From Myxococcaceae bacterium (GTDB lineage: Bacteria > Myxococcota_A > Polyangia > Polyangiales > Ga0077539), in NCBI GenBank assembly GCA_004297725.1, contig SCUS01000031.1, positions 9,550 through 73,549 on the forward strand: a stretch of 64,000 bases of DNA, read 5' to 3'. The position numbers were made by a program, and so were the translations under genes. How positions within the stretch are numbered: position 1 is the first letter of the stretch; every line of letters begins with the position of its first letter. The notes beneath the pieces were generated by a model that saw only the letters and a program-made list of their open reading frames with translations, ran no database searches and was not told the origin of the DNA. Below are positions 1 to 64,000 of the stretch, one piece after another.

Positions 1-500
1 TCGTCGCGGCCCTGCCCTCGCCGACGCCTGGCGCTGCCGCTCCCGCCGCCGCTCCTGCCGCCGCCGCGCCCACGGCGGACGCCGGTGCGCCCCGCCCGGT
101 CACCCTCACCGACAGCGGCGCCGAGGCCATCGCCACCCGCCTCGGGAGCATCCCCCGGGGATCACCCGTGTGGATCACCGTGGCCGCCGCCGATCCCGCG
201 GCCGAGGCCATGGGACAGCGGCTGCTCGGGATCTTCGAGCGCGCCGGCTGGCGCACCCACCCCCTCGGTCACTCGGAGGTGCGGGCGCGGCCGGGCATCT
301 TCCTCTTCGCCGCGGAGGAGCAGTCGCCGGCCTACGTGGAGACCGTCGAGCGGGCGCTCACCGACGCCCACCTCGCGCCCACCGTGGCGCGCGGCTACCG
401 CTCCTTCTACGCCGAGATGCGCCGGGACAACCCCAGCTACCGGGGCTTCCCCTTCGAGGCCGACCAGACCTTCCTCATCGTGCTCGGCCGCGGGCAGTAG
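1..500 (+). CDS. hypothetical protein, 5' end outside window
   Basis: Frame 3 is open from the window edge to the TAG at 498-500 (the track lists only 168..500). Third codon positions are GC-rich. An Ala/Pro-rich linker is followed by a globular C-terminal part. No motif recognised. Confidence 0.5.
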   Translation, partial: VAALPSPTPGAAAPAAAPAAAAPTADAGAPRPVTLTDSGAEAIATRLGSIPRGSPVWITVAAADPAAEAMGQRLLGIFERAGWRTHPLGHSEVRARPGIFLFAAEEQSPAYVETVERALTDAHLAPTVARGYRSFYAEMRRDNPSYRGFPFEADQTFLIVLGRGQ

Positions 501-517
501 AGCCCCCTCGGCCCGCG

Positions 518-1612
518 CTACAGCTGCTTGGGCCCCTTGGGCTCCTCGGGCTCCTCGGGCTCGTTGGCCTTCGCCGCCGCGATCTTCGCCGCCACCTTCG
601 CCTCGTGGTCTCGGATCTTCGCCTCGCGGATGGCGTCGACGTCGAGCGGGGGCGGGGTCTTCTCTTCCGTGAGCGCGTCGTCGCGCTTCTTCAGGGTGTC
701 GCTCACCGCGGTGCGCCAGGGCTTCGACTCCTTCGGGCCGAAGAGGTACGCGAGCCCCACGGCGACGAAGTAGAGCGCGATGAGCGGCAGGCCCAGCATC
801 ACCTGCGAGTACACGTCCGTGCTGGGCGTGAGCACCGCCGCCAGGATGAACGCGATCACGACGAAGTAGCGAGAGAACGAGAGGAGCTGACGCCAGGTCA
901 CGAGCCCGACCAGGGACAGGAAGAAGATGAAGAGCGGGAGCTCGAACACCACGCCGAAGGCCAGGAGCATCTGCGACGTGAAGCCGAGGTACTCGTCCAT
1001 CATCAGCGTCGGGATGACCGTGACCGCGGTGTTGCCCACCCGCCCGCTGAAGCCGAGGAACCACGCGTACCCGACCGGGAAGACGAAGTGGTAGCCGAAG
1101 AGCGAGCCGGCCAGGAAGAACACCGTGGAGAAGAACACCAGCGGCATCACCACGCGCTTCTCCTTGGCGTAGAGCCCCGGCGCGATGAACATCCAGAGCT
1201 GGTAGAACACCACCGGAAGCGCGAGCACGAAGCCGCCGATGGCCGCGATCTTCAGGTAGACCACGAAGGCCGACGTGGGGTCGGGGAAGTGCACCTGGGG
1301 GTTGAGCGGAAAGGCCACGTTGGCCGGCTGCGCCGCCTGCGCGCGCTGGGCGAGCTCGCGCATCTCCCGGAAGATCGGGTAGTGCAGCATCCAGTGGACG
1401 ATCTGCGGGATGGTGCACGCCTGCGGGGTGTTCTCCCGGGCGTTGCAGAACCACGCGACCTCCAGCGGGCGCAGCAGCCACGCGAAGAGCTGCTCACGGT
1501 AGGTCCACCCCACCACCATGCCACCCAGCACCGCGAGCACCGCGCGGATGATGCGGCCTCGCAGCTCTTCCAGGTGGTCGCGGAAGCTCATCGGGCCTTC
1601 GGTGCTGCTCAC
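518..1612 (-). CDS. tatC: twin-arginine translocase subunit TatC with a ~100-aa charged C-terminal tail
   Basis: 364-aa ORF. The N-terminus MSFRDHLEELRGRIIRAVLAVL and six hydrophobic segments are typical of TatC. There is a 4-nt start/stop overlap with the upstream Tat gene. Confidence 0.9.
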   Translation of the reverse strand: MSSTEGPMSFRDHLEELRGRIIRAVLAVLGGMVVGWTYREQLFAWLLRPLEVAWFCNARENTPQACTIPQIVHWMLHYPIFREMRELAQRAQAAQPANVAFPLNPQVHFPDPTSAFVVYLKIAAIGGFVLALPVVFYQLWMFIAPGLYAKEKRVVMPLVFFSTVFFLAGSLFGYHFVFPVGYAWFLGFSGRVGNTAVTVIPTLMMDEYLGFTSQMLLAFGVVFELPLFIFFLSLVGLVTWRQLLSFSRYFVVIAFILAAVLTPSTDVYSQVMLGLPLIALYFVAVGLAYLFGPKESKPWRTAVSDTLKKRDDALTEEKTPPPLDVDAIREAKIRDHEAKVAAKIAAAKANEPEEPEEPKGPKQL

Positions 1613-1992
1613 GGCGCTCCCTCCGTCTCGGGGTACACCGCCGCCCCTTCGGGCAGCGCGCCGAAGTCATCAGGTCCCCCTTCGGGGTACTCCATCGCGA
1701 GGTCGACGGCCTCGGACTCGGCCTCGGCCTCCAGGGACATGGAGCGCTTGGCGTCATCGACGGTGGAGCGCACGCCCTCCTCGATGCCCGACAGCCCCTC
1801 GCGCAGCGGGCGCGTGACCTCGTCGACCACCTCGTCGAAGCCGGCCTCCTGGCGCAGCTCGCGCGAGGCCCGCTGAAACTCCCGCACCGCGCGGCCAATG
1901 GCGCGCAGCGTCTGGGGGAGGTTCTTCGGACCCACCACCACCAGCGCCACGAGCCCGATCAGGAACAGCTCCGGAAGCCCGATACCGAACAT
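1609..1992 (-). CDS. tatB: Sec-independent translocase TatA/TatB family protein (TatB-like)
   Basis: MFGIGLPELFLIGLVALVVVGPKNLP gives an N-terminal TM segment followed by an amphipathic helix. At 127 aa it is more TatB-like than TatA-like. It overlaps the tatC start. Confidence 0.8.
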   Translation of the reverse strand: MFGIGLPELFLIGLVALVVVGPKNLPQTLRAIGRAVREFQRASRELRQEAGFDEVVDEVTRPLREGLSGIEEGVRSTVDDAKRSMSLEAEAESEAVDLAMEYPEGGPDDFGALPEGAAVYPETEGAP

Positions 1993-2005
1993 CGCCGTTC
2001 GCCCT

Positions 2006-2509
2006 TTACCCTACCGACCCCGAGAGCACCACCCGCCGCAGCCTCCATAACACCGCCGCGTAGGCCGCCACGGTCGCCCAGGCCCAGACCGTCAGCCACA
2101 GGTCGAAGCCCCGCAGCGGCGCCCACCGCGCCGTCGCCGCGAAGGTGAGCGCCATCACCACCACGCTGGCGTTCATCACCCAGCCCCACAGCACCAGCGC
2201 CAGCTCGCTGCGCCGGCCGAGCTGCCACGCCACCAGCAGCCCCAGCGCCAGCAGCCCCAGCGCCCGAGAGAGGCGCCACGCCGTGAGCCCGTCGTGCGCG
2301 ATGGTGAGCCACTGGGTGAGCTGCCCCGCCGCCACGAAGGCCAGCGTCGCCCAGGTGGCCAGGCGCCAGGCCCGCGCCGCCCGCGCCGGGTCTTCGGTGC
2401 TCCGATGGGCTTTTACCGCGTCGGTAAAGGCCGCCCCGCAGCGGGCGCACCGAGGCCCCCCCGAGGCCCTCGGCGCGCCGCACTCGTCACACAGCGCCGG
2501 GGCGCTCAA
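2006..2509 (-). CDS. membrane protein with N-terminal zinc-ribbon
   Basis: CDECGAPR...CARCG (CxxC...CxxC) is followed by about four hydrophobic helices. The protein-like composition contrasts with the Arg-rich overlapping frames. Confidence 0.6.
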   Translation of the reverse strand: MSAPALCDECGAPRASGGPRCARCGAAFTDAVKAHRSTEDPARAARAWRLATWATLAFVAAGQLTQWLTIAHDGLTAWRLSRALGLLALGLLVAWQLGRRSELALVLWGWVMNASVVVMALTFAATARWAPLRGFDLWLTVWAWATVAAYAAVLWRLRRVVLSGSVG

Positions 2510-2516
2510 GGGATGC

Positions 2517-5500
2517 TCAGTCCTCGTCGTCCTCGTCGCCGTGCCGCGGGGTGACCAGCAGCTCGCCGTTGGGGCCGTCGCGGCGGATGATGAAGGTACG
2601 CCGCGCGGCCACGTCGTCGCCCTCGCGCGCCACCACCGAGACGATGTTGGCGCCCGGCCGCAGCGGGAGCGGCGCGTTGAAGGTCATCCGGTGGGGATCG
2701 GCCGCGTCGCGGTTGGACAGGTAGAAGACCTTGTGGGGCCCGACGAAGATGTAGAGGTCGAGGACGCGGTTCTCGTCCGTGGCCGTGCCCTGGAGGTTGA
2801 TGGACGCGCCGCGCGCCGAGAGCGCCACCGGACCGTCGGTCTCGATGAGCGGCGGCGAGTTGTGGAGCACGAAGGTGAGCGAGCGCGGGGCCGTCGAGCG
2901 GGCGCCGCCGCCCTGCGCCCGGAGCGCCCAGCCCGGCCGGCCGTCGAGCGCGTCGACCCGCACCCACTCGCCCGACTGCGCCGTGATCGGGAAGCCGGAG
3001 CCCGCCGGGGCGCGGAGGATCACCCTCGCGTCGCTGGCGGGTGACTCCCGCAGCTCGAGGGCGGCCGCGGCCACGAAGGTGCCGGTGGCGGCGGTGACGG
3101 GCGCGCCCGCCTGGGCGATGGGCACCCGGAGCTTCTGCGAGGTGACCTCGCGGAGGTCTTCGTCCTCGACGACGAGCTCGAGCTTGAGCTCGTCCTGGCG
3201 GAAGCTCTGGGCCACGTCGAAGGTGAACGCCACGCGGCGCTCCTCGCCGGGCATCATGTCGTTGATGTTGAAGCGCGCGTCGTGCAGCAGCACGCCGGTG
3301 CCCGACAGGTTCTTGAGGTTGGCGCGCGCCACGAAGGTGCGGCCGCGCCCGACGTTCTTCAGCGTCAGGAACATCGTCATCCGCTCGCCGCGCTGGATGC
3401 GCCCGTCGCCGTTGCCGCTGCCGCGCTGCTCGGCGAACTGCCAGCCGTAGGCGAAGACCGGGCGCTCGAGGCCACGGATGGAGGCCCGCAGCGGCGCGAC
3501 GGCCTCCGCGGGGGGGATGTGCCCGTGCGACTCCGACCACTCCAGCCGGATGCCGTCGGTGCGGGAGAGGGCCGCGCGCGGCACGAGGCACACCTTGCGG
3601 GTGCCGGGCGCCGGGAGCGAGCTGCTGCCCGGGCGGAAGCCCTCGAACTCGCAGAGCCCGAGCGGCGAGGTCCAGGTGCGGGTCTCGCCGGGGTTCACGC
3701 GGCCGAAGACGAACTCCCGGTTCTCGAACATCGGGTTGTCGCTCTTGGTGTTGGCGCGCAGCCGGAAGAGGGGCGCGGTGCCGCGGTTGGTGACCGTCAC
3801 CGTGAGGTCGAAGGCCTCCCCCGGCGCGGCGGTGTTCTCCGGCCGCGAGGTGCGCATGGTGACCTCGACGTTGGGCGTCCCGCCGGCGTCGGTGCCCTCC
3901 TCCCAGTCGACGTGCAGGGGCTGCAGCGCGCGGGCGACGCTGGCCACCTGCTCGGCGCGGGTGCGGTCGAGCAGCGGGCGCGCGTCGGCGATGAGCTCGC
4001 GGCGGCCGGAGCGCGGCGCGGCGGTGAGCAGGTCGCGCACGAAGCGGATGGAGAAGTCCTCGCGGAAGCCGTCGTCGGCGACGTCGTCGGCGCCGCGCAG
4101 CCGGAGCTGCTCGCGCTCCTCCGCGGGGAAGTAGTACCGGACGGTCTCCGCGGGGTGGTCGCCGTTGTGGGCGCGGTTGTTGGTGAGGTGCGCCGAGAGG
4201 TCGGACTCGCGCGGGAAGAGCTTGTCCGCGTCGAGGTCCATGTCGAGCGGGTCGACGGTCATCGGCATGAGCTCGATGTCCGGCGTGATGCCGACGCCCT
4301 GGATGGAGACGTCGCCCGGGGTGAGGTACTGCGCGATGGTGATCTTGAGCGCGCCGCCGTCGGGCAGGTTGCGGATCGTCTGCACGCTCCCCTTGCCGAA
4401 GGAGGTGCCGCCCACGATGACCGCGCGGTTGTGGTTCTTGAGGGCGCCGGCGACGATCTCGCTGGCGCTGGCCGAGCCGCCGTCGATGAGCACGGCGAGG
4501 GGGTAGTCGGGCTCCGTGCCGGGGCCCTCGGCGCCGCGCTCCTCGCGCTCCTCGCGCCGGTTGCCCGCGGTCACGACGATGGCGCCGTCCTGGAGGAAGA
4601 GGTCGGCCACGGCCACGGCCTGCTCCAGCAGGCCGCCGGGGTTGCCGCGCATGTCGAGGACGAGCGAGCGCATGCCCTGCTCGCGCATCTGCCGCAGGGC
4701 GCGGGTGAGCTCATCGCCGGTGGTCTCGCTGAAGCTCTTGATGCGAGCGTACCCGACGCCGTTGGCCATCAGCCGGTGGTCGACGGAGCGCACGGTGATC
4801 TGCGCGCGCACGAGGTCGAAGCGACGGGGCTGGGCCCAGCCGCCGGCGCCCGCGCGGGTGACCCAGATGGTGACCGGGGTGCGCTCCGGGCCGCGGAGGC
4901 GGTTGACCGCCTCGGAGAGCGACATGTTGGTGGTGCTCTCCTCGTTGATCTTCACGATGCGGTCGTAGCGGTGCAGGCCCGCGCGCGCCGCGGGGGTCTC
5001 GGGCATGGGGTTCATCACCGTGAGCAGCCCGTCGCGGATGGAGATCACGATGCCGAGCCCGCCGAAGTGGCCGCCGGTCTGGATCTGCATCTCGTGAAAC
5101 TGCTCGGGGGTGAGCACCACCGAGTGGGGATCGAGGGTGCGGAGCATCCCGTTGGCGGCGATGTACTCCACGTCCTGGAGGTTGACGTCGGTGCCGCGCA
5201 GGTGGGTCTGGAGGAAGGTGAAGATCTCGCGCCAGCGGGCCTCGAGGTCCCACGGCGCGTTGACGCCCGCGAGGTCGAAGGTCTGCTCGTGGGTGTCGAC
5301 CCGCACGGTGAGCGTGGGGGCGTTGTCCTCGTGGAGCACCAGCACCTGGGCGACGCTGCGCTGGATGGCGTCGAGGCCCTTCAGCAGCATCTCTCGCGGG
5401 TGCACGCGCCCCGGGTCGACGTAGTTGTTGTTGATCTCCAGCAGCACGTGCCGGAGCACGCTCATGCGCGCCAGGTCGAAGTTGGGGTCGCGGGCGCGCT

Positions 5501-5642
5501 CACGCCGGGGCTGGGCGAGCAGGGCGCGGGAGCCGCCGAGGCCCAGCAGGCCACCGTGGCGGGTGACCGTGATGACCGAGGCGAGGGCGCAGGCGACGAG
5601 CAGCAGGGCTGCCTTCCAGGGACGGTTCCAGCTAGGGCGCAT
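2517..5642 (-). CDS. S41 family C-terminal processing peptidase with PDZ domain and a long C-terminal extension
   Basis: PDZ-like segment GGLGIVISIRDG...YDRIVKINEEST. S41 motifs LVLDMRGNPGGLL and GGSASASEIVAGALKNHNRAVIVGGTSFGKGSVQ. The ATG at 5642 precedes a signal/TM segment (WKAALLLVACALA); the track ORF starts at a GTG at 5678. Confidence 0.9.
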   Translation of the reverse strand: MRPSWNRPWKAALLLVACALASVITVTRHGGLLGLGGSRALLAQPRRERARDPNFDLARMSVLRHVLLEINNNYVDPGRVHPREMLLKGLDAIQRSVAQVLVLHEDNAPTLTVRVDTHEQTFDLAGVNAPWDLEARWREIFTFLQTHLRGTDVNLQDVEYIAANGMLRTLDPHSVVLTPEQFHEMQIQTGGHFGGLGIVISIRDGLLTVMNPMPETPAARAGLHRYDRIVKINEESTTNMSLSEAVNRLRGPERTPVTIWVTRAGAGGWAQPRRFDLVRAQITVRSVDHRLMANGVGYARIKSFSETTGDELTRALRQMREQGMRSLVLDMRGNPGGLLEQAVAVADLFLQDGAIVVTAGNRREEREERGAEGPGTEPDYPLAVLIDGGSASASEIVAGALKNHNRAVIVGGTSFGKGSVQTIRNLPDGGALKITIAQYLTPGDVSIQGVGITPDIELMPMTVDPLDMDLDADKLFPRESDLSAHLTNNRAHNGDHPAETVRYYFPAEEREQLRLRGADDVADDGFREDFSIRFVRDLLTAAPRSGRRELIADARPLLDRTRAEQVASVARALQPLHVDWEEGTDAGGTPNVEVTMRTSRPENTAAPGEAFDLTVTVTNRGTAPLFRLRANTKSDNPMFENREFVFGRVNPGETRTWTSPLGLCEFEGFRPGSSSLPAPGTRKVCLVPRAALSRTDGIRLEWSESHGHIPPAEAVAPLRASIRGLERPVFAYGWQFAEQRGSGNGDGRIQRGERMTMFLTLKNVGRGRTFVARANLKNLSGTGVLLHDARFNINDMMPGEERRVAFTFDVAQSFRQDELKLELVVEDEDLREVTSQKLRVPIAQAGAPVTAATGTFVAAAALELRESPASDARVILRAPAGSGFPITAQSGEWVRVDALDGRPGWALRAQGGGARSTAPRSLTFVLHNSPPLIETDGPVALSARGASINLQGTATDENRVLDLYIFVGPHKVFYLSNRDAADPHRMTFNAPLPLRPGANIVSVVAREGDDVAARRTFIIRRDGPNGELLVTPRHGDEDDED

Positions 5643-5737
5643 CGCGGCGGAGTATAGGGTGAAGCGTCGGGGTTGCACCCGTAACCCGCCAGATTGCCGC
5701 GCGGCCTGGGCGGCGGAGGGGGAAGGGCGAAGTGGGC

Positions 5738-6430
5738 TCAGGGACCGTCGGGGTCGTCGAGCCGCAGGGAGGCGACGAACAACCGGAGGCTCGCGTTGCG
5801 TGCCGCATGGGCGTCGAGGGTCCTGCCCTTGCGAAACTCCCGGCTGCGCTCGTCGTACTGCGCGAAGGTGCTCAGTTGGAAGTGACGCGCCCGCTCCTTC
5901 GCGGAGAGGGACTTGTTGACTGCGTCGTGGAGGCGTCGCTTCGGGTTCGGGAGGATGCCGGTCTCGGCCGCATCGCTCGCGTAGACGGTAAGCACCCAGG
6001 CGTCGGTCTCATCGACCGCGACGGCGTGGCGGATGTGCTCGACGAACTCTCCCGCGAGCCAACCGTTCATGGTCGCGACGACGCGCTCGCGCAGCGTGGC
6101 GACGTAGTTCGCGTCGCTCCGCGGCAGGCGGGCGACGTCGTAGCCCGGCATCTCGGCCTCCGCGGTGTCGATCTGGATCACCAGGAAGCGGTGCTCGTCG
6201 ACGGGGCTGTCGAGGAAGTCGCGGATCTTCTCGCGTTCCAGGCACTCGCGGCGTACGAGCTCCCAGTTGCTGTGCTGGGCCTCGCGGTGCTCGTGGAGGT
6301 CGGTCTCGTCCTCGTAGTACTCGGGGCGCAGCGCCTGGACGTCGCTGCGGTCGACCCCGAGGCGGCCCTTGAGGATGTTGAGGAGCACCGCGAGGTCGGC
6401 GCGGCCCTCCGCGATGATGCCGACGCGCAT
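5738..6430 (-). CDS. DUF4276-like (TOPRIM-like) protein, partner of the upstream ATPase
   Basis: 230 aa. The N-terminal MRVGIIAEGRADLAVL, central FLVIQIDTAEAE and HAVAVDETDAWVL resemble the conserved Glu / acidic / (D/E)E.(D/E)AW.L pattern I recall for DUF4276. It starts 3 nt after the ATPase stop. Confidence 0.7.
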   Translation of the reverse strand: MRVGIIAEGRADLAVLLNILKGRLGVDRSDVQALRPEYYEDETDLHEHREAQHSNWELVRRECLEREKIRDFLDSPVDEHRFLVIQIDTAEAEMPGYDVARLPRSDANYVATLRERVVATMNGWLAGEFVEHIRHAVAVDETDAWVLTVYASDAAETGILPNPKRRLHDAVNKSLSAKERARHFQLSTFAQYDERSREFRKGRTLDAHAARNASLRLFVASLRLDDPDGP

Positions 6431-6433
6431 CGG

Positions 6434-7633
6434 TCAGAACGCGGTCGGCAGCCCGCCGAGGTGGCCGCGCATCCAGAGCTCGGAGAGCATGCGCTTCTCG
6501 CCGCCCGCGTCAGGCTTCTGGCGGATGCGCCTCGTGACGGTGTGGCCCTCGTCGTTGCGCGAGACCACGAAGAGCCGCTGGTCGTCGTCGTGGAGGTTGA
6601 GCCCGTCGAGGATCGCGGGGTTGTGCGTGGTCACGAGCGCCTGCTTGTCGTGCTCCTTCGCGAGGGCGGCGAGCTGCTTCGTGAGCTCGCGGCAGAGGCG
6701 CGGGTTGAGGGCGGTCTCGATGTTGTCGATGGCGAAGACGCGGGGCGTGCGGTGGCTGCTGAAGAGCGTGAGGTAGAAGAGGATGTGGAGGATGCCCTCG
6801 TTGGCGTTCTCGGCGGAGAAGACGTTGTTCGAGGCGTCCATGAAGCGGTCGTGGAAGTAGAGCGTGGAGGTGCTGCGGCCGAGCTTGTAGCCCGCGAACT
6901 TCAAGCGGTCCTCGGGGTCGAGCACGACGTCGCTGACCCAGGAGATGAGCGCGAGGCGCTCGATGAGGGCGGCGCGCTGGGCGGGGTCGAAGGTCGAGAA
7001 GAGGACGTCGAGGTTCTCTCCGTAGATGCCAACGGGCTCGCGGCGGCTCAGCGGCTGGAGCCCGCGGAGGGCAACCGTGCTGAGGTTGTAGATCGCGAAG
7101 TCGTTGAGGAGGGAAGGAAGACTGACGCTGTTTGCATAGTGATCAATCGCGAGCTCAAGCTCTTTGAGTTCAATTCCCTCATCGTTGTGAAGACTTCCCG
7201 CGACAACTCTGGCCTTTGCGGCAGCGAGTTGACGATTGATGTCGACCAGGCGCGTCGCTCCCGTATCGATCGTCCGTTCTACGATCCACGTCGGAATGAT
7301 GTCGTTCGGATCCTTCGCGGTGATGCTGAACGCCAGCTCAGCATCATGCTTCTCCGCACCTCCAACATAGGAACAACCCAGCTCGATGCGCGGCTGTGCT
7401 GCCACGCCCAGGAATGAGCTCACCGTGATCGACGGCTTCGCGACGCGAACCCCCATGCTCGCGAGGTCTTCGGTGCCGAGGCGGCCGTTTCGGGCGCCGC
7501 TGGCCATCGCGAGCGCTTCGAGGAGGTTGGTCTTCCCGCAGCCGTTCTCCCCGATGAAGACGTTGAGCCGTCCGAGCTCCAGCGTCGTGTCGAGGATCGA
7601 CTTGTAGTTCTTGATGCGGAACGTCTTGAGCAT
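6434..7633 (-). CDS. AAA_21/AAA_15-type ABC-like ATPase
   Basis: The start MLKTFRIKNYKSI (Met37 of the track ORF) is typical of this family. Walker A GENGCGKTN, signature-like SAENANEG, Walker B RVFAIDNIE, H-loop LVTTHNP. Confidence 0.85.
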   Translation of the reverse strand: MLKTFRIKNYKSILDTTLELGRLNVFIGENGCGKTNLLEALAMASGARNGRLGTEDLASMGVRVAKPSITVSSFLGVAAQPRIELGCSYVGGAEKHDAELAFSITAKDPNDIIPTWIVERTIDTGATRLVDINRQLAAAKARVVAGSLHNDEGIELKELELAIDHYANSVSLPSLLNDFAIYNLSTVALRGLQPLSRREPVGIYGENLDVLFSTFDPAQRAALIERLALISWVSDVVLDPEDRLKFAGYKLGRSTSTLYFHDRFMDASNNVFSAENANEGILHILFYLTLFSSHRTPRVFAIDNIETALNPRLCRELTKQLAALAKEHDKQALVTTHNPAILDGLNLHDDDQRLFVVSRNDEGHTVTRRIRQKPDAGGEKRMLSELWMRGHLGGLPTAF

Positions 7634-7816
7634 GCGCCCGGAGGATCTCCGTCGGAGGGGTGCGTTCATCATGACCCGCGAGCGGAGCCGAGGGAAGAAA
7701 CGCCCGGAGCGGCGTTCAGGAGCGCAATGGGAGCACCCCACCGCTACGCTCGGGCACAGGCGCGTTGGGTGGGCGCGGCAGGGACGCGCGCCGTTCCGTG
7801 ATAGTTGTCGGGACTG

Positions 7817-9139
7817 ATGCGAGACCTCTCCCTCACGCTCGCTCTCGGCGTCCTCGTCGGCTGTAGCGGCGGTGCAGCCACTCCACCCACCGCGCTCCCC
7901 GACGCGGGCTCGCTGCCCCCCATCACGGCGCCCGACGCGGCGGTCGACGACCCCGCCTGGCAGGTGACGCTCTCCCGCACCTGGGCCCTCAAGGCCGACG
8001 GGCTCACCGCCGGCGACCGCGAGGTCACCGTGCGCGTCGCTGCCCCCGCCGACGCCGCCGACGTCCGCGCCTCGGTCGACGACGGGCCCGCGCGCGCCGC
8101 CCTCCGCGCGCCCGACGGATCATGGAGCGCGACGCTCCCGGTGGCCGACCTCGCCCCGGGCGCCCACGCCGTGCGCGTCGCGGCGGGCGCCTCCCCCGCT
8201 GCGGTCGCCACGCGCCCGCTGCAGGTGAGCTTCGCGGCCTACGTGGTGGTGTCCACCGACTGGGACGACACGCGCTTCACCGACAGCTACCTGCGGCGCA
8301 TCGAGCAGCTGCGCGAGCACCACCCGGGGCTCGTGTACTCGCACTTCTTCGCGCCCTACCACTACACCGACCCGGAGGTGAACGACGCGCGCGAGACCCA
8401 GATCGAGGCATGGGTGAAGGCTCAGCGCGACCAGCACGGCGACGAGCTCGGAGTTCACATCCACGGCTGGTGTCACTTCGTGACCGCGGCGGGCGTGCCG
8501 TGCCGCGTCCAGCCGGCGTACGCGCCCAACGACACCAGCGGGTACGTCACCGTGCTGGCGGCGTACACGGTCGACGAGATGGCGGCGCAGCTCCGGTACG
8601 CGGTGCAGCTCTTCGCGCAGCACGGCCTCGGCCGGCCGACCTCGTTTCGCGCCGGGGGGTGGACCGCCGACCTGGGCACGCTGCGCGCGCTCGACGCCAC
8701 GGGCTTCACCGTCGACTCGAGCGCGATGCGCCCGGACCGCATCGCCTCGTGGCGCGGCTACCTGCTCTACGACTGGAACGAGGCCAACTGGACGGGCATC
8801 ACCGACACCTCGCAGCCCTACCACCCCTCGGACACGGACATCACCCGGGGCGCTCCGGCGCGGCCGATGCGGGTGCTCGAGGTGCCCGACAACGGCATCC
8901 TGGTGGACTACATCACCGGGCCGGCGATGGTCGCGGTGTACGAGGCCAACGCGCCGGAGGGGCGGCCGTTGTCGCGGCCGACGCTGTTCCAGGTGGGCTT
9001 CCACCCGCCGAACTTCAGCCCGACGTACCAGTTGCGCATGGAGACCGCGCTCTCGCACGTCGACGCGCACCTCGCTTCGGCCGACCGCGGCCCCGCCGTC
9101 TACGCCCGCATCTCCGACCTCACCCGCGTCTGGCGCTGA
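7817..9139 (+). CDS. lipoprotein, possible deacetylase/glycoside-hydrolase-fold enzyme
   Basis: Signal peptide with lipobox LGVLVGC|SGG after the ATG at 7817 (the track start 7805 is a TTG). The motifs GVHIHGW and FRAGGW resemble polysaccharide deacetylase-like barrels. The function call is weak. Confidence 0.7.
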   Translation: MRDLSLTLALGVLVGCSGGAATPPTALPDAGSLPPITAPDAAVDDPAWQVTLSRTWALKADGLTAGDREVTVRVAAPADAADVRASVDDGPARAALRAPDGSWSATLPVADLAPGAHAVRVAAGASPAAVATRPLQVSFAAYVVVSTDWDDTRFTDSYLRRIEQLREHHPGLVYSHFFAPYHYTDPEVNDARETQIEAWVKAQRDQHGDELGVHIHGWCHFVTAAGVPCRVQPAYAPNDTSGYVTVLAAYTVDEMAAQLRYAVQLFAQHGLGRPTSFRAGGWTADLGTLRALDATGFTVDSSAMRPDRIASWRGYLLYDWNEANWTGITDTSQPYHPSDTDITRGAPARPMRVLEVPDNGILVDYITGPAMVAVYEANAPEGRPLSRPTLFQVGFHPPNFSPTYQLRMETALSHVDAHLASADRGPAVYARISDLTRVWR

Positions 9140-9145
9140 CCGCCG

Positions 9146-10402
9146 TCACCGCGTCGGCGCGGCCATTCCCTCGGGCGCGATCCAGTAGACTCCGCCTCCC
9201 TGGTCGTCGCTGAAGAAGAGCCGGCCGTCGCTCGCGAAGGTCACGTCGGTGATGCGCCCGACGATGCCCTGGGCGCTGCGCCCCCAGCCGGTGACGAAGT
9301 CGCGCCACTCGCCCGTCGGCCGGCCGCTGGCGTCGAGCGGGCTCCAGATGATCTTGGTGTTCTCCCAGGTCTGGAAGGCGCCGTGCAGCCCGACGAAGAA
9401 GCCGCGGCGCCAGGGATCGGGCCAGCGGCCGCGCTCGAAGTCGATGCCGAAGGGCGTGTCGTGCAGGGGCCACGCGGTGAGCTCCGCCGCCACCGCCGCG
9501 CAGCTCGCGCTGCGGCCGCGACCGGGAGGGGCGAGGTCGTTCTGCCCGGCGCAGCAGGGGTAGCCGTAGTCGCCGCCGGCCCCGAGGCGCACCAGCTTCT
9601 CCCTCCCGCGGGTGCCCGTGGACGGGTCCCACGAGTCGTCGGAGAGCTCGGCGGCGTAGCACTCCGCGCCCGAAGGATCACAGCGGAGGTAGAGCGGGTT
9701 GCGCAGCCCCGAGGCGACCACCACCGGCGCCATGCTCCCGGGCTGCAGCCGGAACACCGCGCCCTCCCGAGGCGTACTCGGGCACGTATAGCTCTGGTAC
9801 TGGCCCTGCGAGACGTAGATGGTCCCGTCGGCAGCGCGGGCGAGGGTGTGCGTCCATCGCGCGGCGGGCGAGAGGCCGGCGAGGGAGGCGACCTGCTCGG
9901 GCGCCGCGGAGCCGATGCGCCGCTGGGCCCTCGCGTAGGGCGTGCGAAACACCCCGTTGGTGCGGGTGAAGTAGAGCCAGCCATCGGCGAAGAGCAGCCC
10001 GTGGACGTCGGGCAGCCCCCCGGCGAACTCGCTGACCTCCGCGACGCCGTCGTGGTCGTCGTCGCTGAGCACCGCGATCTGGCCGGCTCCGGGCGGGGCG
10101 AGGCCCGGGGTGCGGATGCCCGGCGAGGCGACGAAGAGGTCGCCGTTGGGCGCGAAGGCGAGCACCCGAGGCGCGGCGATGCCCGCGAAGCGCCGCACGC
10201 AGAAGCCGAAGGGGAGGCCCGCGCGGGCCACGTCCGGGGCGGGGAGATCGCAGAACCAGGTCTCGCCCGGGACGCGGTCGAGCTGAGGACGCTCGGGGTG
10301 CACCACGCCCGCGTCGTAGCCCGACGGGCCGCTGTCGACGCACGAGGGGAGCCCGACGAGGAGGGCGACGAGGCTCAGGCTACGGACGTACTGCGCGCGC
10401 AT
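9146..10402 (-). CDS. PQQ-dependent sugar (glucose/sorbosone) dehydrogenase-like beta-propeller lipoprotein
   Basis: Lipobox LLVGLPSC. Repeated blade motifs NGDLFVASPG, DGTIYVSQG, GYPCC and DGRLFFSDDQGGGVYWI are typical of the SGDH family. Confidence 0.7.
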   Translation of the reverse strand: MRAQYVRSLSLVALLVGLPSCVDSGPSGYDAGVVHPERPQLDRVPGETWFCDLPAPDVARAGLPFGFCVRRFAGIAAPRVLAFAPNGDLFVASPGIRTPGLAPPGAGQIAVLSDDDHDGVAEVSEFAGGLPDVHGLLFADGWLYFTRTNGVFRTPYARAQRRIGSAAPEQVASLAGLSPAARWTHTLARAADGTIYVSQGQYQSYTCPSTPREGAVFRLQPGSMAPVVVASGLRNPLYLRCDPSGAECYAAELSDDSWDPSTGTRGREKLVRLGAGGDYGYPCCAGQNDLAPPGRGRSASCAAVAAELTAWPLHDTPFGIDFERGRWPDPWRRGFFVGLHGAFQTWENTKIIWSPLDASGRPTGEWRDFVTGWGRSAQGIVGRITDVTFASDGRLFFSDDQGGGVYWIAPEGMAAPTR

Positions 10403-10425
10403 GGGGAGGGGGAGGGAGAGGTCTA

Positions 10426-11943
10426 TCAACGGCGCGGCGGCGGCGGCAACCGGCGACGCCTCCGAGGGGACGCGACGATCAGGCCCAGCGCCGTCAGCAG
10501 GGCCCCGGCGCCCGCACCGGGCGTCGCGCCCGTCGCGACGCGGCAGTCGCAGCCGTCGCGCGGAGCGGCGGGAGCCGGACCGGCGTCGACGACGGAAGCG
10601 TCGCGCCCGGCGTCCAGCGAGGGGGCGTCGATCGAGGGCGCATCGAGGCCTCGAAGCACGTCGGGGGCGTCGGCCTGGCCGAGGTCGCCCGGCGTCGCGG
10701 GGACATCGACCCGGCCGCCCGCGTCGAGGGACACCTCCGCCGCGTCCTCGACCGCGTCGACGGCGCCCGCGTCATGGAACACCGGGTCGCGCGGAGCGCT
10801 CGCGTCGATGCTCCGGAGCGGCGCGGACACCGTCGGCCAGATGGAACCGCAGGTCGACCCCACGGGGGTGTCGCCGCCGCACGCTGCGGAGGGGCCGGCG
10901 AGCCGCCGGAGCGAGAGCAGCGGGTCGATGTGGTCGCCGCCGTCGCGCGAGCAGCCGAGCGCATAGCCGTCGGTCACCTCGTCGGCGCACACGAAGAGCA
11001 GCCCGGCGTGATAGCGGAGGCACTGCACCCCGACGTCGCCGCCGACGCGGGTCCAGGGGCCGCCGCGCACCGAGCGCAGGATGCCCTCCGCGCGGCTGGT
11101 GCTCGCGATCCACACGGTGTCGCCGTCGTCGGAGAGCGCGAAGCCCACCATCTCCGCGCGGGTCTCCCCGATGCGGCGGAGGGTCATCCCGCCGTCCTCG
11201 CTCTTGAGGAGCATCGTCCCGAGGCCCCGGGAGGCGCGCACGTACAGCACATCCGGCCGCCTCGCATCGACCCCCGCGAGGTAGATCCCCTGCGCGTCGA
11301 AGAAGTCGCGCGTGGTCTCGCGCACCGTGCGCCCGCCGTCGTCGCTGCGCAGCAGCACCGGGAGCCCGCCTCGCGCGTAGGCCGTCACGTAGACCCGCAT
11401 CGGATCGTTGGGCGCCACGTCCGCGGTCTCGGAGAAGTACCCCATGAGCCTCGCGCCGGTGGTCCAGCTCCTGCCGCCGTCGGAGGACAGCACCAGCGCG
11501 TCGTCGCCGGTGGGCCCGCCCAGCGCGACCATCGTGCGCCCGTCGAAGGTGTTGGTGACGTCGGCGTATCCCCTCATGGGAGCGCCCGCCGGCCGGGACC
11601 ATCGACAGTACGCCCCGTCGCTCACCGAGAGGCCGGCGAAGGTCGCGATCACCAGCGCGCCGTCCTGGCCGATGGAGAGCGACGGGTCGTTGGCGCCGAC
11701 GGCCTCGTAGGACTCCTCGCAGACCCACCCCCACTGGCGGCCGCCGTCGCGAGACAGCACCAGCCCGAAGGTGGTGCGCAGCGCCAGCACGTCGTTGCGC
11801 GCGCCCGGCCCTGCCACGAAGTAGTTCGCCGCGGGAAAGCGCCCGTTGGCCTGCGCCTCGCCCGCGACCGCCAGCCCGATCGCCAGCGCGCCGCCCCACA
11901 TCGCCGCCCGCGCTCCGCGCCGGGCCATCGCTCGTCTTGCCAT
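10426..11943 (-). CDS. BNR/Asp-box repeat protein with a MYXO-CTERM-type C-terminal sorting tail
   Basis: Asp-boxes SRDGGRQW, SSDGGRSW, RSDDGGRT, KSEDGGMT. The C-terminus DGCDCRVATG...ALLTALGLIVASPRRRRR has a Cys motif, a TM segment and an Arg cluster. The start is uncertain (Met20 or Met25 of the track ORF). Confidence 0.8.
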   Translation of the reverse strand: MARRAMARRGARAAMWGGALAIGLAVAGEAQANGRFPAANYFVAGPGARNDVLALRTTFGLVLSRDGGRQWGWVCEESYEAVGANDPSLSIGQDGALVIATFAGLSVSDGAYCRWSRPAGAPMRGYADVTNTFDGRTMVALGGPTGDDALVLSSDGGRSWTTGARLMGYFSETADVAPNDPMRVYVTAYARGGLPVLLRSDDGGRTVRETTRDFFDAQGIYLAGVDARRPDVLYVRASRGLGTMLLKSEDGGMTLRRIGETRAEMVGFALSDDGDTVWIASTSRAEGILRSVRGGPWTRVGGDVGVQCLRYHAGLLFVCADEVTDGYALGCSRDGGDHIDPLLSLRRLAGPSAACGGDTPVGSTCGSIWPTVSAPLRSIDASAPRDPVFHDAGAVDAVEDAAEVSLDAGGRVDVPATPGDLGQADAPDVLRGLDAPSIDAPSLDAGRDASVVDAGPAPAAPRDGCDCRVATGATPGAGAGALLTALGLIVASPRRRRRLPPPPRR

Positions 11944-12071
11944 TAGGTCTCTCGCGCCGATCCTGCCACGATTCGCCCCCGCGACGGCGTCGCGCGTCAC
12001 TGCGCTGCCCGCGTCGCACTGGACCTTCCCGGCACGACTGAGGCAACCTCCCGCTCGGAGAGCCCCTCGCC

Positions 12072-15000
12072 ATGCGTACCCTTCTGCTTCGTTCCGCTGC
12101 GCTCATGGCGCTGGCGATGAGTGTGTCCGCCTGTGCAGGCGGCCAGGTCGCCGAGATGGACGCGATGACCCCGGACGACTCGACCTTCGTCGACGACTTC
12201 GTCAAGGACCTCGACGGCCCGAACCCCGACTCGCCCCCGGAGCCGGGGCGCTGCGGCCAGGCCAGCCAGCGCTGCTGCGGCGGCACCGCGTGCGAGCGAG
12301 GGCTCGACTGCCGCGAGGGCGCGTGCTGTTCGCTGCCCGCCGCGACGTGCACCGGGGCGGGCGAGTGCTGCGACGGGATGCAGTGCGCGATGGGCCGCTG
12401 CTGTCACGCCATGGGCGACCGCTGCGACAGCAGCGCCGACTGCTGCGAGGGCACCACCTGCAGCGGCGGCACGTGCATGCCCACGGCCGCGTCGTGCGGC
12501 GCGATGGCCCAGCCCTGCTGCGCCAGCGACGTCTGCCAGGCGGGCTTCGCCTGCAACGCCGGGACGTGCGCGGCCTGCGGCGGCGCCGGTCAGGCGTGCT
12601 GCTCGGGCGCGACCTGCACGGGGACGCTGGCGTGCGTGGCGGACACCTGCCAGATGCCCGCGGCGTGCGGCGATCGGCTACAGCCGTGCTGCAGCGGCAG
12701 CTCGTGCAACGCCGGGCTCACCTGCGACGGCGGCGGGGTCTGCAACCCGGCCCCCGCGGCGTGCGGTGGCGACGGCCAGATGTGCTGCGGAACGGCCTGC
12801 AACCCGGGCCTGGCGTGCAACGCCGGCACCTGCGGCGCCGCGTCGGGGATGACCCCGTGCGGCAACAACGGCGAGGCGTGCTGCGGCGGTACGGCCTGCA
12901 ACAGCGGGCTCATCTGCACCAGCGCGCGCTGCGCGATGCCGACCGGCGGGGGCGGCGGGGCGTGCGGCGCCAGCGGCGAGACGTGCTGCGGCGGTACGGC
13001 ATGCAACAGCGGGCTCTCGTGCATCGGCGGGAGCTGCTCGGCCTCGATGCCCGGCGGCGGCGGCGGCATGACGCCCGGCGGCGGCGGCACCCCGGGGGCC
13101 TGCGGCGCCATCGGTCAGGCGTGCTGCGGCTCGGCGGCCTGCAACCTCGGCGCGGTCTGCTCGGGCGGAACCTGCGAGGCGGCCCCCACCCCGGGCAGCG
13201 ACGCCGGGGTCGGTCCTGGCGTCGACGGCGGCGGCGCGCCGGGGGCGTGCGGCGGTGACAGCGAGACGTGCTGCGGCGGGACGGCCTGCAACAGCGGCCT
13301 CACCTGCACCTCGGGCACCTGCCAGCCCGGCATGGGGATGATGGCCTGCGGCGGCGACGGCCAGGCGTGCTGCGGCACCGCGGCGTGCGACCCGGGCTTC
13401 ACCTGCAACACCATGACGCGGCGCTGCGCGGCGAGCACCACGCCGGTCTGCGGCGGCGACGGCCAGCGCTGCTGCGCCATGGACCGCTGCACCAACCCGT
13501 CGCTCTCCTGCGTCGGCGGCACCTGCCGCAGCTGCGGCTCGGCGGGCTCGGCCTGCTCGTCCGCCGGCGACTGCTGCTCCGGCCTGGCCTGCTCGGGCTC
13601 GGCCTGCACCGACGGGACGATGCCGCTGCCTCCGGGCTCGGCCTGCACCCCGGGCTCGATGCCCGCGTGCGCGACCGGCACCACCTGCTCCGACTCTCAC
13701 GGCTCCGACCGCTGCTGCCGCGCCGAGTCGGGCCGGTGCAGCGTCGACACCGACTGCTGCGGCGAGCTCTCGTGCCGCTCGGGCACCTGCCAGCGCAACG
13801 CCGCGGGCGGCGGCTGCAGCCGCGACTCGGACTGCACCTCGGGCAACACCTGCCAGAGCGGCCAGTGCCGCCCGATGGCCGAGGCGTGCCGGATGGCGGG
13901 CGCGTCGTGCATGACCGGCGGGCCGCGCTGCTGCGGGGCCCTGAGCTGCAACGGCACCGGCACCTCGGGCCGTTGCTGCAGCGCCGCGGGCTCGGCGTGC
14001 ACGGGCTCGGGCGACTGCTGCAACGGCCTCTCGTGCACCGGCGGCACCTGCGCCTGCTCGCCCGCGGGCCAGCGCTGCACCGCGAGCGCGGACTGCTGCG
14101 GCAGCGCGACCTGCGTGGGCGGCATGTGCCAGTGCCGCGCCCGGGGCCAGAGCTGCGCGGCCGACGGCGACTGCTGCACCGGGATGACCTGCAACAGCGG
14201 GGTGTGCTCGATGTGCGCCACGCCGGGCTCGACCTGCACCCCCGGCAGCGGGGCGGCGTGCTGCTCGCCCTCGCAGTGCCGCTCGGAGATCACCTCGACC
14301 TTCTGCTGCGTGCAGCAGAACGAGGGGTGCACCCGGGACATCGACTGCTGCGGTCACATGCTCTGCGAGAGCGGCCGCTGCGCCTGCCGCGTGGAGGGCC
14401 GCGGCTGCCGGGAGAACAACGAGTGCTGCTCGGGCCTGAGCTGCCAGAGCAACGTCTGCCGCCGCGCGCCCATGGACGGCGGCACCGGCTCGGACGGCGG
14501 CGGCACCGGCTTCGACATCCCGCGCATCGACGGCGCGGCGGGCGACGCCCGGGTCGACGGCGCCACCGGCGACGGCGGGATGTGCATCGCCGCGGGGCGC
14601 GTCTGCGTCCAGGGTTCGACGGCCTGCTGCGGCGACTACTCTTGCGGCGCGCAGCCGGGCGGAACCTTCTGCTGCCGCCCGGCGATGGGCGCCTGCACCA
14701 CCTCGCGCGAGTGCTGCGGCTCGATGCTCTGCACCAACGGCGCGTGCGTGTGCCGTCGCCGGGAGGAGTCCTGCTCGGCGAACCTCGACTGCTGCGGCGG
14801 GGCCCGCTGCAACCTGCCCGACGGAGGCACCGTCGGCACCTGCGCGTGCAGCCAGGCCTCGGAGAGCTGCACCTCCAACGAGGGCTGCTGCTCAGGCCTC
14901 ACCTGCCGCAACGGGCGGTGCCTCGCGATGGGCTGCCTCGCCCCGGGCGAGCGCTGCGACAACACCGACGCCGGATCCTGCTGCGGCGGCTACGCGTGCA

Positions 15001-15323
15001 ACGTGCAACCGAGCGGGCAGAGCACCTGCTCGCGCGGCCCCGCGCTGGTGACGACCGACCCGCCGACGACCTGCATGACCGGCGCGGAGTGCGCTGGTAG
15101 CGTGCTGTGCACGGGCGGTGTCTGCGTCTGCCGCCGCGGCGGCGAGTCGTGCTTCTACTCCAACGACTGCTGCGGAGCGATGCTCTGCATCCGCCCGGGC
15201 GGCGGGTCGACGGGCATGGGCACCTGCCAGTGCCAGGCCAGCGGCAACGGCTGCCGCATCAACGGCAACGACTGCTGCTCGGGGGCGTGCCGCTCGACCC
15301 CGACCGGCGATCGCTGCCCCTGA
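12072..15323 (+). CDS. giant cysteine-rich repeat lipoprotein (about 27 six-Cys modules)
   Basis: Signal peptide with lipobox AMSVSAC|AGG. Tandem modules of the form CG..G..CC....C..G..C....C and C......C.....CC....C....C run the full length. All antisense ORFs are Ala/Arg/Gly junk. Confidence 0.85.
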   Translation: MRTLLLRSAALMALAMSVSACAGGQVAEMDAMTPDDSTFVDDFVKDLDGPNPDSPPEPGRCGQASQRCCGGTACERGLDCREGACCSLPAATCTGAGECCDGMQCAMGRCCHAMGDRCDSSADCCEGTTCSGGTCMPTAASCGAMAQPCCASDVCQAGFACNAGTCAACGGAGQACCSGATCTGTLACVADTCQMPAACGDRLQPCCSGSSCNAGLTCDGGGVCNPAPAACGGDGQMCCGTACNPGLACNAGTCGAASGMTPCGNNGEACCGGTACNSGLICTSARCAMPTGGGGGACGASGETCCGGTACNSGLSCIGGSCSASMPGGGGGMTPGGGGTPGACGAIGQACCGSAACNLGAVCSGGTCEAAPTPGSDAGVGPGVDGGGAPGACGGDSETCCGGTACNSGLTCTSGTCQPGMGMMACGGDGQACCGTAACDPGFTCNTMTRRCAASTTPVCGGDGQRCCAMDRCTNPSLSCVGGTCRSCGSAGSACSSAGDCCSGLACSGSACTDGTMPLPPGSACTPGSMPACATGTTCSDSHGSDRCCRAESGRCSVDTDCCGELSCRSGTCQRNAAGGGCSRDSDCTSGNTCQSGQCRPMAEACRMAGASCMTGGPRCCGALSCNGTGTSGRCCSAAGSACTGSGDCCNGLSCTGGTCACSPAGQRCTASADCCGSATCVGGMCQCRARGQSCAADGDCCTGMTCNSGVCSMCATPGSTCTPGSGAACCSPSQCRSEITSTFCCVQQNEGCTRDIDCCGHMLCESGRCACRVEGRGCRENNECCSGLSCQSNVCRRAPMDGGTGSDGGGTGFDIPRIDGAAGDARVDGATGDGGMCIAAGRVCVQGSTACCGDYSCGAQPGGTFCCRPAMGACTTSRECCGSMLCTNGACVCRRREESCSANLDCCGGARCNLPDGGTVGTCACSQASESCTSNEGCCSGLTCRNGRCLAMGCLAPGERCDNTDAGSCCGGYACNVQPSGQSTCSRGPALVTTDPPTTCMTGAECAGSVLCTGGVCVCRRGGESCFYSNDCCGAMLCIRPGGGSTGMGTCQCQASGNGCRINGNDCCSGACRSTPTGDRCP

Positions 15324-15364
15324 CCGGCGTCCGGGTAGACCGCCCGCCGGTCCCTTGATGCGCT

Positions 15365-15391
15365 CGCGCGGACGCTGGTAGCGTTCGCGCG
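15365..15391 (+). promoter_or_regulatory. GC-rich stem-loop abutting the next start codon (terminator of the upstream gene or a 5'-UTR structure)
   Basis: CGCGCGGACGCT-GGT-AGCGTTCGCGCG forms a 12-bp stem with one G.U pair and a 3-nt loop. It lies 42 nt after the stop at 15323 and ends 1 nt before the ATG at 15392. There is no U-tract. Confidence 0.3.
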
Positions 15392-15982
15392 ATGAACGCC
15401 CCCAGCCGCTATCTCGTCGCCATCGTCATCGCCAGCAACCTGATGGGCTGTCAGCTCATCAAGAAGTTCACCGATCGCAACAACGACTCGGGCGCTGCGC
15501 CGACGGGCACCACCGTGGTGACGCTCGACGGCGGCGGCATCGCGCTGCCCAACCCCAACGTCGTCGCGTACGACGCCGCGGCCTGGGCCGACGCGGGCGC
15601 CGCAGCCAACGCGGCGATGGCGGCGGCCAACGCGGCGATGGCGGCCGCGGCCGACGCCTCGGCGCAGGCCGGCCAGGCGCTGCAGAACGCGCAGAACACC
15701 CTGGGCGACGCCGGGGTCAACACGGCCGCGGCCGCTCCCGGCGCGGCGGAGGCCGACGCGGGCGCGGCGATGGCGGCCCCCCCGGGTGTGGCCCCGACGG
15801 CCCCGGTGGTCGCCGCTCCGTCGTCGCCCGCCGCTGCCGAGCCCGCCGAGGAGCCCGAGCAGGCCGGGCGCCGCCCGTCGCGTCGGCACGACGACTACTG
15901 CCGCCGGCACCCCGGGCAGCTGCACCCGCGAACGGGCCAGATCTGCCCGAACATCCTCGGGTCGCAGAACCTCCAGCGCTGA
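15392..15982 (+). CDS. Ala-rich lipoprotein
   Basis: MNAPSRYLVAIVIASNLMGC|Q lipobox. Low-complexity Ala-rich middle with an AANAAMAAANAAMAAA repeat and a Cys-containing C-terminus. Confidence 0.6.
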   Translation: MNAPSRYLVAIVIASNLMGCQLIKKFTDRNNDSGAAPTGTTVVTLDGGGIALPNPNVVAYDAAAWADAGAAANAAMAAANAAMAAAADASAQAGQALQNAQNTLGDAGVNTAAAAPGAAEADAGAAMAAPPGVAPTAPVVAAPSSPAAAEPAEEPEQAGRRPSRRHDDYCRRHPGQLHPRTGQICPNILGSQNLQR

Positions 15983-16043
15983 CCGTCCCTTCGCCCTCCG
16001 CGTGACCCTCGTACGCCTCGAGAGGCTGCGCTCCCCGGGTTCG

Positions 16044-16445
16044 ATGACCCACAGGGAGTGCGGCGACTGCACCGTGTGCTGCTCCGTGATGGCGGTGACG
16101 GAGCTGCGCAAGGCGTCGCGGCGCTCCTGCGAGCACGTCGGCCCCGAGGGCTGCCGCATCCACCCCGAGCGCCCGGCGAGCTGCCGGGAGTTCCACTGCC
16201 TGTGGCTGCGGGGCGCGGTGGCGGGCGACGAGGCGCTGCGGCCTGACGCGCTCGGGGTGATGTTCGACTACTTCGTCACCCGCGGCACCGGCGAGGAGCA
16301 CCTGATCGCGTTCGAGCTCTGGCCCGGGGCGCTCGACGAGCCCGCGGCGCGGTCGCTGCTGGAGGAGCTCGCTCGCACCCACGAGCTGCGCCTCTCCTAC
16401 CGCGACGGCCGCTGGAGCTCGCTCGCCTCGGAGCCCGCTCCCTGA
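16044..16445 (+). CDS. YkgJ/UPF0153 family zinc/iron-chelating Cys-cluster protein
   Basis: The internal ATG gives MTHRECGDCTVCC...CEHVGPEGCRIHPERPASCREFHCLW, the CxxCxxCC...C pattern of the YkgJ family. The upstream part of the track ORF is Pro/Arg junk overlapping the previous gene. Confidence 0.7.
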   Translation: MTHRECGDCTVCCSVMAVTELRKASRRSCEHVGPEGCRIHPERPASCREFHCLWLRGAVAGDEALRPDALGVMFDYFVTRGTGEEHLIAFELWPGALDEPAARSLLEELARTHELRLSYRDGRWSSLASEPAP

Positions 16446-16453
16446 CGAGGGCC

Positions 16454-17005
16454 TCAGTCGGGCGTCGCGAGGTCGGCCCGGATCGCCTCGACCAGCGCCG
16501 ACAGCCGCTCGAAGCCGAGGCCCGCGTGGCGAGCGAGGGTGTCCAGGGTCTTCAGCTCGACCTGGCTCAGCCCGTCGGACGCGCACGCGATGCCCGCGGC
16601 CAGGTACACGCCCGCCTCGCCGACGTCGTGCGCCCGCAGCAGCCGGCCGACGGCCTCGCAGCGCGCGGCGGCGCCGTCCCTCGACAGCGACGCGGTGAAC
16701 CCGCTCAGCATGGCGTCGACGTCGTCGGCGAGGATGCCCTCGTCGGAGAGGGCGAGCAGCGCCTGGCGCATGTGCGAGCGCTCGGCGCGGTCGAAGCGGC
16801 CGTCCGCCTGGGCGATGAGGAAGCCTGCCTCGAACACCGCGCAGAAGAGCTGCGCGGAGGCCGGGTCGAGCCGGGAGAGCCACGGGCGCGCGTCGAAGCC
16901 GGCGGAGAACCCGCTCACCCCCTCGGCCGCGTCACCGGTCGGGGCGCGCGCCTTCAGCCGCTGCGCCAGCGGTCGGAGCCGGTCGAGCAGTCGTCGGAAG
17001 CCCAT
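16454..17005 (-). CDS. TerB-like (tellurite-resistance TerB family) protein
   Basis: Only the last 183 aa of the 1202-aa track ORF look real. FLIAQADGRFDRAERSHMRQAL and GIACASDGLSQVELKTLDTL resemble the paired TerB helices. Confidence 0.6.
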   Translation of the reverse strand: MGFRRLLDRLRPLAQRLKARAPTGDAAEGVSGFSAGFDARPWLSRLDPASAQLFCAVFEAGFLIAQADGRFDRAERSHMRQALLALSDEGILADDVDAMLSGFTASLSRDGAAARCEAVGRLLRAHDVGEAGVYLAAGIACASDGLSQVELKTLDTLARHAGLGFERLSALVEAIRADLATPD

Positions 17006-17034
17006 GAGATCCCCTCCAGCGTTGCGACGGAGCC

Positions 17035-18501
17035 TTAGTGCGGGAAGACGCCCTTGACGTAGAGGCCGACGCCCACCCCGACCAGCAGCAGCGCGGCCAC
17101 GACCGCCAGCAGCGCCGCCGGGAACTTCTTCCCCTCCGTCGCCGCCTGGGGAGGCTGGCCGAGGGGGGCGTACGACTGGCTTCTCACCAGCGAGGTGGGC
17201 TGCGGGGGCTTCGGCGTGGGGGGGCGATCGGAGACGGGCGCGTCCGGTGCGTCGCCCTCGAGCTCGTCGGCGAGGTTGCCCGGCGGCGTGGAGACGGCGG
17301 CCGAGACGCCGTCCAGGGGAGACTCCCAGGCGATGCCCGTGCGGCTCGGGCGGCCGTCGTCCAGGAGGTCGCTGGCCCACTCGCCGACGTTCTCGAAGTC
17401 CCCGGCGTCGAGCGGCCGAGCGCCCTCGGCGTTGGGGTTGGAGCCCGCGGTGCCGGTCTTCGCGGCGGGCGACGGGCTGTGCGGGTCGTCGAGGGAGGTG
17501 AAGCGCAGCAGCTCTTCCTGGATGAGCTGGTCGATGACCGAGCCGTCCTTGCGGGTGAGCGTGGCGGCGCCCTTGCGCTCGGCGACGGCCTCGTTGACGA
17601 CGCGCGCCAGGTCCTGCGCGCCGACGCGCATCTTGTTGCCGAAGATGAAGTTGAGCAGCTCGTCGCTGAAGGCGGCGGCGTCGGCGTAGCGGACGCGCTT
17701 GTCCTTCGCGAGGGCCACCGCGAGGATGTTCTCCAGTTCCTCGGGCACCGCGGGGTTGATGGACCGCAGCGACGGCACCACGGCCTGCTGCACCATCTTC
17801 ACGGTCTGGTAGTCGGTCTCGCCCTGGAAGAGCTTCCGCCCGGCGAGCATCTCCCAGAGCATGATCCCGACGGCGAAGATGTCGGCCTGGGCGTCGGCCT
17901 CCTGGCCCATGGCCGTCTCCGGGGCGAGGTAGCTGAACTTCCCCTTCACCACCCCGGGCTCGGTCTTCTCGACGGAGTGCGCGGCCTTGGCGAGGCCGAA
18001 GTCCACGATCTTCACCTCGCCCTGCCGGGAGATCAGCACGTTGGGGGGCGAGATGTCCCGGTGGACGATGTGCAGGTCTTGATTGTCCGAGTCGTGCAGG
18101 TGGTGCGCGTACTGGAGCCCCTCGCAGACCTTGATGGCGATGTGGCAGGCGAGGGCCATCGGGAAGGCCTGGCGCTTGTTGCGGAGGTTCTCGATGAGGT
18201 GCTTGAGGTTCACCCCGTCGATGAACTCCATCACGATGAAGTAGGTGTTCTCGACGCGGCCGATGTCGAACACCTGCACGATGTTGGCGTGCGAGAGCCT
18301 CGCGCTCAGCCGGGCCTCGTCGAGGAACATCCGGATGAACTTCTCGTTCGACGCCAGGTGCGGCAGGACGCGCTTGATGGCGACCTGCTTCTTGAAGCCC
18401 GCGACGCTGGTGGCCTCGCCCCGGAACACCTCCGCCATGCCGCCGGACTCGAGGCGTTCGGTGACTCGATAGCTGCTCTGCGCCCGTGCTTCGGAGGCCA
18501 T
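17035..18501 (-). CDS. Hanks-type Ser/Thr protein kinase with a C-terminal TM anchor
   Basis: GGMAEVFRG...AIKRV (Gly loop and Lys), HRDISPPNVLI, DFGLAKA, APE. C-terminal hydrophobic segment AALLAVVAALLLVGVGVGLYV. The ATG at 18501 is preferred over the TTG at 18543. Confidence 0.9.
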   Translation of the reverse strand: MASEARAQSSYRVTERLESGGMAEVFRGEATSVAGFKKQVAIKRVLPHLASNEKFIRMFLDEARLSARLSHANIVQVFDIGRVENTYFIVMEFIDGVNLKHLIENLRNKRQAFPMALACHIAIKVCEGLQYAHHLHDSDNQDLHIVHRDISPPNVLISRQGEVKIVDFGLAKAAHSVEKTEPGVVKGKFSYLAPETAMGQEADAQADIFAVGIMLWEMLAGRKLFQGETDYQTVKMVQQAVVPSLRSINPAVPEELENILAVALAKDKRVRYADAAAFSDELLNFIFGNKMRVGAQDLARVVNEAVAERKGAATLTRKDGSVIDQLIQEELLRFTSLDDPHSPSPAAKTGTAGSNPNAEGARPLDAGDFENVGEWASDLLDDGRPSRTGIAWESPLDGVSAAVSTPPGNLADELEGDAPDAPVSDRPPTPKPPQPTSLVRSQSYAPLGQPPQAATEGKKFPAALLAVVAALLLVGVGVGLYVKGVFPH

Positions 18502-18562
18502 GGAAGGGGTTTGGACTCGATCCTTGGAGAGGGGGGCAACCAATGGTTCTAGGGGTTGTGCA

Positions 18563-21241
<2,679 letters not shown>

Positions 21242-21409
21242 AGGGCGGAGGGGCTGTTGACGGCGGGGGCATGGCGCGTATCCTTCGCAGCCGTCGCACC
21301 TGCGGTCCTCGTCTTTGCGACGCCAACCCCCCTAACTCATAGACCGATCAACGTTCCGCTCGCGGACGAATACAAGACCCCATAAAAGGCGTTTCTGGAG
21401 AACCATCGG

Positions 21410-22309
21410 ATGTCGAACGAAGACGCGCGTAAGCTGTTTGTGGCCGGTTTGCCTGACAGCGTGACGGAGGAGGATCTGCGCGGCCTCTTCCTCGAGTCGG
21501 GAGCACAGTCTGCGGAGCTCACGCTGCCCCGCGATCGGATGTCGGGGCGCCCGCGTGGGTTCGCCTTCGTCCGGCTGGGTAGCGAAGAGGAGGCCGATCG
21601 TGCCCGCTCGGTGCTCGACGGTCGCATCGTCGATGGCCGCACCATCTCGGTGCGTCCCTTCCAGGCCGAGCCCCCGGCGCGCGGCGAGCGTCCGATGGGC
21701 GCCGGCATGGGCGCCCCGATGGGCGGTGGCTACGGGGCTCCTCGGGAAGATCGCCCGCGGCGCGAGATGGCCGGTGGTCCGGCGCCTGACCGCACGCTCT
21801 ACGTGGGCAACCTCCCGTACGACGCGACGCAGGAGGAGATCGAGGTGCTGCTCAACGAACTCGGGGCCGGCCCCGTGGCGCGAGTGCACCTGCCCCTCGA
21901 CCAGGACGGCCGCAAGCGCGGCTTCGGCTTCGTGACGCTCGCGACCGCCGAGGCCGCCAACGCCGCCATCGACCAGCTCAAGAACGCCGAGCTCCGCAGC
22001 CGTCGGCTGATCATCAACCTGGCGCACCCGAAGGGCACCCCCGGGGCCCCGATGGGCGCCGGCGGCCCTGGCGGCTTCACCGGCACGGGCGGCGATCGTC
22101 CGCCCCCGCGCACCTTCGGCGGCGCGCCGGGCAGCAACTTCGGTCCTCCGTCGCCTCCTGGCGGCCGCGTGGGCCTCGCCAACCAGCGCAAGCGCAAGGA
22201 GGGCGAAGGCGACGGCCGCGGCCGTCCGGGTGCCGCGGGCGCGACGGCGGGCGCGAGCGGTCGGCGTGACCGCGAGGAGAAGAGCTGGCGCGACGACGAC
22301 GAAGACTGA
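21410..22309 (+). CDS. RNA-binding protein with two RRM domains and a Gly/Pro-rich tail
   Basis: RNP2/RNP1 pairs KLFVAGL...RGFAFVRL and TLYVGNL...RGFGFVTL. The C-terminal part is Gly/Pro/Arg-rich and ends with an acidic WRDDDED. Confidence 0.85.
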   Translation: MSNEDARKLFVAGLPDSVTEEDLRGLFLESGAQSAELTLPRDRMSGRPRGFAFVRLGSEEEADRARSVLDGRIVDGRTISVRPFQAEPPARGERPMGAGMGAPMGGGYGAPREDRPRREMAGGPAPDRTLYVGNLPYDATQEEIEVLLNELGAGPVARVHLPLDQDGRKRGFGFVTLATAEAANAAIDQLKNAELRSRRLIINLAHPKGTPGAPMGAGGPGGFTGTGGDRPPPRTFGGAPGSNFGPPSPPGGRVGLANQRKRKEGEGDGRGRPGAAGATAGASGRRDREEKSWRDDDED

Positions 22310-22336
22310 GAGCGGGTCTGTGCTAGGGGACACGGG

Positions 22337-23152
22337 ATGTCCTCCTGGCTCGATCGCCTCGATCGCCGCTTCGGGCGCTACGTTCCCCCGAATCTCACCC
22401 TCGCCCTCATCGGCCTCCAGGGGCTGAGCTGGTTCCTCGATCAGCTCCGCCCCGGCTTCCTCGATTACATCTCCCTCGACGCCGCGAAGGTCGCCCAGGG
22501 CCAGGTGTGGCGGCTGCTGACCTTCGTCGCGCTACCTCCCACCTCCACGCCCATCTTCCTCGCGCTCGCCCTCTGGTGGACCCACATGATGGGCACCTTC
22601 CTCGAGCGCGAGTGGGGCGGCGTGCGCTACCTCGCGTACTGGTTCGTGGGCATCGTCGGCACCGCGGCCCTCTCGCTGGGCCTCGGGGTCCCGGCGACCA
22701 ACGAGTACCTGCTGCTCTCGCTGCTGCTAGCCGTCGCCACCCTCGACCCTGACCGGCAGGTGATGCTGCTGGTGATCCCCATGCGGCTGAAGTGGCTCGC
22801 GTACGTGGAGGTCGCGCTGCTCGCGTGGCGCTCCGCGACGCTGCCCGGCGCGAGCAAGGTCTTCCCCCTGGTGGCCCTCAGCAACTACCTGCTCTTCTTC
22901 GGGCCGGGGCTCTGGCAGGCGCTGCGCACGAGGCAGCGCAAGGCCACCCAGGTGGTCGAGGCGCACCGCGCGGCGCAGGAGCCCGCGGTGACGAGGCAGC
23001 GCGTGTGCGCGACCTGCGGCGTCACCGACGACGACCGCGCGGTGGAGTTTCGCGTGTGCACCTGCGAGCGCTGCGGCAAGCCCACCAACTTCTGCCTCCC
23101 CCACGTGCGGGAGCACCTCGCGGCAGCCGCCGCTCCCGCCGAGCCGACGTAG
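22337..23152 (+). CDS. rhomboid-like polytopic membrane protein with a C-terminal zinc-ribbon
   Basis: GQVWRLLTFVAL and WWTHMMGTFLEREWGGVRYLAYW resemble rhomboid TM1-TM2 motifs. I cannot find a GxSG catalytic motif. C-terminal CATCG...CTCERCG. Confidence 0.55.
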   Translation: MSSWLDRLDRRFGRYVPPNLTLALIGLQGLSWFLDQLRPGFLDYISLDAAKVAQGQVWRLLTFVALPPTSTPIFLALALWWTHMMGTFLEREWGGVRYLAYWFVGIVGTAALSLGLGVPATNEYLLLSLLLAVATLDPDRQVMLLVIPMRLKWLAYVEVALLAWRSATLPGASKVFPLVALSNYLLFFGPGLWQALRTRQRKATQVVEAHRAAQEPAVTRQRVCATCGVTDDDRAVEFRVCTCERCGKPTNFCLPHVREHLAAAAAPAEPT

Positions 23153-23202
23153 GCTCCGAACATCTGGTGACGCCGGAGGGTGGGAGTACCATCCGGGGTC
23201 GC

Positions 23203-24654
23203 ATGATCCCCGACGACACAGGCTCCTTCCTTCGCGGCGGCTGGGTACCGGTCGAGGCGCCCGACGGGGTGCTCACCCGCGCCGCGCCCGCCGACCTCGA
23301 CGACGCGCTGCCGCCCTACGCCTTCTCGCTCTCCCACGTCGACGACGCCGTCGCCTCCGCCCGCGCCGCGCAGCCCGCGTGGGACGCCCTCGGCCTCGAC
23401 GCGCGCATCGGCTTCCTCACCCGCCTGCGCGACGCCATCGCGCAGCACGAGAACGCCCTCGCCCTGGCCATCTCCCGGGAGATGGGGAAGGTCATCCGCG
23501 AGGCCCGCGCGGAGGTGAAGGCCATGATCGCCAAGGTCGACATCACCCTGGGCGAGGGCCTCGGCCTGGTGCGCGACGCCACCCTCGACGCGCGCTTCTC
23601 CTGGCGCTGGCGGCCGCACGGCGTGCTGGCGGTGCTGGGGCCCTTCAACTTCCCGCTGCACCTGCCGCACGGGCACATCGTCCCGGCGCTGCTCATGGGC
23701 AACACGGTGGTGTTCAAGCCGAGCGAGATCACGCCCGGATGCGCGGCGGTCTATGCGCGGGTGGTCGAGTCCGTGGGCTTCCCGAGCGGGGTGTTCAACC
23801 TGGTGCAGGGGGACGGCATCGTGGGCGCCGCGCTCGGAGGGCACCAGGGCGTCGACGGGGTGCTCTTCACCGGGTCGTACGGCGTCGGAGAGAAGCTGCG
23901 GCGGGTCAACGTGAGCACGCCAGGGCGCATCCTCGCGCTCGAGCTCGGGGGGAAGAACGCCGCCGTGGTGCTCGACGACGCGCCCTTCGAGAAGGCCGCC
24001 GAGGACGTGGTGGTGAGCGCGTTCAGCACCAGCGGGCAGCGGTGCAGCTGCGCGTCGCGGCTCGTCGTCACCCGCGGCATCGCCGATCGCTTCATCGAGG
24101 AGGTCGCTCGCCGCGCGGCGGCGCTGGTGGTGGGGCACCCGCTCGATCCGGCGGCGTTCTGCGGGCCGCTGGCGTCGCCGAGGGCGCTGGAGAAGTTCGA
24201 GGCGCTGCAGCGGCTCGCCGAGGAGGAGGGGGCGCACGCCGTCATCGCCCCGGCGGAGGCGGCGGTGAGCTGGGAGGGCAGGGCGCACCGGGGGTGCTAC
24301 GCGATGCCGCGGGTCCGGCGGGTGGAGCGCCGGGAGAAGCGCAGCGCGTATCAGCGGGAGGAGGCGTTCGGTCCCGACCTCGCGGTGTACGTGGTCGATG
24401 ACCTCGAGGAGGCCATCGAGGTCGCCAACGACACCGACTACGGGCTCACCGCGGGCGTGTGGACCGCGAGCGAGGCGTCCTTCGAGCACGCCGCCAGGGC
24501 GCTGCGCGTGGGCGGCCTGAGCTGGAACGCTCCGACCGTGGGCGCGTCGAGCAGGCTGCCCTTCGGGGGTGTGAAGAACAGCGGCAACCACCGGCCCGCG
24601 GGGGCGTTCTCGACGCTGTACTGCGCCTACCCGATGGCGGTCACGAAGGGGTAG
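23203..24654 (+). CDS. NAD-dependent aldehyde dehydrogenase (AstD/succinylglutamate-semialdehyde dehydrogenase-like)
   Basis: FKPSEITPG, LELGGKNAAVV, SGQRCSCASR (catalytic Cys). EMGKVIREARAEVKAMIAKVDITL resembles AstD. The upstream part of the 620-aa track ORF is Arg-rich junk overlapping the previous gene. Confidence 0.88.
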   Translation: MIPDDTGSFLRGGWVPVEAPDGVLTRAAPADLDDALPPYAFSLSHVDDAVASARAAQPAWDALGLDARIGFLTRLRDAIAQHENALALAISREMGKVIREARAEVKAMIAKVDITLGEGLGLVRDATLDARFSWRWRPHGVLAVLGPFNFPLHLPHGHIVPALLMGNTVVFKPSEITPGCAAVYARVVESVGFPSGVFNLVQGDGIVGAALGGHQGVDGVLFTGSYGVGEKLRRVNVSTPGRILALELGGKNAAVVLDDAPFEKAAEDVVVSAFSTSGQRCSCASRLVVTRGIADRFIEEVARRAAALVVGHPLDPAAFCGPLASPRALEKFEALQRLAEEEGAHAVIAPAEAAVSWEGRAHRGCYAMPRVRRVERREKRSAYQREEAFGPDLAVYVVDDLEEAIEVANDTDYGLTAGVWTASEASFEHAARALRVGGLSWNAPTVGASSRLPFGGVKNSGNHRPAGAFSTLYCAYPMAVTKG

Positions 24655-25348
24655 CGCGAGGGGGCTTCTTCCTCGCCGCCGCCTTCGGCTTCGTGAGCCC
24701 GCGGGACTCCGCCGCGATGCGCGCCTTCGAGGCCGCCCAGGAGCAGATCGGACACTTCGTGAGGTCGTGCCGCAGCGCCGGGCAGTGCGAGCGGCCGAAG
24801 TAGATGATCTGCAGGTGGAGCTTGTTCCAGGAGGAGTGGGCGAAGACGCGCTTGAGGTCGGCGGAGACCTCGTCGGGGGTGCGCCCCTTCGAGAGCCCCC
24901 AGCGGTGCGCGAGCCGGAGGATGTGCGTGTCCACCGGGAAGGTCTCCTCCCCGAAGGCCTGACCCATCACCACGCTGGCGGTCTTGTTGCCGACCCCGGG
25001 AAGCGCCACCAGCGCCTCGAAGCTCGCCGGCACCTCGCCCCCGTGCTCGTCGCAGAGGATCTCCGCCATGCGACGCAGCGCCTTCGCCTTGGTCCCGGCG
25101 AAGTTCACCTGGCGGATGAGCGCGTGGATCTCCTCCACGGAGAGCTCCCTCATCGCCTGCGGGGTGGGCGCCCGGGCGAAGAGCGCGGGGGTCACCTGGT
25201 TGACCTTCTTGTCCGTGGTCTGCGCCGAGAGCGCGACCGCCACCAGCAGCGTGAACGGGTCGACGTGGTCGAGCGGTATCGGCGGCGCGGGGTGGAGCTC
25301 GTCGAGGATCGCCTCGATGCGTCGGGCCTTGTCGGAGAGGGCGCTCAT
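24641..25348 (-). CDS. nth: endonuclease III (DNA glycosylase/AP lyase)
   Basis: HhH-GPD motif LVALPGVGNKTASVV, VDTHILR, and the [4Fe-4S] cluster C..ALRHDLTKCPIC. Basic C-terminal tail. Confidence 0.92.
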   Translation of the reverse strand: MSALSDKARRIEAILDELHPAPPIPLDHVDPFTLLVAVALSAQTTDKKVNQVTPALFARAPTPQAMRELSVEEIHALIRQVNFAGTKAKALRRMAEILCDEHGGEVPASFEALVALPGVGNKTASVVMGQAFGEETFPVDTHILRLAHRWGLSKGRTPDEVSADLKRVFAHSSWNKLHLQIIYFGRSHCPALRHDLTKCPICSWAASKARIAAESRGLTKPKAAARKKPPRATPS

Positions 25349-25352
25349 CGGC

Positions 25353-26966
25353 TCAGGGGTCGCGTGGGGGCGGGCGGTCGGAGACCACGCGCAGCCCCGG
25401 TCGCACGGAGGCCCGGCGCTCGGGGCGGGTGAGGTCGTCGTGCAGGCCCGGCCGCGGCGAGGGCCGATCGCTGCGGGCGTGGCAGGTGGCCGCGTCGTCG
25501 TGGGTCCAGGCGAGGTCGAGGGCGGCGAGGGCGGCGTCGAGGGCGGCCATGTCCGGGAAGCGGTCGGCGGGCGCGGAGGCGAGGCAGCGGAGCACCACGG
25601 CGTCGAGGGCAGGAGAGACCGCCGGGGCGCGAGACGAGGGCGGGTCGGGCGTGGAGCCGCTCACGGCCCCGACGAGCGCGAGGCCCGTGAGACCCTCGAA
25701 GGGGCGGGTGCCGGTGAGCAGGAAGTAGAGCGTGGCGCCGAGGCCGTAGAGGTCGCCGCGCGCGTCGGAGTCGTCGCCGAGAAGGGACTCCGGGGCGATG
25801 AAGTGGGGCGTGCCGATGGCGTCGCCGATCGCGGTGAGCCGGGGCTCCGGGGCGTCCACCCGGCGGGCGATGCCGAAGTCGATCACCGTGAGGTGGTCGC
25901 CCCGCTCGCCCAGGCTCAGGAAGAGGTTGGAGGGCTTCACGTCGCGGTGCACGATGCCCGCGCGGTGGGCCTCGCCCAGGGAGCTGCACGCCTGCCGGGC
26001 GAGGTGCACCGCCCTCGCCGGGGGCATCGGTCCCCCTTCGCGCACCAGGCGCTCGAGGTCGATGCCCACCAGGCGCTCCATCGCCAGGAAGCGGACGCCG
26101 TCGTCGCTGGCGCCGAAGTCCAGCACCCGAACCGTATGCGGCGAGGAGAGCGCCCGCAGCGCCTCGGCCTCGCGCTCGAAGCGCCGGGCGACCGCCTCGG
26201 AGGGACGGTCGTGCAGTATCTTCAGCGCCACGTCCCGCTCGCGGGCGTCGTCCCAGGCGAGCCACACCTCGTTCATCCCGCCCGCGCCGAGGCGCGCCTG
26301 AAGCCGGTAGCCCGCGAGCCGGCGGGCCTCGCGCAGCTCGCGACGGAGCGTGGCGATCTCCCGCGTGGCCTCCATGCCGGCGACGTAGGTGAGCGCGAGG
26401 AAGAGCCACTGGCCCAGGTAGAGGGTGAGCGCCGCGTCGTCGGACCACTGCAGCGCGATGGCCGGGTGGGTGCGAGAGGCCGCGGCGAGGAGCGCGGTCC
26501 AGGTGACGAACCACGAGGCGAAGAGTGCGAAGAGGCGAGAGCGGCGGAGGTCCGCGACCAGCGGCGCGGCCATCGCGAAGGACACCAGCTGCAGGACATA
26601 GGGGCTGGTGAGCCCGCCGAACTCGATGGCGGGAATGGCCATGAGGGCGACGGTGACGACGGTGTAGAGCAGCGCGAGGAAGCCCACGATCGGCACCGGG
26701 AGGCGCCTGGTGCGGGCGAGCCACGAGACCAGGGGCTGCAACGGGACGCCGAGCGCGCGGCTGAGGAGCACCACGGGCCACGAGCTCCCGGGCCAGATGA
26801 CCCACAGGGCGAAGGCGTCGAAGACGAAGCCCACGCACCAGGCCCAGCGCTCCCAGCCCAGCGAGCCCATGTGGGCGGCGAGGGCCGCGAGCTCGTCCTC
26901 CGAGGCGATCGCCGCGAGGAGGCCGGATGGGGCGCTTCGGGATGGGGGGGCTTCCGCTCGGGGCAT
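25353..26966 (-). CDS. membrane-anchored Hanks-type Ser/Thr protein kinase
   Basis: N-terminal multi-TM region, then GAGGMNEVW...ALKIL, HRDVKPSNLFL, DFGIARR, APE. Confidence 0.88.
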   Translation of the reverse strand: MPRAEAPPSRSAPSGLLAAIASEDELAALAAHMGSLGWERWAWCVGFVFDAFALWVIWPGSSWPVVLLSRALGVPLQPLVSWLARTRRLPVPIVGFLALLYTVVTVALMAIPAIEFGGLTSPYVLQLVSFAMAAPLVADLRRSRLFALFASWFVTWTALLAAASRTHPAIALQWSDDAALTLYLGQWLFLALTYVAGMEATREIATLRRELREARRLAGYRLQARLGAGGMNEVWLAWDDARERDVALKILHDRPSEAVARRFEREAEALRALSSPHTVRVLDFGASDDGVRFLAMERLVGIDLERLVREGGPMPPARAVHLARQACSSLGEAHRAGIVHRDVKPSNLFLSLGERGDHLTVIDFGIARRVDAPEPRLTAIGDAIGTPHFIAPESLLGDDSDARGDLYGLGATLYFLLTGTRPFEGLTGLALVGAVSGSTPDPPSSRAPAVSPALDAVVLRCLASAPADRFPDMAALDAALAALDLAWTHDDAATCHARSDRPSPRPGLHDDLTRPERRASVRPGLRVVSDRPPPRDP

Positions 26967-27088
26967 ATCGTGGTGCAGGCCGCGTGCACTCTAGCGCGCC
27001 TGGCCGCCGGAGCGCTGGAGCCTATCGTCTCATCGCTCCGCGGATGGAGAAGTCTACTTCGCAGGGCTCCTGCGGTAGCCTCGCGGGC

Positions 27089-27778
27089 ATGAAGGCATCC
27101 CTCGCGCTCGCGGTTGTTCTCCTCCTGGGCCTCGGCTGCGAACGCAACCGCACCTCGACCTGCGTCACGGGCGCCAGCAACCCGTGCACCTGTACCACGG
27201 GCGCCACGGGCGCCCAGACCTGCCAGGACGACGGCACCTTCGGGGCCTGCCAGTGCGCGCCTGCGCCCACGCCCGTCGTCGCTCCCGTGGCGGTGGTTGC
27301 ACCGGATGTCCCCGTGGCCGTCGCTCCCGTGGCCGTCGCTCCCGTGGCCGCGGCTCCGACCGCCCCCCGCGCTCCCTCCGCTCCCCGCGCTCCCTCCGCT
27401 CCCTCCGCCGCCGCCCCGGCGGGCGCCGCGTCGCCGGGCCTCGGGCTGCCGACCGTGGCGCTGCCCGGCGTCGTCATGCCCACCCTACCCACCCAGGGGA
27501 ACACCACGTCGACGCCTAGCCCCGCCGAGCCCCGGCCCAGCACCGCGCCCAGCGCCGAGCAGTTCAGGCAGCTCGGGCAGCTGGTGTCGCAGGGGCTCAA
27601 CCCCCAGCAGCTCCAGTCGATCACCAACGCGATCACCAGCGCCAACCGCACCGCGGCGCCCGATCACCCGACCTTCTCGCCCTCGGAGCTCACCCGGCTC
27701 TCGGAGATGGCCACGCAGGGCGGCGCCGGTCCGAGCGCGCTGCAGTCCGCCGCGCAGTCGATGCTCGGCGGCAACTGA
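27089..27778 (+). CDS. lipoprotein with an N-terminal six-Cys module and Pro/Ala repeat linker
   Basis: MKASLALAVVLLLGLGC lipobox. CVTGASNPCTCTTGATGAQTCQDDGTFGACQC module. VAPVAV/APRAPS repeats. An alternative start at 27044 is possible. Confidence 0.6.
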   Translation: MKASLALAVVLLLGLGCERNRTSTCVTGASNPCTCTTGATGAQTCQDDGTFGACQCAPAPTPVVAPVAVVAPDVPVAVAPVAVAPVAAAPTAPRAPSAPRAPSAPSAAAPAGAASPGLGLPTVALPGVVMPTLPTQGNTTSTPSPAEPRPSTAPSAEQFRQLGQLVSQGLNPQQLQSITNAITSANRTAAPDHPTFSPSELTRLSEMATQGGAGPSALQSAAQSMLGGN

Positions 27779-27862
27779 CGGGCGCTCCACGTCTAGCGCT
27801 CGGGGGCTCAGCGTCTGGCCCCCCCGGGTTGATGCGCGCTCGGTGTCCGGGCTCCCGCCCTC

Positions 27863-28252
27863 TCAGCGCTGGCGGCCGGCCAGCACGCGACCGACGTGCT
27901 CGATGACGTCCGACGTGGCGTAGGGCTTGATGAAGTAGCCCGCCACGTTGGCGTATCGGTGGCCGTGGTCGAAGTCCTCCCGCGAGCCCTTGGCCGTGAA
28001 GATGATCACCGGGATGTGCCGCAGCGCCGGGTCTTCGAGCAGGGCGTGGCAGATGTCCCAGCCGTCGATGCCGGGGAGCATCACGTCGAGCAGCACCAGG
28101 TCGGGGAGGTGCTGCCGGACGGCGGCGAGCCCGGCGTGACCGTCGTACGCGGCCAGGGCACGGTAGCCCGCCCGCACGAGGTTGTACTGGAGCAGGTCGT
28201 TGACCTCCTCCTGGTCTTCGACGACGAGGATCGTGGGCGGGCTCGCGGTCAT
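27863..28252 (-). CDS. single-domain (CheY-like) response regulator
   Basis: 129 aa. ILVVEDQ, phospho-acceptor LVLLDVMLPGIDG, IFTAKG, FIKP. The start ATG overlaps the kinase stop (ATGA). Confidence 0.88.
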   Translation of the reverse strand: MTASPPTILVVEDQEEVNDLLQYNLVRAGYRALAAYDGHAGLAAVRQHLPDLVLLDVMLPGIDGWDICHALLEDPALRHIPVIIFTAKGSREDFDHGHRYANVAGYFIKPYATSDVIEHVGRVLAGRQR

Positions 28253-29781
28253 TCCTTGCTCTCCGGCGTTGGGGGATTGCTGGCGCGGGGCGCGAGCGGC
28301 GGCGGGCTCGCGCCCGGCAGCTCGATGAGAAACAGGGTGCCCTGGCCGCAGGCGCTCGTGACCTTGATGCGCCCGCCGTGCGACTCGACGATCTGTCGGA
28401 CGATCGCGAGCCCCAGCCCGGTGCCCCCGGCGAGCGGCGAGCGGGCCGTCTCCACCCGGTAGAAGCGATCGAAGAGGTGCGGCAGGTGCTCCGGGGGAAC
28501 GCCCTGTCCCGTGTCGGCCACGGTGATCTCCACGTGCCCGCGCGTCGACACGGCGGAGAGCGTCACCGAGCCCCCGCGGGGCGTGTAGCGCAGCGCGTTG
28601 TCGACGAGGTTCATGAACACCTGCACCAGGCGGTCGCGGTCGCCTCGCACCGCGAGCGCGCGGTCGGACACGCGCGCCTCCAGCGTGACGCCGAGCTCGG
28701 CGGCCCGCGCGGCGTTGGTGAGCGCCACCTCGTCGAGCACCTCCGCCAGGTTGAGGGGCGTGAGGGACGGGACGTAGTGGCCGCTCTCGATCTGCGCGAG
28801 GTCGAGGAGCTGCGTGACCATGCGGGCGAGCCGGTCGGTCTGCGTGAGGATGCGCGGGAGGTAGCGCTCGCGCAGCCCGGCGTCGCTGTCGCCGTACTTC
28901 AAGATCGTCTCGGCCATGCTGCGGATCGCCGTGAGGGGCGTGCGCAGCTCGTGCGAGACGTCCGAGACGTGCCGTCGCCGCAAGCCCTCCAGCACCTCCA
29001 GCCGGGAGGTCATGTGGTTGAGCGTACGGGCCAGCTGGGTGATCTCCTCGGGGCCGCGGACCTCCACCCGGTGCGAGAGGTCGCCCGCCGCGATGCGCTC
29101 GGCGTCGCGCTGGAGCCTCTCGGCCGGCCGCACGATGGTGGCGGCGAACGCGACGGTGCACACCCCGATCGCGAGCGTGTAGAGCAGCACCGCCGCCAGG
29201 AGGGTCTGGCGCAGCCGCGACACGCGCTGCCGGAGGGTCGTGAGGGTGTGGGCCACGCGCACCACCCCGGTCACCTGGCCGCCGTACCAGGCCGGGACGT
29301 TCACGTACATCGTGTCTTCGTGGGCGAAGTTGGGCGAGCGCCACACCGTCGCGTTGCTGCGGCCGCCGAGCGCGGCGCGCATCCCAGGGCGGCGGGAGTC
29401 GTCGATGGGCACGCCGACGCCTTCGCCCACCGACGAGGCGCGCACGACGCCCCGCGCGTCGGCGATGGTGACCCGCGCGTCGGACCGGCGCCGCCAGCGG
29501 CTGGCGATGGCCTCCGGGCCGAAGGCGTCGTCGGGCAGGGAGCCGGTGCGGGCGGCGGCCAGCGAGGGCGCGACCGTGTCGGCCATGAGCAGGGCCTGGG
29601 CCGCGATGTCGGCCTCGAGCTGCTGGAGGTAGAAGCGCCAGAGGACGGAGCTCGCCGCCAGCGTGAACACCAGCAGCGGCAGCGCGAGGATGAGCAGGCT
29701 CCCGGTGATCATCCTGCGGCGGATCGAGCGCGTCAGGCCGAACATCGGGCCCTTCGGCGCGGACGACGCGTCATCGCGCAT
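28249..29781 (-). CDS. sensor histidine kinase (2 TM, HAMP, HisKA, HATPase_c)
   Basis: H-box VSHELRTPLTAI, N-box DNALRYT, G-boxes DTGQGVP and GTGLGLAIV. The start is uncertain (29781 or 29745). Confidence 0.9.
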   Translation of the reverse strand: MRDDASSAPKGPMFGLTRSIRRRMITGSLLILALPLLVFTLAASSVLWRFYLQQLEADIAAQALLMADTVAPSLAAARTGSLPDDAFGPEAIASRWRRRSDARVTIADARGVVRASSVGEGVGVPIDDSRRPGMRAALGGRSNATVWRSPNFAHEDTMYVNVPAWYGGQVTGVVRVAHTLTTLRQRVSRLRQTLLAAVLLYTLAIGVCTVAFAATIVRPAERLQRDAERIAAGDLSHRVEVRGPEEITQLARTLNHMTSRLEVLEGLRRRHVSDVSHELRTPLTAIRSMAETILKYGDSDAGLRERYLPRILTQTDRLARMVTQLLDLAQIESGHYVPSLTPLNLAEVLDEVALTNAARAAELGVTLEARVSDRALAVRGDRDRLVQVFMNLVDNALRYTPRGGSVTLSAVSTRGHVEITVADTGQGVPPEHLPHLFDRFYRVETARSPLAGGTGLGLAIVRQIVESHGGRIKVTSACGQGTLFLIELPGASPPPLAPRASNPPTPESKE

Positions 29782-29924
29782 GGGACGCTGCGTGGTGTGA
29801 CCGCGTGACCCCGTCAAGTGTGGCGAGGTCGCCCCACCGCGCGACGGTCGGACAGGCCGATGCGCGGCGGTATCACGGAGGTCGGCGTTGACCGCGTCGA
29901 CCGCGGCTTGCGACGATCGTCCCG

Positions 29925-31148
29925 ATGGAGACGCTGTCGCTCGAGCCCGGGCAGATCATCGACCGGGAGTACAAGGTCGAGCGGCTCCTCTCCCAGGGCG
30001 GCATGGGGGCCGTGTACGTGGTGGAGCACGTCACCACCGGCAAGCGCCGCGCGCTCAAGGTGATGCTGCCTCACCTGGTGCGCGACCAGGCGAGCCGCGC
30101 CCGCTTCGAGCGCGAGGCCCGCATCGGCGCGCGCATCGAGAGCGACAACGTGGTCGACGTGGTCGACGCGGGGGTCGACGAGGGCACGGGCCTGCCCTTC
30201 CTGGTCATGGAGCTTCTCGACGGCGTCGACCTCGACCACGTGATCGAGAGCCACAAGACCATTCCCCCCGCGGGGGTGGCGGACATCGTCGATCAGCTCT
30301 GCGACGCCCTCGGCCGGGGCCACGCCATCGGGGTCGTGCACTCCGACCTCAAGCCCGAGAACGTCTTCCTGGAGAAGCCCCGGCGCCGCGGCGTGGCCTT
30401 CACGGTCAAGGTCATGGACTTCGGCATCGCCAAGCTCATCTCCGACGAGGTGCGCGAGGCGAGGGTCACCACCCCGATGGGATCGCCCCTCTGGATGGCC
30501 CCCGAGCAGACCCAGCGCGGCGCCGCGATCACCCCGGCCACGGACGTCTGGGCCCTCGGGCTGCTGGTCTACCGGATGCTCACCGGGGTCTCGTACTGGC
30601 GGGGCGCCAACGCGCCCGACGGGACGGTCAGCGTCGGGGGCCTGGTGCTGGAGGTGGTGGTGAAGCCCCTCGATCCGGCGTCGCTGAGGGCGCGGGAGAT
30701 GGGCGTCGCGGCCCTGCTGCCCTCGGGCTTCGACGGGTGGTTCGCCCGCTGCGTGGTGCGCGAGCAGGACCAGCGCTTCGCCAACGCCTCGCTGGCGTGG
30801 GACGCGCTGGAGCCGATCCTCGGGGGTGCGCCCAGAGCCGCGCCCGCGCCGCACGTCGCGACGCAGGCCGCACCGCCGTATCACCCGCCGACGCAGGTGG
30901 CCCCGATGCCGGGATCGTGGGGCGGTCCCTCGGCTCCCACCGGGCCGCAGTCGTGGTCGCAGCCCGTCGCGCCGCAGGAGGTGCGGTGGCCCATGGTCCA
31001 GCAGCGGGTCTATGCGTCGGTGCAGGGAGGGCCGTACCAGATGGCGACGGTGCTCGAGGTGAACAAGCCGTCGGCGATGATCCGCATCCGGCTCGACGGC
31101 GGGGCGGAGGGGTGGGTGCCCGCCTCGCACCTGCGCTCCACGTCGTGA
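29925..31148 (+). CDS. Hanks-type Ser/Thr protein kinase with a Pro-rich linker and small C-terminal beta domain
   Basis: QGGMGAVYVV...ALKVM, HSDLKPENVFL, DFGIAKL, APEQ. The C-terminal YQMATVLEVNKPSAMIRIRLDGGAEGWVPASHL looks SH3/Tudor-like. Confidence 0.9.
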   Translation: METLSLEPGQIIDREYKVERLLSQGGMGAVYVVEHVTTGKRRALKVMLPHLVRDQASRARFEREARIGARIESDNVVDVVDAGVDEGTGLPFLVMELLDGVDLDHVIESHKTIPPAGVADIVDQLCDALGRGHAIGVVHSDLKPENVFLEKPRRRGVAFTVKVMDFGIAKLISDEVREARVTTPMGSPLWMAPEQTQRGAAITPATDVWALGLLVYRMLTGVSYWRGANAPDGTVSVGGLVLEVVVKPLDPASLRAREMGVAALLPSGFDGWFARCVVREQDQRFANASLAWDALEPILGGAPRAAPAPHVATQAAPPYHPPTQVAPMPGSWGGPSAPTGPQSWSQPVAPQEVRWPMVQQRVYASVQGGPYQMATVLEVNKPSAMIRIRLDGGAEGWVPASHLRSTS

Positions 31149-31305
31149 GCACCGCGGGGCGCGCCCGGAGCGTGCGCTGCCACCATGACCGCGCCGAGGT
31201 CGATGTATCTTACCCCCCAATGCCCCGCTGCTCAGGCTCTCGCTCCTCGCGCCCTGCGCGCTGCCCCTCACCTGCGGCTCCGCGCGACGCGCTGAGGTCC
31301 ACACG

Positions 31306-31782
31306 ATGAGCCCGGAGGGCGAGACACGCTTCTCTCTGCGCTTCTTGCGCGGCACCTGCCCCTTCGCCTACGAGCACGAGCGCTGGTTCGCCGGCGTCTG
31401 CCGCCTCGACGCGGGCGACGCCATCGTCGCCGTCGACGAGCGCGACGTGCTCGTCTACGAGGTGCTGGGCGCCCGGCGCTTCGAGATCGCGATCACCCTC
31501 ACCGAGGCGGCCGCGCGTCGCGTGCAGGCCGCGCGTGTCTCGCTGGTCGAGGTGCCCGTGGTCGTGAGCCTCGACGGCGCGCCGCTCTACGCCGCGAGGG
31601 AGTACGCGCGGATCGGCGCTGCGGCGATCAGGTTCCCGGTGATTCACCTCGACCGCATCGAAGAGGGTGTGCTGCGGGTGCGCCCCTCGCTCGTGCCGAG
31701 CAACGACATGAGTCTGATCGACCGGCCCGAGCTCCGCGCGCTCTTCCACTCGCTCGGTCGCCTGCGCCTCTCCGGCACATAG
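31306..31782 (+). CDS. hypothetical protein
   Basis: 158-aa ORF with balanced composition, unlike the overlapping frames. No motif recognised. Confidence 0.5.
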   Translation: MSPEGETRFSLRFLRGTCPFAYEHERWFAGVCRLDAGDAIVAVDERDVLVYEVLGARRFEIAITLTEAAARRVQAARVSLVEVPVVVSLDGAPLYAAREYARIGAAAIRFPVIHLDRIEEGVLRVRPSLVPSNDMSLIDRPELRALFHSLGRLRLSGT

Positions 31783-32175
31783 GTAGCGCTCGCCGCGCTC
31801 GCCCATGCGGCTGAACCTCCTCGAAGGACACACGCGACACCGCGTTGAGCAGCGCCGGATCGCGCGTCACCGGCAGCCGCACGGGCGGGCGCGGCGGAGC
31901 GTGTTGGTCCCGCCGCCTCGGACGTCTCGCGGAACCTCAGGCGCCATCGCGTCGGGAAGTGATGGGTTGAGATGGTCGCTCGCAACGGATCGGCGGTCGG
32001 TCGCGCACGGAGCCCGCGAGCGCATCAGCCCTTCAGGTCCCCTGTGGAAAGGTACTAGCGGCCGAGTGCCTCGACGTGGCGTTGATGGACCACCTCGCGT
32101 TGGCTGCGCTGCGCTGGGCTGGCGACCAGCCGGTCGGACTCGCCGAAGGTTGCTCCCCGTAGTACGGAACCCCAG

Positions 32176-34236
32176 GTGTCGACGCATCGCGCCCCGGTCT
32201 CCGCAACCCTCCTCCTCTGCGCCTCGAACCTCGTTCTCGGCTGCGCCGCAACGCTGACCTCGAACGACGCCCCCGCGGACGCACGCGTACCTTCGAGCGA
32301 CCTCGGCGCCGCCGCATCCGTCGACGCCGTCGTCGATGGGACGGTCGACGCACCCGACGCACCCGACGCACCCGACGCGCCCGACGCACCCGACGCACCC
32401 GACGCACCCGACGCACCCGACGCACCCGACGTCCCCCTGTTCGTCGGCCCGGCGTTGCGTCAGTCCTACCCGCAGCGCGACGGTCGCTGCACGCGCTGGG
32501 CGGCGTGGCCGGGCGACCTCAACCTCATCAACGGCGTGGCCGACGGGGGCCAGCTCTGGCTCGCGTACCAGTCGCGGACCGAGCGCTACATCGCCCACTT
32601 CCGCGACGGCGAGTGGACCCGCATCGCAGCCCCGACCATCCCGGTTTCCGAAGACTCCACCCTGACCGTGAGCTTCCGCGACGGTCGGCTGCTCGCCGAG
32701 ATCTACACCTACGGACCGCGCCTCACGCTGGCCCTGGAGGGCGACACCTGGCGGCAGATCGCGTCCGAGGTCTCGCCGCCGCTGCGCTCGGAGGACGGCC
32801 GCCGCGTCGAGGTGCGCGACCGCGAGGTCTGGGTGGTCGACGGCCCCGGCGAGCGCCGCGCGTCGCCCGCCTCCGACGACCGCGACGTCCCGCGCCTGCT
32901 CGGCACTGTCGACGGCTTCTGGATCGTCCGCACCCGTTCGATCGAGCGCTGCAACGCCGCCGGCTGCGCCACGGCGCTCGGCCCCGTCGCCTCGCGCCTT
33001 GCTGACGCGACGCTGCTCGGCGGAAGCCTGCTGGTCGTCGAGGGTCTGCCCGGCACCGTCGCGTCGCGGCTGTGGAAGATCGACGACCGTTCCGCGACCG
33101 TGGTGCCGCTGCCCTCGAAGGAGGCTTGCACCGCGAACTCGTCGCTGCGGCTCGCGCCCCTGGCCGACCGCGCGCTGGTCGTGAGCTACTGCAACGTCGG
33201 CCCCCGCTACTACGCCCGCCGCGCGGACGCCTGGGACCTCCTCCCGGCGCCACCGGCGTCGCCGACCGGGGAGCGCATCACGGTGAGCACCGAGGGGGAC
33301 GTCTACTTTGGCGCGTCGTGGCGGCTGCGGCCCCGCGCGACGGCGTGGGAGGCGCTCCCCCGGGTTGATCCGCCCGGCGTCGGCGTGGTGGGTCGCTCGG
33401 GCGCCGAGCTCTACGCCGTGTCGCCGACGGCGGTGAACCGGCTCGGCGCCGACGACCGCTGGCGGCCGATCGACGGCGCGCCCGCCGGCGTCCGACGGCT
33501 CTGGCTCTCCCCCGAGGGCGAGCTCTACGCGCTCGTCGGCGGCGCGTCCCCCGAGCGCGGGATCCACCGCTGGGACGGCCGCGCCTGGTCGCACGAGCTG
33601 GTCGGCGCGGAGTACTTCGAGGCCGTCTACGCACAGGTCGGCGGGCGCGCCGGGGGCGACGTCTGGGTGCGCAGCGGCAGCGCGCTCCTGCACCGCGAGG
33701 CAGGCCGCTGGCGCGAGGTCACCGATCGCCCGTGCGCGGCGGGCTTCGACCTCATCGTGACCGCGCGGCGCGTGGTGCTGCACTGCGCCGGCGACACCAC
33801 GGTCGTCCACGCCCTTCGCGACGGCGTCTGGACCGCTGCTCCACTCCCGCCCGACGAGGCCAGAGCGACGCGCCTCCCGGTGGGCGTGACGGCGACGAGC
33901 AGCTACGATGTCATCATCCGCGGCGAGTCGGGCGCGGAGGTCCGCTCGATCGAGGACGACCGGCGGGAGTCCGTCTCCACAAGCCGGATCCCGTGGACCG
34001 TCCTGGCCGCCTGGAGCCCCTTCGGCCTCGTCGCCGCGCCGGCCGACTCGCGCTTCGGGGTGCTCGGCCCCGACCGCACATGGTCCTTCGTGTCGACCTC
34101 GCTGCTCCCGCTCACCTACCCCGGTTCGACTGCCCAGGTGTGGACCGACGGCGTCACGGCGGTCTTCGCGGAGTCCGTCGAGCCGGTGTTCATGGTCACG
34201 GTGCGCGGCCACGTGGTGCGGTGCGAGCTGCGCTAG
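32176..34236 (+). CDS. lipoprotein with a (DAP)n linker and a probable beta-propeller body
   Basis: GTG start. Lipobox NLVLGC|AA. 9x DAP repeat. Recurrent W/G-containing blade-like segments (DGRAWSHELVGA, GGDVWVRSGSALLHRE). Confidence 0.7.
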   Translation: MSTHRAPVSATLLLCASNLVLGCAATLTSNDAPADARVPSSDLGAAASVDAVVDGTVDAPDAPDAPDAPDAPDAPDAPDAPDAPDVPLFVGPALRQSYPQRDGRCTRWAAWPGDLNLINGVADGGQLWLAYQSRTERYIAHFRDGEWTRIAAPTIPVSEDSTLTVSFRDGRLLAEIYTYGPRLTLALEGDTWRQIASEVSPPLRSEDGRRVEVRDREVWVVDGPGERRASPASDDRDVPRLLGTVDGFWIVRTRSIERCNAAGCATALGPVASRLADATLLGGSLLVVEGLPGTVASRLWKIDDRSATVVPLPSKEACTANSSLRLAPLADRALVVSYCNVGPRYYARRADAWDLLPAPPASPTGERITVSTEGDVYFGASWRLRPRATAWEALPRVDPPGVGVVGRSGAELYAVSPTAVNRLGADDRWRPIDGAPAGVRRLWLSPEGELYALVGGASPERGIHRWDGRAWSHELVGAEYFEAVYAQVGGRAGGDVWVRSGSALLHREAGRWREVTDRPCAAGFDLIVTARRVVLHCAGDTTVVHALRDGVWTAAPLPPDEARATRLPVGVTATSSYDVIIRGESGAEVRSIEDDRRESVSTSRIPWTVLAAWSPFGLVAAPADSRFGVLGPDRTWSFVSTSLLPLTYPGSTAQVWTDGVTAVFAESVEPVFMVTVRGHVVRCELR
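32347..32436. repeat. in-frame 9-bp tandem repeat (gacgcaccc) x9 plus one degenerate unit
   Basis: Read directly: 3 perfect units, 1 variant (gacgcgccc), 5 perfect units, then gacgtcccc. It encodes (DAP)9-DVP. Confidence 0.95.
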
Positions 34237-34359
34237 CGCCCCCGCGCTACGGCTGCGAGCACTGCCCGTTTGAAGCCCGGGGTGGGCGCCAACGCGCGAA
34301 GCCCAGCGTCACACCCGTGTGTCTTCGCGAATTCGCCGAGAGAACTCTCCAGCCCGCTC

Positions 34360-35022
34360 TCAGACGAACCCGCGCTCGACCAACAGGGCGCCGTGCGGGC
34401 TGATCACGTGGCACTCGCCGGAGCCGCCGACCACCCGGCACCAGCTCGTGGCGACGAGCACGTCGCGCTCCGCGAGTCGCTCGAGCCGGTACGAGAAGCC
34501 GCCGTACATGCCCGGGACGGGGAACCACATCTGCGGCTCCGGCAGCTCCAGCAGGGGCTCCAGCTCCGGGAGGCGGAGCTTCGATCGCTCGACGTGCTCG
34601 TTGGCTCGCCCTCGAATGCAGCCGTGGAAGTGACCCTGTATCGCCGAGAGTGCGTCGGCCGGGACGGTGCGCTGGAGCGTCGGGGTCAGCGCGGCCACGA
34701 GGTGCTCGTGGGCGCGGCGGCGCGCGATGTCGACCGGCTGCTCGCCCCGGGCCGTGCGCAGCGTCCGCCAGGCGCCGAGCGCGACGAGGCGGTCGACGAC
34801 CTCCACCGGCGCGCCGCCGTGGGCCGCCTGGTGGAGCGGCGCGTAGAGCGAAGGGCCCCCGGGCCGGGTGGCGTTCGCCCAGAAGGGGCGCTCTTCGAGC
34901 AGCGCCAGCACGGCGTCCCAGTCGCCGGCCTTTGCCCTCGCCGCGAGCTCCTCGCGTCTCGCGGCGATCGTGGCGTCGAGGCCCTCCGCCCGCGTGGCGC
35001 CGTCCCAGCTGATGGTCTCCAT
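34360..35022 (-). CDS. ankyrin-repeat protein with an uncharacterised C-terminal domain
   Basis: YAPLHQAAHGGAPVEVVDRLVALGAWRTLRTARGEQPVDIARRRAHEHLVAAL fits the ANK consensus (.PLH.AA..G....V..L...GA). Confidence 0.65.
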   Translation of the reverse strand: METISWDGATRAEGLDATIAARREELAARAKAGDWDAVLALLEERPFWANATRPGGPSLYAPLHQAAHGGAPVEVVDRLVALGAWRTLRTARGEQPVDIARRRAHEHLVAALTPTLQRTVPADALSAIQGHFHGCIRGRANEHVERSKLRLPELEPLLELPEPQMWFPVPGMYGGFSYRLERLAERDVLVATSWCRVVGGSGECHVISPHGALLVERGFV

Positions 35023-35224
35023 AGGAAGCCTCCGTCGAGCCCGGCTCGCCCGGTGCCGGATCGCAGCGAGGGTCTACCGCGGGGCGTGGCCAGGGCGCCA
35101 CCACGGCCCATCGGCGTCGTGGACCATCACGAGCTGCTCGACACGCGGCGTCAGGATCTCCGCCAGCCACGTCGGAGTACGTCCGGTTGACAGAGAAGCG
35201 GCGTTGGTCCGATAGCGGAGCGCG

Positions 35225-35389
35225 ATGCGACGAGTCGCGGCGCTGACGGCGTGGACAGCGATCGCGCTCCTCGGAGGGTGCGAGCGGGCGCGCACCGAGC
35301 TCGTCGTGAGGGTGGAGTCCGAGGTCGCCTGGGGCTCGGGCCGGGCGCAGGAGACGGTTCGGCCAGTCTTGGGCTGCGTGCCCAACTGA
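35225..35389 (+). CDS. 54-aa lipoprotein-like ORF, possibly a truncated remnant
   Basis: The ATG at 35225 gives MRRVAALTAWTAIALLGGC|ERARTELVVRVESE..., a clean lipobox signal followed by only 35 residues. It is below the track's length cut-off. Confidence 0.3.
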   Translation: MRRVAALTAWTAIALLGGCERARTELVVRVESEVAWGSGRAQETVRPVLGCVPN

Positions 35390-35632
35390 TCGGGCAGGCG
35401 GCGCCTCCGCTCAGTGCCGCGCCTTGTCCTCTGAAAGGCCCGTCAATGCCTCGCCGCAGAGCGAGCACCCGGAGCCCCGGCGGGCTCTCGAGGGCGCGGG
35501 ACTCCTCAGCAATCAATGGTGCTTCGATCGTCGATCTTGATTCCGACGACGAGCGCGCCGATGCTCTTCCCGGGTGTAAGGGGGGATGCCTCGCGCGGCG
35601 TCCGCGCAGCCCTCACCAGGGTACCTACCGCC

Positions 35633-37201
35633 ATGTCACGACTGACCGTTCTCGCTGCGCTACTGAGCTCCTTCACCGCGCTGGCGTGTTCCTCCTCGAC
35701 CACCCACACCGAGGCGGATGCGTCGGTCGACGTCGTGCAGGCGCCGCGGTGCATCCCAGGCGCCGCTGCGGCGTGCGCGTGCCCCAACGGGTCGATGGGC
35801 GCGCAGACCTGCAACGCGACGGGAGCCTTCGAGCCGTGCAACTGCGAGCGCGCGGCCCCGTGCGTGCGGGGCATGAGCGTCGCCTGCGCCTGCTCTGACG
35901 GCCGATCGGGCGCGCAGTCCTGCCTGGGCGATGAAGGGTTCGGCCCGTGCGCTTGCGTCGGTCTCGATGCGGGCTCACCCATCGACGTCCCCCTCCCCGA
36001 CGTGGGCACCCCCGATGTGGGCACCCCCGACGTGGGCACTCCCGACGTGGTCACCCCCGACGTGGTCACCCCCGACGTAGGCACCCCCGACGTGGTCACC
36101 CCCGACGTGGTCACCCCCGACGTAGGCACCCCCGACGTAGGCACCCCCGACGCGTGTGTCCGCATCACCTGTCCCTCCGTGCGCGCCGGCTGCGGTCGCC
36201 ACAACGACGGGTGTGGCGACGTGCTCGACTGCGGGCCGTGTCGCGTGCCGAGCGTGCAGAACGTCCGACTGTCGGCCAACTTCCTGGTGGCCGACCGCGC
36301 GCGCAACGTCATCTACGCGAGCGTGTCGGCCACCGTGCCCATGTACGGCAACCGCGTGGTCGTCATCGACCCGACCTCGGCCACGGTGGTCGGATCGATC
36401 TTCGTGGGGAGCGAGCCCGGGTCGATGGCGATGTCCGACGACGGGCAGGCGCTGTACGTGTCGCTCGTGGGCGCCAACGCCATCCGGCGGATCGACCTGG
36501 CCACGCGCACCGCGACGGAGCAGTTTCCCACCGGCACGACCCGCTTCGGCGACCAGACCCACGCGCGCGACATGGTGGTGATGCCCGGCACCCGCGACGT
36601 GGTCGCCGCCTCCCTCCACCGCGCGTCGGTCTCCCCGAGCTTCGGCGGCGTCGCCGTGTACGAGCGCGGCGTGCGGCGGACGATGGTCACGGCCGACCAC
36701 ACCGGCGCGTCCCTGCTCGTGAGGGGCGACGCGACCCGGCTCTACGGCTTCAACAACCTCCACACGGGCTTCGGCTTCTACGAGATCGGCGTGGACGCCG
36801 CCGGGGCGCGCACCACCCGCGAGGCGCGGGGGCTCGTCGCGGGCTTCTACACCCGGCTCGTCGCGGGCGACGGCCTCGTGTACGCGACCTCCGGCGAGGT
36901 CGTCGACACCGCGACGATGACCGTCTTCGGCCGGTACCCCGCGAGCGGCCTCGTCGTGCCCGACCGCCCGCGGGGGCGGACGTATTTCCTCCGCACCCCG
37001 TCGAGCGGCGCCCTGGTGCTCGACGCGTACGACCACGACATGTTCGTGCTGCTCGACAGCGCGCCCGTCAGCGGTGCCGCGGGGACGCCGGTGCAGGCGG
37101 TGCGCTACGCGCCGGGGGGCCTCGCGCTGCTGACCTCGTCGGGCTCCGCCAGCACCGGGACGATCTACCTCATCCAGAGCGATCTCATCACCTCCGAGTA
37201 G
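35633..37201 (+). CDS. lipoprotein: two six-Cys modules, a (DVGTP)n linker, a Cys knot and a YVTN-type beta-propeller
   Basis: MSRLTVLAALLSSFTALAC|SS lipobox at an internal ATG. Modules CACPNGSMGAQTCNATGAFEPCNC and CACSDGRSGAQSCLGDEGFGPCAC. LYVSLVGANAIRRIDL-type propeller repeats. Confidence 0.75.
   Translation: MSRLTVLAALLSSFTALACSSSTTHTEADASVDVVQAPRCIPGAAAACACPNGSMGAQTCNATGAFEPCNCERAAPCVRGMSVACACSDGRSGAQSCLGDEGFGPCACVGLDAGSPIDVPLPDVGTPDVGTPDVGTPDVVTPDVVTPDVGTPDVVTPDVVTPDVGTPDVGTPDACVRITCPSVRAGCGRHNDGCGDVLDCGPCRVPSVQNVRLSANFLVADRARNVIYASVSATVPMYGNRVVVIDPTSATVVGSIFVGSEPGSMAMSDDGQALYVSLVGANAIRRIDLATRTATEQFPTGTTRFGDQTHARDMVVMPGTRDVVAASLHRASVSPSFGGVAVYERGVRRTMVTADHTGASLLVRGDATRLYGFNNLHTGFGFYEIGVDAAGARTTREARGLVAGFYTRLVAGDGLVYATSGEVVDTATMTVFGRYPASGLVVPDRPRGRTYFLRTPSSGALVLDAYDHDMFVLLDSAPVSGAAGTPVQAVRYAPGGLALLTSSGSASTGTIYLIQSDLITSE
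35999..36148. repeat. in-frame 15-bp tandem repeat x10 (gacgtgggcaccccc / gacgtggtcaccccc variants)
   Basis: Read directly. It encodes DVGTP x3, DVVTP x2, DVGTP, DVVTP x2, DVGTP x2. Confidence 0.95.
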
Positions 37202-37263
37202 TAGCGCGGGGGCCCGTCCGAGGGCGGCGCGGCCCCCTCGACGCGAGCGCGTGCTCTACCCGC

Positions 37264-38625
37264 TCAGGCCGTCGCCTCGGGCCGCCGCGTCGGTCGCCGC
37301 CGCTCGGTGAGCACCACGCGCGTCCCGCCGCTCGGTGCCATGGTGATGGTCCGCCGCACGGTCTTCACCGGGCCCGGCGTCTCCAGGCGCAGCCGCGCCC
37401 GCAGCCACATCTCCGCGAGCACCACCTTCATCTCGTGCAGCGCGAAGGCCATCCCGACGCAGCGGCGCACGCCCCCGCCGAAGGGCAGCCACGCGTACGG
37501 GTCGATCTTCGCGCCGACGAAGCGCTCGGGCCGAAACCGCCGCGGCTCCGCCCAGCTCTCCTCGCGCTGGTGCGCCAGGTAGATGCACGGCATCAGGTTG
37601 GCGCCCACGGGCACGTCGTATCCCGCCACCCTCGTCGGGGCGCGCACGCGGCGCACCACGTCCGGCAGGATCGGCCGCAGCCGCAGCGACTCCTTCACCA
37701 CCGCGTCGAGGTACTCCAGGCGCGGCAGCGCCCCGAGGTCGAGGCCCCCGCCGTCGCCGCGCGCCCCGTCGAGCTCGGCGTCGAGCTTCGCGGCGACCTC
37801 GGGGTTCTCCAGCAGGCAGGCCACGGTCCACGAGAGGGCCGTCGCGGAGGTCTCGTGGCCGGCGACCAGCATGGTGACCAGCTCGTCGCGGAGCTCGTCG
37901 TCGGTCATGGGCTGTCCCTCCTCGTCGCGCGCCGACATCAGCAGCGAGAGGATGTCGGTGCGCCCGTCGGTGCCTCGGGCGCGTCGGTCACGCAGCAGCT
38001 CGCGGAGCACGCGATCGACCGCGTCGCGCCGCCGCACGAAGGTGCGGTAGGGGCTCAGCGGGAAGTCGAGGTACCGCACCGGCACGAAGGTCATCGCCGC
38101 GGGCGGCGGCTTCAGGAACTCGATCAGCCGCGCCTCCAGCGCCCCCATGGTCTCGCCCTCGTCGAGCCCGAACACCGCGCGCAGGATCACCCGCAGCGTG
38201 ATCTCCTGCATGTGCGTGTGCACGGCGAAGGGCGCGCCGCTCGGCATGCGCGCGACGCTCGCCCTGGTGGCGTCGGCCATGATGCGCGAGTAGGTCTGCA
38301 TCCGCTCCCCGTGCAGCGGCGGGAGCAGCAGGCGCCGCTGTCGGATGTGCCGCGGGCCGTCGAGGAGCAGCACCGAGTTGCGGCCCACCATGGGCTCCAG
38401 GATCTCGTTGGCCTCGCCCGCGCGCAGGGCGTCGGGGTCGGCGGTGAAGACCTGCTTGATGAGCTCCGGGGCGACGACGCCCACGTAGGTTCCGACGGGG
38501 CCCATGTCGACCATGAAGGGGTCGCCGTAGCGCGCGAGGCACTCGTCGAAGTAGGCCAGCGGCCGGAAGGTGAACTGCGCGATCTGCGCCGCGGCGGGCA
38601 ACCGGGAGCCGGGGGGGAGCGACAT
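37264..38625 (-). CDS. cytochrome P450
   Basis: Heme loop FGGGVRRCVGMAFA, I-helix LVAGHETSA, ExxR ESLRLRP. The start at MSLPPGSRLP (Met17 of the track ORF) is typical for P450s. Confidence 0.92.
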   Translation of the reverse strand: MSLPPGSRLPAAAQIAQFTFRPLAYFDECLARYGDPFMVDMGPVGTYVGVVAPELIKQVFTADPDALRAGEANEILEPMVGRNSVLLLDGPRHIRQRRLLLPPLHGERMQTYSRIMADATRASVARMPSGAPFAVHTHMQEITLRVILRAVFGLDEGETMGALEARLIEFLKPPPAAMTFVPVRYLDFPLSPYRTFVRRRDAVDRVLRELLRDRRARGTDGRTDILSLLMSARDEEGQPMTDDELRDELVTMLVAGHETSATALSWTVACLLENPEVAAKLDAELDGARGDGGGLDLGALPRLEYLDAVVKESLRLRPILPDVVRRVRAPTRVAGYDVPVGANLMPCIYLAHQREESWAEPRRFRPERFVGAKIDPYAWLPFGGGVRRCVGMAFALHEMKVVLAEMWLRARLRLETPGPVKTVRRTITMAPSGGTRVVLTERRRPTRRPEATA

Positions 38626-38725
38626 CGCGGCGCATCGTAACAGCGCGGGGCGAAGGTCGCTGCCGCCCGCCACGCTCCCGTCGCGGCGGCGGATGCGCTC
38701 CCGTCCATGCTACGCAAGCCACGCC

Positions 38726-39034
38726 ATGTCCGACGACGTCACCCGCTGCCCCGGCGGACCATGCCCCCTCCGCGACGACTGCTACCGCTTCCGCGCCGTC
38801 GCCTACGGCCGCTACGACGCCCTGGCTACGCCCCCCTACGACCGCGCGACGGGCGCCTGCGAGCACCACCTCCCGCTCTCCCGCTACGAGCCCACGGAGG
38901 CCGATCTCCGCACCCGCGCCTATCACCTCTGGCAGCGCCGCGGCGCCCCCGAGGGGAGCCCCGGGCTCGACTGGTCGGCCGCGCGCGAGCAGTTCGCCGC
39001 CGAGCTCGCGGCGCGCCTGTCGCCGCCCCGATGA
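38726..39034 (+). CDS. DUF2934-like small protein with an N-terminal Cys cluster
   Basis: The internal ATG gives MSDDVTRCPGGPCPLRDDCYRF... IRTRAYHLWQRRGAPEGSPGLDWSAAREQ resembles the DUF2934 core. Confidence 0.6.
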   Translation: MSDDVTRCPGGPCPLRDDCYRFRAVAYGRYDALATPPYDRATGACEHHLPLSRYEPTEADLRTRAYHLWQRRGAPEGSPGLDWSAAREQFAAELAARLSPPR

Positions 39035-39099
39035 ACCTCCGCTGGCGACGGGTCGGTCGCCGGGGGCGGTGATGGGCGTCGCGCGGGCCTCGAACCGCC

Positions 39100-39963
39100 C
39101 TACGGCCGCGAGTCGAGCGTGGCGCCGAGCGACACCGTCATGAAGTGCAGCCAGTTGCTCTGGTAGCCGTCGCTCGAGCTCGTCGGGTCCCCCTGGCCCA
39201 CCGCGCCGCCGCCGATGTACCGGAGGTTCACGAAGGCGTCGACGTGCCGGACCACCCGCCAGCCCACGCGCACGCTCGCGTCGAGGATGGCCCCGGTGAC
39301 CTCGTTGTCGCTGCCGTTGATGACCGAGATGGGCGCGTAGATGCCGTCGAGCTCGAAGGCGAAGAAGCCCCGCGCCGCCACGGGGAAGCGGCCCCGCGCC
39401 CTCAACAGCGGCACCGGGCCGACGTCGTTGCGCTGCCGGAAGGTGCGCCCGTCGACGGACTCGAACTCGATGCTGGCGTTGCGTAGCTGGAGCCCCACGC
39501 CGAAGGCCAGCTCGCGGTCGGCCTCGGGCAGCACGTCGTAGGCCCACCCCGCGCGGAAGAACGGGAACCCGTACCGCGCCCGCATCGGCGTCCCGGCCGC
39601 GAAGGTGGCGCCGTCGATGCGGAGGTCGCGCGCGAGCGTCGTGGTCGAGTCGATCTGCAGCGGCTGGTAGAGGAAGGTGAAGAGGTGCCGGCGGCGCAGG
39701 TCGACCTCGATGGAGGCGCGCGCGAAGGTGTAGAGGTTGGTCTGCGCGGCGTCGTCGCGGTAGTCGACGCGGCTGCCGTCGCGACCGAGCTGGATGAAGT
39801 GCCGTCCGACCGCGAGGAAGCCGAGCTCGGCCTGCGCGCGGAGCCCGAGCGCGGGCTCCCGGGGGGCGGCAGGCGGGTCCTGCGCCGCGGCGGTCGTGGC
39901 GGCCAGCGAGCACGAGAGCAGGAGGGCCAGCGAGCCGGGCGGGCGGAGGGTGTTCATGCGCAT
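39100..39963 (-). CDS. putative outer-membrane beta-barrel protein
   Basis: Signal peptide ...SCSLAATTAAAQD. Alternating hydrophobic beta-strand pattern throughout (ELGFLAV, YTFARASIEVDL, FAFELDGIYAPI). Confidence 0.55.
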   Translation of the reverse strand: MRMNTLRPPGSLALLLSCSLAATTAAAQDPPAAPREPALGLRAQAELGFLAVGRHFIQLGRDGSRVDYRDDAAQTNLYTFARASIEVDLRRRHLFTFLYQPLQIDSTTTLARDLRIDGATFAAGTPMRARYGFPFFRAGWAYDVLPEADRELAFGVGLQLRNASIEFESVDGRTFRQRNDVGPVPLLRARGRFPVAARGFFAFELDGIYAPISVINGSDNEVTGAILDASVRVGWRVVRHVDAFVNLRYIGGGAVGQGDPTSSSDGYQSNWLHFMTVSLGATLDSRP

Positions 39964-40068
39964 GGGATGGAAGATAGGGCCCGGGCGTTGCGCAGCCCAT
40001 CGACGAGGCCGCGCTCTCCCGCTCCGCCTCCGCGTCTGCCGGGGCGCGCTTCATGGTAGTTCCGTGAC

Positions 40069-40932
40069 GTGGCCCGGCTTCGCCCCATCGCCCGCGACCG
40101 CCGCTCGGACGACGACACGACCGTCGTGACCGCCAGGCAGATGCGCCACGACGGCGCTGGCTCCTGCCGCACGCCCGTCACGCACAGCGACGCGGCGCTC
40201 GCCTTTCACACGGGCGGCGGGTCGCGCGTGGAGCTGCGGGGCGAATGGAAGCTCCGCGAGGGTGACCTCCTGCTCATCCCCGCCGGCGAGGCCCACCGCA
40301 CGCTGGAGGCGAGTCGCGCGGAGTTCTGGGGCCTGTCGTTCTGCGTGCCGTGCTTCGCCGCCGACGGCGCCGCGACGCTCCTCGAGCCCTTCGAGAGGGT
40401 GCGCGACGGGGCCTCGGCGGTCGTCCACGTCCCCGCGGAGCGCCACGAGTACCTCGCCGCGCTCTTCCGCGAGCTCGAGCGCCTCGGCCGCGAGCCGCGC
40501 GGTCCGAGCGACGTCCTCGACGCCGTGCAGCGGAGCCTGCTCACGCTGATCCTGGCCGAGGCCGACCGGGCCGCGAGCGCGGGCGACCTCCCTCGCGCCG
40601 CAGGGGGCGGCGTGGCCGTCGACGCCCTCCGCTTCATCGAGCGCAACTGCCTCCAGCGGCTCACGCTCGTCGGCGTCGCTGCCGCGGTGGGACGGAGCCC
40701 CGCGTACGTCACCACCGCCCTCACGCGCGCCACCGGGCGGAGCGCGGTCCAGTGGATCGTGAGCGGACGGATGGCCGAGGCGCGGCGCCTGCTGCTCCAC
40801 TCCGACGAGAGGGTCGACGTCGTCGCGGAGCGCGTGGGCTACGCAGACCCGACCCACTTCATCAGGATGTTTCGTCGCGAGCACGGCGCTACGCCCGCCG
40901 CGTGGAGGGCGGCGCGCACCCGCTCCTCGTGA
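40069..40932 (+). CDS. AraC family transcriptional regulator (cupin + HTH)
   Basis: Cupin-like GDLLLIPAGEAHR. The C-terminal dual HTH ...VAAAVGRSPAYVTTALTRATGRS...VAERVGYADPTHFIRMFRREHGATPAAWR is classic AraC. GTG start, uncertain. Confidence 0.85.
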   Translation: MARLRPIARDRRSDDDTTVVTARQMRHDGAGSCRTPVTHSDAALAFHTGGGSRVELRGEWKLREGDLLLIPAGEAHRTLEASRAEFWGLSFCVPCFAADGAATLLEPFERVRDGASAVVHVPAERHEYLAALFRELERLGREPRGPSDVLDAVQRSLLTLILAEADRAASAGDLPRAAGGGVAVDALRFIERNCLQRLTLVGVAAAVGRSPAYVTTALTRATGRSAVQWIVSGRMAEARRLLLHSDERVDVVAERVGYADPTHFIRMFRREHGATPAAWRAARTRSS

Positions 40933-40966
40933 GCCGTCGTCAGCCGCTCCTACAGACCAGCGGTGA

Positions 40967-41884
40967 TCACAGCGCTCCGCTCGTGGCGAGCTCCATCGTG
41001 AGCTCGGCGTTGATCGCCGCCGCGGCGTGGGTGCCCGCCGCGGCCGCGAGGATCGCGCCCTGCATTCGCGTCGTCAGGTCGCCCGAGGCGTAGACGCCCG
41101 CGACGGAGGTCTGGCGCGTCATCGGGTCGACCCGCACGGAGCCGTCGCCCTCCAGCGCGAGGCCGAGCGCGCCCACCAGCCCGACCTGCCGCTGGGGCGG
41201 ATGGGCGAAGAGCACCTCGCAGCGCACCCGGGCGCCATCCGCGAGCTCGACCGCTTCGAGTCGCTGCCCCTCCGCCACGAGGCGCGCCACGGCGGCCGTC
41301 TCGAGGCGCACCCCCGCGGACCGGAGGCGCAGGGCCGCCTCGTCCGGCACCTCGAAGGCGCCGCCGGTGAAGACGACCAGGTCGCGCGTCCACCCCCGGA
41401 GCAGGAGGGCGAAGGGCAGGAGGTGCGAGGAGTCCGCCGCGCGAGAGAGGTATCCCCAGGGGCGGTCCTGCGCCTCCCAGCCGTGGCAGTAGGGGCACTG
41501 GAAGACCGCGTGGCCCCAGAGGTCACCGAAGCCCTCGATCGCGGGCAGCTCGTCGATCATCCCGGTGCAGAGGAGCACCCGGCGCGCCTCGACGGTGTCC
41601 GCGCCGACCGCGGCGCGAAACGCCCCGCTGGAGCCCTCGACGCCGTCGACCTGCGCGTCCCGCACGTCGACGTTCGGATAGGCCGCGAGCTGCTGCCGTC
41701 CGATGCGGCGAAACTCCTCCGGGGGAGTGCCGTCGCGGGTGACGAAGTTGTGCACGTGCTCCGCGGCGGCGTTTCGTCGCGGCCCCGCGTCGCAGAGCAG
41801 CACGCGCTTGCGCGCCCGACCGAGCGCGAGCGCGGCGGAGAGGCCGGCGGGGCCCCCTCCCACGATGATGACGTCATACGGCAT
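40967..41884 (-). CDS. thioredoxin-reductase-like NAD(P)/FAD-dependent oxidoreductase
   Basis: The start MPYDVIIVGGGPAGLSAAL (GxGxxG) is Met221 of the track ORF. FQCPYCHGWE redox motif. GDL...ILAAAAG at the C-terminus. Confidence 0.88.
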   Translation of the reverse strand: MPYDVIIVGGGPAGLSAALALGRARKRVLLCDAGPRRNAAAEHVHNFVTRDGTPPEEFRRIGRQQLAAYPNVDVRDAQVDGVEGSSGAFRAAVGADTVEARRVLLCTGMIDELPAIEGFGDLWGHAVFQCPYCHGWEAQDRPWGYLSRAADSSHLLPFALLLRGWTRDLVVFTGGAFEVPDEAALRLRSAGVRLETAAVARLVAEGQRLEAVELADGARVRCEVLFAHPPQRQVGLVGALGLALEGDGSVRVDPMTRQTSVAGVYASGDLTTRMQGAILAAAAGTHAAAAINAELTMELATSGAL

Positions 41885-42077
41885 GTCGGGTCTCCTCACG
41901 GGTGGCGACGAGGGCCATCCCATGGGTGTTCGTAGCTCCGCTCGTCGGCTCCGTGGGAGGGCGTGGCTTTCGGTGCGATCGGCGTGGTCCTGGGTGCCTG
42001 CGTCGCGCGCGGAGAGGGGACCCGGGGCGGGTGTCGGTTGACGCGCCGCGGAGGTCTCTGCGACCTTCGCGACCCTG

Positions 42078-43109
42078 ATGGGGATGCTCAGGCCATCGTG
42101 GGGTCGCGTCGGCGCGCTCGCCCTCGCTCTGTTCGCTCCGGCCGCGTCGGCGCAGCCGCTTGGCCCCGCGCCGGCGTTCACCCCCTCCCGCCACGGAACC
42201 AACCGCTGGGAGGGCTCGCTCGCCGCGGTCTCCGTCGCCACCGTCGTCGCGCCCGCGAGCCGCGGGTCCGACGTCGCGCTCTCCCTCGGCGCCGGGGTCG
42301 CGCCGCGGGCGTGGCTCGGGCGCGGGTTCCAGCTCCGGGGCGCCTTCTCGCTCTCTCGCGTCTTCACCAGCAGCGACAGCACGACCACCCGCCCGGAGAC
42401 CCGGGTCCACGACCCGTCGGTGGCACTCTGGTTCCACGGCATCCCGTCGTTCGCGGGCTTCCATCCGGCCGTAGCGCTGGGGCTGGTGTTCCCGCTGTCG
42501 GTCGAGTCGCAGGCCCGCACCCTCCTGCTCGGCACCCAGCTCACGGCGCAGCTCGCGTGGTGGCGCCGCGTCTCCTCCGTGACCCTCTTCGCGCGCGCCG
42601 CCGTGGGCTGGGAGCACAGCTTCTACGAGTACTCGACCCCCGGCGTGCGCTCGGCCCCGTCCTCGCGCCCGACGTGTTACGGCAGCAGCAGCGGCAGCAG
42701 CAGCTGCGCCGATCAGCTCTCGGGCCTCGCCTCGATCTCCGACTCCCTCTGGTGGTCGCTGGCCTTCGCACCCCGCTGGCGGCACTTCAGCCCGGGCGTC
42801 TCCTTCCAGCTCGATCGGGCCATTCCCGCTTCGTTCTCGACCGTCGTGGGGCTCTCCACGTCCGCCTCGGACCGCTACTACAGCAGCTTCTCGACGTGGC
42901 TGGAGTTCATCCCCACGCCGCCCCTCTCGGTGCTGCTCTCGTACACGCTCTCCCGCCCCGTCCTCGACGCGGACGGCACCTATGGAAACCCCTTCTGGGC
43001 GCCCCACAAGCCCGCCGTCGTCGCCCTCACCCTGGTGCTGCGCCTCGACGAACTCGTCGCCGCGGCGCGCGGCGAACCCGCCGGTCCGGGCGGCATCGTC
43101 CGTTGGTAG
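42078..43109 (+). CDS. secreted protein, possible outer-membrane beta-barrel
   Basis: Signal peptide ALALALFAPAASA|QP. Amphipathic beta-strand pattern. C-terminal aromatic residue (…GGIVRW). Confidence 0.5.
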   Translation: MGMLRPSWGRVGALALALFAPAASAQPLGPAPAFTPSRHGTNRWEGSLAAVSVATVVAPASRGSDVALSLGAGVAPRAWLGRGFQLRGAFSLSRVFTSSDSTTTRPETRVHDPSVALWFHGIPSFAGFHPAVALGLVFPLSVESQARTLLLGTQLTAQLAWWRRVSSVTLFARAAVGWEHSFYEYSTPGVRSAPSSRPTCYGSSSGSSSCADQLSGLASISDSLWWSLAFAPRWRHFSPGVSFQLDRAIPASFSTVVGLSTSASDRYYSSFSTWLEFIPTPPLSVLLSYTLSRPVLDADGTYGNPFWAPHKPAVVALTLVLRLDELVAAARGEPAGPGGIVRW

Positions 43110-43225
43110 GGCGTCCGCCGAACTCCGGCAGGGCCAGGGCCTCGCCCGCGACGGTGAGGTCGCAGGTGCCGTCGGGGTTGCGGCGGTCGTGCTCGATGCG
43201 GCGGCGCCCCCTCCGCTGACCCCCT

Positions 43226-44632
43226 CTATGGGGCAGCGCCCGCGGCGCGCGCGAGGTGCCGCCCGAAGGCGGTCATCACCTGCTTGTGGAAGGGCGCCTG
43301 GGTGAGCGTGTACACGGGCCACGGGAGGCGCGGCTCGAAGTCGTGGATGGCCGCGAGCAGCACCGAGCCGTCGAGCACCTGGCGCAGCTCGAAGCGGGCG
43401 CGCTTCGTCGGGCGCGCGAGCAGGCCGCCGGTGACGTAGAAGAGCTGCCGGTCGGGGGTCGAGCGCGCCGGCGCCGGGGTGAGCTGGAGGAGCGTCCCGG
43501 CGGGCGTACGGAAGCGGCAGGTGCGGTCGGCGTCGACGTCCACGCGCAGCAGGGCCCCGAAGTACGTAGGGAGCCAGCGGACGTACTCGTCGGCCGCCCA
43601 CGCGGCGTCGCGCCCCGGCGGGAGCGTCATGCGCTGCACCGAGCGCACGCGCCGGCCGGCCTTCGCGGAGGCGGGGCGGAAGGCGATGGGCCCTTTGCCC
43701 GCGGGGCGCGCTCGCTCGTCGGCGAGGGCGCGCTCGAGGGCCGCGCGGGCCGTGAGCCCGGGGCGCTGCGCGAGGCCCTGCAGGCGGCGGTCGCCGGCGA
43801 CCATCTCGTGCTCCAGGCTCTCGACGAGCGGACCCACGAGGTCGAGCGGCGCCCCGGTCACGAGGCGCACCCACCAGCGGGACAGGCCCACCGTGAGGAA
43901 GGGCACGGGGTACATCGGCCGCTCGAGCCCGAGCAGCGAGCCGGTGAGCGCGAGCAGCTCGCGGTAGTTGAGCACGTCCGGCGAGCCGACGTCGTAGGCC
44001 TCGCCGAAGCACTCCGGGCGGCCGAGCACGAAGCGCAGCAGCGCGACCACGTCGTCGAGGGCGATGGGCTGCATGCGCGTGGCCGTCCAGGCGGGCGTGA
44101 GCATCGCAGGGAGGCGCTCGACCAGCAGCCGCAGCATCTCGAAGGACGATCCCCCCGCGCCGATGACGAGGCCCGCGCGCAGCGTGGTGACGGGCACGCC
44201 GTAGCCGCCGAGCGCTCGCTCGACCTCGAGGCGGCTGGCGAGGTGCGCCGAGAGGTGCTCGCCCGCGGGCGTGAGGCCGCCCAGGTACACGATCTGCCGG
44301 GCGCCGGCGCGCTTCGCGGCGCGGGCGAAGTTGTCGGCGCACACCAGGTCGAAGTCGCGGAAGCTGCCCTGCGTGAGGTGCGCCGAGGGCATCATGCTGT
44401 GCACCAGGTACACGGCGAGGTCGGCGCCCTCGAGCGCTCGCTCGGCGTCGAGGAGCGAGAAGAGGTCGCACGCCCGCCACGCGGCGACGTCGGCGTCGGG
44501 AGCGCGCTCGCCTCGGGACAGGCCGATGACCCGGTGGTCGGGCGAGAGGGCGTGGGCGAGGGCGCGGCCGACGAAGCCGGTGGCTCCGGCGATCACCACG
44601 GCGGGCTTCGAGGCGGCAGGCTCGGTGGACAT
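43226..44632 (-). CDS. NAD(P)H-binding (NmrA/SDR-like) protein with a ~200-aa C-terminal domain of unknown function
   Basis: VVIAGATGFVGRAL Rossmann motif, YLVHSM, IVYLGG. The C-terminal half may be DUF2867-like; I could not verify this. Confidence 0.78.
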   Translation of the reverse strand: MSTEPAASKPAVVIAGATGFVGRALAHALSPDHRVIGLSRGERAPDADVAAWRACDLFSLLDAERALEGADLAVYLVHSMMPSAHLTQGSFRDFDLVCADNFARAAKRAGARQIVYLGGLTPAGEHLSAHLASRLEVERALGGYGVPVTTLRAGLVIGAGGSSFEMLRLLVERLPAMLTPAWTATRMQPIALDDVVALLRFVLGRPECFGEAYDVGSPDVLNYRELLALTGSLLGLERPMYPVPFLTVGLSRWWVRLVTGAPLDLVGPLVESLEHEMVAGDRRLQGLAQRPGLTARAALERALADERARPAGKGPIAFRPASAKAGRRVRSVQRMTLPPGRDAAWAADEYVRWLPTYFGALLRVDVDADRTCRFRTPAGTLLQLTPAPARSTPDRQLFYVTGGLLARPTKRARFELRQVLDGSVLLAAIHDFEPRLPWPVYTLTQAPFHKQVMTAFGRHLARAAGAAP

Positions 44633-44665
44633 ACGCCCGTTGGATGCCCCGCGCCCCGACGCGGG

Positions 44666-46144
44666 TCACGCGCGCGGCGGCGATCGGCCCGCGACCAGCG
44701 CCGCGACCCTGGCGCCGCCGAGGGCCGTCGCGAGGGTGCTCTGGCCGGGAAACACCGAGTCCCCGACCATCCAGAGCCCCGGTCGCACCGGGGCAGGGAC
44801 CATCCCCAGGTAGCTGGCGATTCCGCGCACCCGGGGTGCGCCGCCGACGTAGCCGCCGGGCCGCCCGACGAAGCGCGCGAAGGTGCGCGGCGAGGCCGTG
44901 AGCCGGTGCACCGTGGCGTCGGCGAGCTCCGGGGCGCGGCGGGCGATGGTGTCGCCCATGGCGGACTGCACCCTGGTGATGTACTCGCCCTGCGCCGCGG
45001 GGCCGAGCGCGGTGAACGCCGCCATGGGGACGTGCGTCGACGCGGTGACCGTGCGCGCGCCGCCGGGCCCTCGCGCCTCGTCCGCGCCGCTGATCGAGCA
45101 GAACACGTGGTTGCCTTCGGTGAAGGGTCTCGCCGGGTCGTCGACGAGCTCGAGGTGGTGCGCCTCGGAGCGCAGGGCCGCGCCGGGCGAGAGCCCGAGG
45201 TAGAGCATGGCCGCGCCCCAGCCGCCTTCGACGCGCGCGGTGAGTCTGGCGAGCTCCGGGGCCTCGCCGCCGAGCAGGCCCGTGAGGGCCTGAGGGATGA
45301 CGTTGGCGATCACCTGCCGCGCGGTGACCTCGCCTCGGCGGGTGCGCACCCGCCAGCCCCCGGCGACGGGGGTGAGCCCGTGGACGGACTCGCTCAGTCG
45401 CACCTCGCCGCCGAGCGAGCGGACGGCGTCGAGCAGGGCCTCGGCGAGCACGCCGATGCCGCCGTGGACGTGGCGGGTTCCGCGGAAGTAGTAGTCCATG
45501 GTGGCGAGGGCGAAGGGGGCCTCGGCGTCGGCGGCGGAGGCCTGCACGGTGATCTGCGAGACGGCGTCGAGGTAGACGCGCAGGGGCTCGAAGTCCGCGA
45601 GGCCGTGGGCGGCGACGACCTCCGCGAGGGAGCGCCCGATCCACGGGACGAGCGGGAGGTAGCGGGGCGAGCGGGCGAGGTGGGTGAGCAGCGCGCGCGC
45701 GTTGAAGGGCGGCAGCAGCGCCGGGTCGTCGAAGAGCGACCAGAGCGCGCCGGCGAGGGACTCCTGGCGGGCGAAGAAGGCCGCGAGGCGGTCGCGGGGC
45801 GCGCCGGGGAAGGCCCCGAGGCGAGCGACGAGCTCGTCTCGCCGAGCGGACACGGGCAGGGTGAACTGCGGCGTGCGGAGCTCGACGAGGGGGTCGGGCA
45901 CGCGGGTCTCGACGGGGAGGTGGTGGCGGTCGATCCAGCGGGCGAAGAGCTGGCCGTCGTCGAAGCCCGAGAAGAGGGTGGCGCCGCTCTCGAAGCGCCA
46001 GCCCCCGCGGGTGAAGGTGGAGGCGCAGCCGCCGGGGTATTTCAGGGACTCGCAGAGCACGACGCGGGCGCCCTGCTCGGCGAGCGTGAGGGCCGCGCCG
46101 AGGCCGCCGAAGCCTGCTCCGACGATGGCGCAGTCGTAGATCAT
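44666..46144 (-). CDS. phytoene-desaturase-family (CrtI-like) FAD-dependent oxidoreductase
   Basis: The start MIYDCAIVGAGFGGLGAAL is Met18 of the track ORF. GGCASTF...GATLFSG, and a C-terminal MVGDSVFPGQS motif typical of the CrtI/CrtD family. Confidence 0.85.
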   Translation of the reverse strand: MIYDCAIVGAGFGGLGAALTLAEQGARVVLCESLKYPGGCASTFTRGGWRFESGATLFSGFDDGQLFARWIDRHHLPVETRVPDPLVELRTPQFTLPVSARRDELVARLGAFPGAPRDRLAAFFARQESLAGALWSLFDDPALLPPFNARALLTHLARSPRYLPLVPWIGRSLAEVVAAHGLADFEPLRVYLDAVSQITVQASAADAEAPFALATMDYYFRGTRHVHGGIGVLAEALLDAVRSLGGEVRLSESVHGLTPVAGGWRVRTRRGEVTARQVIANVIPQALTGLLGGEAPELARLTARVEGGWGAAMLYLGLSPGAALRSEAHHLELVDDPARPFTEGNHVFCSISGADEARGPGGARTVTASTHVPMAAFTALGPAAQGEYITRVQSAMGDTIARRAPELADATVHRLTASPRTFARFVGRPGGYVGGAPRVRGIASYLGMVPAPVRPGLWMVGDSVFPGQSTLATALGGARVAALVAGRSPPRA

Positions 46145-46382
46145 CCGGGCTGTGGGATGCCCGGGCGGCGCGATCGGGTTCCGCCGGGCTTCCACCAGGC
46201 CGGGGCGCTCACGCGGACGCCCTGCCGGCTGTGCGAGGTGCCCTCTCCGTCGAGGCGGCGACTCCGCCGGGGCTGAAGGGGGCCCTGCGGACTCCCACGG
46301 CTTGACGTCCTCTTCCGATGATCGATGTGGGGAGGTAATGGATGGGACGCCCCTTCAGAACAGGGCGCCCCGTGAGGCCCCC

Positions 46383-46586
46383 ATGCGGGGAGAGACCGGC
46401 GTCATGTCGAGGCCCCGTCGCGCGCGAAGATCGCAGCGGCGCAGCGTGCAGCTCAGCGCCGCCACGCGCTGCTTCGGGACCGCGACCTACACCTGCTCGT
46501 CGACCACCAACCGCCCGACGACCACGTCGTGCCAGGCCGAGGGCTTCGCCGCCGTCCAGTGCCTCTCGGCCGACGCCGGACCCTGA
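46383..46586 (+). CDS. small Arg-rich/Thr-Ser-Cys-rich protein (candidate only)
   Basis: This frame has about 90% G/C at third positions (8 exceptions in 82 codons, counted by hand). GAGG lies 5 nt upstream of the ATG at 46383. Product ...MSRPRRARRSQRRSVQLSAATRCFGTATYTCSSTTNRPTTTSCQAEGFAAVQCLSADAGP. Confidence 0.35.
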   Translation: MRGETGVMSRPRRARRSQRRSVQLSAATRCFGTATYTCSSTTNRPTTTSCQAEGFAAVQCLSADAGP

Positions 46587-46595
46587 CCCGCGCGG

Positions 46596-47591
46596 TCACT
46601 CTCGGCCGGCGGCCTGCACCCGAGCGAGCCACCGGGGGTCGGGCAGCGTCGCCGAGACGCGCGAGCGGACGCGGGCGAACACCTCGATCCACTGCTGGCG
46701 CTGCGGCTCGGTGAGCACCACGGCGCGCACGCCGCGCGACTCGAGCGCCCGCACGGCGTCGCCGTCGGCGCGGACGAACGCCGGCCGGAAGACGGTCGTC
46801 GCCTGCGCGATGACGTCCGTGATCGTCGCGCGCTGCGCGGGGGTGAGCGACTGCGCGGCCGCGCGGGAGAGCACCAGGGACGCCAGCGACCCGCTCGTGG
46901 GGCGCTCGCTCATGTAGCGCACGTGCGCCGACCACTGGAGCGCGATCGCGGCCGCGGGGGGCGCGAACACCGTGTCGATGCGCCGGGTCTGCAGCGCGCC
47001 GAGCACCTCCGGGAGCGCGAGGGGCACCCCCGTGGCGCCGGTCTCGGCGTAGAGCGCGGGGAGGATGGAGTCGTCGGTCCACCGCCATGGGCGGGCGGCG
47101 CGGAGGTCGCCGGGGGTGCGGATCTCGCGCGTCGAGAACATGCGCGGACCGGTCGCGGGCGAGAGGTTGAGGATGGTGAAGCCCGCGCGCTCGAAGCCCG
47201 CCTCGAGCTCGGGGCGCAGCGCCGTGAAGGCCCGCAGGAACCCATCCGGCGAGCGAAACACCGCGGGAAGCTGGAACGCGAGCACCGGGCGGTAGATCTG
47301 CGCGAGCCCGGTGGCGGAGAGGGCGCCGCCGTCGAGGCGCCCCGAGCGGATCTTGCGCACCACCTCGGACTCGTCGCCCTGCACCCCGCCGACGTACCAG
47401 CGAAAGGAGAGCTGCGCGCCCGTGCGCCGCCGGAGCTCGCGGTTCATCGCGTCGAGGGCCCGCATCGGGAGCGATCCGTGCGGAGCGAGCGTGGCCATCG
47501 AGAGCACGCGCTGCGCGAGGGCCGTGGTCGGCAGGAGCGCGAGCCCGGTGACGACGACACCCGCGAGGACGCTTCGGCGTGAGGGCCTCAT
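46596..47591 (-). CDS. TRAP-type (DctP-like) periplasmic solute-binding protein
   Basis: Tat/Sec-like signal MRPSRRSVLAGVVVTGLALL. WYVGGVQGDESEVVRKIRSGRLDGGALSATGL resembles DctP family motifs. The start ATG overlaps the upstream stop (ATGA). Confidence 0.65.
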   Translation of the reverse strand: MRPSRRSVLAGVVVTGLALLPTTALAQRVLSMATLAPHGSLPMRALDAMNRELRRRTGAQLSFRWYVGGVQGDESEVVRKIRSGRLDGGALSATGLAQIYRPVLAFQLPAVFRSPDGFLRAFTALRPELEAGFERAGFTILNLSPATGPRMFSTREIRTPGDLRAARPWRWTDDSILPALYAETGATGVPLALPEVLGALQTRRIDTVFAPPAAAIALQWSAHVRYMSERPTSGSLASLVLSRAAAQSLTPAQRATITDVIAQATTVFRPAFVRADGDAVRALESRGVRAVVLTEPQRQQWIEVFARVRSRVSATLPDPRWLARVQAAGRE

Positions 47592-49093
47592 GCCCGGGGC
47601 CCTTCGCCCGCCACGCGCGCGGCGGCGATCGCGGCGAGGGCCATGATGGAGACCTGCGGGTTTACTCCGAGGTTGCTCGGAAAGACGCTGGAGTCTGCGA
47701 TGTAGAGCCGGGCGATGCGGTGGTGCGCGAAGTCGGTGCCGACGACGCTGGCCTCGGCGTCGCTGCCCATGCGGCACGTCCCGAACATGTGCGTGATGGC
47801 CGCGGTGAACGCCGCCGCGCTGGTCGGCCCGCCGCGCTCGATGGGGGCCAGCTCGAGGGGGGACCGGAGGTCATGGGAGAAGCCCCGCACGCCCGCGTCG
47901 ACGGTCTCCGCCCCCGCGGCGAAGAACATGTCCCCCATCACGCGCACGCCCCGGCGGAAGCGCGCGATGTCCCTCGGCGTCGGGGAGTAGAACACCACGG
48001 TCCGGCCGCCCAGCACCCGCACCCGCCCCTCGGCCTCGGCCCGCACCGCCACGCCCCAGTCCAGCCAGTGGGCCATCTCGGCCACACGATCGGCGAAGGC
48101 GCGGCCGGTCCCCGGCAGCCGGGAGGCCAGCAGCCCGAGGCCGAATCCCAGCGTCTCGAACTTCAGCCCCTCGTGCCGCAGGCCGGTCACCTCGTGGCCC
48201 TGCGTCGCGCCCTCCCACATCCGCACCGGCTCGCGAAAGCGCCCCGCCGCGGAGACGCCCGGGTGACACTGGAAGTGCTCGCCCACGGGTCCGCCGCGCA
48301 GGCCGTTGCTCAACAGCAGCGCGGGGGTCTGCACGGCGCTCGCCGCCAGCACCACGGCGCGGTCGGCCCGCACGGTGACCCTCCCGCCGCCCGCCGCCTT
48401 CCCCCGGAGGCCGACCGCGCGGCCGCGCTCGACGAGCACCTCGGCGACCTCCATCGACGAGATCAGCAGCGCGCCGCGCTCGATGGCGGGCTGGAGGAGC
48501 GCGCGGTCGACGGAGTTCTTGCGGCCCTTCGGGCACCCCTGCATGCAGCGGCCGAGGCCCTCGCAGCCCGTGACGTTGCGCCGGATGGGACGGTGTCTCA
48601 GCCCGAGCGCGTCGGCTCCGAGGGCCATGAGCTCGGCCTTCCGACCCCGCACCTCGGCGGCGGTGTCGCGCACGTCGAGCAGCGCCTCGATGGCGTCGGT
48701 GTGCGCCTCGATGGCCTCCCAGGGCAGGCCCTCGGCGAGGCGTCGGTCGCGCGCCACCCACTCGTCGTAGACGTCGCGCGGCATGCGCCAGCAGATGGCT
48801 CCGTTGATGGGCGACGCGCCGCCGACCAGCTTCGCCTGCACATAGGGGATCGGCGCCGATCCGACGGTGACGCTCGCGCCCATGTCGCGGTAGTCGCGGC
48901 CCATGCTCTCGAAGGTGTCGAGGGGGAAGTCCCCGGGCTCGCGCCAGGGGCCCGCCTCGATCACCGCGACGCGGAGCCCGCGGCGCGTCAGGTCGTGCGC
49001 GACGGTAGAGCCCGCCGGGCCGCTGCCGACGATCGCCACGTCCACCCGGCAGTCGTGCTCGCGGGTGATGTCCTCGCCGCGCAGGTGCGTCAC
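47588..49093 (-). CDS. GMC family FAD-dependent oxidoreductase
   Basis: VDVAIVGSGPAGSTVA (GxGxxG). The C-terminal FGTCRMGSD...LYIADSSVFPSNLGVNPQVSIMALA is the GMC_oxred_C signature. The GTG start overlaps the upstream stop (GTGA). Confidence 0.85.
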   Translation of the reverse strand: MTHLRGEDITREHDCRVDVAIVGSGPAGSTVAHDLTRRGLRVAVIEAGPWREPGDFPLDTFESMGRDYRDMGASVTVGSAPIPYVQAKLVGGASPINGAICWRMPRDVYDEWVARDRRLAEGLPWEAIEAHTDAIEALLDVRDTAAEVRGRKAELMALGADALGLRHRPIRRNVTGCEGLGRCMQGCPKGRKNSVDRALLQPAIERGALLISSMEVAEVLVERGRAVGLRGKAAGGGRVTVRADRAVVLAASAVQTPALLLSNGLRGGPVGEHFQCHPGVSAAGRFREPVRMWEGATQGHEVTGLRHEGLKFETLGFGLGLLASRLPGTGRAFADRVAEMAHWLDWGVAVRAEAEGRVRVLGGRTVVFYSPTPRDIARFRRGVRVMGDMFFAAGAETVDAGVRGFSHDLRSPLELAPIERGGPTSAAAFTAAITHMFGTCRMGSDAEASVVGTDFAHHRIARLYIADSSVFPSNLGVNPQVSIMALAAIAAARVAGEGPRA

Positions 49094-49446
49094 GCGGGCG
49101 CCCCTCGGAAGACCGCCTGCGCCCGGGCGTCGTCGAAGTAGGCGAGGCACGCGACCAGCTTCAGGATGTCCACCAGCGGCCCGAGGAGCGCATGCTTCGA
49201 GGCGTCCTCGACGAGGCGCTCGCAGCCCGCGGCGTCGAGCCGGAGCACCCGGGCGCCGCGCAGCGACGCGTACACCACGCCGATCAGGAGGTCGGCCGCG
49301 CGGAGCCCCGCTCGCAGGTGCCACGGGGCGTACACCTCGAAGCGCGCCCAGAACGACGGCCAGGCGATGGACTCCATCGACGGCGCCGCCGCGGAGGGCT
49401 GCGGGAGCGTGGCGGCGAGCAGGCGTTCGAGCCGCGCGGGATCCAC
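49090..49446 (-). CDS. small hypothetical protein translationally coupled to the GMC oxidoreductase
   Basis: 118-aa ORF with balanced composition. Its stop overlaps the GMC start. No motif recognised. Confidence 0.5.
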   Translation of the reverse strand: MDPARLERLLAATLPQPSAAAPSMESIAWPSFWARFEVYAPWHLRAGLRAADLLIGVVYASLRGARVLRLDAAGCERLVEDASKHALLGPLVDILKLVACLAYFDDARAQAVFRGAPA

Positions 49447-49618
49447 GGCGGCGACGCTACCCTCGACGCCCGCCGCCGTCGATCGGTTGTTGGCCGCGGC
49501 GGCCGATCGTCGGGCGGCTCATCGCCGTCGCTCCCTTGTGACCCTATGCGCCCCCGGCGGTTCTTCGGCCCCAGAGGACCGGAGCCCCCGAGGGCTGAGC
49601 GTCGAGCCCCCGGCACCA

Positions 49619-49750
49619 CAGCAGCCCCGCCTGGTCGGCGTGGGCGCTGAAGCCGTTGAGCACCGCCACCTCCGCCTCGCGACGGTACGCCAGCCCGAAG
49701 ATGCGCTCCTCGTCGCGCGGCTCCACCAGCCTCCGCCCCGGCGTGCTCGG
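49619..49750 (-). pseudogene. internal fragment of a beta-CASP MBL gene (paralogous to 56524-56660)
   Basis: About 93-95% nucleotide identity, aligned by eye, to the intact gene. It encodes ...RIFGLAYRREAEVAVLNGFSAHADQAGLL. Homology starts abruptly at 49619. Confidence 0.85.
49620..49653. repeat. 34-bp direct repeat core, copy 1 (agcagccccgcctggtcggcgtgggcgctgaagc)
   Basis: Identical 34-mer at 51763-51796 and at 56525-56558 inside the intact MBL gene. Confidence 0.9.
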
Positions 49751-49854
49751 CTTCGTCTGTGGATCTCTACGAGCGGGTGCTCCGGGGGCGAGGACCACGC
49801 CACTCGTCGATGATGCGCTTGCGCGTATGCGGAGTTTTCGAGAGAGACCATGGG

Positions 49855-50883
49855 ATGCCCCACGTGGAGATGTCCGCAATGATCGGCGCGATGATCGTCC
49901 ATGCCGCCGCGGCGCGGGGGGCGTCCCCCGCGGCGCTGCGGGAGGCGACGGGCTTCGACCCCGCGCGCGGTCTCGACCCCGACGCGCGCATCTCGCTCGC
50001 GGAGGAGACGTCGATCTGGGAGGAGGCCGCGCGGCAGACCGGAGACGACGCCTTCGGCCTGCACGCCGCGGAGATGCTGCGCCCCGGCGCGTTCGACGTG
50101 CTGGACTACGCCGTCCGCACGGCGCCCACGCTGCGCGCTTCGGTGGAGCGCCTCGCGCGCTACAACCGGCTCGTGCACGACGTCGCGGTGTTCTCGATCC
50201 GTGATCGCAGCGACGTGATGCGCATCGAACACGGGTTTCGGGTGACGGGTCCGTCGCAGTGTCGCCACTCCGCGGAGTTCACCATCGCGTCGCTCGTGGT
50301 GATCGGGACGCAGCTCCTGGGGGAGCCCCTGCGCCCGCGCGCGGTGGAGTTTCGTCACCGCCCCTCGGCGTCTGCGGAGACGGCGGCGGAGCACCGGCGG
50401 GTCTTCGGCGTCGCGCCGCGCTTCTCGATGCCCTCCAACGCGCTGGAGATCGATCGCGCGCTCTCGCAGCGGCCCCTCGTGGTGGACGCGGCGCTCTCGC
50501 GGCTGATCGAGCGCCACGCGGAGTCACTCCTCGCCGCGCTTCCGCCGCCGACGGCGTCGACCGCGGACCGCGTGCGGCGCGCGCTCACGTCGGCGCTCGA
50601 GGAGGGGAACGTGAGCCTCACGCGCGTCGCGGCGCAGCTCCGGATGAGCGAGCGGAGCCTCCAGCGCAGGCTCACGGACGAGGGCGAGAGCTTCGAAGCG
50701 ATCGTCGACGCGCTCCGCCGCGACCTCGCGCTGCGCTACCTCGCGGACCCCAAGATCGCCGTCGCGGAGGTCGCGTACCTGCTGGGGTACTCCGAGCCGA
50801 GCCCCTTCCACCGAGCGTTCAAGCGATGGACCGGGCGCACGCCCGCCGAGGCGAGGCGAGGCGCCAGCGTAGCCCTCACATGA
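49855..50883 (+). CDS. AraC family transcriptional regulator (AraC-binding-like N-domain + HTH)
   Basis: C-terminal VAAQLRMSERSLQRRL...VAYLLGYSEPSPFHRAFKRWTGRTPAEAR. The N-terminal FGLHAAEMLRPGAFDVLDYAV is typical of this subfamily. The start is 49855 or 49870. Confidence 0.85.
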   Translation: MPHVEMSAMIGAMIVHAAAARGASPAALREATGFDPARGLDPDARISLAEETSIWEEAARQTGDDAFGLHAAEMLRPGAFDVLDYAVRTAPTLRASVERLARYNRLVHDVAVFSIRDRSDVMRIEHGFRVTGPSQCRHSAEFTIASLVVIGTQLLGEPLRPRAVEFRHRPSASAETAAEHRRVFGVAPRFSMPSNALEIDRALSQRPLVVDAALSRLIERHAESLLAALPPPTASTADRVRRALTSALEEGNVSLTRVAAQLRMSERSLQRRLTDEGESFEAIVDALRRDLALRYLADPKIAVAEVAYLLGYSEPSPFHRAFKRWTGRTPAEARRGASVALT

Positions 50884-51481
50884 AGCGGTATCCGATGTGC
50901 ACCGCCGGGAACACCGTCACCGGGTTGTTGGCATAGGTGCGGTTCGCGAGGGTCACGTCCTCGGCGTTGAACGAGTAGCTCACGCCGATCCATGGGGTGA
51001 CGTAGAGGCCCGCGATGATGGGAAAGCGCCAGCCGATGTGGGCGCCGACGCTGACCTGGAGGCCGCTGCGGGCGAGGTCCGTCTCGCGGCGCTGCACGAG
51101 CGGCATCGCGAGGCCGGTGTCGATCCCGACGAAGAGTCCGCGCTGCTCCGCGAGGGGGAAGAGCTGCGCCTTGACCCCGAAGCCGTGAAACGAGACGTCG
51201 AAATCGGGGTTGCCGTGCATGAACTCCGGCATCGCCATCGCGTAGGCGCCGAGGTCCACGCGCAGCCGACGCCAGCCGATGCCGACGTGCAGCGAGTACC
51301 CGCGGAGCACGTACGCGGTCGGGTCGATCTCGACATCGAGGTGCAGCCGCGAGGGCCGCGCAGCGGGCGTCACGGCGGCGGCGGCGGGGGGGCGGTCCTG
51401 GGCCAGCGCGGGGGCGGCGGCGACGACGAGGGCGAGGGCGGCGGTGACGGTGACGACGAGGGCGCGGGGTGTGTGGGTCAT
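50876..51481 (-). CDS. small outer-membrane beta-barrel protein
   Basis: Signal peptide ALALVVAAAPALA|QD. Eight or so amphipathic strands. C-terminus ...VHIGYRFM. The gene overlaps the AraC 3' end by 8 nt (convergent). Confidence 0.6.
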   Translation of the reverse strand: MTHTPRALVVTVTAALALVVAAAPALAQDRPPAAAAVTPAARPSRLHLDVEIDPTAYVLRGYSLHVGIGWRRLRVDLGAYAMAMPEFMHGNPDFDVSFHGFGVKAQLFPLAEQRGLFVGIDTGLAMPLVQRRETDLARSGLQVSVGAHIGWRFPIIAGLYVTPWIGVSYSFNAEDVTLANRTYANNPVTVFPAVHIGYRFM

Positions 51482-51596
51482 GGTGTCCTCCTGACGGGGA
51501 CGAATCTGCGCCAGCTCCCTTCAACGCACCGTGACCGCGCGCGCCGGAACGGATGACCGAAGGCGCCATCCCGGGGGCGGATCTCCGTCGCTTCCC

Positions 51597-51796
51597 CCCT
51601 CTTCGCTACAGCCGGATGCGCTGCCCCGCCGAGGGCGCGTCCACCGTCGGGAAGCCCCGCGCGTCGAGCTCCTTCATCAGCACCGCCTGGGCCCCGGGCT
51701 CGCCGTGCACCAGGATCACCCGTCGCAGCTTTCCTCGCCTCCGCACGCTCTCGGCGTAGTCGAGCAGCCCCGCCTGGTCGGCGTGGGCGCTGAAGC
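51597..51796 (-). pseudogene. 3'-terminal fragment of a beta-CASP MBL gene (paralogous to 56359-56558)
   Basis: About 97% identity over 200 bp, aligned by eye, including the stop codon and 9 nt downstream. It encodes FSAHADQAGLLDYAESVRRRGKLRRVILVHGEPGAQAVLMKELDARGFPTVDAPSAGQRIRL*. Homology ends abruptly at 51796. Confidence 0.9.
51763..51796. repeat. 34-bp direct repeat core, copy 2
   Basis: Identical to 49620-49653 and 56525-56558. Confidence 0.9.
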
Positions 51797-51909
51797 GACG
51801 CGAAGAGGCGGTAGTCGGCGAACCCGGCCACACGCGCACCGATCGGCGCCGTCAGCACGCGGAGGCGGCTGTTGACGTGGCCCACACCCGTGACGGTAGC
51901 GTCCGCCCG

Positions 51910-53298
51910 ATGGACACTCTCGAAGCGCTGCGTCGGTCCGGACTCCCCGGGTGCGTGCTGGCCGTCTGCCTCGCGCTCCCCGCCTGCTCCAATACACCAG
52001 CAGGTAATATTCCAGCCCCTGTCGACGCGGGCGCCACGACCGACGTGCCGTCGACGACCGACGTCGGTCCCGCGGTCGATCGCCAGTCGGCCACCTGCGT
52101 CGCTGGCCGCACCAAGGCATGCCCCTGCGCCGACGGGCGCACCGGCGCGCAGACCTGCGGTCCCGACGGCACCTTCGGCGCGTGCGCTTGCTTCGCCCTC
52201 GACGCGGGCAACGCCCCGGACGTCTCCACCGCCGTCGACGCCCCGGCGGCCGACCTCCCGCCGATGGAGGACCTCTCCCCGGCGAGCGCGCCCGACGCCG
52301 CCGCGCAGACCTACGACTACGTCGTCAACCGGCTGATCCTCGACGAAGGCGCTGAACCCGGCGTGACGACCCGCGCGTTCTACGGCTTCAACCTCGACGG
52401 CCGCTTCTCCCCGAGCCGCACTTCGAGCCAGGAGCCAGCCGACTGCTCGCACGGCGACTACTTCTCCGCCGTCGACCCCGACCAGAACATGGGTACGTGC
52501 ACCGTGGGCATGGCGGGCGGCGGTGTCGGGTGCCAGGGCGGCGTCGACAACCAGTTCCCCAACTTCGCGCAGACGATCATGCAGTTCCAGGCGTCGCTCA
52601 ACGTCCAGGCGTCGCTCAACGCGGACCTCAGCGCCGGCCGCGGGCTGATGCTCATCCGACTGAGCGGTGTGAACGGCGCGCTCGGCCCGACCCTCAACGA
52701 CCCCGCCGTCACGGTGCAGGTCTACCCCTACGTGTGGCCCGCGTTCACGGACTGCGCCCGCGTCGCCCGGCGCGACCAGATCTACGCCGTCGACGACCGC
52801 TCCCTCGCCGTCCCCAACGACCTCGACTCAGCGCGGGTGCGGTTCGCGGGACGCATCGTCAACGGCCGCCTCCGCGTGCTGTCAGCGCCGATCGCCGCCA
52901 CCGCGCCCGACTTCGTCCTCCCCCTTTCTCTCCAGGGCGCCGCGCTCAACCTGAGCCTCTACCAGAGCCGCTTCCATTTCACACCGGGCGAGACCGACGC
53001 CACCGCGGGCAACCTCGGCGGCTACATGCGCCAGACCGAGTTCATCGACGCGCTCACGGCCCACCCGGCCCTGTCGCAGTTCCGCGACGCGGCGGGCCCG
53101 CTCATCCAGGGCTTCGTCGACGTCGCGACCGGCACGCCGACGGCCTCGTGCGTCGCCCCGCAGGGAGGCATCGGCGTGGGCCTCGGGTTCAGCGCCACGC
53201 GCGCCGTGATCCTCTCCACCACGGTCCCATCGGTGCCGGTCGGGGTCTGCGGCGCGACGGCGCCCGACGCCGGCGCCGCGAGGCTCGACGGCGCCTGA
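51910..53298 (+). CDS. lipoprotein with an N-terminal six-Cys module
   Basis: MDTLEALRRSGLPGCVLAVCLALPAC|SN lipobox. CVAGRTKACPCADGRTGAQTCGPDGTFGACAC module. The large C-terminal domain is unrecognised. Confidence 0.7.
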   Translation: MDTLEALRRSGLPGCVLAVCLALPACSNTPAGNIPAPVDAGATTDVPSTTDVGPAVDRQSATCVAGRTKACPCADGRTGAQTCGPDGTFGACACFALDAGNAPDVSTAVDAPAADLPPMEDLSPASAPDAAAQTYDYVVNRLILDEGAEPGVTTRAFYGFNLDGRFSPSRTSSQEPADCSHGDYFSAVDPDQNMGTCTVGMAGGGVGCQGGVDNQFPNFAQTIMQFQASLNVQASLNADLSAGRGLMLIRLSGVNGALGPTLNDPAVTVQVYPYVWPAFTDCARVARRDQIYAVDDRSLAVPNDLDSARVRFAGRIVNGRLRVLSAPIAATAPDFVLPLSLQGAALNLSLYQSRFHFTPGETDATAGNLGGYMRQTEFIDALTAHPALSQFRDAAGPLIQGFVDVATGTPTASCVAPQGGIGVGLGFSATRAVILSTTVPSVPVGVCGATAPDAGAARLDGA

Positions 53299-53504
53299 GC
53301 CGCACTCCCGCCATCGCGGCCATCGTCATCACCGATCGAGCGCTCGTCATCGGCGTGTCGAGCGCTCGTCATCACGGGCAGCGTCGTCGCGCAGATCTGT
53401 GAACTCGACGCGGGGGTGACGAGGTTCACGATGGTCTCGGGCCGGCTGTCACGATGTATGGGCCGAGAGGCACGGCGAGGCGCGCGAGCGATCCGTAGCA
53501 GGGG

Positions 53505-53942
53505 TCAGTATGGAGGGTTGGTGAGAGCGGCGAGCGCGGCGTCGATGTCGGCGCACGCTGCGAGGTCGACGGCTCCGCGGCCGTGCACGACCACGTTGCG
53601 GCGATCGATGAGGCGCGAGAGCACGGGCGCTAGCGACGCAGCCCCGGCCGGGTCGACGGCCTTCCAGGCATAGAGGATCTGGCCCGCGCTGGCTCGATCG
53701 AGCGCCCACTCGTCGCGCGTGACCGCGCGGAAGAGTTCGTCTGGCGATCGTCCGCAGCGCGTGCACGCCGCGGCGAGGTTCGCGCGGAGCAGCCGCTCGA
53801 CCTGAACGCCGATCTGCGTCCATCCCCCGATCGCCTCGGTGGCCGGGGTCCCCGGAGAGCGCGCCCGCTCCCGCTCGAGCCGAAGGACGAGCGCGCGGCG
53901 GTTGAGCTCGGGGTCGTTCGCGAACGGGTCCACGATCGCGAC
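53505..53942 (-). CDS. small alpha-helical protein with a HEPN-like R-N-x3-H motif
   Basis: This is the only protein-like frame here; the other two are Arg/Ser junk. The C-terminal SRLIDRRNVVVHGRGAVDLAACADIDAALAAL resembles the HEPN/DUF86 motif RN..vH.y..vD. The start is 53942 (GTG) or 53990 (ATG); the latter overlaps the kinase 5' end. Confidence 0.5.
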   Translation of the reverse strand, partial: VAIVDPFANDPELNRRALVLRLERERARSPGTPATEAIGGWTQIGVQVERLLRANLAAACTRCGRSPDELFRAVTRDEWALDRASAGQILYAWKAVDPAGAASLAPVLSRLIDRRNVVVHGRGAVDLAACADIDAALAALTNPPY

Positions 53943-53960
53943 GGTACCATCGCACCGCGC

Positions 53961-55556
53961 TTGATCTCGACGGGGCTTCGCCGCCACCATCACGCAGTGG
54001 CGCGCGACACGCTTGCACCGGGTGAGGTTGTCGCCGAGCGCTACGCTGTCGAGGCGCTCCTGGCCCGGGGCGGCATGGCTACGGTGTACCGCGTGCGCCA
54101 CGTCGCGACCGGGGCGACCGGGGCGCTGAAGCTGCTGCTCGCCGACGCCCTGGTCGAGCCCGCCCTGCGGAAGAAGTTCGTGCAGGAGGCCCAGGTCGGG
54201 GCTCGCATCGAAAGCGAGCACGTCGTGCGGGTCACCGACGCCGGCGTCGAGGCCGACGGCACCCCGTGGCTCGTCATGGAACTCCTCGATGGCGAAACCC
54301 TGGACGCCTACCTCGCACGGTGCGGACCGCTCGACCGCTCCGAGGCGCTCACGCTCCTGCGTCAGGTCGCTCACGGGCTCGGCGCCGCGCACCGCGCGTT
54401 CGTGGTGCACCGCGACCTCAAGCCCGCCAACGTGTTCATCGCCCGCGCGCGCCGCGCCGACGTCCGCGCGACGGTAAAGCTCCTCGACTTCGGCATCGCC
54501 AGCGTGCTCAGCGCCGCACGCACCGGCGCCGGACCCACCCTCGTCGGCGGCACCCCCGGGTGGATGGCCCCCGAGCAGGCCGTTCCCGGCATGGCCGTCT
54601 CCCCCGCGTCGGACGTGTGGGCCTTCGGGCTGCTCGCCTTCGAGATGCTCGTCGGGCGCAGCTACTTCGACGAGCATACGCTGGTCGGCACGACGCTCCC
54701 GACGGCCAGCGCGCGCGCAACCGCGCTGGGCCGCAGCGGTCGTCTCCCCCGGGACGTCGACGCCTGGTTCGCTCGCTGCGTCGCGATCGACCCGTCGCGG
54801 CGCTTCGCTGACGTAGAGTCGGCGTTCGCCGCGCTCGAACCGGCGCTCGGCGCCCCCGTGAGGCAAACGTCCCCTAAGCGTTCCCGGCGGATCTTCGCCG
54901 TCGCCGCGGTCGCCGTCGCCGCGGTCGCGGGTTTGCTCGCGTTCGCGTCGTCGTCCCCCGCGGTTCGCCCGCCCGAGGCGCCGACTCCCGCCGTGCTGCC
55001 AGCCCCGTCCGTGCCGCCGTCCCCATCGCCGTGGTTTCCCCAACGCCCGACCAGCGTGAGCCCCGCGCCCCTCACCTCGCACCCTGTACTCTCGACGTGG
55101 CTTGCCACCTGGGCCGAGCGGGTGCGCCGCGCCGACGACCTCCGCGACGACGATTGGGCCGCGCTCTACACGGACCCGGTCGACCACGGCGGCAGGATGC
55201 CCCGCGAGCGCCTCTCCTGGCATTGGCGGCAGCGGGTCATGCTCGGTCGCACGCAGGGTGCGTTCGAGTACTACGCGTTCGAGTCGAAGTGGTGGGTCGA
55301 CACCGATGCCACGTCACCCGGCGCCTGTCGGATCGCTGCCGACGGCCCCGAGCTGCTCGTGCTGCGTCTGGCGGCGCACAACGGAGGAGACGAAGACGCA
55401 GTCCGCGTCGGGTGCTCACCGATGGAGGGGACGTACGAGATTCGGGCGCGCGTCGTCGGCGGAGCACTCCGCATCTGCGCCGAGGCGTGGTCGGACTGCG
55501 CCGCGGTGTGCGCGCGCTGCCCGCAGGCGAACCGCTGGCGCTGCTGCCCGCGCTGA
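53961..55556 (+). CDS. Hanks-type Ser/Thr protein kinase with a TM segment and Cys-rich C-terminal domain
   Basis: RGGMATVYRV...ALKLL, HRDLKPANVFI, DFGIASV, APEQ. TM segment IFAVAAVAVAAVAGLLAF. C-terminal unknown domain with 8 Cys. Confidence 0.88.
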   Translation: MISTGLRRHHHAVARDTLAPGEVVAERYAVEALLARGGMATVYRVRHVATGATGALKLLLADALVEPALRKKFVQEAQVGARIESEHVVRVTDAGVEADGTPWLVMELLDGETLDAYLARCGPLDRSEALTLLRQVAHGLGAAHRAFVVHRDLKPANVFIARARRADVRATVKLLDFGIASVLSAARTGAGPTLVGGTPGWMAPEQAVPGMAVSPASDVWAFGLLAFEMLVGRSYFDEHTLVGTTLPTASARATALGRSGRLPRDVDAWFARCVAIDPSRRFADVESAFAALEPALGAPVRQTSPKRSRRIFAVAAVAVAAVAGLLAFASSSPAVRPPEAPTPAVLPAPSVPPSPSPWFPQRPTSVSPAPLTSHPVLSTWLATWAERVRRADDLRDDDWAALYTDPVDHGGRMPRERLSWHWRQRVMLGRTQGAFEYYAFESKWWVDTDATSPGACRIAADGPELLVLRLAAHNGGDEDAVRVGCSPMEGTYEIRARVVGGALRICAEAWSDCAAVCARCPQANRWRCCPR

Positions 55557-55653
55557 GCGACCGCCACCTGTCCGGCCCTCGGGTGGTCGCCAAAAGCGCT
55601 GGAGGTGTCAGACGACGGCGGAGAGCGGCGTCGATGCCAGCGAGGTGCCCGCC

Positions 55654-56247
55654 ATGAAGCTGCTTCGTCGAGTCTCGTTCGTCCAGTTGCTCTGTCTGCT
55701 CGCCGCGATGAGCGTCGCCACGCCGGCCTGCGCCGATCCGGGCTCGTTCGACGAGGCCATCGCGCGCCTGTTCGGTGCGGTGATCTGGAACGCCATGGGC
55801 GCCCCTTCGCTGCCCGGCGAGGTGCAGGATTCGCAGGCCCTTCCGGCGTTGGGTGGGGAGCGCGGCGTGATGCTCCTGACGCTCTCCCGCCCCGAAGAAG
55901 CGGACCCCGGCAGCCTGATGACCCTGGTGTGGACCGGCTCGCGCTGGACGCTCTCGGAGGCCCAGGTGCTGCCCGTGAGCTCGCGCTCCGAGGTCCACTG
56001 GGGCTTGCCCCTCTGGTTCGGAGAGCGTCGAGTGCTCGTGGTCGAGGGGGCGCGCTTCGGCGTGTCGCCCGAGGACTCTGGTTCGTGGCGGGAGTTCTTC
56101 GTCGTCGACGCCAACGGGTCGCTGCGTCACGTGGGCACGCTGCAGAGCACGCAGCCCGAGGCGGAGCAGCGGTCGAACGGCATGTGCGTGTGGCTCGGCG
56201 AGAGCGCCCTGCGTTGCTGGGATCCGGCGACCCAGGTGCTGCGGTAG
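55654..56247 (+). CDS. secreted hypothetical protein
   Basis: The internal ATG gives MKLLRRVSFVQLLCLLAAMSVATPACA|DP, a signal peptide. The upstream part of the track ORF is junk. Confidence 0.6.
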   Translation: MKLLRRVSFVQLLCLLAAMSVATPACADPGSFDEAIARLFGAVIWNAMGAPSLPGEVQDSQALPALGGERGVMLLTLSRPEEADPGSLMTLVWTGSRWTLSEAQVLPVSSRSEVHWGLPLWFGERRVLVVEGARFGVSPEDSGSWREFFVVDANGSLRHVGTLQSTQPEAEQRSNGMCVWLGESALRCWDPATQVLR

Positions 56248-56367
56248 TCACCGCTGGAGAGGGGGCGCCCTCCGACGTCGGCGGGGTCGCTCATCGGGTC
56301 GCCGTGCGCGACGAATCGACGGGCGGCTCCGCTGGCCCCCGTAGGGCCATACGTCGAGCCCTCTTCG

Positions 56368-57774
56368 CTACAGCCGGATGCGCTGCCCCGCCGAGGGCGC
56401 GTCCACCGTCGGGAAGCCCCGCGCGTCGAGCTCCTTCATCAGCGCCGCCTGCGCCCCGGGCTCGCCGTGCACCAGGATCACCCGCCGCAGCTTCCCCCGC
56501 CTCCGCACGCTCTCGGCGTAGTCCAGCAGCCCCGCCTGGTCGGCGTGGGCGCTGAAGCCGTTGAGCACCGCCACCTCCGCCTCGCGACGGTACGGGAGCC
56601 CGAAGATGCGCACCTCGTCGCGCCTCTCCACCAGCCGCCGCCCCAGCGTGTGCTCCGCCTGGAACCCTACGATCACCACGGTGTTCTCCGGCCGGCCGAT
56701 GGCCGCGCGCAGGTGGTGAAGCACCCGTCCGCCCTCGCACATCCCGCTCGCCGAGAGGATGATCGCCGGGCCCTCCTTGGCGTCGATGGCCTTGGACTCC
56801 TCCACGTCCGACACGTAGTGGAGCCCCTCGAAGTCGAAGGGAGAGTCGCCGCTGTTCAGCAGGTCGAAGGTCTCCCGGTCGTAGCAGTCGGGGTGCTGCT
56901 TGAAGACCTCCGTGAGCTTCACCGTGAGCGGTGAGTCGACGTAGACCGGGATGTTCGGGAGCCTGCCCCGCGCCTTGAGCTGCTTCAGTTCGTAGACGAT
57001 CTCCTGCGCGCGCTCGAGCGCGAACGAAGGGATGATCACCTTGCCGCCGCGCTTGAAGGTGCGCTCGATGACCTCCGCCAGCGCGTCGCCCGCCTGCTCG
57101 ATGGGGGCGTGCAGCCGGTCGCCGTAGGTGCTCTCCATGATCAGGCAGTGCGCCCCGTCGGGCACCTCCGGGTCGCGCAGGATGGGCAGGTGGTGGCGCC
57201 CGAGGTCACCCGTGAAGGCGATGCGCGTGTGCTCTCCGTCGTCGTCGATGTCGAGCACCACGATGGCGCTGCCGAGCACGTGGCCCGCGTCGAAGAAGGT
57301 GCACGTGACCCCCGGCGCCACCACCTGCCGACGCCGGTAGGGCACCGTGATCATCAGCTCGACCGCCCCCACGGCGTCGTCGCGCGTGTAGAGGAGCTGC
57401 GCGGGCTCGATGTCCGCGTGGTCGCGCTCGATGAGCCGCTCGATGTGCCGGGCGTCGGCCTCCTGGATCATCGCCGCGTCCATCAGCATCGGGACGCAGA
57501 GGTCGCGCGTGGCGGGCGTAGCGAAGATGGTGCCGCGGTAGCCCTGCTTGTAGAGCAGCGGCAGCGCGCCAGAGTGGTCGATGTGCGCGTGCGAGAGCAC
57601 CACCGCGTCGAGGGACTCGTGGTCGAGGGGAAGCTCGTGGTTCTGCGCCCAGGCGTCGCGGCGCCGACCCTGGAACAGGCCGCACTCGAGCAGCACCGTC
57701 GCGCGCGAGGTGCGCACCAGGTGCTTCGAGCCCGTCACCGTCTGCGCGCCGCCCAGGAACTCGATCTCGATCAT
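56368..57774 (-). CDS. MBL-fold beta-CASP family RNA-metabolising hydrolase
   Basis: HAHIDHSG (HxHxDH), FDAGHVLGS, ESTYG, NGFSAHADQAGLL (beta-CASP motif C region). Confidence 0.9.
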   Translation of the reverse strand: MIEIEFLGGAQTVTGSKHLVRTSRATVLLECGLFQGRRRDAWAQNHELPLDHESLDAVVLSHAHIDHSGALPLLYKQGYRGTIFATPATRDLCVPMLMDAAMIQEADARHIERLIERDHADIEPAQLLYTRDDAVGAVELMITVPYRRRQVVAPGVTCTFFDAGHVLGSAIVVLDIDDDGEHTRIAFTGDLGRHHLPILRDPEVPDGAHCLIMESTYGDRLHAPIEQAGDALAEVIERTFKRGGKVIIPSFALERAQEIVYELKQLKARGRLPNIPVYVDSPLTVKLTEVFKQHPDCYDRETFDLLNSGDSPFDFEGLHYVSDVEESKAIDAKEGPAIILSASGMCEGGRVLHHLRAAIGRPENTVVIVGFQAEHTLGRRLVERRDEVRIFGLPYRREAEVAVLNGFSAHADQAGLLDYAESVRRRGKLRRVILVHGEPGAQAALMKELDARGFPTVDAPSAGQRIRL

Positions 57775-57813
57775 GGCTTCCGATTCCTTCCTTCGCGGCG
57801 GCGTAGCGGCGGT

Positions 57814-58431
57814 CTAGCCCCGCACGGACCGCGGCGGCGCGGCGACCAGCTCGACGCCGGCGTACACCCGGTCGACCTCGACGTCGCCCGGCAGCGCCGA
57901 GAGCGTGAAGCGCTCGCCGGCGCCGACCGCCGTGAGCACCCAGCGGTCGTGCGCGTCGCGCGAGTACACCTCGACCAGCGGCCGCCGCTGCGAGACGAGA
58001 ACATAGTCGCGCAGCGACGGGAGCCGGCGGTAGTGCTCGAACTTCTCCCCGCGGTCGTACGCCTCGGTGCCGTCGGAGAGCACCTCCACCAGCACCGCGG
58101 GGTTCGCCATCGCGTTGCGGTCGTCGGCGTCGCGCTCGATCGGGCCGCACACCACCGAGGCGTCGGGGTACGTCGCCAGCCCGGTGGCCGCCACGCGCAC
58201 CTTCGCGTCGGAGCTGAACACGCGGCAGCCACAGCCCGCGGCCAACCCGCGCAGCTCGCCGATGACCGCCGCCGAGAGCTGGCCGTGCTCCAGCGTGCCG
58301 CCGGCCATCGCGTAGACGACGCCGTCGAGCCACTCGTGCTTCCGATCGGCCTGCGCCTCGAGCGTCAGGTAGGTCGCGTAGTCGATCCGGGTCTGCTCCG
58401 CCGCGTCGCCCATGAGGCCGGAGGGTGCCAC
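57814..58431 (-). CDS. Uma2 (DUF820) family putative endonuclease
   Basis: YLTLEAQADRKHEWLDGVVYAMAGGT, PDASVV...ANPAVLVEVLSDGTEAYDRGEKFEHYRRLPSLRDYVLV are the PD-(D/E)xK-like Uma2 motifs. Confidence 0.85.
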   Translation of the reverse strand: MAPSGLMGDAAEQTRIDYATYLTLEAQADRKHEWLDGVVYAMAGGTLEHGQLSAAVIGELRGLAAGCGCRVFSSDAKVRVAATGLATYPDASVVCGPIERDADDRNAMANPAVLVEVLSDGTEAYDRGEKFEHYRRLPSLRDYVLVSQRRPLVEVYSRDAHDRWVLTAVGAGERFTLSALPGDVEVDRVYAGVELVAAPPRSVRG

Positions 58432-58476
58432 CCTCCGCGCAGCGAAACCAGCCGTCTCCCAGAGCCGCGCGGCGCC

Positions 58477-59628
58477 TCAGTCGAGCTGTCGCTCCACGGT
58501 GAGCGCGCCGCTGCGCTCCCTCACCCGCCGGTACCCGAACAGGTGGAACACCTCCAGCGGCACCAGCCTCGTCGCCTGTCGGTCGACCACGAAGCGCGTC
58601 GCCCGGGCGGGGTCTCGCTCCACCCCGGGCAGCAGCGCCAGCAGATGGTGGGCCCCGAGCGAGCGCAGCACCCTCGACGCCCGCAGCCGCACCTCGCTCA
58701 CCTCGCGACCCCAGAAGAACCCGTCGCTCCCGAGGCCCTGGTAGAGCGGCAGGATCACCACCCCGTCGTGCGGCGCCACGATCTCCCCGCGGCGGTCGCG
58801 CGCCAGCAGCTGGCCCCCCTTCGCCCTCGCGATGTTGCGGAAGCCCGGCTCCATCTGGAAGCTGTCCTCCGCGGTGATCGCCCGCCGGGAGACCACCTCG
58901 AGCACCCTCGGCAGGTCGCCCCGCCGCGCGTCGAGCCTGCGCCTCCCCTCGTGCACCTCCCTCGGCGCGTCGCCGTCGAGGAGGCCCGCCTGGTGGAGCG
59001 CGAGCCACAGCACCGACTCCAGGCTGTCGACCGAGGCCGGGTCGTCGTGCTGCCCGCCCTCCACGGTGAAGGTGATGCATCCCCGGCGGGTCCAGTACTC
59101 GGAGAGGGCGCCGTCGATCTGCTCCTCCAGCCCGATGATCACCGGGATGGGGAAGGCCCCCACGAAGCGCCGCTGCGCCAGCGTGTCGCCGAAGAGCACG
59201 AAGGGCACCCCCGCCGCGCTGGAGGTGTGAAGGTCGACCAGGTGCACCGCGCCCCGCGCCCGCCCCATCGCCGCCTCGATGGCGCCCAGCAGCTCGAGCT
59301 GCTCCCGGTCCTCCGCGTCGAGGGCCCCGGCGCCCGGCGAGCGCAGCGCCTCCACGCGGGCCTCGCTCCACTGCCGGTTGAGGTCCTTGGACTCGTAGCG
59401 CACGCCGCGCTTCAGCGACCCGACGTTGCCCGCGAAGACCACCAGCTCGCCGCGCACCGCCACGCCGCCGCGCTCCAGCCGCGCGAACACCCGCCGCGCC
59501 GCCTCGATGCCCGCGGGCTCGTTGCCGTGAACGCCCGCGACCGCGACCAGCGTGGGGCCGGGTGAGGCCCCGACGAGACGGCCGATCTCCCGGCGATCGA
59601 GGAGGAGCTTGGAGGAGGGATCAGGCAT
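58477..59628 (-). CDS. succinylglutamate desuccinylase/aspartoacylase (AstE/AspA, M14-like) family protein
   Basis: VAVAGVHGNEPAGIEAARRV (zinc ligands H..E) and VDLHTSSA. The ATG at 59628 is preferred over the GTG at 59646. Confidence 0.78.
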   Translation of the reverse strand: MPDPSSKLLLDRREIGRLVGASPGPTLVAVAGVHGNEPAGIEAARRVFARLERGGVAVRGELVVFAGNVGSLKRGVRYESKDLNRQWSEARVEALRSPGAGALDAEDREQLELLGAIEAAMGRARGAVHLVDLHTSSAAGVPFVLFGDTLAQRRFVGAFPIPVIIGLEEQIDGALSEYWTRRGCITFTVEGGQHDDPASVDSLESVLWLALHQAGLLDGDAPREVHEGRRRLDARRGDLPRVLEVVSRRAITAEDSFQMEPGFRNIARAKGGQLLARDRRGEIVAPHDGVVILPLYQGLGSDGFFWGREVSEVRLRASRVLRSLGAHHLLALLPGVERDPARATRFVVDRQATRLVPLEVFHLFGYRRVRERSGALTVERQLD

Positions 59629-59664
59629 GGCGGCGGTCTCTAGCACGCGCCGCCCGGGGAGCCG

Positions 59665-61629
59665 TCATCCCCTGGCAGCCGCGCCGCCCGGCTCGTCGCC
59701 CGCGAGCACCTTCGAGGCGAGGCCCACGAAGTCCTCCTCCGTGAGCACCGCCACGATGTGCCCGTCCTGCACCACCGGCAGGCACCCGATGCGGTGCTTC
59801 TGCATCAGCGCCGTCGCGTCGAGGGTGCGCGTGTCGGGCGTCACCGTGATCAGGTCGCGTCGCATGATGTCCGCCACCGGGACGCTCTCCGCGCCCGCCT
59901 CGCGCGACTGCTTCGCCAGGTCGGCCAGGTGCCGCAGCACCACCCGCTGCGTCACCAGCCCCACCAGCCGGCCCTTGTCGTCCTCCACCGGCACATACCG
60001 GATGCGCTCCCAGCTCATCAGGTCGGCCACCAGCTCGACCGGATCGTCGGGGCGCACCGTGAAGATGTCCGTGGTCATGTACTGCGACACCTTGTGGTAC
60101 CCGGTGCGCGCGCTGTCGTTCTCGTCGAGCCGCGCGGGCTCCCAGTCGGCCACCACCGCGTCGGTCTTCTGCCGGGCGATCATCGCCGCGGTCAGCGCCG
60201 TGAGCCGGGCGCCCTGGGTCCCACGGTCCTTCATGCCGGCGAGGGAGTCGAGGGTCCAGCGGGAGCCGGTGTGCATCGACCGGATGCGCCGCTCGAGGAT
60301 GCCCAGGTAGCGCTCGCTGTCCGCCGGGTCGACGCCCGCGCGGTCGAGCCCCGCCTTTGCCAGCGGCAGCAGCCGGTCGAGCAGCAGCGTCTGCGCCAGC
60401 ACCTCCTCGCCGTCGAGCCACATCAGCCTCGCCCCGAGGCCGTCGCGCGCGGCGGCGTAGAGGTTGGCCCTCGCGTGGTCGAAATCCACCCGGGTGGTGA
60501 TGTCGTCGATGGTCGCCCCGAGCTCGCTCATCAGCCCCAGCCAGAGGGCGCTGCTGGCCACCTCGTCGGCGATGGTGGGCCCCGAGGGCAGCACCCGCAG
60601 CTCGATGCGCAGGTGGGCCTTGCCGTTCTCGGAGATGCCGTAGCAGGCCCGGTTCCAGCGGTAGATGGTGCCGTTGTGGAGGCGCAGGGCCTTCATGTCC
60701 GGCACGCGGCCGGCGTCGAGCGCGACGTTGCCGTCCTCCTCCAGCTCGGTGCCCACCAGCGCCCGGAAGCGGGCGACGTTCTCCTTGTAGAGGTCGACCA
60801 CGCTGCCGCGCAGCCACTCCCGCCCGAAGGACACGCGCCCGGCGGACTCTCGCAGGTGCAGCCCCGGCGTGCGGATGTCACAGGCCTGCTCGAAGAGGGC
60901 GATGCGGGTCTCGGCCCAGAGCCGCCGGCCGAAGAGCACCGGCGAGTTGGTGGAGGCCGCGAGCACCGGCGCGAGCAGCAGCTGCGCGAGGTTGTAGGCC
61001 TGCGCGAAGCGGTCTGGATCAGCGAGCTGCAGGTGCACCTGGAAGCTCGCGTTGCAGGCCTCGACCATCACCGAGTCGTGCTTGACCACGAGCTCGTCGA
61101 GGCCGCGGATGGAGAAGTCGAAGGCCTCCCCGCGGGCGTTGTTCATCGCCCGGCTGAGCGTGAGGTAGCGCGGGTTGGGCACCATGTTGTCGAGCCCGAG
61201 GTCGGTCTTGCCGATGGTCGGGAGGATGCCCGCGAGCACCGGGGTCATCTCCACGTCGGCGGCCGCGCTGCGCACCTTCGCGTAGAGGGCCGTGAGCTGG
61301 GCCTCCATGTCGCGCAGGCCGGAGCCCGCGAAGGGCTGCGGGTCGGCGTTGATCTCCAGGTTGAAGAGCCCGAGCTCGGTGGTGTAGTGCGGGTCGTCGA
61401 GGCGCTCGAGGATCTTCAGCGCGCCCGGCGCGGGGTGGTACGCGCGGTCGACGATGAAGAGCTCCTGCTCGGCGCCGATGCGCTCGACGCCGCGCTCGAA
61501 CATGTCCCCCTCCACCATGCGCTCGAGCGCCCGGAGGTCGGTGAGCAGCGCCCGCATGAAGCGCCGCCGGGAGACGCCCTCCAGCTCGCCGTCGATGTGC
61601 TTGTGCCCTTTGGTCTCGTGACCGCTCAT
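59665..61629 (-). CDS. GCS2-type carboxylate-amine ligase (YbdK/glutamate-cysteine-ligase-2-like) fused to a tandem CBS pair
   Basis: IGAEQELFIVD and FQVHLQ are typical of GCS2. C-terminal CBS motifs MTTDIFTVRPDD...RYVPVEDDKGRLVGLVT and IMRRDLITVTPD...GCLPVVQDGHIVAVLTEEDF. Confidence 0.82.
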   Translation of the reverse strand: MSGHETKGHKHIDGELEGVSRRRFMRALLTDLRALERMVEGDMFERGVERIGAEQELFIVDRAYHPAPGALKILERLDDPHYTTELGLFNLEINADPQPFAGSGLRDMEAQLTALYAKVRSAAADVEMTPVLAGILPTIGKTDLGLDNMVPNPRYLTLSRAMNNARGEAFDFSIRGLDELVVKHDSVMVEACNASFQVHLQLADPDRFAQAYNLAQLLLAPVLAASTNSPVLFGRRLWAETRIALFEQACDIRTPGLHLRESAGRVSFGREWLRGSVVDLYKENVARFRALVGTELEEDGNVALDAGRVPDMKALRLHNGTIYRWNRACYGISENGKAHLRIELRVLPSGPTIADEVASSALWLGLMSELGATIDDITTRVDFDHARANLYAAARDGLGARLMWLDGEEVLAQTLLLDRLLPLAKAGLDRAGVDPADSERYLGILERRIRSMHTGSRWTLDSLAGMKDRGTQGARLTALTAAMIARQKTDAVVADWEPARLDENDSARTGYHKVSQYMTTDIFTVRPDDPVELVADLMSWERIRYVPVEDDKGRLVGLVTQRVVLRHLADLAKQSREAGAESVPVADIMRRDLITVTPDTRTLDATALMQKHRIGCLPVVQDGHIVAVLTEEDFVGLASKVLAGDEPGGAAARG

Positions 61630-61639
61630 GTCCCGCTCC

Positions 61640-62377
61640 TCACCGCGTCCACTGGTCCAGGTACTTGGGCAACATCTCTCGCCAGGTGATCCAGTCGTGG
61701 TGCCAGTCGGGGCCCCAGGAGTCGACGTGGTTGGGAATCCCCCTGGCGCCCAGCACGTTGGCCAGGCCGTAGCTCTCTCCCAGGTTCTCCCAGCGCCCCT
61801 CGCCGGTCGCGATCTCCAGGAAGCGAGTGCGCAGCAGCTCCAGGTGCTTCCCCTCCAGCCGCGGCACCATGTAGAGCGGCGACACCCGCTTGAAGAGCTC
61901 GGAGGGCGTGTCGCTCTCGATGAAGCGCATCAGGTTGTACGTGCCGCTCATCGACAGCGACCGGTGAAACACGTCCGGCGACCGGCACACCGCCGCGGCC
62001 GCGTGGAAGGCCCCGATGGAGGCCCCCGCGGTCCAGATCGGGATCCCGTCGGTCTTGCAGTCCATGTAGATGGCCGGCACCACCTCGTGGCGAATCCACT
62101 CGTGATAGTGGTGCTGCATCGCCATCCGGTGCTCGGGCGAGCCCTCCCGGTTGAACCACACCCGCCCCGCCACGCTGTCCGGCGAGTAGATCTTGATGCG
62201 CCCCGCGCTGAGCAGCGGCTCGAGCGCTCGGATCATCTGGAAGCGCTCGATCTCCTCGGCGTCGCCCCCCGCGGTCGGAAACACCAGCACCGGCTGCCCG
62301 ATGTGCCCCCAGCGAGCGACGGTGGCCTCGCACCCGATGCGCTGCGAGTACCAGCGGGACTTCAGGAAGTTGCTCAC
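61640..62377 (-). CDS. esterase family (esterase D/enterochelin-esterase-like) alpha/beta hydrolase
   Basis: The GTG start overlaps the upstream TGA (GTGA). VLVFPTAGGD, nucleophile-elbow-like TAGASIGAFHA. 245 aa. Confidence 0.75.
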   Translation of the reverse strand: MSNFLKSRWYSQRIGCEATVARWGHIGQPVLVFPTAGGDAEEIERFQMIRALEPLLSAGRIKIYSPDSVAGRVWFNREGSPEHRMAMQHHYHEWIRHEVVPAIYMDCKTDGIPIWTAGASIGAFHAAAAVCRSPDVFHRSLSMSGTYNLMRFIESDTPSELFKRVSPLYMVPRLEGKHLELLRTRFLEIATGEGRWENLGESYGLANVLGARGIPNHVDSWGPDWHHDWITWREMLPKYLDQWTR

Positions 62378-63609
62378 GGGCACCCCGCGGCGCGCCACGC
62401 TTGGATCCGCGACCAGAACAGCTCGGTGAAGCGCTCGACCTCGTGCGCGGGATAGAGCGCCGTGACCTTCTGCCGCACCGCCTCCTTCGCCTCGGCGGTG
62501 GTGAAGAACTCCGAGGCGACCTCGTCGAGGTGCCCCAGGTGCTTCGCGCAGAACTCCTCGAAGCGCGCCGTCTCGAAGCGCGCGTCGGCGATGGCGGCGT
62601 AGCGGTCGAGCTTCTCGGCGTAGGGGAGGTCCATCGCGGCGACCTGGTAGAAGGGCTCCCAGTCGAGGGTGCGCGCCATCTTGCGCTTCGTCGCCGCGCA
62701 GAAGATCGACCAGCGCAGGTAGGACTTCACCATCCACGGGAAGTGGAAGTGCAGCGAGGTCACCTGCGAGTCGGGGCACGGGTTGGCGAAGTCGATGGGG
62801 TGCCACACCCCGCCCTTGCGCAGCGACTCGCAGGAGTTGAAGTCCCACCCGAAGAACGCGTTGATGGTGAGCGTCACCTTGCGCAGGTGCTCGGCGTCTT
62901 CCCTGGAGAGGAAGTCGGTCTCCATGGTGTAGCGGTCGTGCAGCGGGGCGTCGGGGTTGTAGAGCACGTTGTGCGTCTGCGGCCCGAAGCCGATGGTGCG
63001 CACGAAGCGGTCGTAGCCCTCCACCGAGGCCTGCGCGTGCATCACCGCGGTGTCGCTCTCCTCGTAGGCCTTCCACGCCTCCCTGGCGTTCTTCACCCGG
63101 GTCACCGCGCGCCAGCCGCCGCCGTCATAGGGCTTCAAGAACATCGGCCAGCCGATGGTGTCGCCCACCTTCCCCAGGTCGAAGAGCTTCGCGTAGCGCT
63201 GCAGCGTGGGCTTCACGTCCGGCCCCGGGGCGTAGCCCTTCGGAGGGATCATCCACGTCTCGGGGATCGGCATCCCGAGCTTCATCATGGCGCAGTAGCT
63301 GGTGTGCTTCTCGTTGGCCTGGATGCTCCACGGGTTGTTGAACACGTAGAGGTCATCCATGAGGATGCCCTTCTTGATCCACTCGCGGCTGGTGTGAAAC
63401 CAGTGCGTGAGCCGGTCGACGACGAGGTCGTACTTCACCGGCTGGCGGAGGTCGAAGGGCTCGATGGTGACCCGCTCGACCTCGAAGCGCACCGTGTCGC
63501 CGCCGTGCGGGATGCGCAGGTCGAGGCGCTTGATCATGTGCTCGAAGCACAGCGGCCAGCAGATGTCCGCGCCCAGGGACAGCCCGATGTGTCTTGTGAC
63601 GTCTCCCAC
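62374..63609 (-). CDS. ATP-grasp fold ligase (glutathione-synthetase/RimK-like)
   Basis: KHTSYCAMMKLGMPIPETW, WPMFLKPYDGGGWRAVTRV, and GVWHPIDFANPCPD match the ATP-grasp central and C-terminal elements. Confidence 0.72.
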   Translation of the reverse strand: MGDVTRHIGLSLGADICWPLCFEHMIKRLDLRIPHGGDTVRFEVERVTIEPFDLRQPVKYDLVVDRLTHWFHTSREWIKKGILMDDLYVFNNPWSIQANEKHTSYCAMMKLGMPIPETWMIPPKGYAPGPDVKPTLQRYAKLFDLGKVGDTIGWPMFLKPYDGGGWRAVTRVKNAREAWKAYEESDTAVMHAQASVEGYDRFVRTIGFGPQTHNVLYNPDAPLHDRYTMETDFLSREDAEHLRKVTLTINAFFGWDFNSCESLRKGGVWHPIDFANPCPDSQVTSLHFHFPWMVKSYLRWSIFCAATKRKMARTLDWEPFYQVAAMDLPYAEKLDRYAAIADARFETARFEEFCAKHLGHLDEVASEFFTTAEAKEAVRQKVTALYPAHEVERFTELFWSRIQAWRAAGCP

Positions 63610-63618
63610 CGATCAACC

Positions 63619-64000
63619 TCACTCGTAGATGAACATGAGCGGACCCGGCATCAGCCAGGAAAGACCTTCGCGCAGGCGGTCACGCCAGTTCTCCCAGTTG
63701 TGACCGTCGCGCGCCTCGACGAAGCGCACGTCCATCCCCGTCGCAGAGAGCAGCGGGACCATCGAGCGGTTCTCGTAGATGAGCGACTCGTACACGCCGC
63801 AGCTCACGAAGACCCGCTCGCTCACCGCCTTCGGCTGCGCCCGGTACGTGTTGACGAACTCCACCACGCGGTCGAAGAGGGGCCCGCGGCGGTTGCGCTT
63901 GCCGATGTCGGTGAACGCGAACGACCCCGACTGCACCAGCAGCCGCCCCCAGAAGCCGGGGTAGCGGTAGGCCGTGGAGAGCGCCGACACCGCGCCGAAG
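63619..64000 (-). CDS. esterase family alpha/beta hydrolase, 5' end outside window
   Basis: The frame stays open to the window edge. ...GAVSALSTAYRYPGFWGRLLVQSGSF...CGVYE...ARDGHNWENW is typical of the putative-esterase family C-terminal half. Confidence 0.75.
   Translation of the reverse strand, partial: FGAVSALSTAYRYPGFWGRLLVQSGSFAFTDIGKRNRRGPLFDRVVEFVNTYRAQPKAVSERVFVSCGVYESLIYENRSMVPLLSATGMDVRFVEARDGHNWENWRDRLREGLSWLMPGPLMFIYE

Follow-up and report, generated by a model that had tools for sequence, protein, structure and literature searches.

A stretch of 64,000 nucleotides from a Myxococcaceae bacterium (contig SCUS01000031.1; hereafter the window) carries a horizontally acquired cassette of two genes, which is inherited as one unit. 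One gene encodes an ABC-type ATPase, the other a small partner protein, and the pair is a clean example of the catalogued candidate class PDC-M31, not a new kind of system. By analogy with PARIS or OLD, we consider it probable that the cassette is a defence module in which the ATPase gates a nuclease.

The insert and its empty site

The sequence-only reading had described two minus-strand genes of 399 and 230 codons, separated by 3 nt and lying between an S41 protease gene and a lipoprotein gene. Open reading frames bear out this layout (Table 1): the gap occupies 6431-6433, both frames of the pair are intact, Pfam recognises Peptidase_S41 in the one neighbour, and the divergent gene encodes a lipobox. 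Read from its first GTG, the ATPase frame would span 6434-7741 on the minus strand. We place the start at the ATG at 7633, which gives a protein beginning with MLKTF, because homologues from nearly all loci align from residue 1 of this form. A consensus scan of 5400-8000 for promoters found no sigma-70-like site, and a terminator scan of the same interval found one terminator-like site, on the wrong strand.

Table 1. Features of the cassette and its surroundings (positions in the window)
Feature	Position	Strand	Description
Inserted segment	5721-7769		2,049-bp indel relative to close relative L085
Left junction repeat copy	5707-5720		Imperfect direct repeat TGGGCGGCGGAGGG; from junction alignments
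Right junction repeat copy	7770-7784		Imperfect direct repeat TGGGCGCGGCAGGGA; from junction alignments
ATPase gene	6434-7633	minus	399 aa, ABC-type ATPase, PDC-M31A class
Partner gene	5738-6430	minus	230 aa, remote DUF4276-superfamily protein, predicted metal-dependent nuclease
Downstream neighbour	2517-5678	minus	Peptidase_S41+PDZ+SH3 protein
Divergent neighbour	7805-9139	plus	No Pfam match; lipobox (LVGC) at N-terminus
Leader/promoter region	7634-7769	minus	136 bp 5´ of the ATPase ATG, inside the inserted segment; holds the in-frame alternative GTG at 7741

The limits of the cassette follow from comparison with a close relative, locus L085. On the left, window 2516-5720 aligns with L085 6775-9979 at 92.8% identity; on the right, window 7770-16433 aligns with L085 9966-18584 at 85.6% identity; and a search of L085 for the two proteins found neither encoded anywhere. 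Because L085 thus presents an exact empty site, window 5721-7769 is a low-GC indel. It contains the two genes, the leader, 17 bp past the partner stop codon and nothing else, and it sits in an intergenic site of about 63 bp between divergent genes. At its junctions stands an imperfect direct repeat of 14-15 nt, and the empty site in L085 reads TGGGCATGGGAGGGA. A repeat search of 5600-7900 returned short chance-level repeats only, terminal inverted repeats being absent, and the 2,049-bp segment has no integrase, transposase, replication or transfer genes and no tRNA target. The insert is also present in a second relative, L001 (94% identity). Gene decay was considered there on account of split matches and rejected, the flanking S41 gene being equally frameshifted, as is typical of long-read assembly error.

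Composition sets the segment apart from its surroundings. GC content drops to 0.662 there, from 0.725 and 0.745 in the DNA on either side, and GC3 is 0.87 and 0.93 in the insert against 0.98 and 0.95 in the flanks. The six lowest-GC intervals of 500 nt in the 64 kb all fall within the cassette, with 0.602-0.624 against a window mean of 0.729 (sd 0.031). The earlier claim that this was the only clearly AT-enriched DNA in the window is overstated, since milder dips occur at about 63.2 kb (0.634), 18.1 kb (0.636) and 0.8 kb (0.644).

The ATPase and its partner

The class of the first protein, AAA_21/AAA_15 according to the sequence-only reading, is confirmed by Pfam, where both families are matched above threshold (AAA_15 at 9.7e-18, 65.4 bits, threshold 32.1; AAA_21 at 1e-17, 65.6 bits, threshold 27). 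Among the defence models of PADLOC, PDC-M31A matches at 6.7e-85, over residues 1-397 of the protein and positions 1-394 of the 395 in the model. Weaker matches are to HEC-01A (1.2e-25), AriA (3.2e-24), AbiLi (4.9e-21), mad3 and NsnB, with Old and GajA at about 1e-13 to 1e-14. Among PDB sequences a single one matches, OLD of Thermus scotoductus (6p74), in its N-terminal part. NCBIfam models stay far below their cut-offs, MADS3 with 41.4 bits against 420 and RecF with 39.7 bits against 172.

All ATPase motifs quoted in the earlier reading are present, and they are conserved in 74 family members: Walker A GxNGxGK[ST]N at residues 28-36, SAENxNEG at 273-280, Walker B FAIDNIE at 300-306 (IDNIE at 302-306) and the H-loop TTHNP at 335-339. 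The catalytic glutamate that would follow the Walker B aspartate is missing; Asn304 takes its place in 72 of the 74. Every PDC-M31A-type homologue examined, plasmid and phage-like copies included, has D-N or D-S in Walker B, while control AAA_21 ATPases carry D-E.

The partner is far less visible to profile libraries. Pfam gives no match for the window protein at E<=1, NCBIfam gives none, and among 39 members of its family no DUF4276, DUF4435 or Toprim family appears in Pfam even at E<=10. PADLOC model PDC-M31B touches the window partner weakly, at 2.1e-7 (residues 2-89 only) and 3.1e-5 (1-147); it is matched, again weakly, by all 39 family members (best 2.6e-11), and HEC-01B by 25 of them (best 7.4e-7). 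Profile-profile alignment reaches further. With hhalign, the partner family aligns over 201 columns with a DUF4276-positive family, 27 of whose 28 members match PF14103 (probability 99.7%, E 9.2e-27). It also aligns with the partner from an Acinetobacter plasmid (99.1%), itself a full-length match to PF14103 at 1.5e-4, and with canonical PDC-M31B (90.2%, E 1.6e-6). As judged by these sequence profiles, the partner is a remote homologue of DUF4276 at the level of the superfamily. The DUF4276-type assignment made earlier is upheld in this sense, without the Pfam match to PF14103 that was expected to accompany it.

Conservation within the partner family centres on acidic residues (E8, D12, D41-D44, D88, E91, E140, E141 and D143). 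The motifs AEG (E8, G9), IDTAE (D88, A90, E91) and EETDAW (E140, E141, D143, W145) vary little or not at all across 39 diverse homologues. E8, G9 and D12 form an EGxxD motif that is invariant in 54 sequences taken from the partner family and the DUF4276-positive family together. The DxD that follows beta3 in DUF4276-positive relatives and in canonical PDC-M31B is replaced by D88-T-A90-E91, with D88 kept in at least 90% of the 39 members and A90 and E91 in all of them. Because DxD has become DxAE in this family, catalysis by the partner may be altered or lost.

An AF2 model of the partner (pLDDT 91.9) divides into an alpha/beta core (residues 1-150) and a C-terminal domain made of helices (163-225). 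After strand 2-6 comes helix 10-24, and the order of secondary-structure elements fits Toprim. The TOPRIM fold that had been expected from structure prediction did not emerge from structural comparison. Foldseek searches with two confidently predicted AlphaFold models, the full-length protein (in PDB and BFVD) and the core (1-160, in PDB), returned nothing significant, with best E values of 0.33, 0.12 and 0.031, and no Toprim ranked near the top. GajA came 13th (E 0.74); an RloB-like viral protein was 29th (E 1.3). A profile search of PDB sequences with the partner family alignment returned 0 matches at E<=10, and hhalign was not significant against a single RloB sequence or the DnaG Toprim domain. 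The TOPRIM assignment rests on the literature, where DUF4276 and RloB are placed in the Toprim superfamily (PMC12065111), together with the conserved EGxxD and beta3-Asp motifs.

Such altered sites suggest that the pair may be catalytically inert or repurposed, binding without cutting or hydrolysing, for example as a regulator that binds nucleic acid or protein, or else a decaying relic. Alanine stands for the second aspartate of DxD in 39 of 39 partners, Asn304 is nearly universal among the ATPases, and Foldseek found no structural match to active TOPRIM nucleases. Both changes are, however, conserved among family members that are 32-55% identical, alongside many invariant acidic residues, including E91 right next to A90. 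The D-N/D-S Walker B is common to the whole PDC-M31A clade, and both window frames are undamaged. Conservation of DxAE, Asn304 and the acidic residues across so diverged a family argues for purifying selection on a remodelled site and not for decay. We regard an inert or repurposed pair as quite unlikely.

Distribution and proposed working

The two genes travel together. The ATPase gene lies directly upstream of the partner gene, on the same strand, in 78 of 80 loci, and the remaining two are cut at contig edges, which makes 78 of 78 where there is room. Sequence identities of ATPase and partner co-vary (r=0.83, n=70). The pair is rare: 1.84e9 representatives yielded 156 clusters at E<=1e-30, and its 108 relatives in 185,579 species genomes (about 0.06%) are scattered over at least six phyla. 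None of the other Myxococcota loci compared has the flanking genes of the window. Together with the empty site in L085, this is the island-like, patchy distribution that the sequence alone had led one to expect. The stand-alone two-gene form, intact and conserved, dominates in Myxococcota and in many other lineages. A third conserved gene was sought across the family, and only clade-specific neighbours were found. In a nearest-neighbour census, housekeeping genes prevailed, with few defence genes outside the methyltransferase clade described below; there is therefore no strong enrichment in defence islands. One locus (L022) has a second pair, AAA_21 plus RloB, in tandem.

These figures bear on a housekeeping role in DNA repair, in which the pair would correspond to the ABC ATPase RecF and the Toprim protein RecR. 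The RecF-RecR architecture is likewise that of an ABC ATPase plus Toprim, and the ATPase weakly matches the N-terminal regions of RecF and RecN. Yet its RecF score is less than a quarter of the NCBIfam cut-off, L085 does without the pair in spite of otherwise collinear flanks, and a family of atypical composition, found in so small a share of species genomes and on plasmids and mobile elements, is hardly what such a role would predict. We consider it extremely improbable.

Mobile carriers are varied. A related pair makes up about one third of the 5.8-kb mobilizable plasmid pMARC2, others are carried by Acinetobacter MOBQ plasmids of 10-13 kb, and one has SAVED and ThiF genes as neighbours on a conjugative plasmid. 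In gut Bacteroidales, copies of a mobile element with the pair share 94-99% identity between genera, and IMG/VR lists the element; a DnaG-type primase adjoins the pair in 8 loci of this group. The small plasmids and the primase-bearing element would suit a module that serves its carrier by addiction, stabilisation or competition between elements, in which the ATPase would regulate a nuclease acting as toxin, for example in post-segregational killing or plasmid exclusion; phage defence would then not be primary. The window copy, however, is a bare 2-kb chromosomal insert devoid of replication, integration and transfer genes, many other loci are chromosomal with housekeeping neighbours, and the closest characterised architectures (PARIS, OLD, Gabija and one HEC-01) are anti-phage. 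A primary role of this kind seems unlikely to us. Defence and benefit to the element can coexist.

A sister clade is linked to methylation. In 21 Bacteroidota loci the ATPase bears a fused PstI-type HTH domain; an Eco57I-type methyltransferase lies upstream in 20 of these loci, the 21st being cut at a contig edge. The window pair might accordingly be an orphaned restriction half, the remnant of a module of methyltransferase, HTH-ATPase and partner that has lost its methyltransferase. But the window ATPase bears no HTH extension, no related methyltransferase lies near it, and the clean boundaries of the insert enclose just the two genes. With intact stand-alone pairs prevailing in so many lineages, we find such an origin very unlikely.

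We return to the defence module with an ATPase-gated nuclease. By analogy, we postulate that the two proteins interact, that the partner cuts nucleic acid in response to a trigger, and that the pair confers a defence phenotype. The ATPase would dimerise on ATP, its role being that of a sensor or switch and not of a motor. Because its Walker B (Asp-Asn) is without the catalytic glutamate, its state probably depends on ATP binding and not on rapid hydrolysis. The partner, which the ATPase would hold or gate, is predicted to be a metal-dependent nuclease; E8/D12 and D88/E91, perhaps with E140/E141/D143, would form its acidic site. A cue derived from phage or plasmid would then license the nuclease to cut nucleic acid, and the infected cell would stop growing or die, or the invader would be destroyed. 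Two substrates can be imagined: DNA, as suggested by the methyltransferase-linked sister clade, or tRNA, as suggested by PARIS.

A more far-reaching proposal, tentative and rather doubtful, would make the PDC-M31 clade a distinct branch of ABC-ATPase immunity. A hydrolysis-impaired ATP-binding switch (Asp-Asn, LNP for LHP) would gate a DUF4276-like nuclease with a rebuilt metal site (DxAE plus EE/DETD clusters). The Bacteroidota HTH/methyltransferase clade would then represent an undescribed ATP-dependent restriction-modification architecture, and the myxobacterial pair its methylation-independent relative.

If the pair is active, it would extend to Myxococcota the kind of immunity, by ABC ATPase plus Toprim-like protein, whose architecture is known from OLD, Gabija, PARIS and HEC-01. 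The pair would also offer a compact test case of two genes in 2 kb with three natural variants: an ATPase without the catalytic glutamate, DxAE for DxD in a candidate nuclease, and a sister clade with methyltransferase and PstI-type domain. Firstly, these could show whether ATP binding alone suffices for sensing in the superfamily. Secondly, they could show whether one effector pair can function in abortive infection as well as in restriction. In practical terms the gain is modest: a partner family invisible to Pfam is placed with DUF4276, and a clean pair of insertion and empty site is documented.

Comparison with known systems

The sequence-only reading had proposed a system of the OLD/PARIS/AbiL class. 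This is correct for the architectural class, ATPase plus TOPRIM-type protein, and not for membership, the pair belonging to none of OLD, Gabija, PARIS, AbiL and MADS. OLD and GajA likewise couple an ABC ATPase to a (putative) Toprim nuclease, but they do so within one polypeptide, whereas the window pair consists of two proteins and the similarity is confined to the ATPase N-terminus. We rejected OLD/Gabija membership on the separate reading frames and on the absence of a GajB helicase from the 2-kb segment. AbiL was rejected too, AbiLi lying far below PDC-M31A and the window partner giving no match to AbiLii, which is touched only by the Acinetobacter relative (4.3e-4).

Among DUF4276 proteins, one on a Pseudanabaena plasmid (L084) is likewise paired with an ATPase of PDC-M31A type, which shares 36% identity with the window ATPase. 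Homology to DUF4276 is full-length and the order of motifs is kept (EGxxD...NIL, hhhIDT, AIAV...W, N-SL-F); the window family differs by DxAE for DxD, EETD for HSIE and an extra acidic insert (residues 37-55). Mad4 of MADS is a DUF4276 homologue as well (PMC12065111). Membership in MADS was dismissed on the low MADS3 score, the lack of a mad4 match, and the absence of a methyltransferase or any other MADS gene adjoining the pair.

PARIS shares the two-gene plan of an ABC (AAA_15/21) ATPase with a small separate effector reported as TOPRIM-type, and is often found on mobile elements. It demonstrates that an ABC ATPase can sequester a TOPRIM nuclease and set it free on a trigger (PMC11464382), and so provides a template for the mechanism. 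The Walker B glutamate of AriA (E393) is functional, in contrast to the asparagine of the window clade, and PARIS membership was rejected since neither the partner nor its family matches AriB or DUF4435. HEC-01 has the same architecture too, and its models pick up the window ATPase and most of the partner family, but these matches are weaker than those to PDC-M31 and the window copy lies outside any Hma system. Described as an Hma-embedded candidate of ABC ATPase plus TOPRIM protein, HEC-01 gave no defence in that study (bioRxiv 10.1101/2024.01.29.577857); one HEC-01 representative was protective against at least one phage (PMC12881386).

The closest counterpart is PDC-M31 itself, in accord with the PADLOC comparison, in which the A model covers the window ATPase in full and the B model reaches the partner weakly. 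The searchable literature holds no paper mentioning PDC-M31 and no experimental test of it, so that the earlier statement that no functional characterisation of the pairing exists agrees with our search, with the addition that PADLOC already catalogues the pairing as a candidate. Against the canonical copy, on Enterobacter hormaechei plasmid pE5_001 (locus L083), the differences are considerable: the ATPases are only about 32% identical, PDC-M31B scores 3.2e-92 with the canonical partner and 2.1e-7 at partial coverage with that of the window, and the window partner has DxAE for DxD as well as a family-specific DETD insert. The likeness nevertheless extends to both proteins. Gene order (A first) and tight spacing are the same, the ATPases are full-length homologues (PDC-M31A at 4e-184 for the canonical copy and 6.7e-85 for the window) in which LNP and an uncommon form of Walker B, D-N-x-[DE], recur, and the partners have in common the EGxxD motif and the beta3 Asp.

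Probable insertion of the gene pair in the window

The decisive comparison is with L085, a metagenome contig that runs collinear to both flanks (92.8% and 85.6% identity) and lacks window 5721-7769; neither the ATPase nor its partner is encoded in this contig. At its empty site (9937-10001), a divergent intergenic region, the S41 and 7805 start codons lie ~63 bp apart. Apart from the two genes, the 2,049-bp segment found in the window has just 136 bp of leader and 17 bp past the stop codon; it contains no integrase or transposase. Its GC is 0.662, as compared to 0.725 and 0.745 in the flanks, and imperfect 14-15-nt copies of the target sequence stand at its ends (5707-5720 and 7770-7784). The insert is also present in L001, a closer relative than L085 (94% identity), and the window's flanking genes occur at no other Myxococcota locus. 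Because of the composition of the insert and missing synteny elsewhere, we favour insertion in the window over deletion in L085. The filled and empty sites form a clean pair.

The sequence-only reading described two minus-strand genes of 399 and 230 aa between an S41 protease gene and a lipoprotein gene. The ORF list confirms both genes, with 3 nt between them, the protease is recognized by its domains and the lipobox is found in the divergent upstream gene. In tblastn, the ATPase aligns from the first residue of its MLKTF form onward at almost every related locus, and no homologue supports the 36-codon extension that begins at GTG 7741; ATG 7633 is thus the supported start. The 59 bp downstream of the partner stop, up to the S41 start (window 5679-5737), contain no terminator-like site, so transcriptional read-through from the cassette into the same-strand protease gene is possible.

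The cassette had further been called the only clearly AT-enriched DNA of the window. The dip is real, since the six lowest-GC 500-nt windows of the 64 kb all fall within the cassette (0.602-0.624; mean 0.729, sd 0.031), but "only" was too strong. Milder dips near 0.8, 18 and 63 kb (window ~600-1300, ~17800-18700 and ~62500-63900) reach 500-nt minima of 0.644, 0.636 and 0.634. A weak methyltransferase-like tblastn match (E 0.004) lies at window 59692-59958.

Genes of the cassette and its flanks, and loci of two related arrangements
Feature	Position or loci	Strand	Description
Partner ORF	5738..6430	-	230 aa, ORF list
ATPase ORF	6434..7741	-	ORF list; internal ATG 7633 gives 399 aa starting MLKTFRIKNYKSI
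Gene downstream of cassette			Peptidase_S41/PDZ/SH3 protein
Divergent upstream gene			No Pfam domain; lipobox present
HTH-ATPase loci (1)	L071, L040, L042, L047, L048, L049, L050, L052-L057		
HTH-ATPase loci (2)	L059, L060, L063, L065, L066, L072, L074, L080		
Gut primase-linked loci	L058, L061, L062, L064, L067, L068, L070, L073		

The ATPase and its DUF4276-like partner

As the sequence-only reading anticipated, the ATPase is above Pfam thresholds for both AAA_15 and AAA_21. NCBIfam gave far-sub-threshold matches only, and the sole PDB sequence match was to the first 46 residues of Thermus scotoductus OLD. In PADLOC, the ATPase matches PDC-M31A over its full length (6.7e-85), ahead of PDC-M25A, HEC-01A, AriA, AbiLi, mad3, NsnB, Old and GajA by ~60 orders of magnitude. 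All motifs quoted earlier for the two proteins are present, and those of the ATPase are near-invariant in an alignment of 74 sequences: Walker A GxNGxGK[ST]N, SAENxNEG, Walker B FAIDNIE and H-loop TTHNP.

In ABC ATPases, the residue after the Walker B Asp is the catalytic Glu, and AriA E393A is ATPase-defective (PMC11464382). Here this residue is Asn in 72/74 family members and in all four plasmid PDC-M31A homologues (L081-L084); a copy on a phage-like contig (L088) has Ser instead, in the motif D-S-F-D. The Walker B of the PDC-M31A clade reads D-N-[IL]-[ED], with LNP in place of LHP (window 6720-6734, residues 300-306; L081-L084), whereas two unrelated AAA_21 ATPases from the same loci, used as a control, have the normal D-E...LHP. 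An acidic residue two positions after the Asn, E306, is conserved. The ATPase may therefore retain ATP binding, with hydrolysis slowed, lost or rerouted, and the motifs suggest that the ATPase of this clade is an ATP-binding switch with impaired hydrolysis. The same motifs might belong to an inert or repurposed pair, near-invariant as they are; we give this only a slim chance.

E8, G9, D12, D41, D44, A90, E91, E141 and W145 never vary among 39 homologues of the partner (39-78% identical), and D88 and E140 hardly do. The predicted PF14103 match did not materialize: Pfam finds nothing in the window partner, and no match to DUF4276, DUF4435 or a Toprim family appeared in the 39 family members with a cut-off as loose as E<=10. 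PADLOC reports PDC-M31B for the window partner (2.1e-7 and 3.1e-5); this model is matched weakly by 39/39 family members and HEC-01B by 25/39. The Pseudanabaena plasmid partner, annotated as 'DUF4276 family protein', is above the Pfam threshold (31.6 vs 30.2 bits), and the Acinetobacter plasmid partner matches PF14103 over its full length (1.5e-4). We aligned 28 homologues of the Pseudanabaena partner, 27 of which match PF14103, and compared this profile with that of the partner family (99.7% probability, E 9.2e-27, 201 aligned columns). Compared with the Acinetobacter protein and with canonical PDC-M31B, the partner family reaches 99.1% and 90.2%. On these profile comparisons we regard the partner as a genuine but remote DUF4276-superfamily protein, beyond the reach of the Pfam model, and the earlier assignment to the DUF4276 type holds at superfamily level.

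Many cyanobacterial homologues (P0130, P0133, P0140, P0183, P0186, P0209, P0214, P0219 and others) are named 'phage tail protein' in NCBI/UniRef. This looks like propagated misannotation, because they are homologous to the DUF4276 partner and paired with an ATPase. In one representative, the 406-aa P0298, residues 259-396 match the first 138 partner profile positions; this may reflect a fusion of ATPase and partner, or a frameshift in the gene call.

One paper (PMC12065111) assigns DUF4276 and RloB to the Toprim superfamily, whose defining features are a Glu on the loop between beta1 and alpha1 and a DxD that follows beta3; HEC-01B has been called TOPRIM-like (Payne et al., bioRxiv 10.1101/2024.01.29.577857). 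The AlphaFold model of the partner is a confident one (pLDDT 91.9, pTM 0.89) and runs through beta1 (2-6), E8, alpha1 (10-24) and beta2 (31-33); a helical insert leads on to beta3 (81-88, with D88 as its last residue), an alpha helix (109-124), beta4 (133-138), an E140/E141/D143 cluster and a helical C-terminal domain. As modelled, this order appears to be the right one for Toprim. Foldseek gave no significant match for the full model against PDB and BFVD or for a core-only model (pLDDT 85.2), and a PDB sequence profile search with the partner family returned nothing. Single RloB and DnaG-Toprim sequences gave no significant hhalign match; with DnaG, the sole local match is the EGxxD motif. 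The partner family has this Toprim motif; the strict DxD is replaced by D88-T-A90-E91 with invariant Ala. DxD is present in DUF4276-positive relatives, canonical PDC-M31B and the Acinetobacter intermediate. The family also carries an insert of low model confidence, DETD with invariant D41 and D44, which the cyanobacterial family lacks.

Distribution and neighbourhoods

The ATPase gene is directly upstream of the partner gene on the same strand in 78/80 genome loci, the other two ending at a contig edge, and across loci the identity of one protein rises with that of the other (r=0.83, n=70). The family is rare, with 108 relatives in 185,579 species genomes and 156, 541 and 819 clusters (E<=1e-30, 1e-10 and 1e-3) among 1.84 billion representatives. 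It is spread over Myxococcota, Bacteroidota, Ignavibacteria, Gammaproteobacteria, Desulfobacterota, Sericytochromatia and one Firmicute MAG. Two diverged copies (L020 and L030) lie ~165 kb apart on the Myxococcaceae MAG contig CAYUSB010000011.1; a large ORF beside L030 has a bpX6 domain (MoxR-vWA-beta-propeller ternary systems; 1.1e-19).

With both proteins, tblastn finds distant pairs on small mobilizable Acinetobacter plasmids, the 5.8-kb Paracoccus pMARC2, a Pseudanabaena plasmid and the conjugative Enterobacter hormaechei plasmid pE5_001. The last of these plasmids carries canonical PDC-M31 (A 4e-184, B 3.2e-92), just upstream of genes for a SAVED-domain protein and a ThiF-family adenylyltransferase (L083 8075-11182), in surroundings that resemble those of CBASS. 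In gut Phocaeicola, Bacteroides and Odoribacter, the pair follows directly downstream of an 1100-aa DnaG-type primase (Zn_ribbon_DnaG, DNAG_N, Toprim_2). Between genera this element keeps 94-96% identity, and it matches L086 (IMG/VR_UViG_3300045988_174354), classed as viral by IMG/VR, at 97.6-99.5%. Such carriage would also suit a role in element addiction or competition; we allow it a minor share of probability.

Among 108 nearest-neighbour ORFs from 59 loci, one recurrent gene aside, neighbours are heterogeneous and largely housekeeping, and few are defence genes (mad3-like, AriA-like, AbiLi, DRT, GajB, PDC-S10). Defence-island enrichment around the pair is therefore weak. Housekeeping repair by the pair itself, set against its plasmid copies, seems to us scarcely credible. 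In a Candidatus Parabeggiatoa MAG (L022 9426-11185), a second, unrelated AAA_21 ATPase (2e-36) and an RloB-like protein (3.5e-18) lie ~740 bp downstream of the cassette, giving two ATPase and Toprim-like pairs in tandem.

The recurrent neighbour, at Bacteroidota loci, is an Eco57I/N6_Mtase type II methyltransferase. For example, in the three-gene operon of L071 (4516-8672) it overlaps a 551-aa ATPase ORF by 4 nt, followed by the DUF4276-like partner. The first 150 aa of this ATPase are a BsuBI/PstI restriction-endonuclease HTH domain (PF17728, 4.5e-37). The extension occurs in 21/21 sister-clade loci (47-64% identity) and the methyltransferase in 20/21, L049 ending at a contig edge. The arrangement resembles a restriction-modification-type system with the ABC ATPase and DUF4276 pair at its core; our literature search found no paper combining BsuBI with an ABC ATPase. 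The window pair might be the orphaned half of such a methyltransferase-linked system; its ATPase lacks the HTH extension, and we consider this origin very unlikely.

Proposed function and comparison with known systems

We suggest that the cassette is, more likely than not, an ATPase-gated nuclease module that serves in conflicts with a phage or plasmid. In its ATP-bound state, the ABC ATPase would sense a cue and then license the DUF4276-like partner to cut nucleic acid, possibly DNA, as the methyltransferase/HTH sister clade suggests. This mechanism is modelled on PARIS (PMC11464382): AriB is sequestered by AriA, the trigger is recognized in an ATP-dependent manner, and AriB, once set free, forms dimers and cuts tRNA-Lys. 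Homology, linkage and mobility are shown for the window pair; the rest is what we infer. Several points speak against a defence module: a literature search found no experimental test of PDC-M31, results for the related HEC-01 conflict, the fold is unconfirmed, catalytic motifs are altered and the defence-island context is weak. Three features merit a specialist's attention: the Asn conserved in Walker B, the DxAE site, and the sister clade that resembles restriction-modification.

Membership of the pair in OLD, Gabija, PARIS, AbiL or MADS was rejected. We infer that PDC-M31 is one of the 'phage defence candidates' released with the work of Payne et al., the text of which does not name it (bioRxiv 10.1101/2024.01.29.577857). 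Taken together, the identity of the pair is solid and its architecture familiar. PADLOC already lists its class as candidate PDC-M31, of which the pair is a divergent member.

Follow-up and report, generated by a model that had tools for sequence, protein, structure and literature searches.

A predicted myxobacterial lipoprotein composed of 32 knottin-like modules, with a three-module cassette also present on lytic enzymes

The window analyzed here is a 64,000-nucleotide stretch of DNA from a Myxococcaceae bacterium, in which an uninterrupted open reading frame of 1083 amino acids was found (Table 1). The frame includes no internal stops and has a third-position GC content (GC3) of 0.96, and its codon usage agrees with that of the confident genes in the window. 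The GC1 and GC2 values of 0.57 and 0.75 are odd, which is attributable to a composition rich in Cys, Gly, Ser, and Thr. A gene on the opposite strand was also considered, as these two values resemble those of a shadow frame, and it was ruled out by the eight stops in the GC3-synchronous antisense frame. The frame on the forward strand was hence confirmed as the coding frame of a real gene. A search for the identical protein in a public collection returned no match, and a scan for promoters and terminators, which is uninformative at 75% GC, found neither.

The protein contains 187 Cys (17% of its residues), of which one belongs to the lipobox and 186 to the modules described below. It is acidic (pI 4.55) and poor in aromatic residues, with no Trp, three Tyr, and eight Phe. 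Scans of the whole protein against Pfam and NCBIfam gave no match, including to any catalytic or recognizable ligand-binding domain, and matches to knottin families were obtained only from sub-segments.

Table 1. Features of the 1083-residue reading frame, with positions in the window.
Feature	Position	Strand	Basis or remark
Uninterrupted open reading frame, 1083 aa	12072..15323	+	Sequence; stop codon 15321-15323
Signal peptide (MRTLLLRSAALMALAMSVSA, then C) and lipobox VSAC (residues 18-21); Cys21 is the predicted lipidated N-terminus	12072..12134	+	Sequence
Acidic Pro/Asp-rich tether, 39 residues, no Cys	12135..12251	+	Small indels among close orthologues
Conserved five-module head A1-B1-B2-A2-A3 (aa 61-193)	12252..12650	+	Collinear in 19 aligned orthologues; AF2 mean pLDDT 86.6
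Type-A array A4-A11 (aa 199-485), Gly/Pro/Ala/Met-rich linkers of 2-24 residues	12666..13526	+	HMM delimitation
Module B3 (aa 488-512), hybrid with A-like CG..G start and B-type Cys pattern	13533..13607	+	Cys pattern
Cassette 0 (aa 525-599): four-Cys B', B, four-Cys B	13644..13868	+	Framework matching, orthologue alignment
Cassette 1 (B', CC junction, B, one residue, B) and extra B (aa 606-712)	13887..14207	+	Aligns to M23, GH25, M4, and VanY C-termini
Cassette 2 (B'-B-B), aa 715-796	14214..14459	+	Last part of shared orthologue architecture
Gly/Asp-rich linker, 41 residues	14460..14582	+	Indel hotspot among close orthologues
Cassette 3 (B'-B-B) and extra B (aa 838-950)	14583..14921	+	Part of clade-specific C-terminal extension
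Cassette 4 (B', linker, four-Cys B, B) and extra B (aa 955-1082)	14934..15317	+	Framework matching

The N-terminus supports the assignment of the product as a bacterial lipoprotein with predicted lipidation. The residues VSAC follow the signal peptide and agree with the lipobox consensus [LVI][ASTVI][GAS]C, almost every full-length orthologue checked has kept the lipobox Cys, and six close orthologues share an identical mature start, C-A-G-G-Q-V-A. In Myxococcus xanthus, a Lys at position +2 marks lipoproteins retained in the inner membrane (PMC3222651). The +2 residue here is Ala, and by that rule the protein would not be retained there. An Ala at +7, a hint of sorting to the matrix, was present in the close clade only, and the corresponding rule comes from work on another class of Myxococcota.

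Delimitation by HMMs and framework matching identified 32 modules, 29 with six Cys and three with four. These comprise 11 modules of type A, 14 of the canonical type B, four of a long-loop variant named B', and the three four-Cys modules. The A and B frameworks matched 11 and 18 times, respectively, whereas 2000 composition-preserving shuffles averaged 0.008 matches and never gave more than one, so the periodicity is far above chance. A prior sequence-only reading had described a lipoprotein of tandem six-Cys mini-modules, which these counts and the lipobox bear out, while its estimates of about 27 modules and 160 Cys were too low. Its placement of the second module type in the C-terminal half was incorrect, as two B modules lie within the head at residues 86-135. 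Many B modules are joined without a linker, through CC junctions, or by a single residue. The linkers that do occur are somewhat Met-rich (17 Met among 232 linker residues). Recent slippage or an assembly artefact was ruled out as the origin of the array, as the modules are only 60-79% identical to one another at the DNA level.

Types A and B were found to be variants of a single 25-residue scaffold, in register with each other (hhalign probability 91.7%, E 7.8e-7). Both have Cys at positions 0, 7, 13, 19, and 24, as well as the non-Cys positions G4, G16, L/M17, and G22. The sixth Cys is at position 8 in type A (C-CC-C-C-C) and at position 14 in type B (C-C-CC-C-C). Across paralogous modules, conservation was limited to such scaffold residues. 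The framework of the 18 B and B' modules, C-x6-C-x5-CC-x4-C-x4-C, is the cysteine framework of inhibitor-cystine-knot (ICK) peptides, and it is absent from type A and from the three four-Cys modules. The ICK framework proposed earlier for the modules in general therefore holds for type B, where Pfam, PDB profile, and fold searches all agree with it, and fails for type A, in which the sixth Cys has moved.

Profile searches pointed to knottins among known families. The Toxin_12 family (PF07740, cut-off 21 bits) was matched by a single module at 22.7 bits and by pieces of three to four modules at 26.8-33.7 bits. No Toxin_12 match was obtained for the type-A pieces or for the whole protein, and the latter was probably due to bias filtering. 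The Dickkopf_N profile (PF04706) reached 33.4 bits against a cut-off of 25 in three-module pieces, a score summed over several modules only, and profile positions 25-51 alone were matched rather than the full 51-position domain of ten Cys. A type-B profile had about 60 matches in the PDB, nearly all of them spider ICK toxins aligned column for column from C1 to C5, and DKK4 was also matched. In addition, searches of NCBIfam with the whole protein (E<=10) and with four module pieces (E<=1) returned no match. As this library is presumed to include TIGR02232 (the Myxococcus cysteine-rich repeat) and TIGR04201 (the TraA-type repeat), the modules belong to neither family, in agreement with the earlier reading, which did not recognize the Myxococcus repeat in them.

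Structure prediction gave confident AF2 models (mean pLDDT 86.6 and 87.0) with a terminal beta-hairpin at each module end, which bears C5 and C6. The best matches in fold searches were knottins, with TMt values of 0.6-0.74, and the best local fits were hanatoxin (TMt 0.73, rmsd 0.8 A), SGTx1, conotoxin GXIA, and EETI-II. The E-values were not significant (best 0.23), as single modules are too short. A model of type-A modules alone also matched knottins as its sole fold, with a looser fit. Type B was thus shown to resemble ICK toxins in sequence, and both types to resemble them in predicted structure.

The likeness to ICK toxins of the Toxin_12 family, such as hanatoxin, SGTx1, and Aca toxin 1, extends from the framework (C-x6-C-x5-CC-x4-C-x4..C in both) to the predicted backbone of type B, which superposes at about 1 A. 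In the PDB profile alignments, the type-B motif CC-x-G-[LM]-x-C also reads as similar to the CC-x-x-L-x-C of gating-modifier toxins. In contrast to these toxins, which are free, secreted animal peptides of 30-40 residues, the protein is bacterial, predicted to be lipid-anchored, and composed of 32 copies that often lack linkers. The last loop of type B has only four residues, and nothing points to ion-channel activity. The motif is too short to tell homology from convergence as the source of the likeness. As for the Dickkopf N-terminal domain, one module would correspond to half of it, with no relation to Wnt or LRP. [quoted passage not shown]

Homologues were gathered by an exhaustive profile search and a genome scan, and the family included at least 843 cluster representatives. 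It appears to be largely confined to Myxococcota. Its usual form is about 600 amino acids long, as in Sandaracinus (locus L075), and most modules of the A4-A11 array are missing from orthologues of that length. Loci L005-L010 came from lakes and wastewater plants. Two loci (L009 and L011) were left out of the comparison, as they were frameshifted, probably by long-read assembly errors. No partner gene was conserved across the family in the neighborhood analysis. Among six orthologues of 77-90% identity, all 187 of the 187 Cys columns were invariant, and indels fell almost entirely within linkers. The dN/dS of the gene was 0.19-0.33, demonstrating purifying selection. Taken over all 11 type-A modules, dN/dS was the lowest of the module classes (0.09-0.22), and A1 was 100% invariant in these orthologues.

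Paired losses of Cys provided insights into the disulfides. For example, at Cys111 and Cys125 (C1 and C4 of module B2), both residues were present in 12 of 19 orthologues and both absent in seven, and in no case was one found alone (Fisher p = 2e-5). All three four-Cys modules of the lipoprotein lack C1 and C4, including both in cassette 0 as read from the orthologue alignment. Among relatives, 271 four-Cys cores without C1 and C4 were counted against 295 full B modules, and orthologous positions toggle between the two forms. Other double losses were rare, although joint losses of C2 and C5 do occur. The joint loss of C1 and C4 supports their pairing in type B, for which we infer a knot of C1-C4, C2-C5, and C3-C6. 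In type A, very few independent events suggest an unknotted pairing of C1-C3, C2-C5, and C4-C6, and a stricter search for degenerate modules with the A signature gave too few cases to settle it. A type-A profile had only marginal matches in the PDB; one of these, to Jingzhaotoxin-3 (E 0.01), was in a shifted register and leaves room for an alternative pairing of positions 0-13 and 8-24. All 186 module Cys would be expected to form intramodule disulfides after Sec export.

The four-Cys core, C-x5-C-x2-G-x2-C-x4-C, is close to the disulfide-directed beta-hairpin (DDH) pattern, which is reportedly C-x5-19-C-x2-[GP]-x2-C-x6-19-C with pairing 1-3 and 2-4, as attributed to Wang and colleagues in 2000 and Smith and colleagues in 2011. 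The core agrees with this consensus in its first three spacings and in the Gly, and its last loop of four residues falls below the minimum of six. The DDH has been proposed as the two-disulfide ancestor of the ICK, a concept discussed in PMC4942781 and PMC11891777. Unlike the free toxins of that class, the four-Cys forms here are tandem modules in a bacterial protein.

A recurrent three-module unit, B'-B-B, was also found outside the lipoprotein family. The cassette aligned collinearly to the C-termini of six proteins with Peptidase_M23 and Ig domains, one GH25 protein, one VanY protein, and two M4 proteases, with domains assigned by Pfam scans, and the lipoprotein aligned to one relative, P0061, with 39.6% identity over 164 aa (E 1e-19). 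Related modules were fused to trypsin-like and C25 peptidases as well. The cassette-bearing lytic enzymes are themselves lipoproteins, with the cassette at the C-terminus. Their chemistries differ, and all of them work extracellularly, in most cases on peptidoglycan. The cassette has a conserved signature of its own, composed of position-specific non-scaffold residues common to the enzyme tails. Its sharing between the lipoprotein and lytic enzymes is reported here for the first time.

As the cassette recurs as the tail of cell-wall-degrading enzymes, the lipoprotein may be read as an enzyme-free, multivalent binding array. In this reading, the exported protein would either be anchored in the outer membrane through its N-terminal lipid or be set free in the matrix, and its string of modules would extend far beyond the width of the periplasm. 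Each type-A module would be a two-disulfide hairpin core with a local staple. The cassettes, and probably the A modules, would bind the same target as the cassettes of the M23, GH25, VanY, and M4 enzymes, for which a polymer of the prey cell envelope or of the matrix made by the producer itself is the most plausible candidate, and many weak sites would add up to a strong, protease-resistant adhesin or anchor. A lipid-anchored string of 32 knottin-kind (ICK/DDH) modules with such a role is favored here, tentatively and at slightly below even confidence. The disulfide-rich surface adhesin or matrix protein suggested by the earlier reading accordingly stays plausible, with indirect support from the shared cassette. 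In position, at the enzyme C-terminus, the cassette resembles targeting domains such as the SH3b of lysostaphin-type M23 enzymes, LysM, and fungal CBM1, and it may bind as they do, while no sequence relation of the modules to these three was found in Pfam and PDB profile searches. CBM1 is likewise a small disulfide module of the DDH type, connected to its enzymes through flexible linkers. A CBM1-like identity of type A, raised by its CGG.G start and C-x2-G-x2-C spacing, was rejected, as there was no profile match and the flat aromatic face is absent. The scarcity of aromatics and the acidity of the protein differ from most carbohydrate-binding modules and from basic cell-wall-binding domains, and they count against a binding array.

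Several other roles were weighed against a multivalent adhesin. The modules could form a passive coat or spacer, a protease-resistant, extended string of beads with no specific ligand, serving to shield or space out the cell surface or matrix. The great stability of knottin-type modules, the restriction of conservation among paralogous modules to scaffold residues, and the absence of catalytic or ligand-binding domains would all suit this role, and there is a precedent in TraA, a myxobacterial surface receptor whose tandem Cys-rich repeats are presumed to be disulfide-bonded (PMC3325183). Three Cys are invariant in the TraA repeat, which is flanked by a PA14 domain and a MYXO-CTERM tag, whereas the lipoprotein has an N-terminal lipobox and no head domain. 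A spacer with nothing at its tip has no obvious role. The strong conservation of non-Cys residues in type A exceeds what a spacer needs, and the residues common to the cassette and the enzyme tails also speak against it; a passive coat is thus considered unlikely. As a point against the binding array, the C-terminal cassettes of the enzymes could serve secretion, folding, or stability instead of binding. Inhibition of proteases, with each module blocking one in the manner of squash trypsin inhibitors and the array shielding the surface from the producer's own or foreign secreted proteases, would accord with the fold matches to EETI-II and MCTI-A (TMt about 0.7), the many proteases secreted by myxobacteria, and the fusions to M4, trypsin-like, and C25 peptidases. 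It is nevertheless improbable: knottins all superpose about equally, so the fold match is silent on function; loop 1, with its conserved Gly at position 4, lacks any conserved P1-type residue; and the same cassette occurs on a GH25 glycosidase, M23, and VanY with unrelated catalytic mechanisms.

The earlier reading had also raised a polyprotein precursor, cut between modules into many small knotted peptides acting as toxins or signals. Eukaryotic knottins and cyclotides are sometimes released from multi-domain precursors, and flexible linkers do separate the type-A modules. This proposal was contradicted by the direct or one-residue junctions of many B modules, by linkers of variable length and sequence that lack conserved or dibasic cleavage motifs, and by cassettes conserved as three-module units that are also attached to enzymes. 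A lipid anchor would moreover be an odd start for a secreted precursor, and there is very little probability in its favor. Metal binding through free thiols or thiolates, as in metallothioneins, could be suggested by the 17% Cys and the Met in the linkers, and it is the most doubtful role of those considered, given an export signal into an oxidizing compartment, an even number of module Cys (186) in fixed six- and four-Cys frameworks with conserved Gly and hydrophobic positions, the loss of Cys in pairs, the confident knottin-like models, and the lack of the C-x-C and C-x-x-C clusters that metallothioneins typically contain. More speculatively, and with a probability that is small, the lipoprotein might act as a scaffold in which homotypic docking of cassettes gathers the M23, GH25, VanY, and M4 enzymes into a surface lytic complex for predation, loosely comparable to a cellulosome; separately, the family would be the first natural series in which a four-Cys core, a true ICK, and an alternative third disulfide interconvert at orthologous positions.

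To our knowledge, nearly all known knottins are free peptides of animals, plants, and fungi, and no bacterial protein built of knottin repeats was described in the literature searched. In this family, the knottin scaffold serves as a stackable bacterial building block, repeated 32 times in a single lipoprotein and found as cassettes of three modules on enzymes with which predatory myxobacteria degrade cell walls. As a targeting domain, if it proves to be one, the cassette would represent a new class of cell-envelope-binding module, usable to direct lytic enzymes. The family may also provide a natural test of how a knot arises from a two-disulfide hairpin by a third bridge, with the extra bridge in two alternative places. 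Among known tandem proteins, a close comparison is with secreted cysteine-rich repeat proteins (SCREPs) such as the double-knot toxin DkTx, which appeared in both fold searches and likewise gains multivalency from independently folded knottin domains in tandem, while the lipoprotein has 32 modules instead of two, a lipid anchor, and no known receptor. By its sequence, the lipoprotein falls within the SCREP definition of exported proteins with tandem disulfide-rich domains (PMC9885460), and in the ScrepYard collection 69.5% of prokaryotic SCREPs contain unrecognized domains (PMC9885460).

The open reading frame encoding the cysteine-rich lipoprotein is real. Its 1083 codons are open, without a stop in the forward frame, and its GC3 is 0.96. 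The GC1/GC2 values (0.57/0.75) resemble those of an antisense "shadow" frame of a high-GC genome, a reading rejected because the GC3-synchronous antisense frame contains 8 stops; the unusual values arose because Cys (TGC), Gly, Ala, Ser, and Thr dominate the composition. Synonymous codon choice agreed with that of confident genes elsewhere in the window. The protein contains 187 Cys (17.3%), of which 184 are encoded by TGC, and begins with the lipoprotein signal MRTLLLRSAALMALAMSVSA followed by the Cys of the lipobox VSAC. The two module frameworks were matched 11 and 18 times, compared to a mean of 0.008 and a maximum of 1 among 2000 composition-preserving shuffles. DNA identity between modules was just 60-79%, and they were therefore considered old duplications rather than an artefact. 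The sequence-only reading had described a lipoprotein of tandem small modules essentially correctly, while undercounting both its modules (about 27) and its Cys (about 160). Only one Lys was found in the 1062 mature residues, compared to 1.4% Lys in the other window genes.

Module borders, set with HMMs made from clear copies, defined 32 modules. These included 11 copies of type A (C-x6-CC-x4-C-x5-C-x4-C), 14 of canonical type B (C-x6-C-x5-CC-x4-C-x4-C), four of B' (the B framework with a last loop of 8-9 residues), and three four-Cys modules with the core only. Together they comprise 829 residues and 186 Cys, the lipobox Cys being extra. The linkers amount to 232 residues in all, where Gly, Ala, Pro, Asp, Thr, and Met are abundant. 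Met-Pro or Met-Thr-Pro recurs among them (MPTAAS, QMPAA, AMPTGG, SASMPGG, GMTPGG, TMPLPP), with 17 Met in total.

Features of the cysteine-rich lipoprotein and of its neighboring genes
Feature	Position	Strand	Description
Cysteine-rich lipoprotein gene	12072-15323	+	
Signal peptide and lipobox	aa 1-21		
Acidic tether	aa 22-60		
Five-module head	after tether		A1-B1-B2-A2-A3
A4 to A11	after head		type-A modules with flexible linkers between
Module B3	after A11		
Five B'-B-B cassettes	after B3		CC or single-residue junctions, some extra B modules
Gly/Asp linker	aa 797-837		41 residues, breaks the cassette series
S41 peptidase gene	2517-5678	-	large, secreted-type, PDZ and SH3 domains, flanks the locus
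Divergent upstream gene	10426-12000	-	524 aa
Small lipoprotein gene	15392-15982	+	196 aa, Ala-rich, predicted (...IASNLMGC...), 68 nt downstream, same strand
M1 aminopeptidase gene	18500-21241	+	large, secreted-type, HEAT repeats, flanks the locus
RRM gene	21410-22309	+	299 aa, two eukaryote-type RNA recognition motifs (RRM_1, E 2.3e-31)

Both frameworks proposed from the sequence alone were present, but they represent one scaffold rather than separate kinds. Types A and B share a module length of 25 residues, with Cys at positions 0, 7, 8, 13, 19, and 24 in A and 0, 7, 13, 14, 19, and 24 in B. Their conserved non-Cys positions coincide: G4 (60% in A, 56% in B), G16 (60%, 47%), L/M17 (59%, 62%), and G22 (74%, 81%). 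A profile-profile comparison aligned them in register (probability 91.7%, E = 7.8e-7). Hybrid modules were also found, such as B3, which joins an A-type "CG..G[QE]" start to the B-type Cys pattern, and the A2 position of one orthologue holds a B-like module. The two frameworks therefore differ solely in the placement of the sixth Cys.

The suggested knottin framework held for type B but not for type A. While the whole protein had no match in Pfam or NCBIfam, type-B pieces exceeded the curated cut-offs of Toxin_12 (33.7 bits for three modules and 22.7 bits for one; cut-off 21) and Dickkopf_N (33.4 bits for three modules; cut-off 25), covering only the C-terminal half of the latter (profile positions 25-51). 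Conotoxin families in Pfam were matched more weakly. In the PDB, the type-B profile retrieved approximately 60 sequences, nearly all spider ICK toxins, plus DKK4 (best E = 2e-4), and the toxins aligned column for column with type B from C1 to C5. Type A had no match in Pfam or NCBIfam and only marginal ones in the PDB. Neither type matched NCBIfam at E<=1, which was taken to exclude the TraA-type repeat TIGR04201 (PMC3325183) and the Myxococcus repeat TIGR02232. The AF2 model of the head (aa 55-198, 19 orthologues) had a mean pLDDT of 86.6, with a beta-hairpin closing every module. Its best local Foldseek fits were hanatoxin (TMt 0.73, 0.8 A), SGTx1, conotoxin GXIA, EETI-II, Dkk4, Draxin, and double-knot toxin, although the shortness of single modules kept the E-values from significance. 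For an A-only model (A2-A3, pLDDT 87.0), knottins were the sole matches, with looser fits (TMt about 0.6, rmsd 2.2-2.7 A).

Disulfide pairing was examined through cysteines that disappear together in relatives. In module B2, C1 and C4 were both present in 12 of 19 orthologues, both absent in seven, and never found singly (Fisher p = 2e-5, ignoring kinship of the orthologues). Within indel-free windows of 166 relatives, full modules numbered 295 for B and 142 for A, alongside 271 four-Cys cores in which precisely positions 0 and 14 (or 0 and 8) were missing. Double losses of other kinds were rare or belonged to long-loop variants; positions 7 and 19 were lost jointly in rare cases. All three four-Cys modules of the window protein lack C1 and C4. 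For type B, these losses support the pairs 0-14, 7-19, and 13-24; this would be the ICK pattern C1-C4, C2-C5, C3-C6. In type A, positions 0 and 8 were lost in two events (one in P0034 and one common to P0001, P0002, and P0004) and positions 7 and 19 in one (P0003). The three events suggest the pairs C1-C3, C2-C5, and C4-C6, a hairpin core with a local staple that would by definition form no knot; a shifted-register pairing is a possible alternative. The four-Cys core resembles the disulfide-directed beta-hairpin consensus, save for its short last loop.

With its C-terminal portion, the family profile aligned collinearly, in one stretch of 130-250 residues, to the C-terminal ends of proteins that are otherwise unrelated. 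Their N-terminal domains, identified by Pfam, included Peptidase_M23 with an Ig-like domain (P0043, P0061, P0052, P0111, P0116, P0166), GH25 muramidase (P0047), VanY-type D-Ala-D-Ala carboxypeptidase (P0118), and M4 thermolysin (P0127, P0141). Modules were also seen on trypsin-like (P0054) and C25 (P0156) peptidases. The tails have the B'-CC-B-x-B cassette of the window protein, with "D-CC-G-x-M" in module 2 (G 94%, M 78%) and R1 (47%) and G4 (78%) in module 3. BLASTP identity to the window protein was 30-40% across 120-230 residues, the best match being P0061 (39.6% over 164 aa, E = 1e-19), and a lipobox was present in most of these enzymes. Since their catalytic mechanisms differ and most act outside the cell on peptidoglycan, the cassette would most simply be read as a targeting or binding appendage. 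Two further architectures were noted. P0013 (JGI, 1685 aa) is an Rhs/Tc-toxin-like protein (SpvB, TcdB_toxin_midN, FG-GAP) whose C-terminus consists of approximately 15 type-A-like modules, so that the array is joined to a toxin-delivery protein. P0014 (ENA metagenome, 701 aa) has type-B modules behind an N-terminus resembling an archaeal/type IV pilin-like class III signal (MAKNGQAATELIIILGVALVVVVLFFVL...); type-B modules may also exist beyond Bacteria, or be carried by pilin-like proteins.

An exhaustive profile search over 1.84 billion cluster representatives yielded 19 at E <= 1e-30, 125 at E <= 1e-10, and 843 at E <= 1e-3. The usual full-length form has 550-630 aa, shares the head of the window protein, and has three cassettes. 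Among species-representative genomes, 319 relatives were confirmed by a scan; in the best 79 loci, all those with a taxon name below class were Myxococcota, most of them Polyangiales and Sandaracinaceae MAGs of lake, groundwater, and wastewater origin. A few remoter module-bearing proteins came from other phyla, such as Chloroflexota. Full-length orthologues (1073-1093 aa, 77-90% identity) were found in five species-level MAGs, and orthologues of about 62% identity in two more. In a six-way alignment, all 187 Cys columns and 57-75% of non-Cys columns were invariant, and indels were nearly confined to linkers. The dN/dS was 0.19-0.33 for the whole protein, 0.09-0.22 for type A, 0.19-0.40 for type B, and 0.27-0.43 for linkers. 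Variation in module number was observed between clades (about 17-18 versus 32, the surplus being additional A modules plus two more cassettes at the C-terminus) but not within the close clade, the MAGs with orthologues of about 1080 aa. The MAGs JBGARZ (L010/L026/L046) and CANJUR (L007/L027/L049) encode the long form along with shorter Cys-rich paralogues (matches of ~290-540 aa). The long form may therefore be either orthologous or paralogous to the Sandaracinaceae form of roughly 600 aa; partial synteny with the locus L004 favors orthology. The long-read MAG JADJAE contains two frameshifted copies (L009 and L011) that share about 89-90% identity with the window gene. Homopolymer errors probably caused the frameshifts, and the presence of two copies may stem from strain heterogeneity instead of genuine pseudogenes.

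With the cassette read as a targeting or binding appendage, the window protein would be an enzyme-free array of five cassettes and eleven type-A modules, tethered by its lipid. Under the sorting rules of M. xanthus, where Ala at +7 is a matrix-export signal (PMC3222651), its +2 Ala would argue against inner-membrane retention; the +7 Ala is kept in the close clade only. By a rough estimate, the 32 modules and their linkers, if stretched out, would reach over several periplasm widths, which favors a position at the surface or in the matrix. The protein may be a passive coat or spacer, although this fits poorly with the strongly conserved non-scaffold residues of type A. An array of protease inhibitors is unlikely, as the cassette is also carried by a glycosidase and peptidoglycan peptidases.

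The earlier suggestion of a polyprotein precursor, to be cleaved between modules, is contradicted by the linker-less junctions and by conservation at the level of the cassette. Metal binding by the cysteines is likewise contradicted by export, the paired Cys losses, and the fixed framework. We infer both function and disulfide topology for what appears to be a bacterial tandem-knottin lipoprotein. The fold class of its modules is already known, whereas the type-A variant framework and the three-module cassette shared with lytic enzymes are undescribed, and the copy number is unusually large.

No conserved partner gene was found family-wide in the comparison of neighborhoods. Synteny was limited to the close clade; the kinase nearby and the M1 peptidase were also seen in one Sandaracinaceae MAG. 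The positions of the S41 and M1 peptidases were conserved in the close clade only. At every close orthologue locus, the divergent upstream gene adjoins the Cys-rich gene. Its product matched the F510_1955 glycosylhydrolase family weakly (39.8 bits, far under the 175-bit cut-off) and the MYXO-CTERM sorting tag at the borderline (19.8 bits versus a cut-off of 20), features that would support a myxobacterial origin. The small predicted lipoprotein downstream had no family match, and its gene may be co-transcribed with the Cys-rich gene; proC (P5CR) takes its place in loci of the roughly 600-aa orthologues. The position of the RRM gene was kept in the relative loci L005 and L010.
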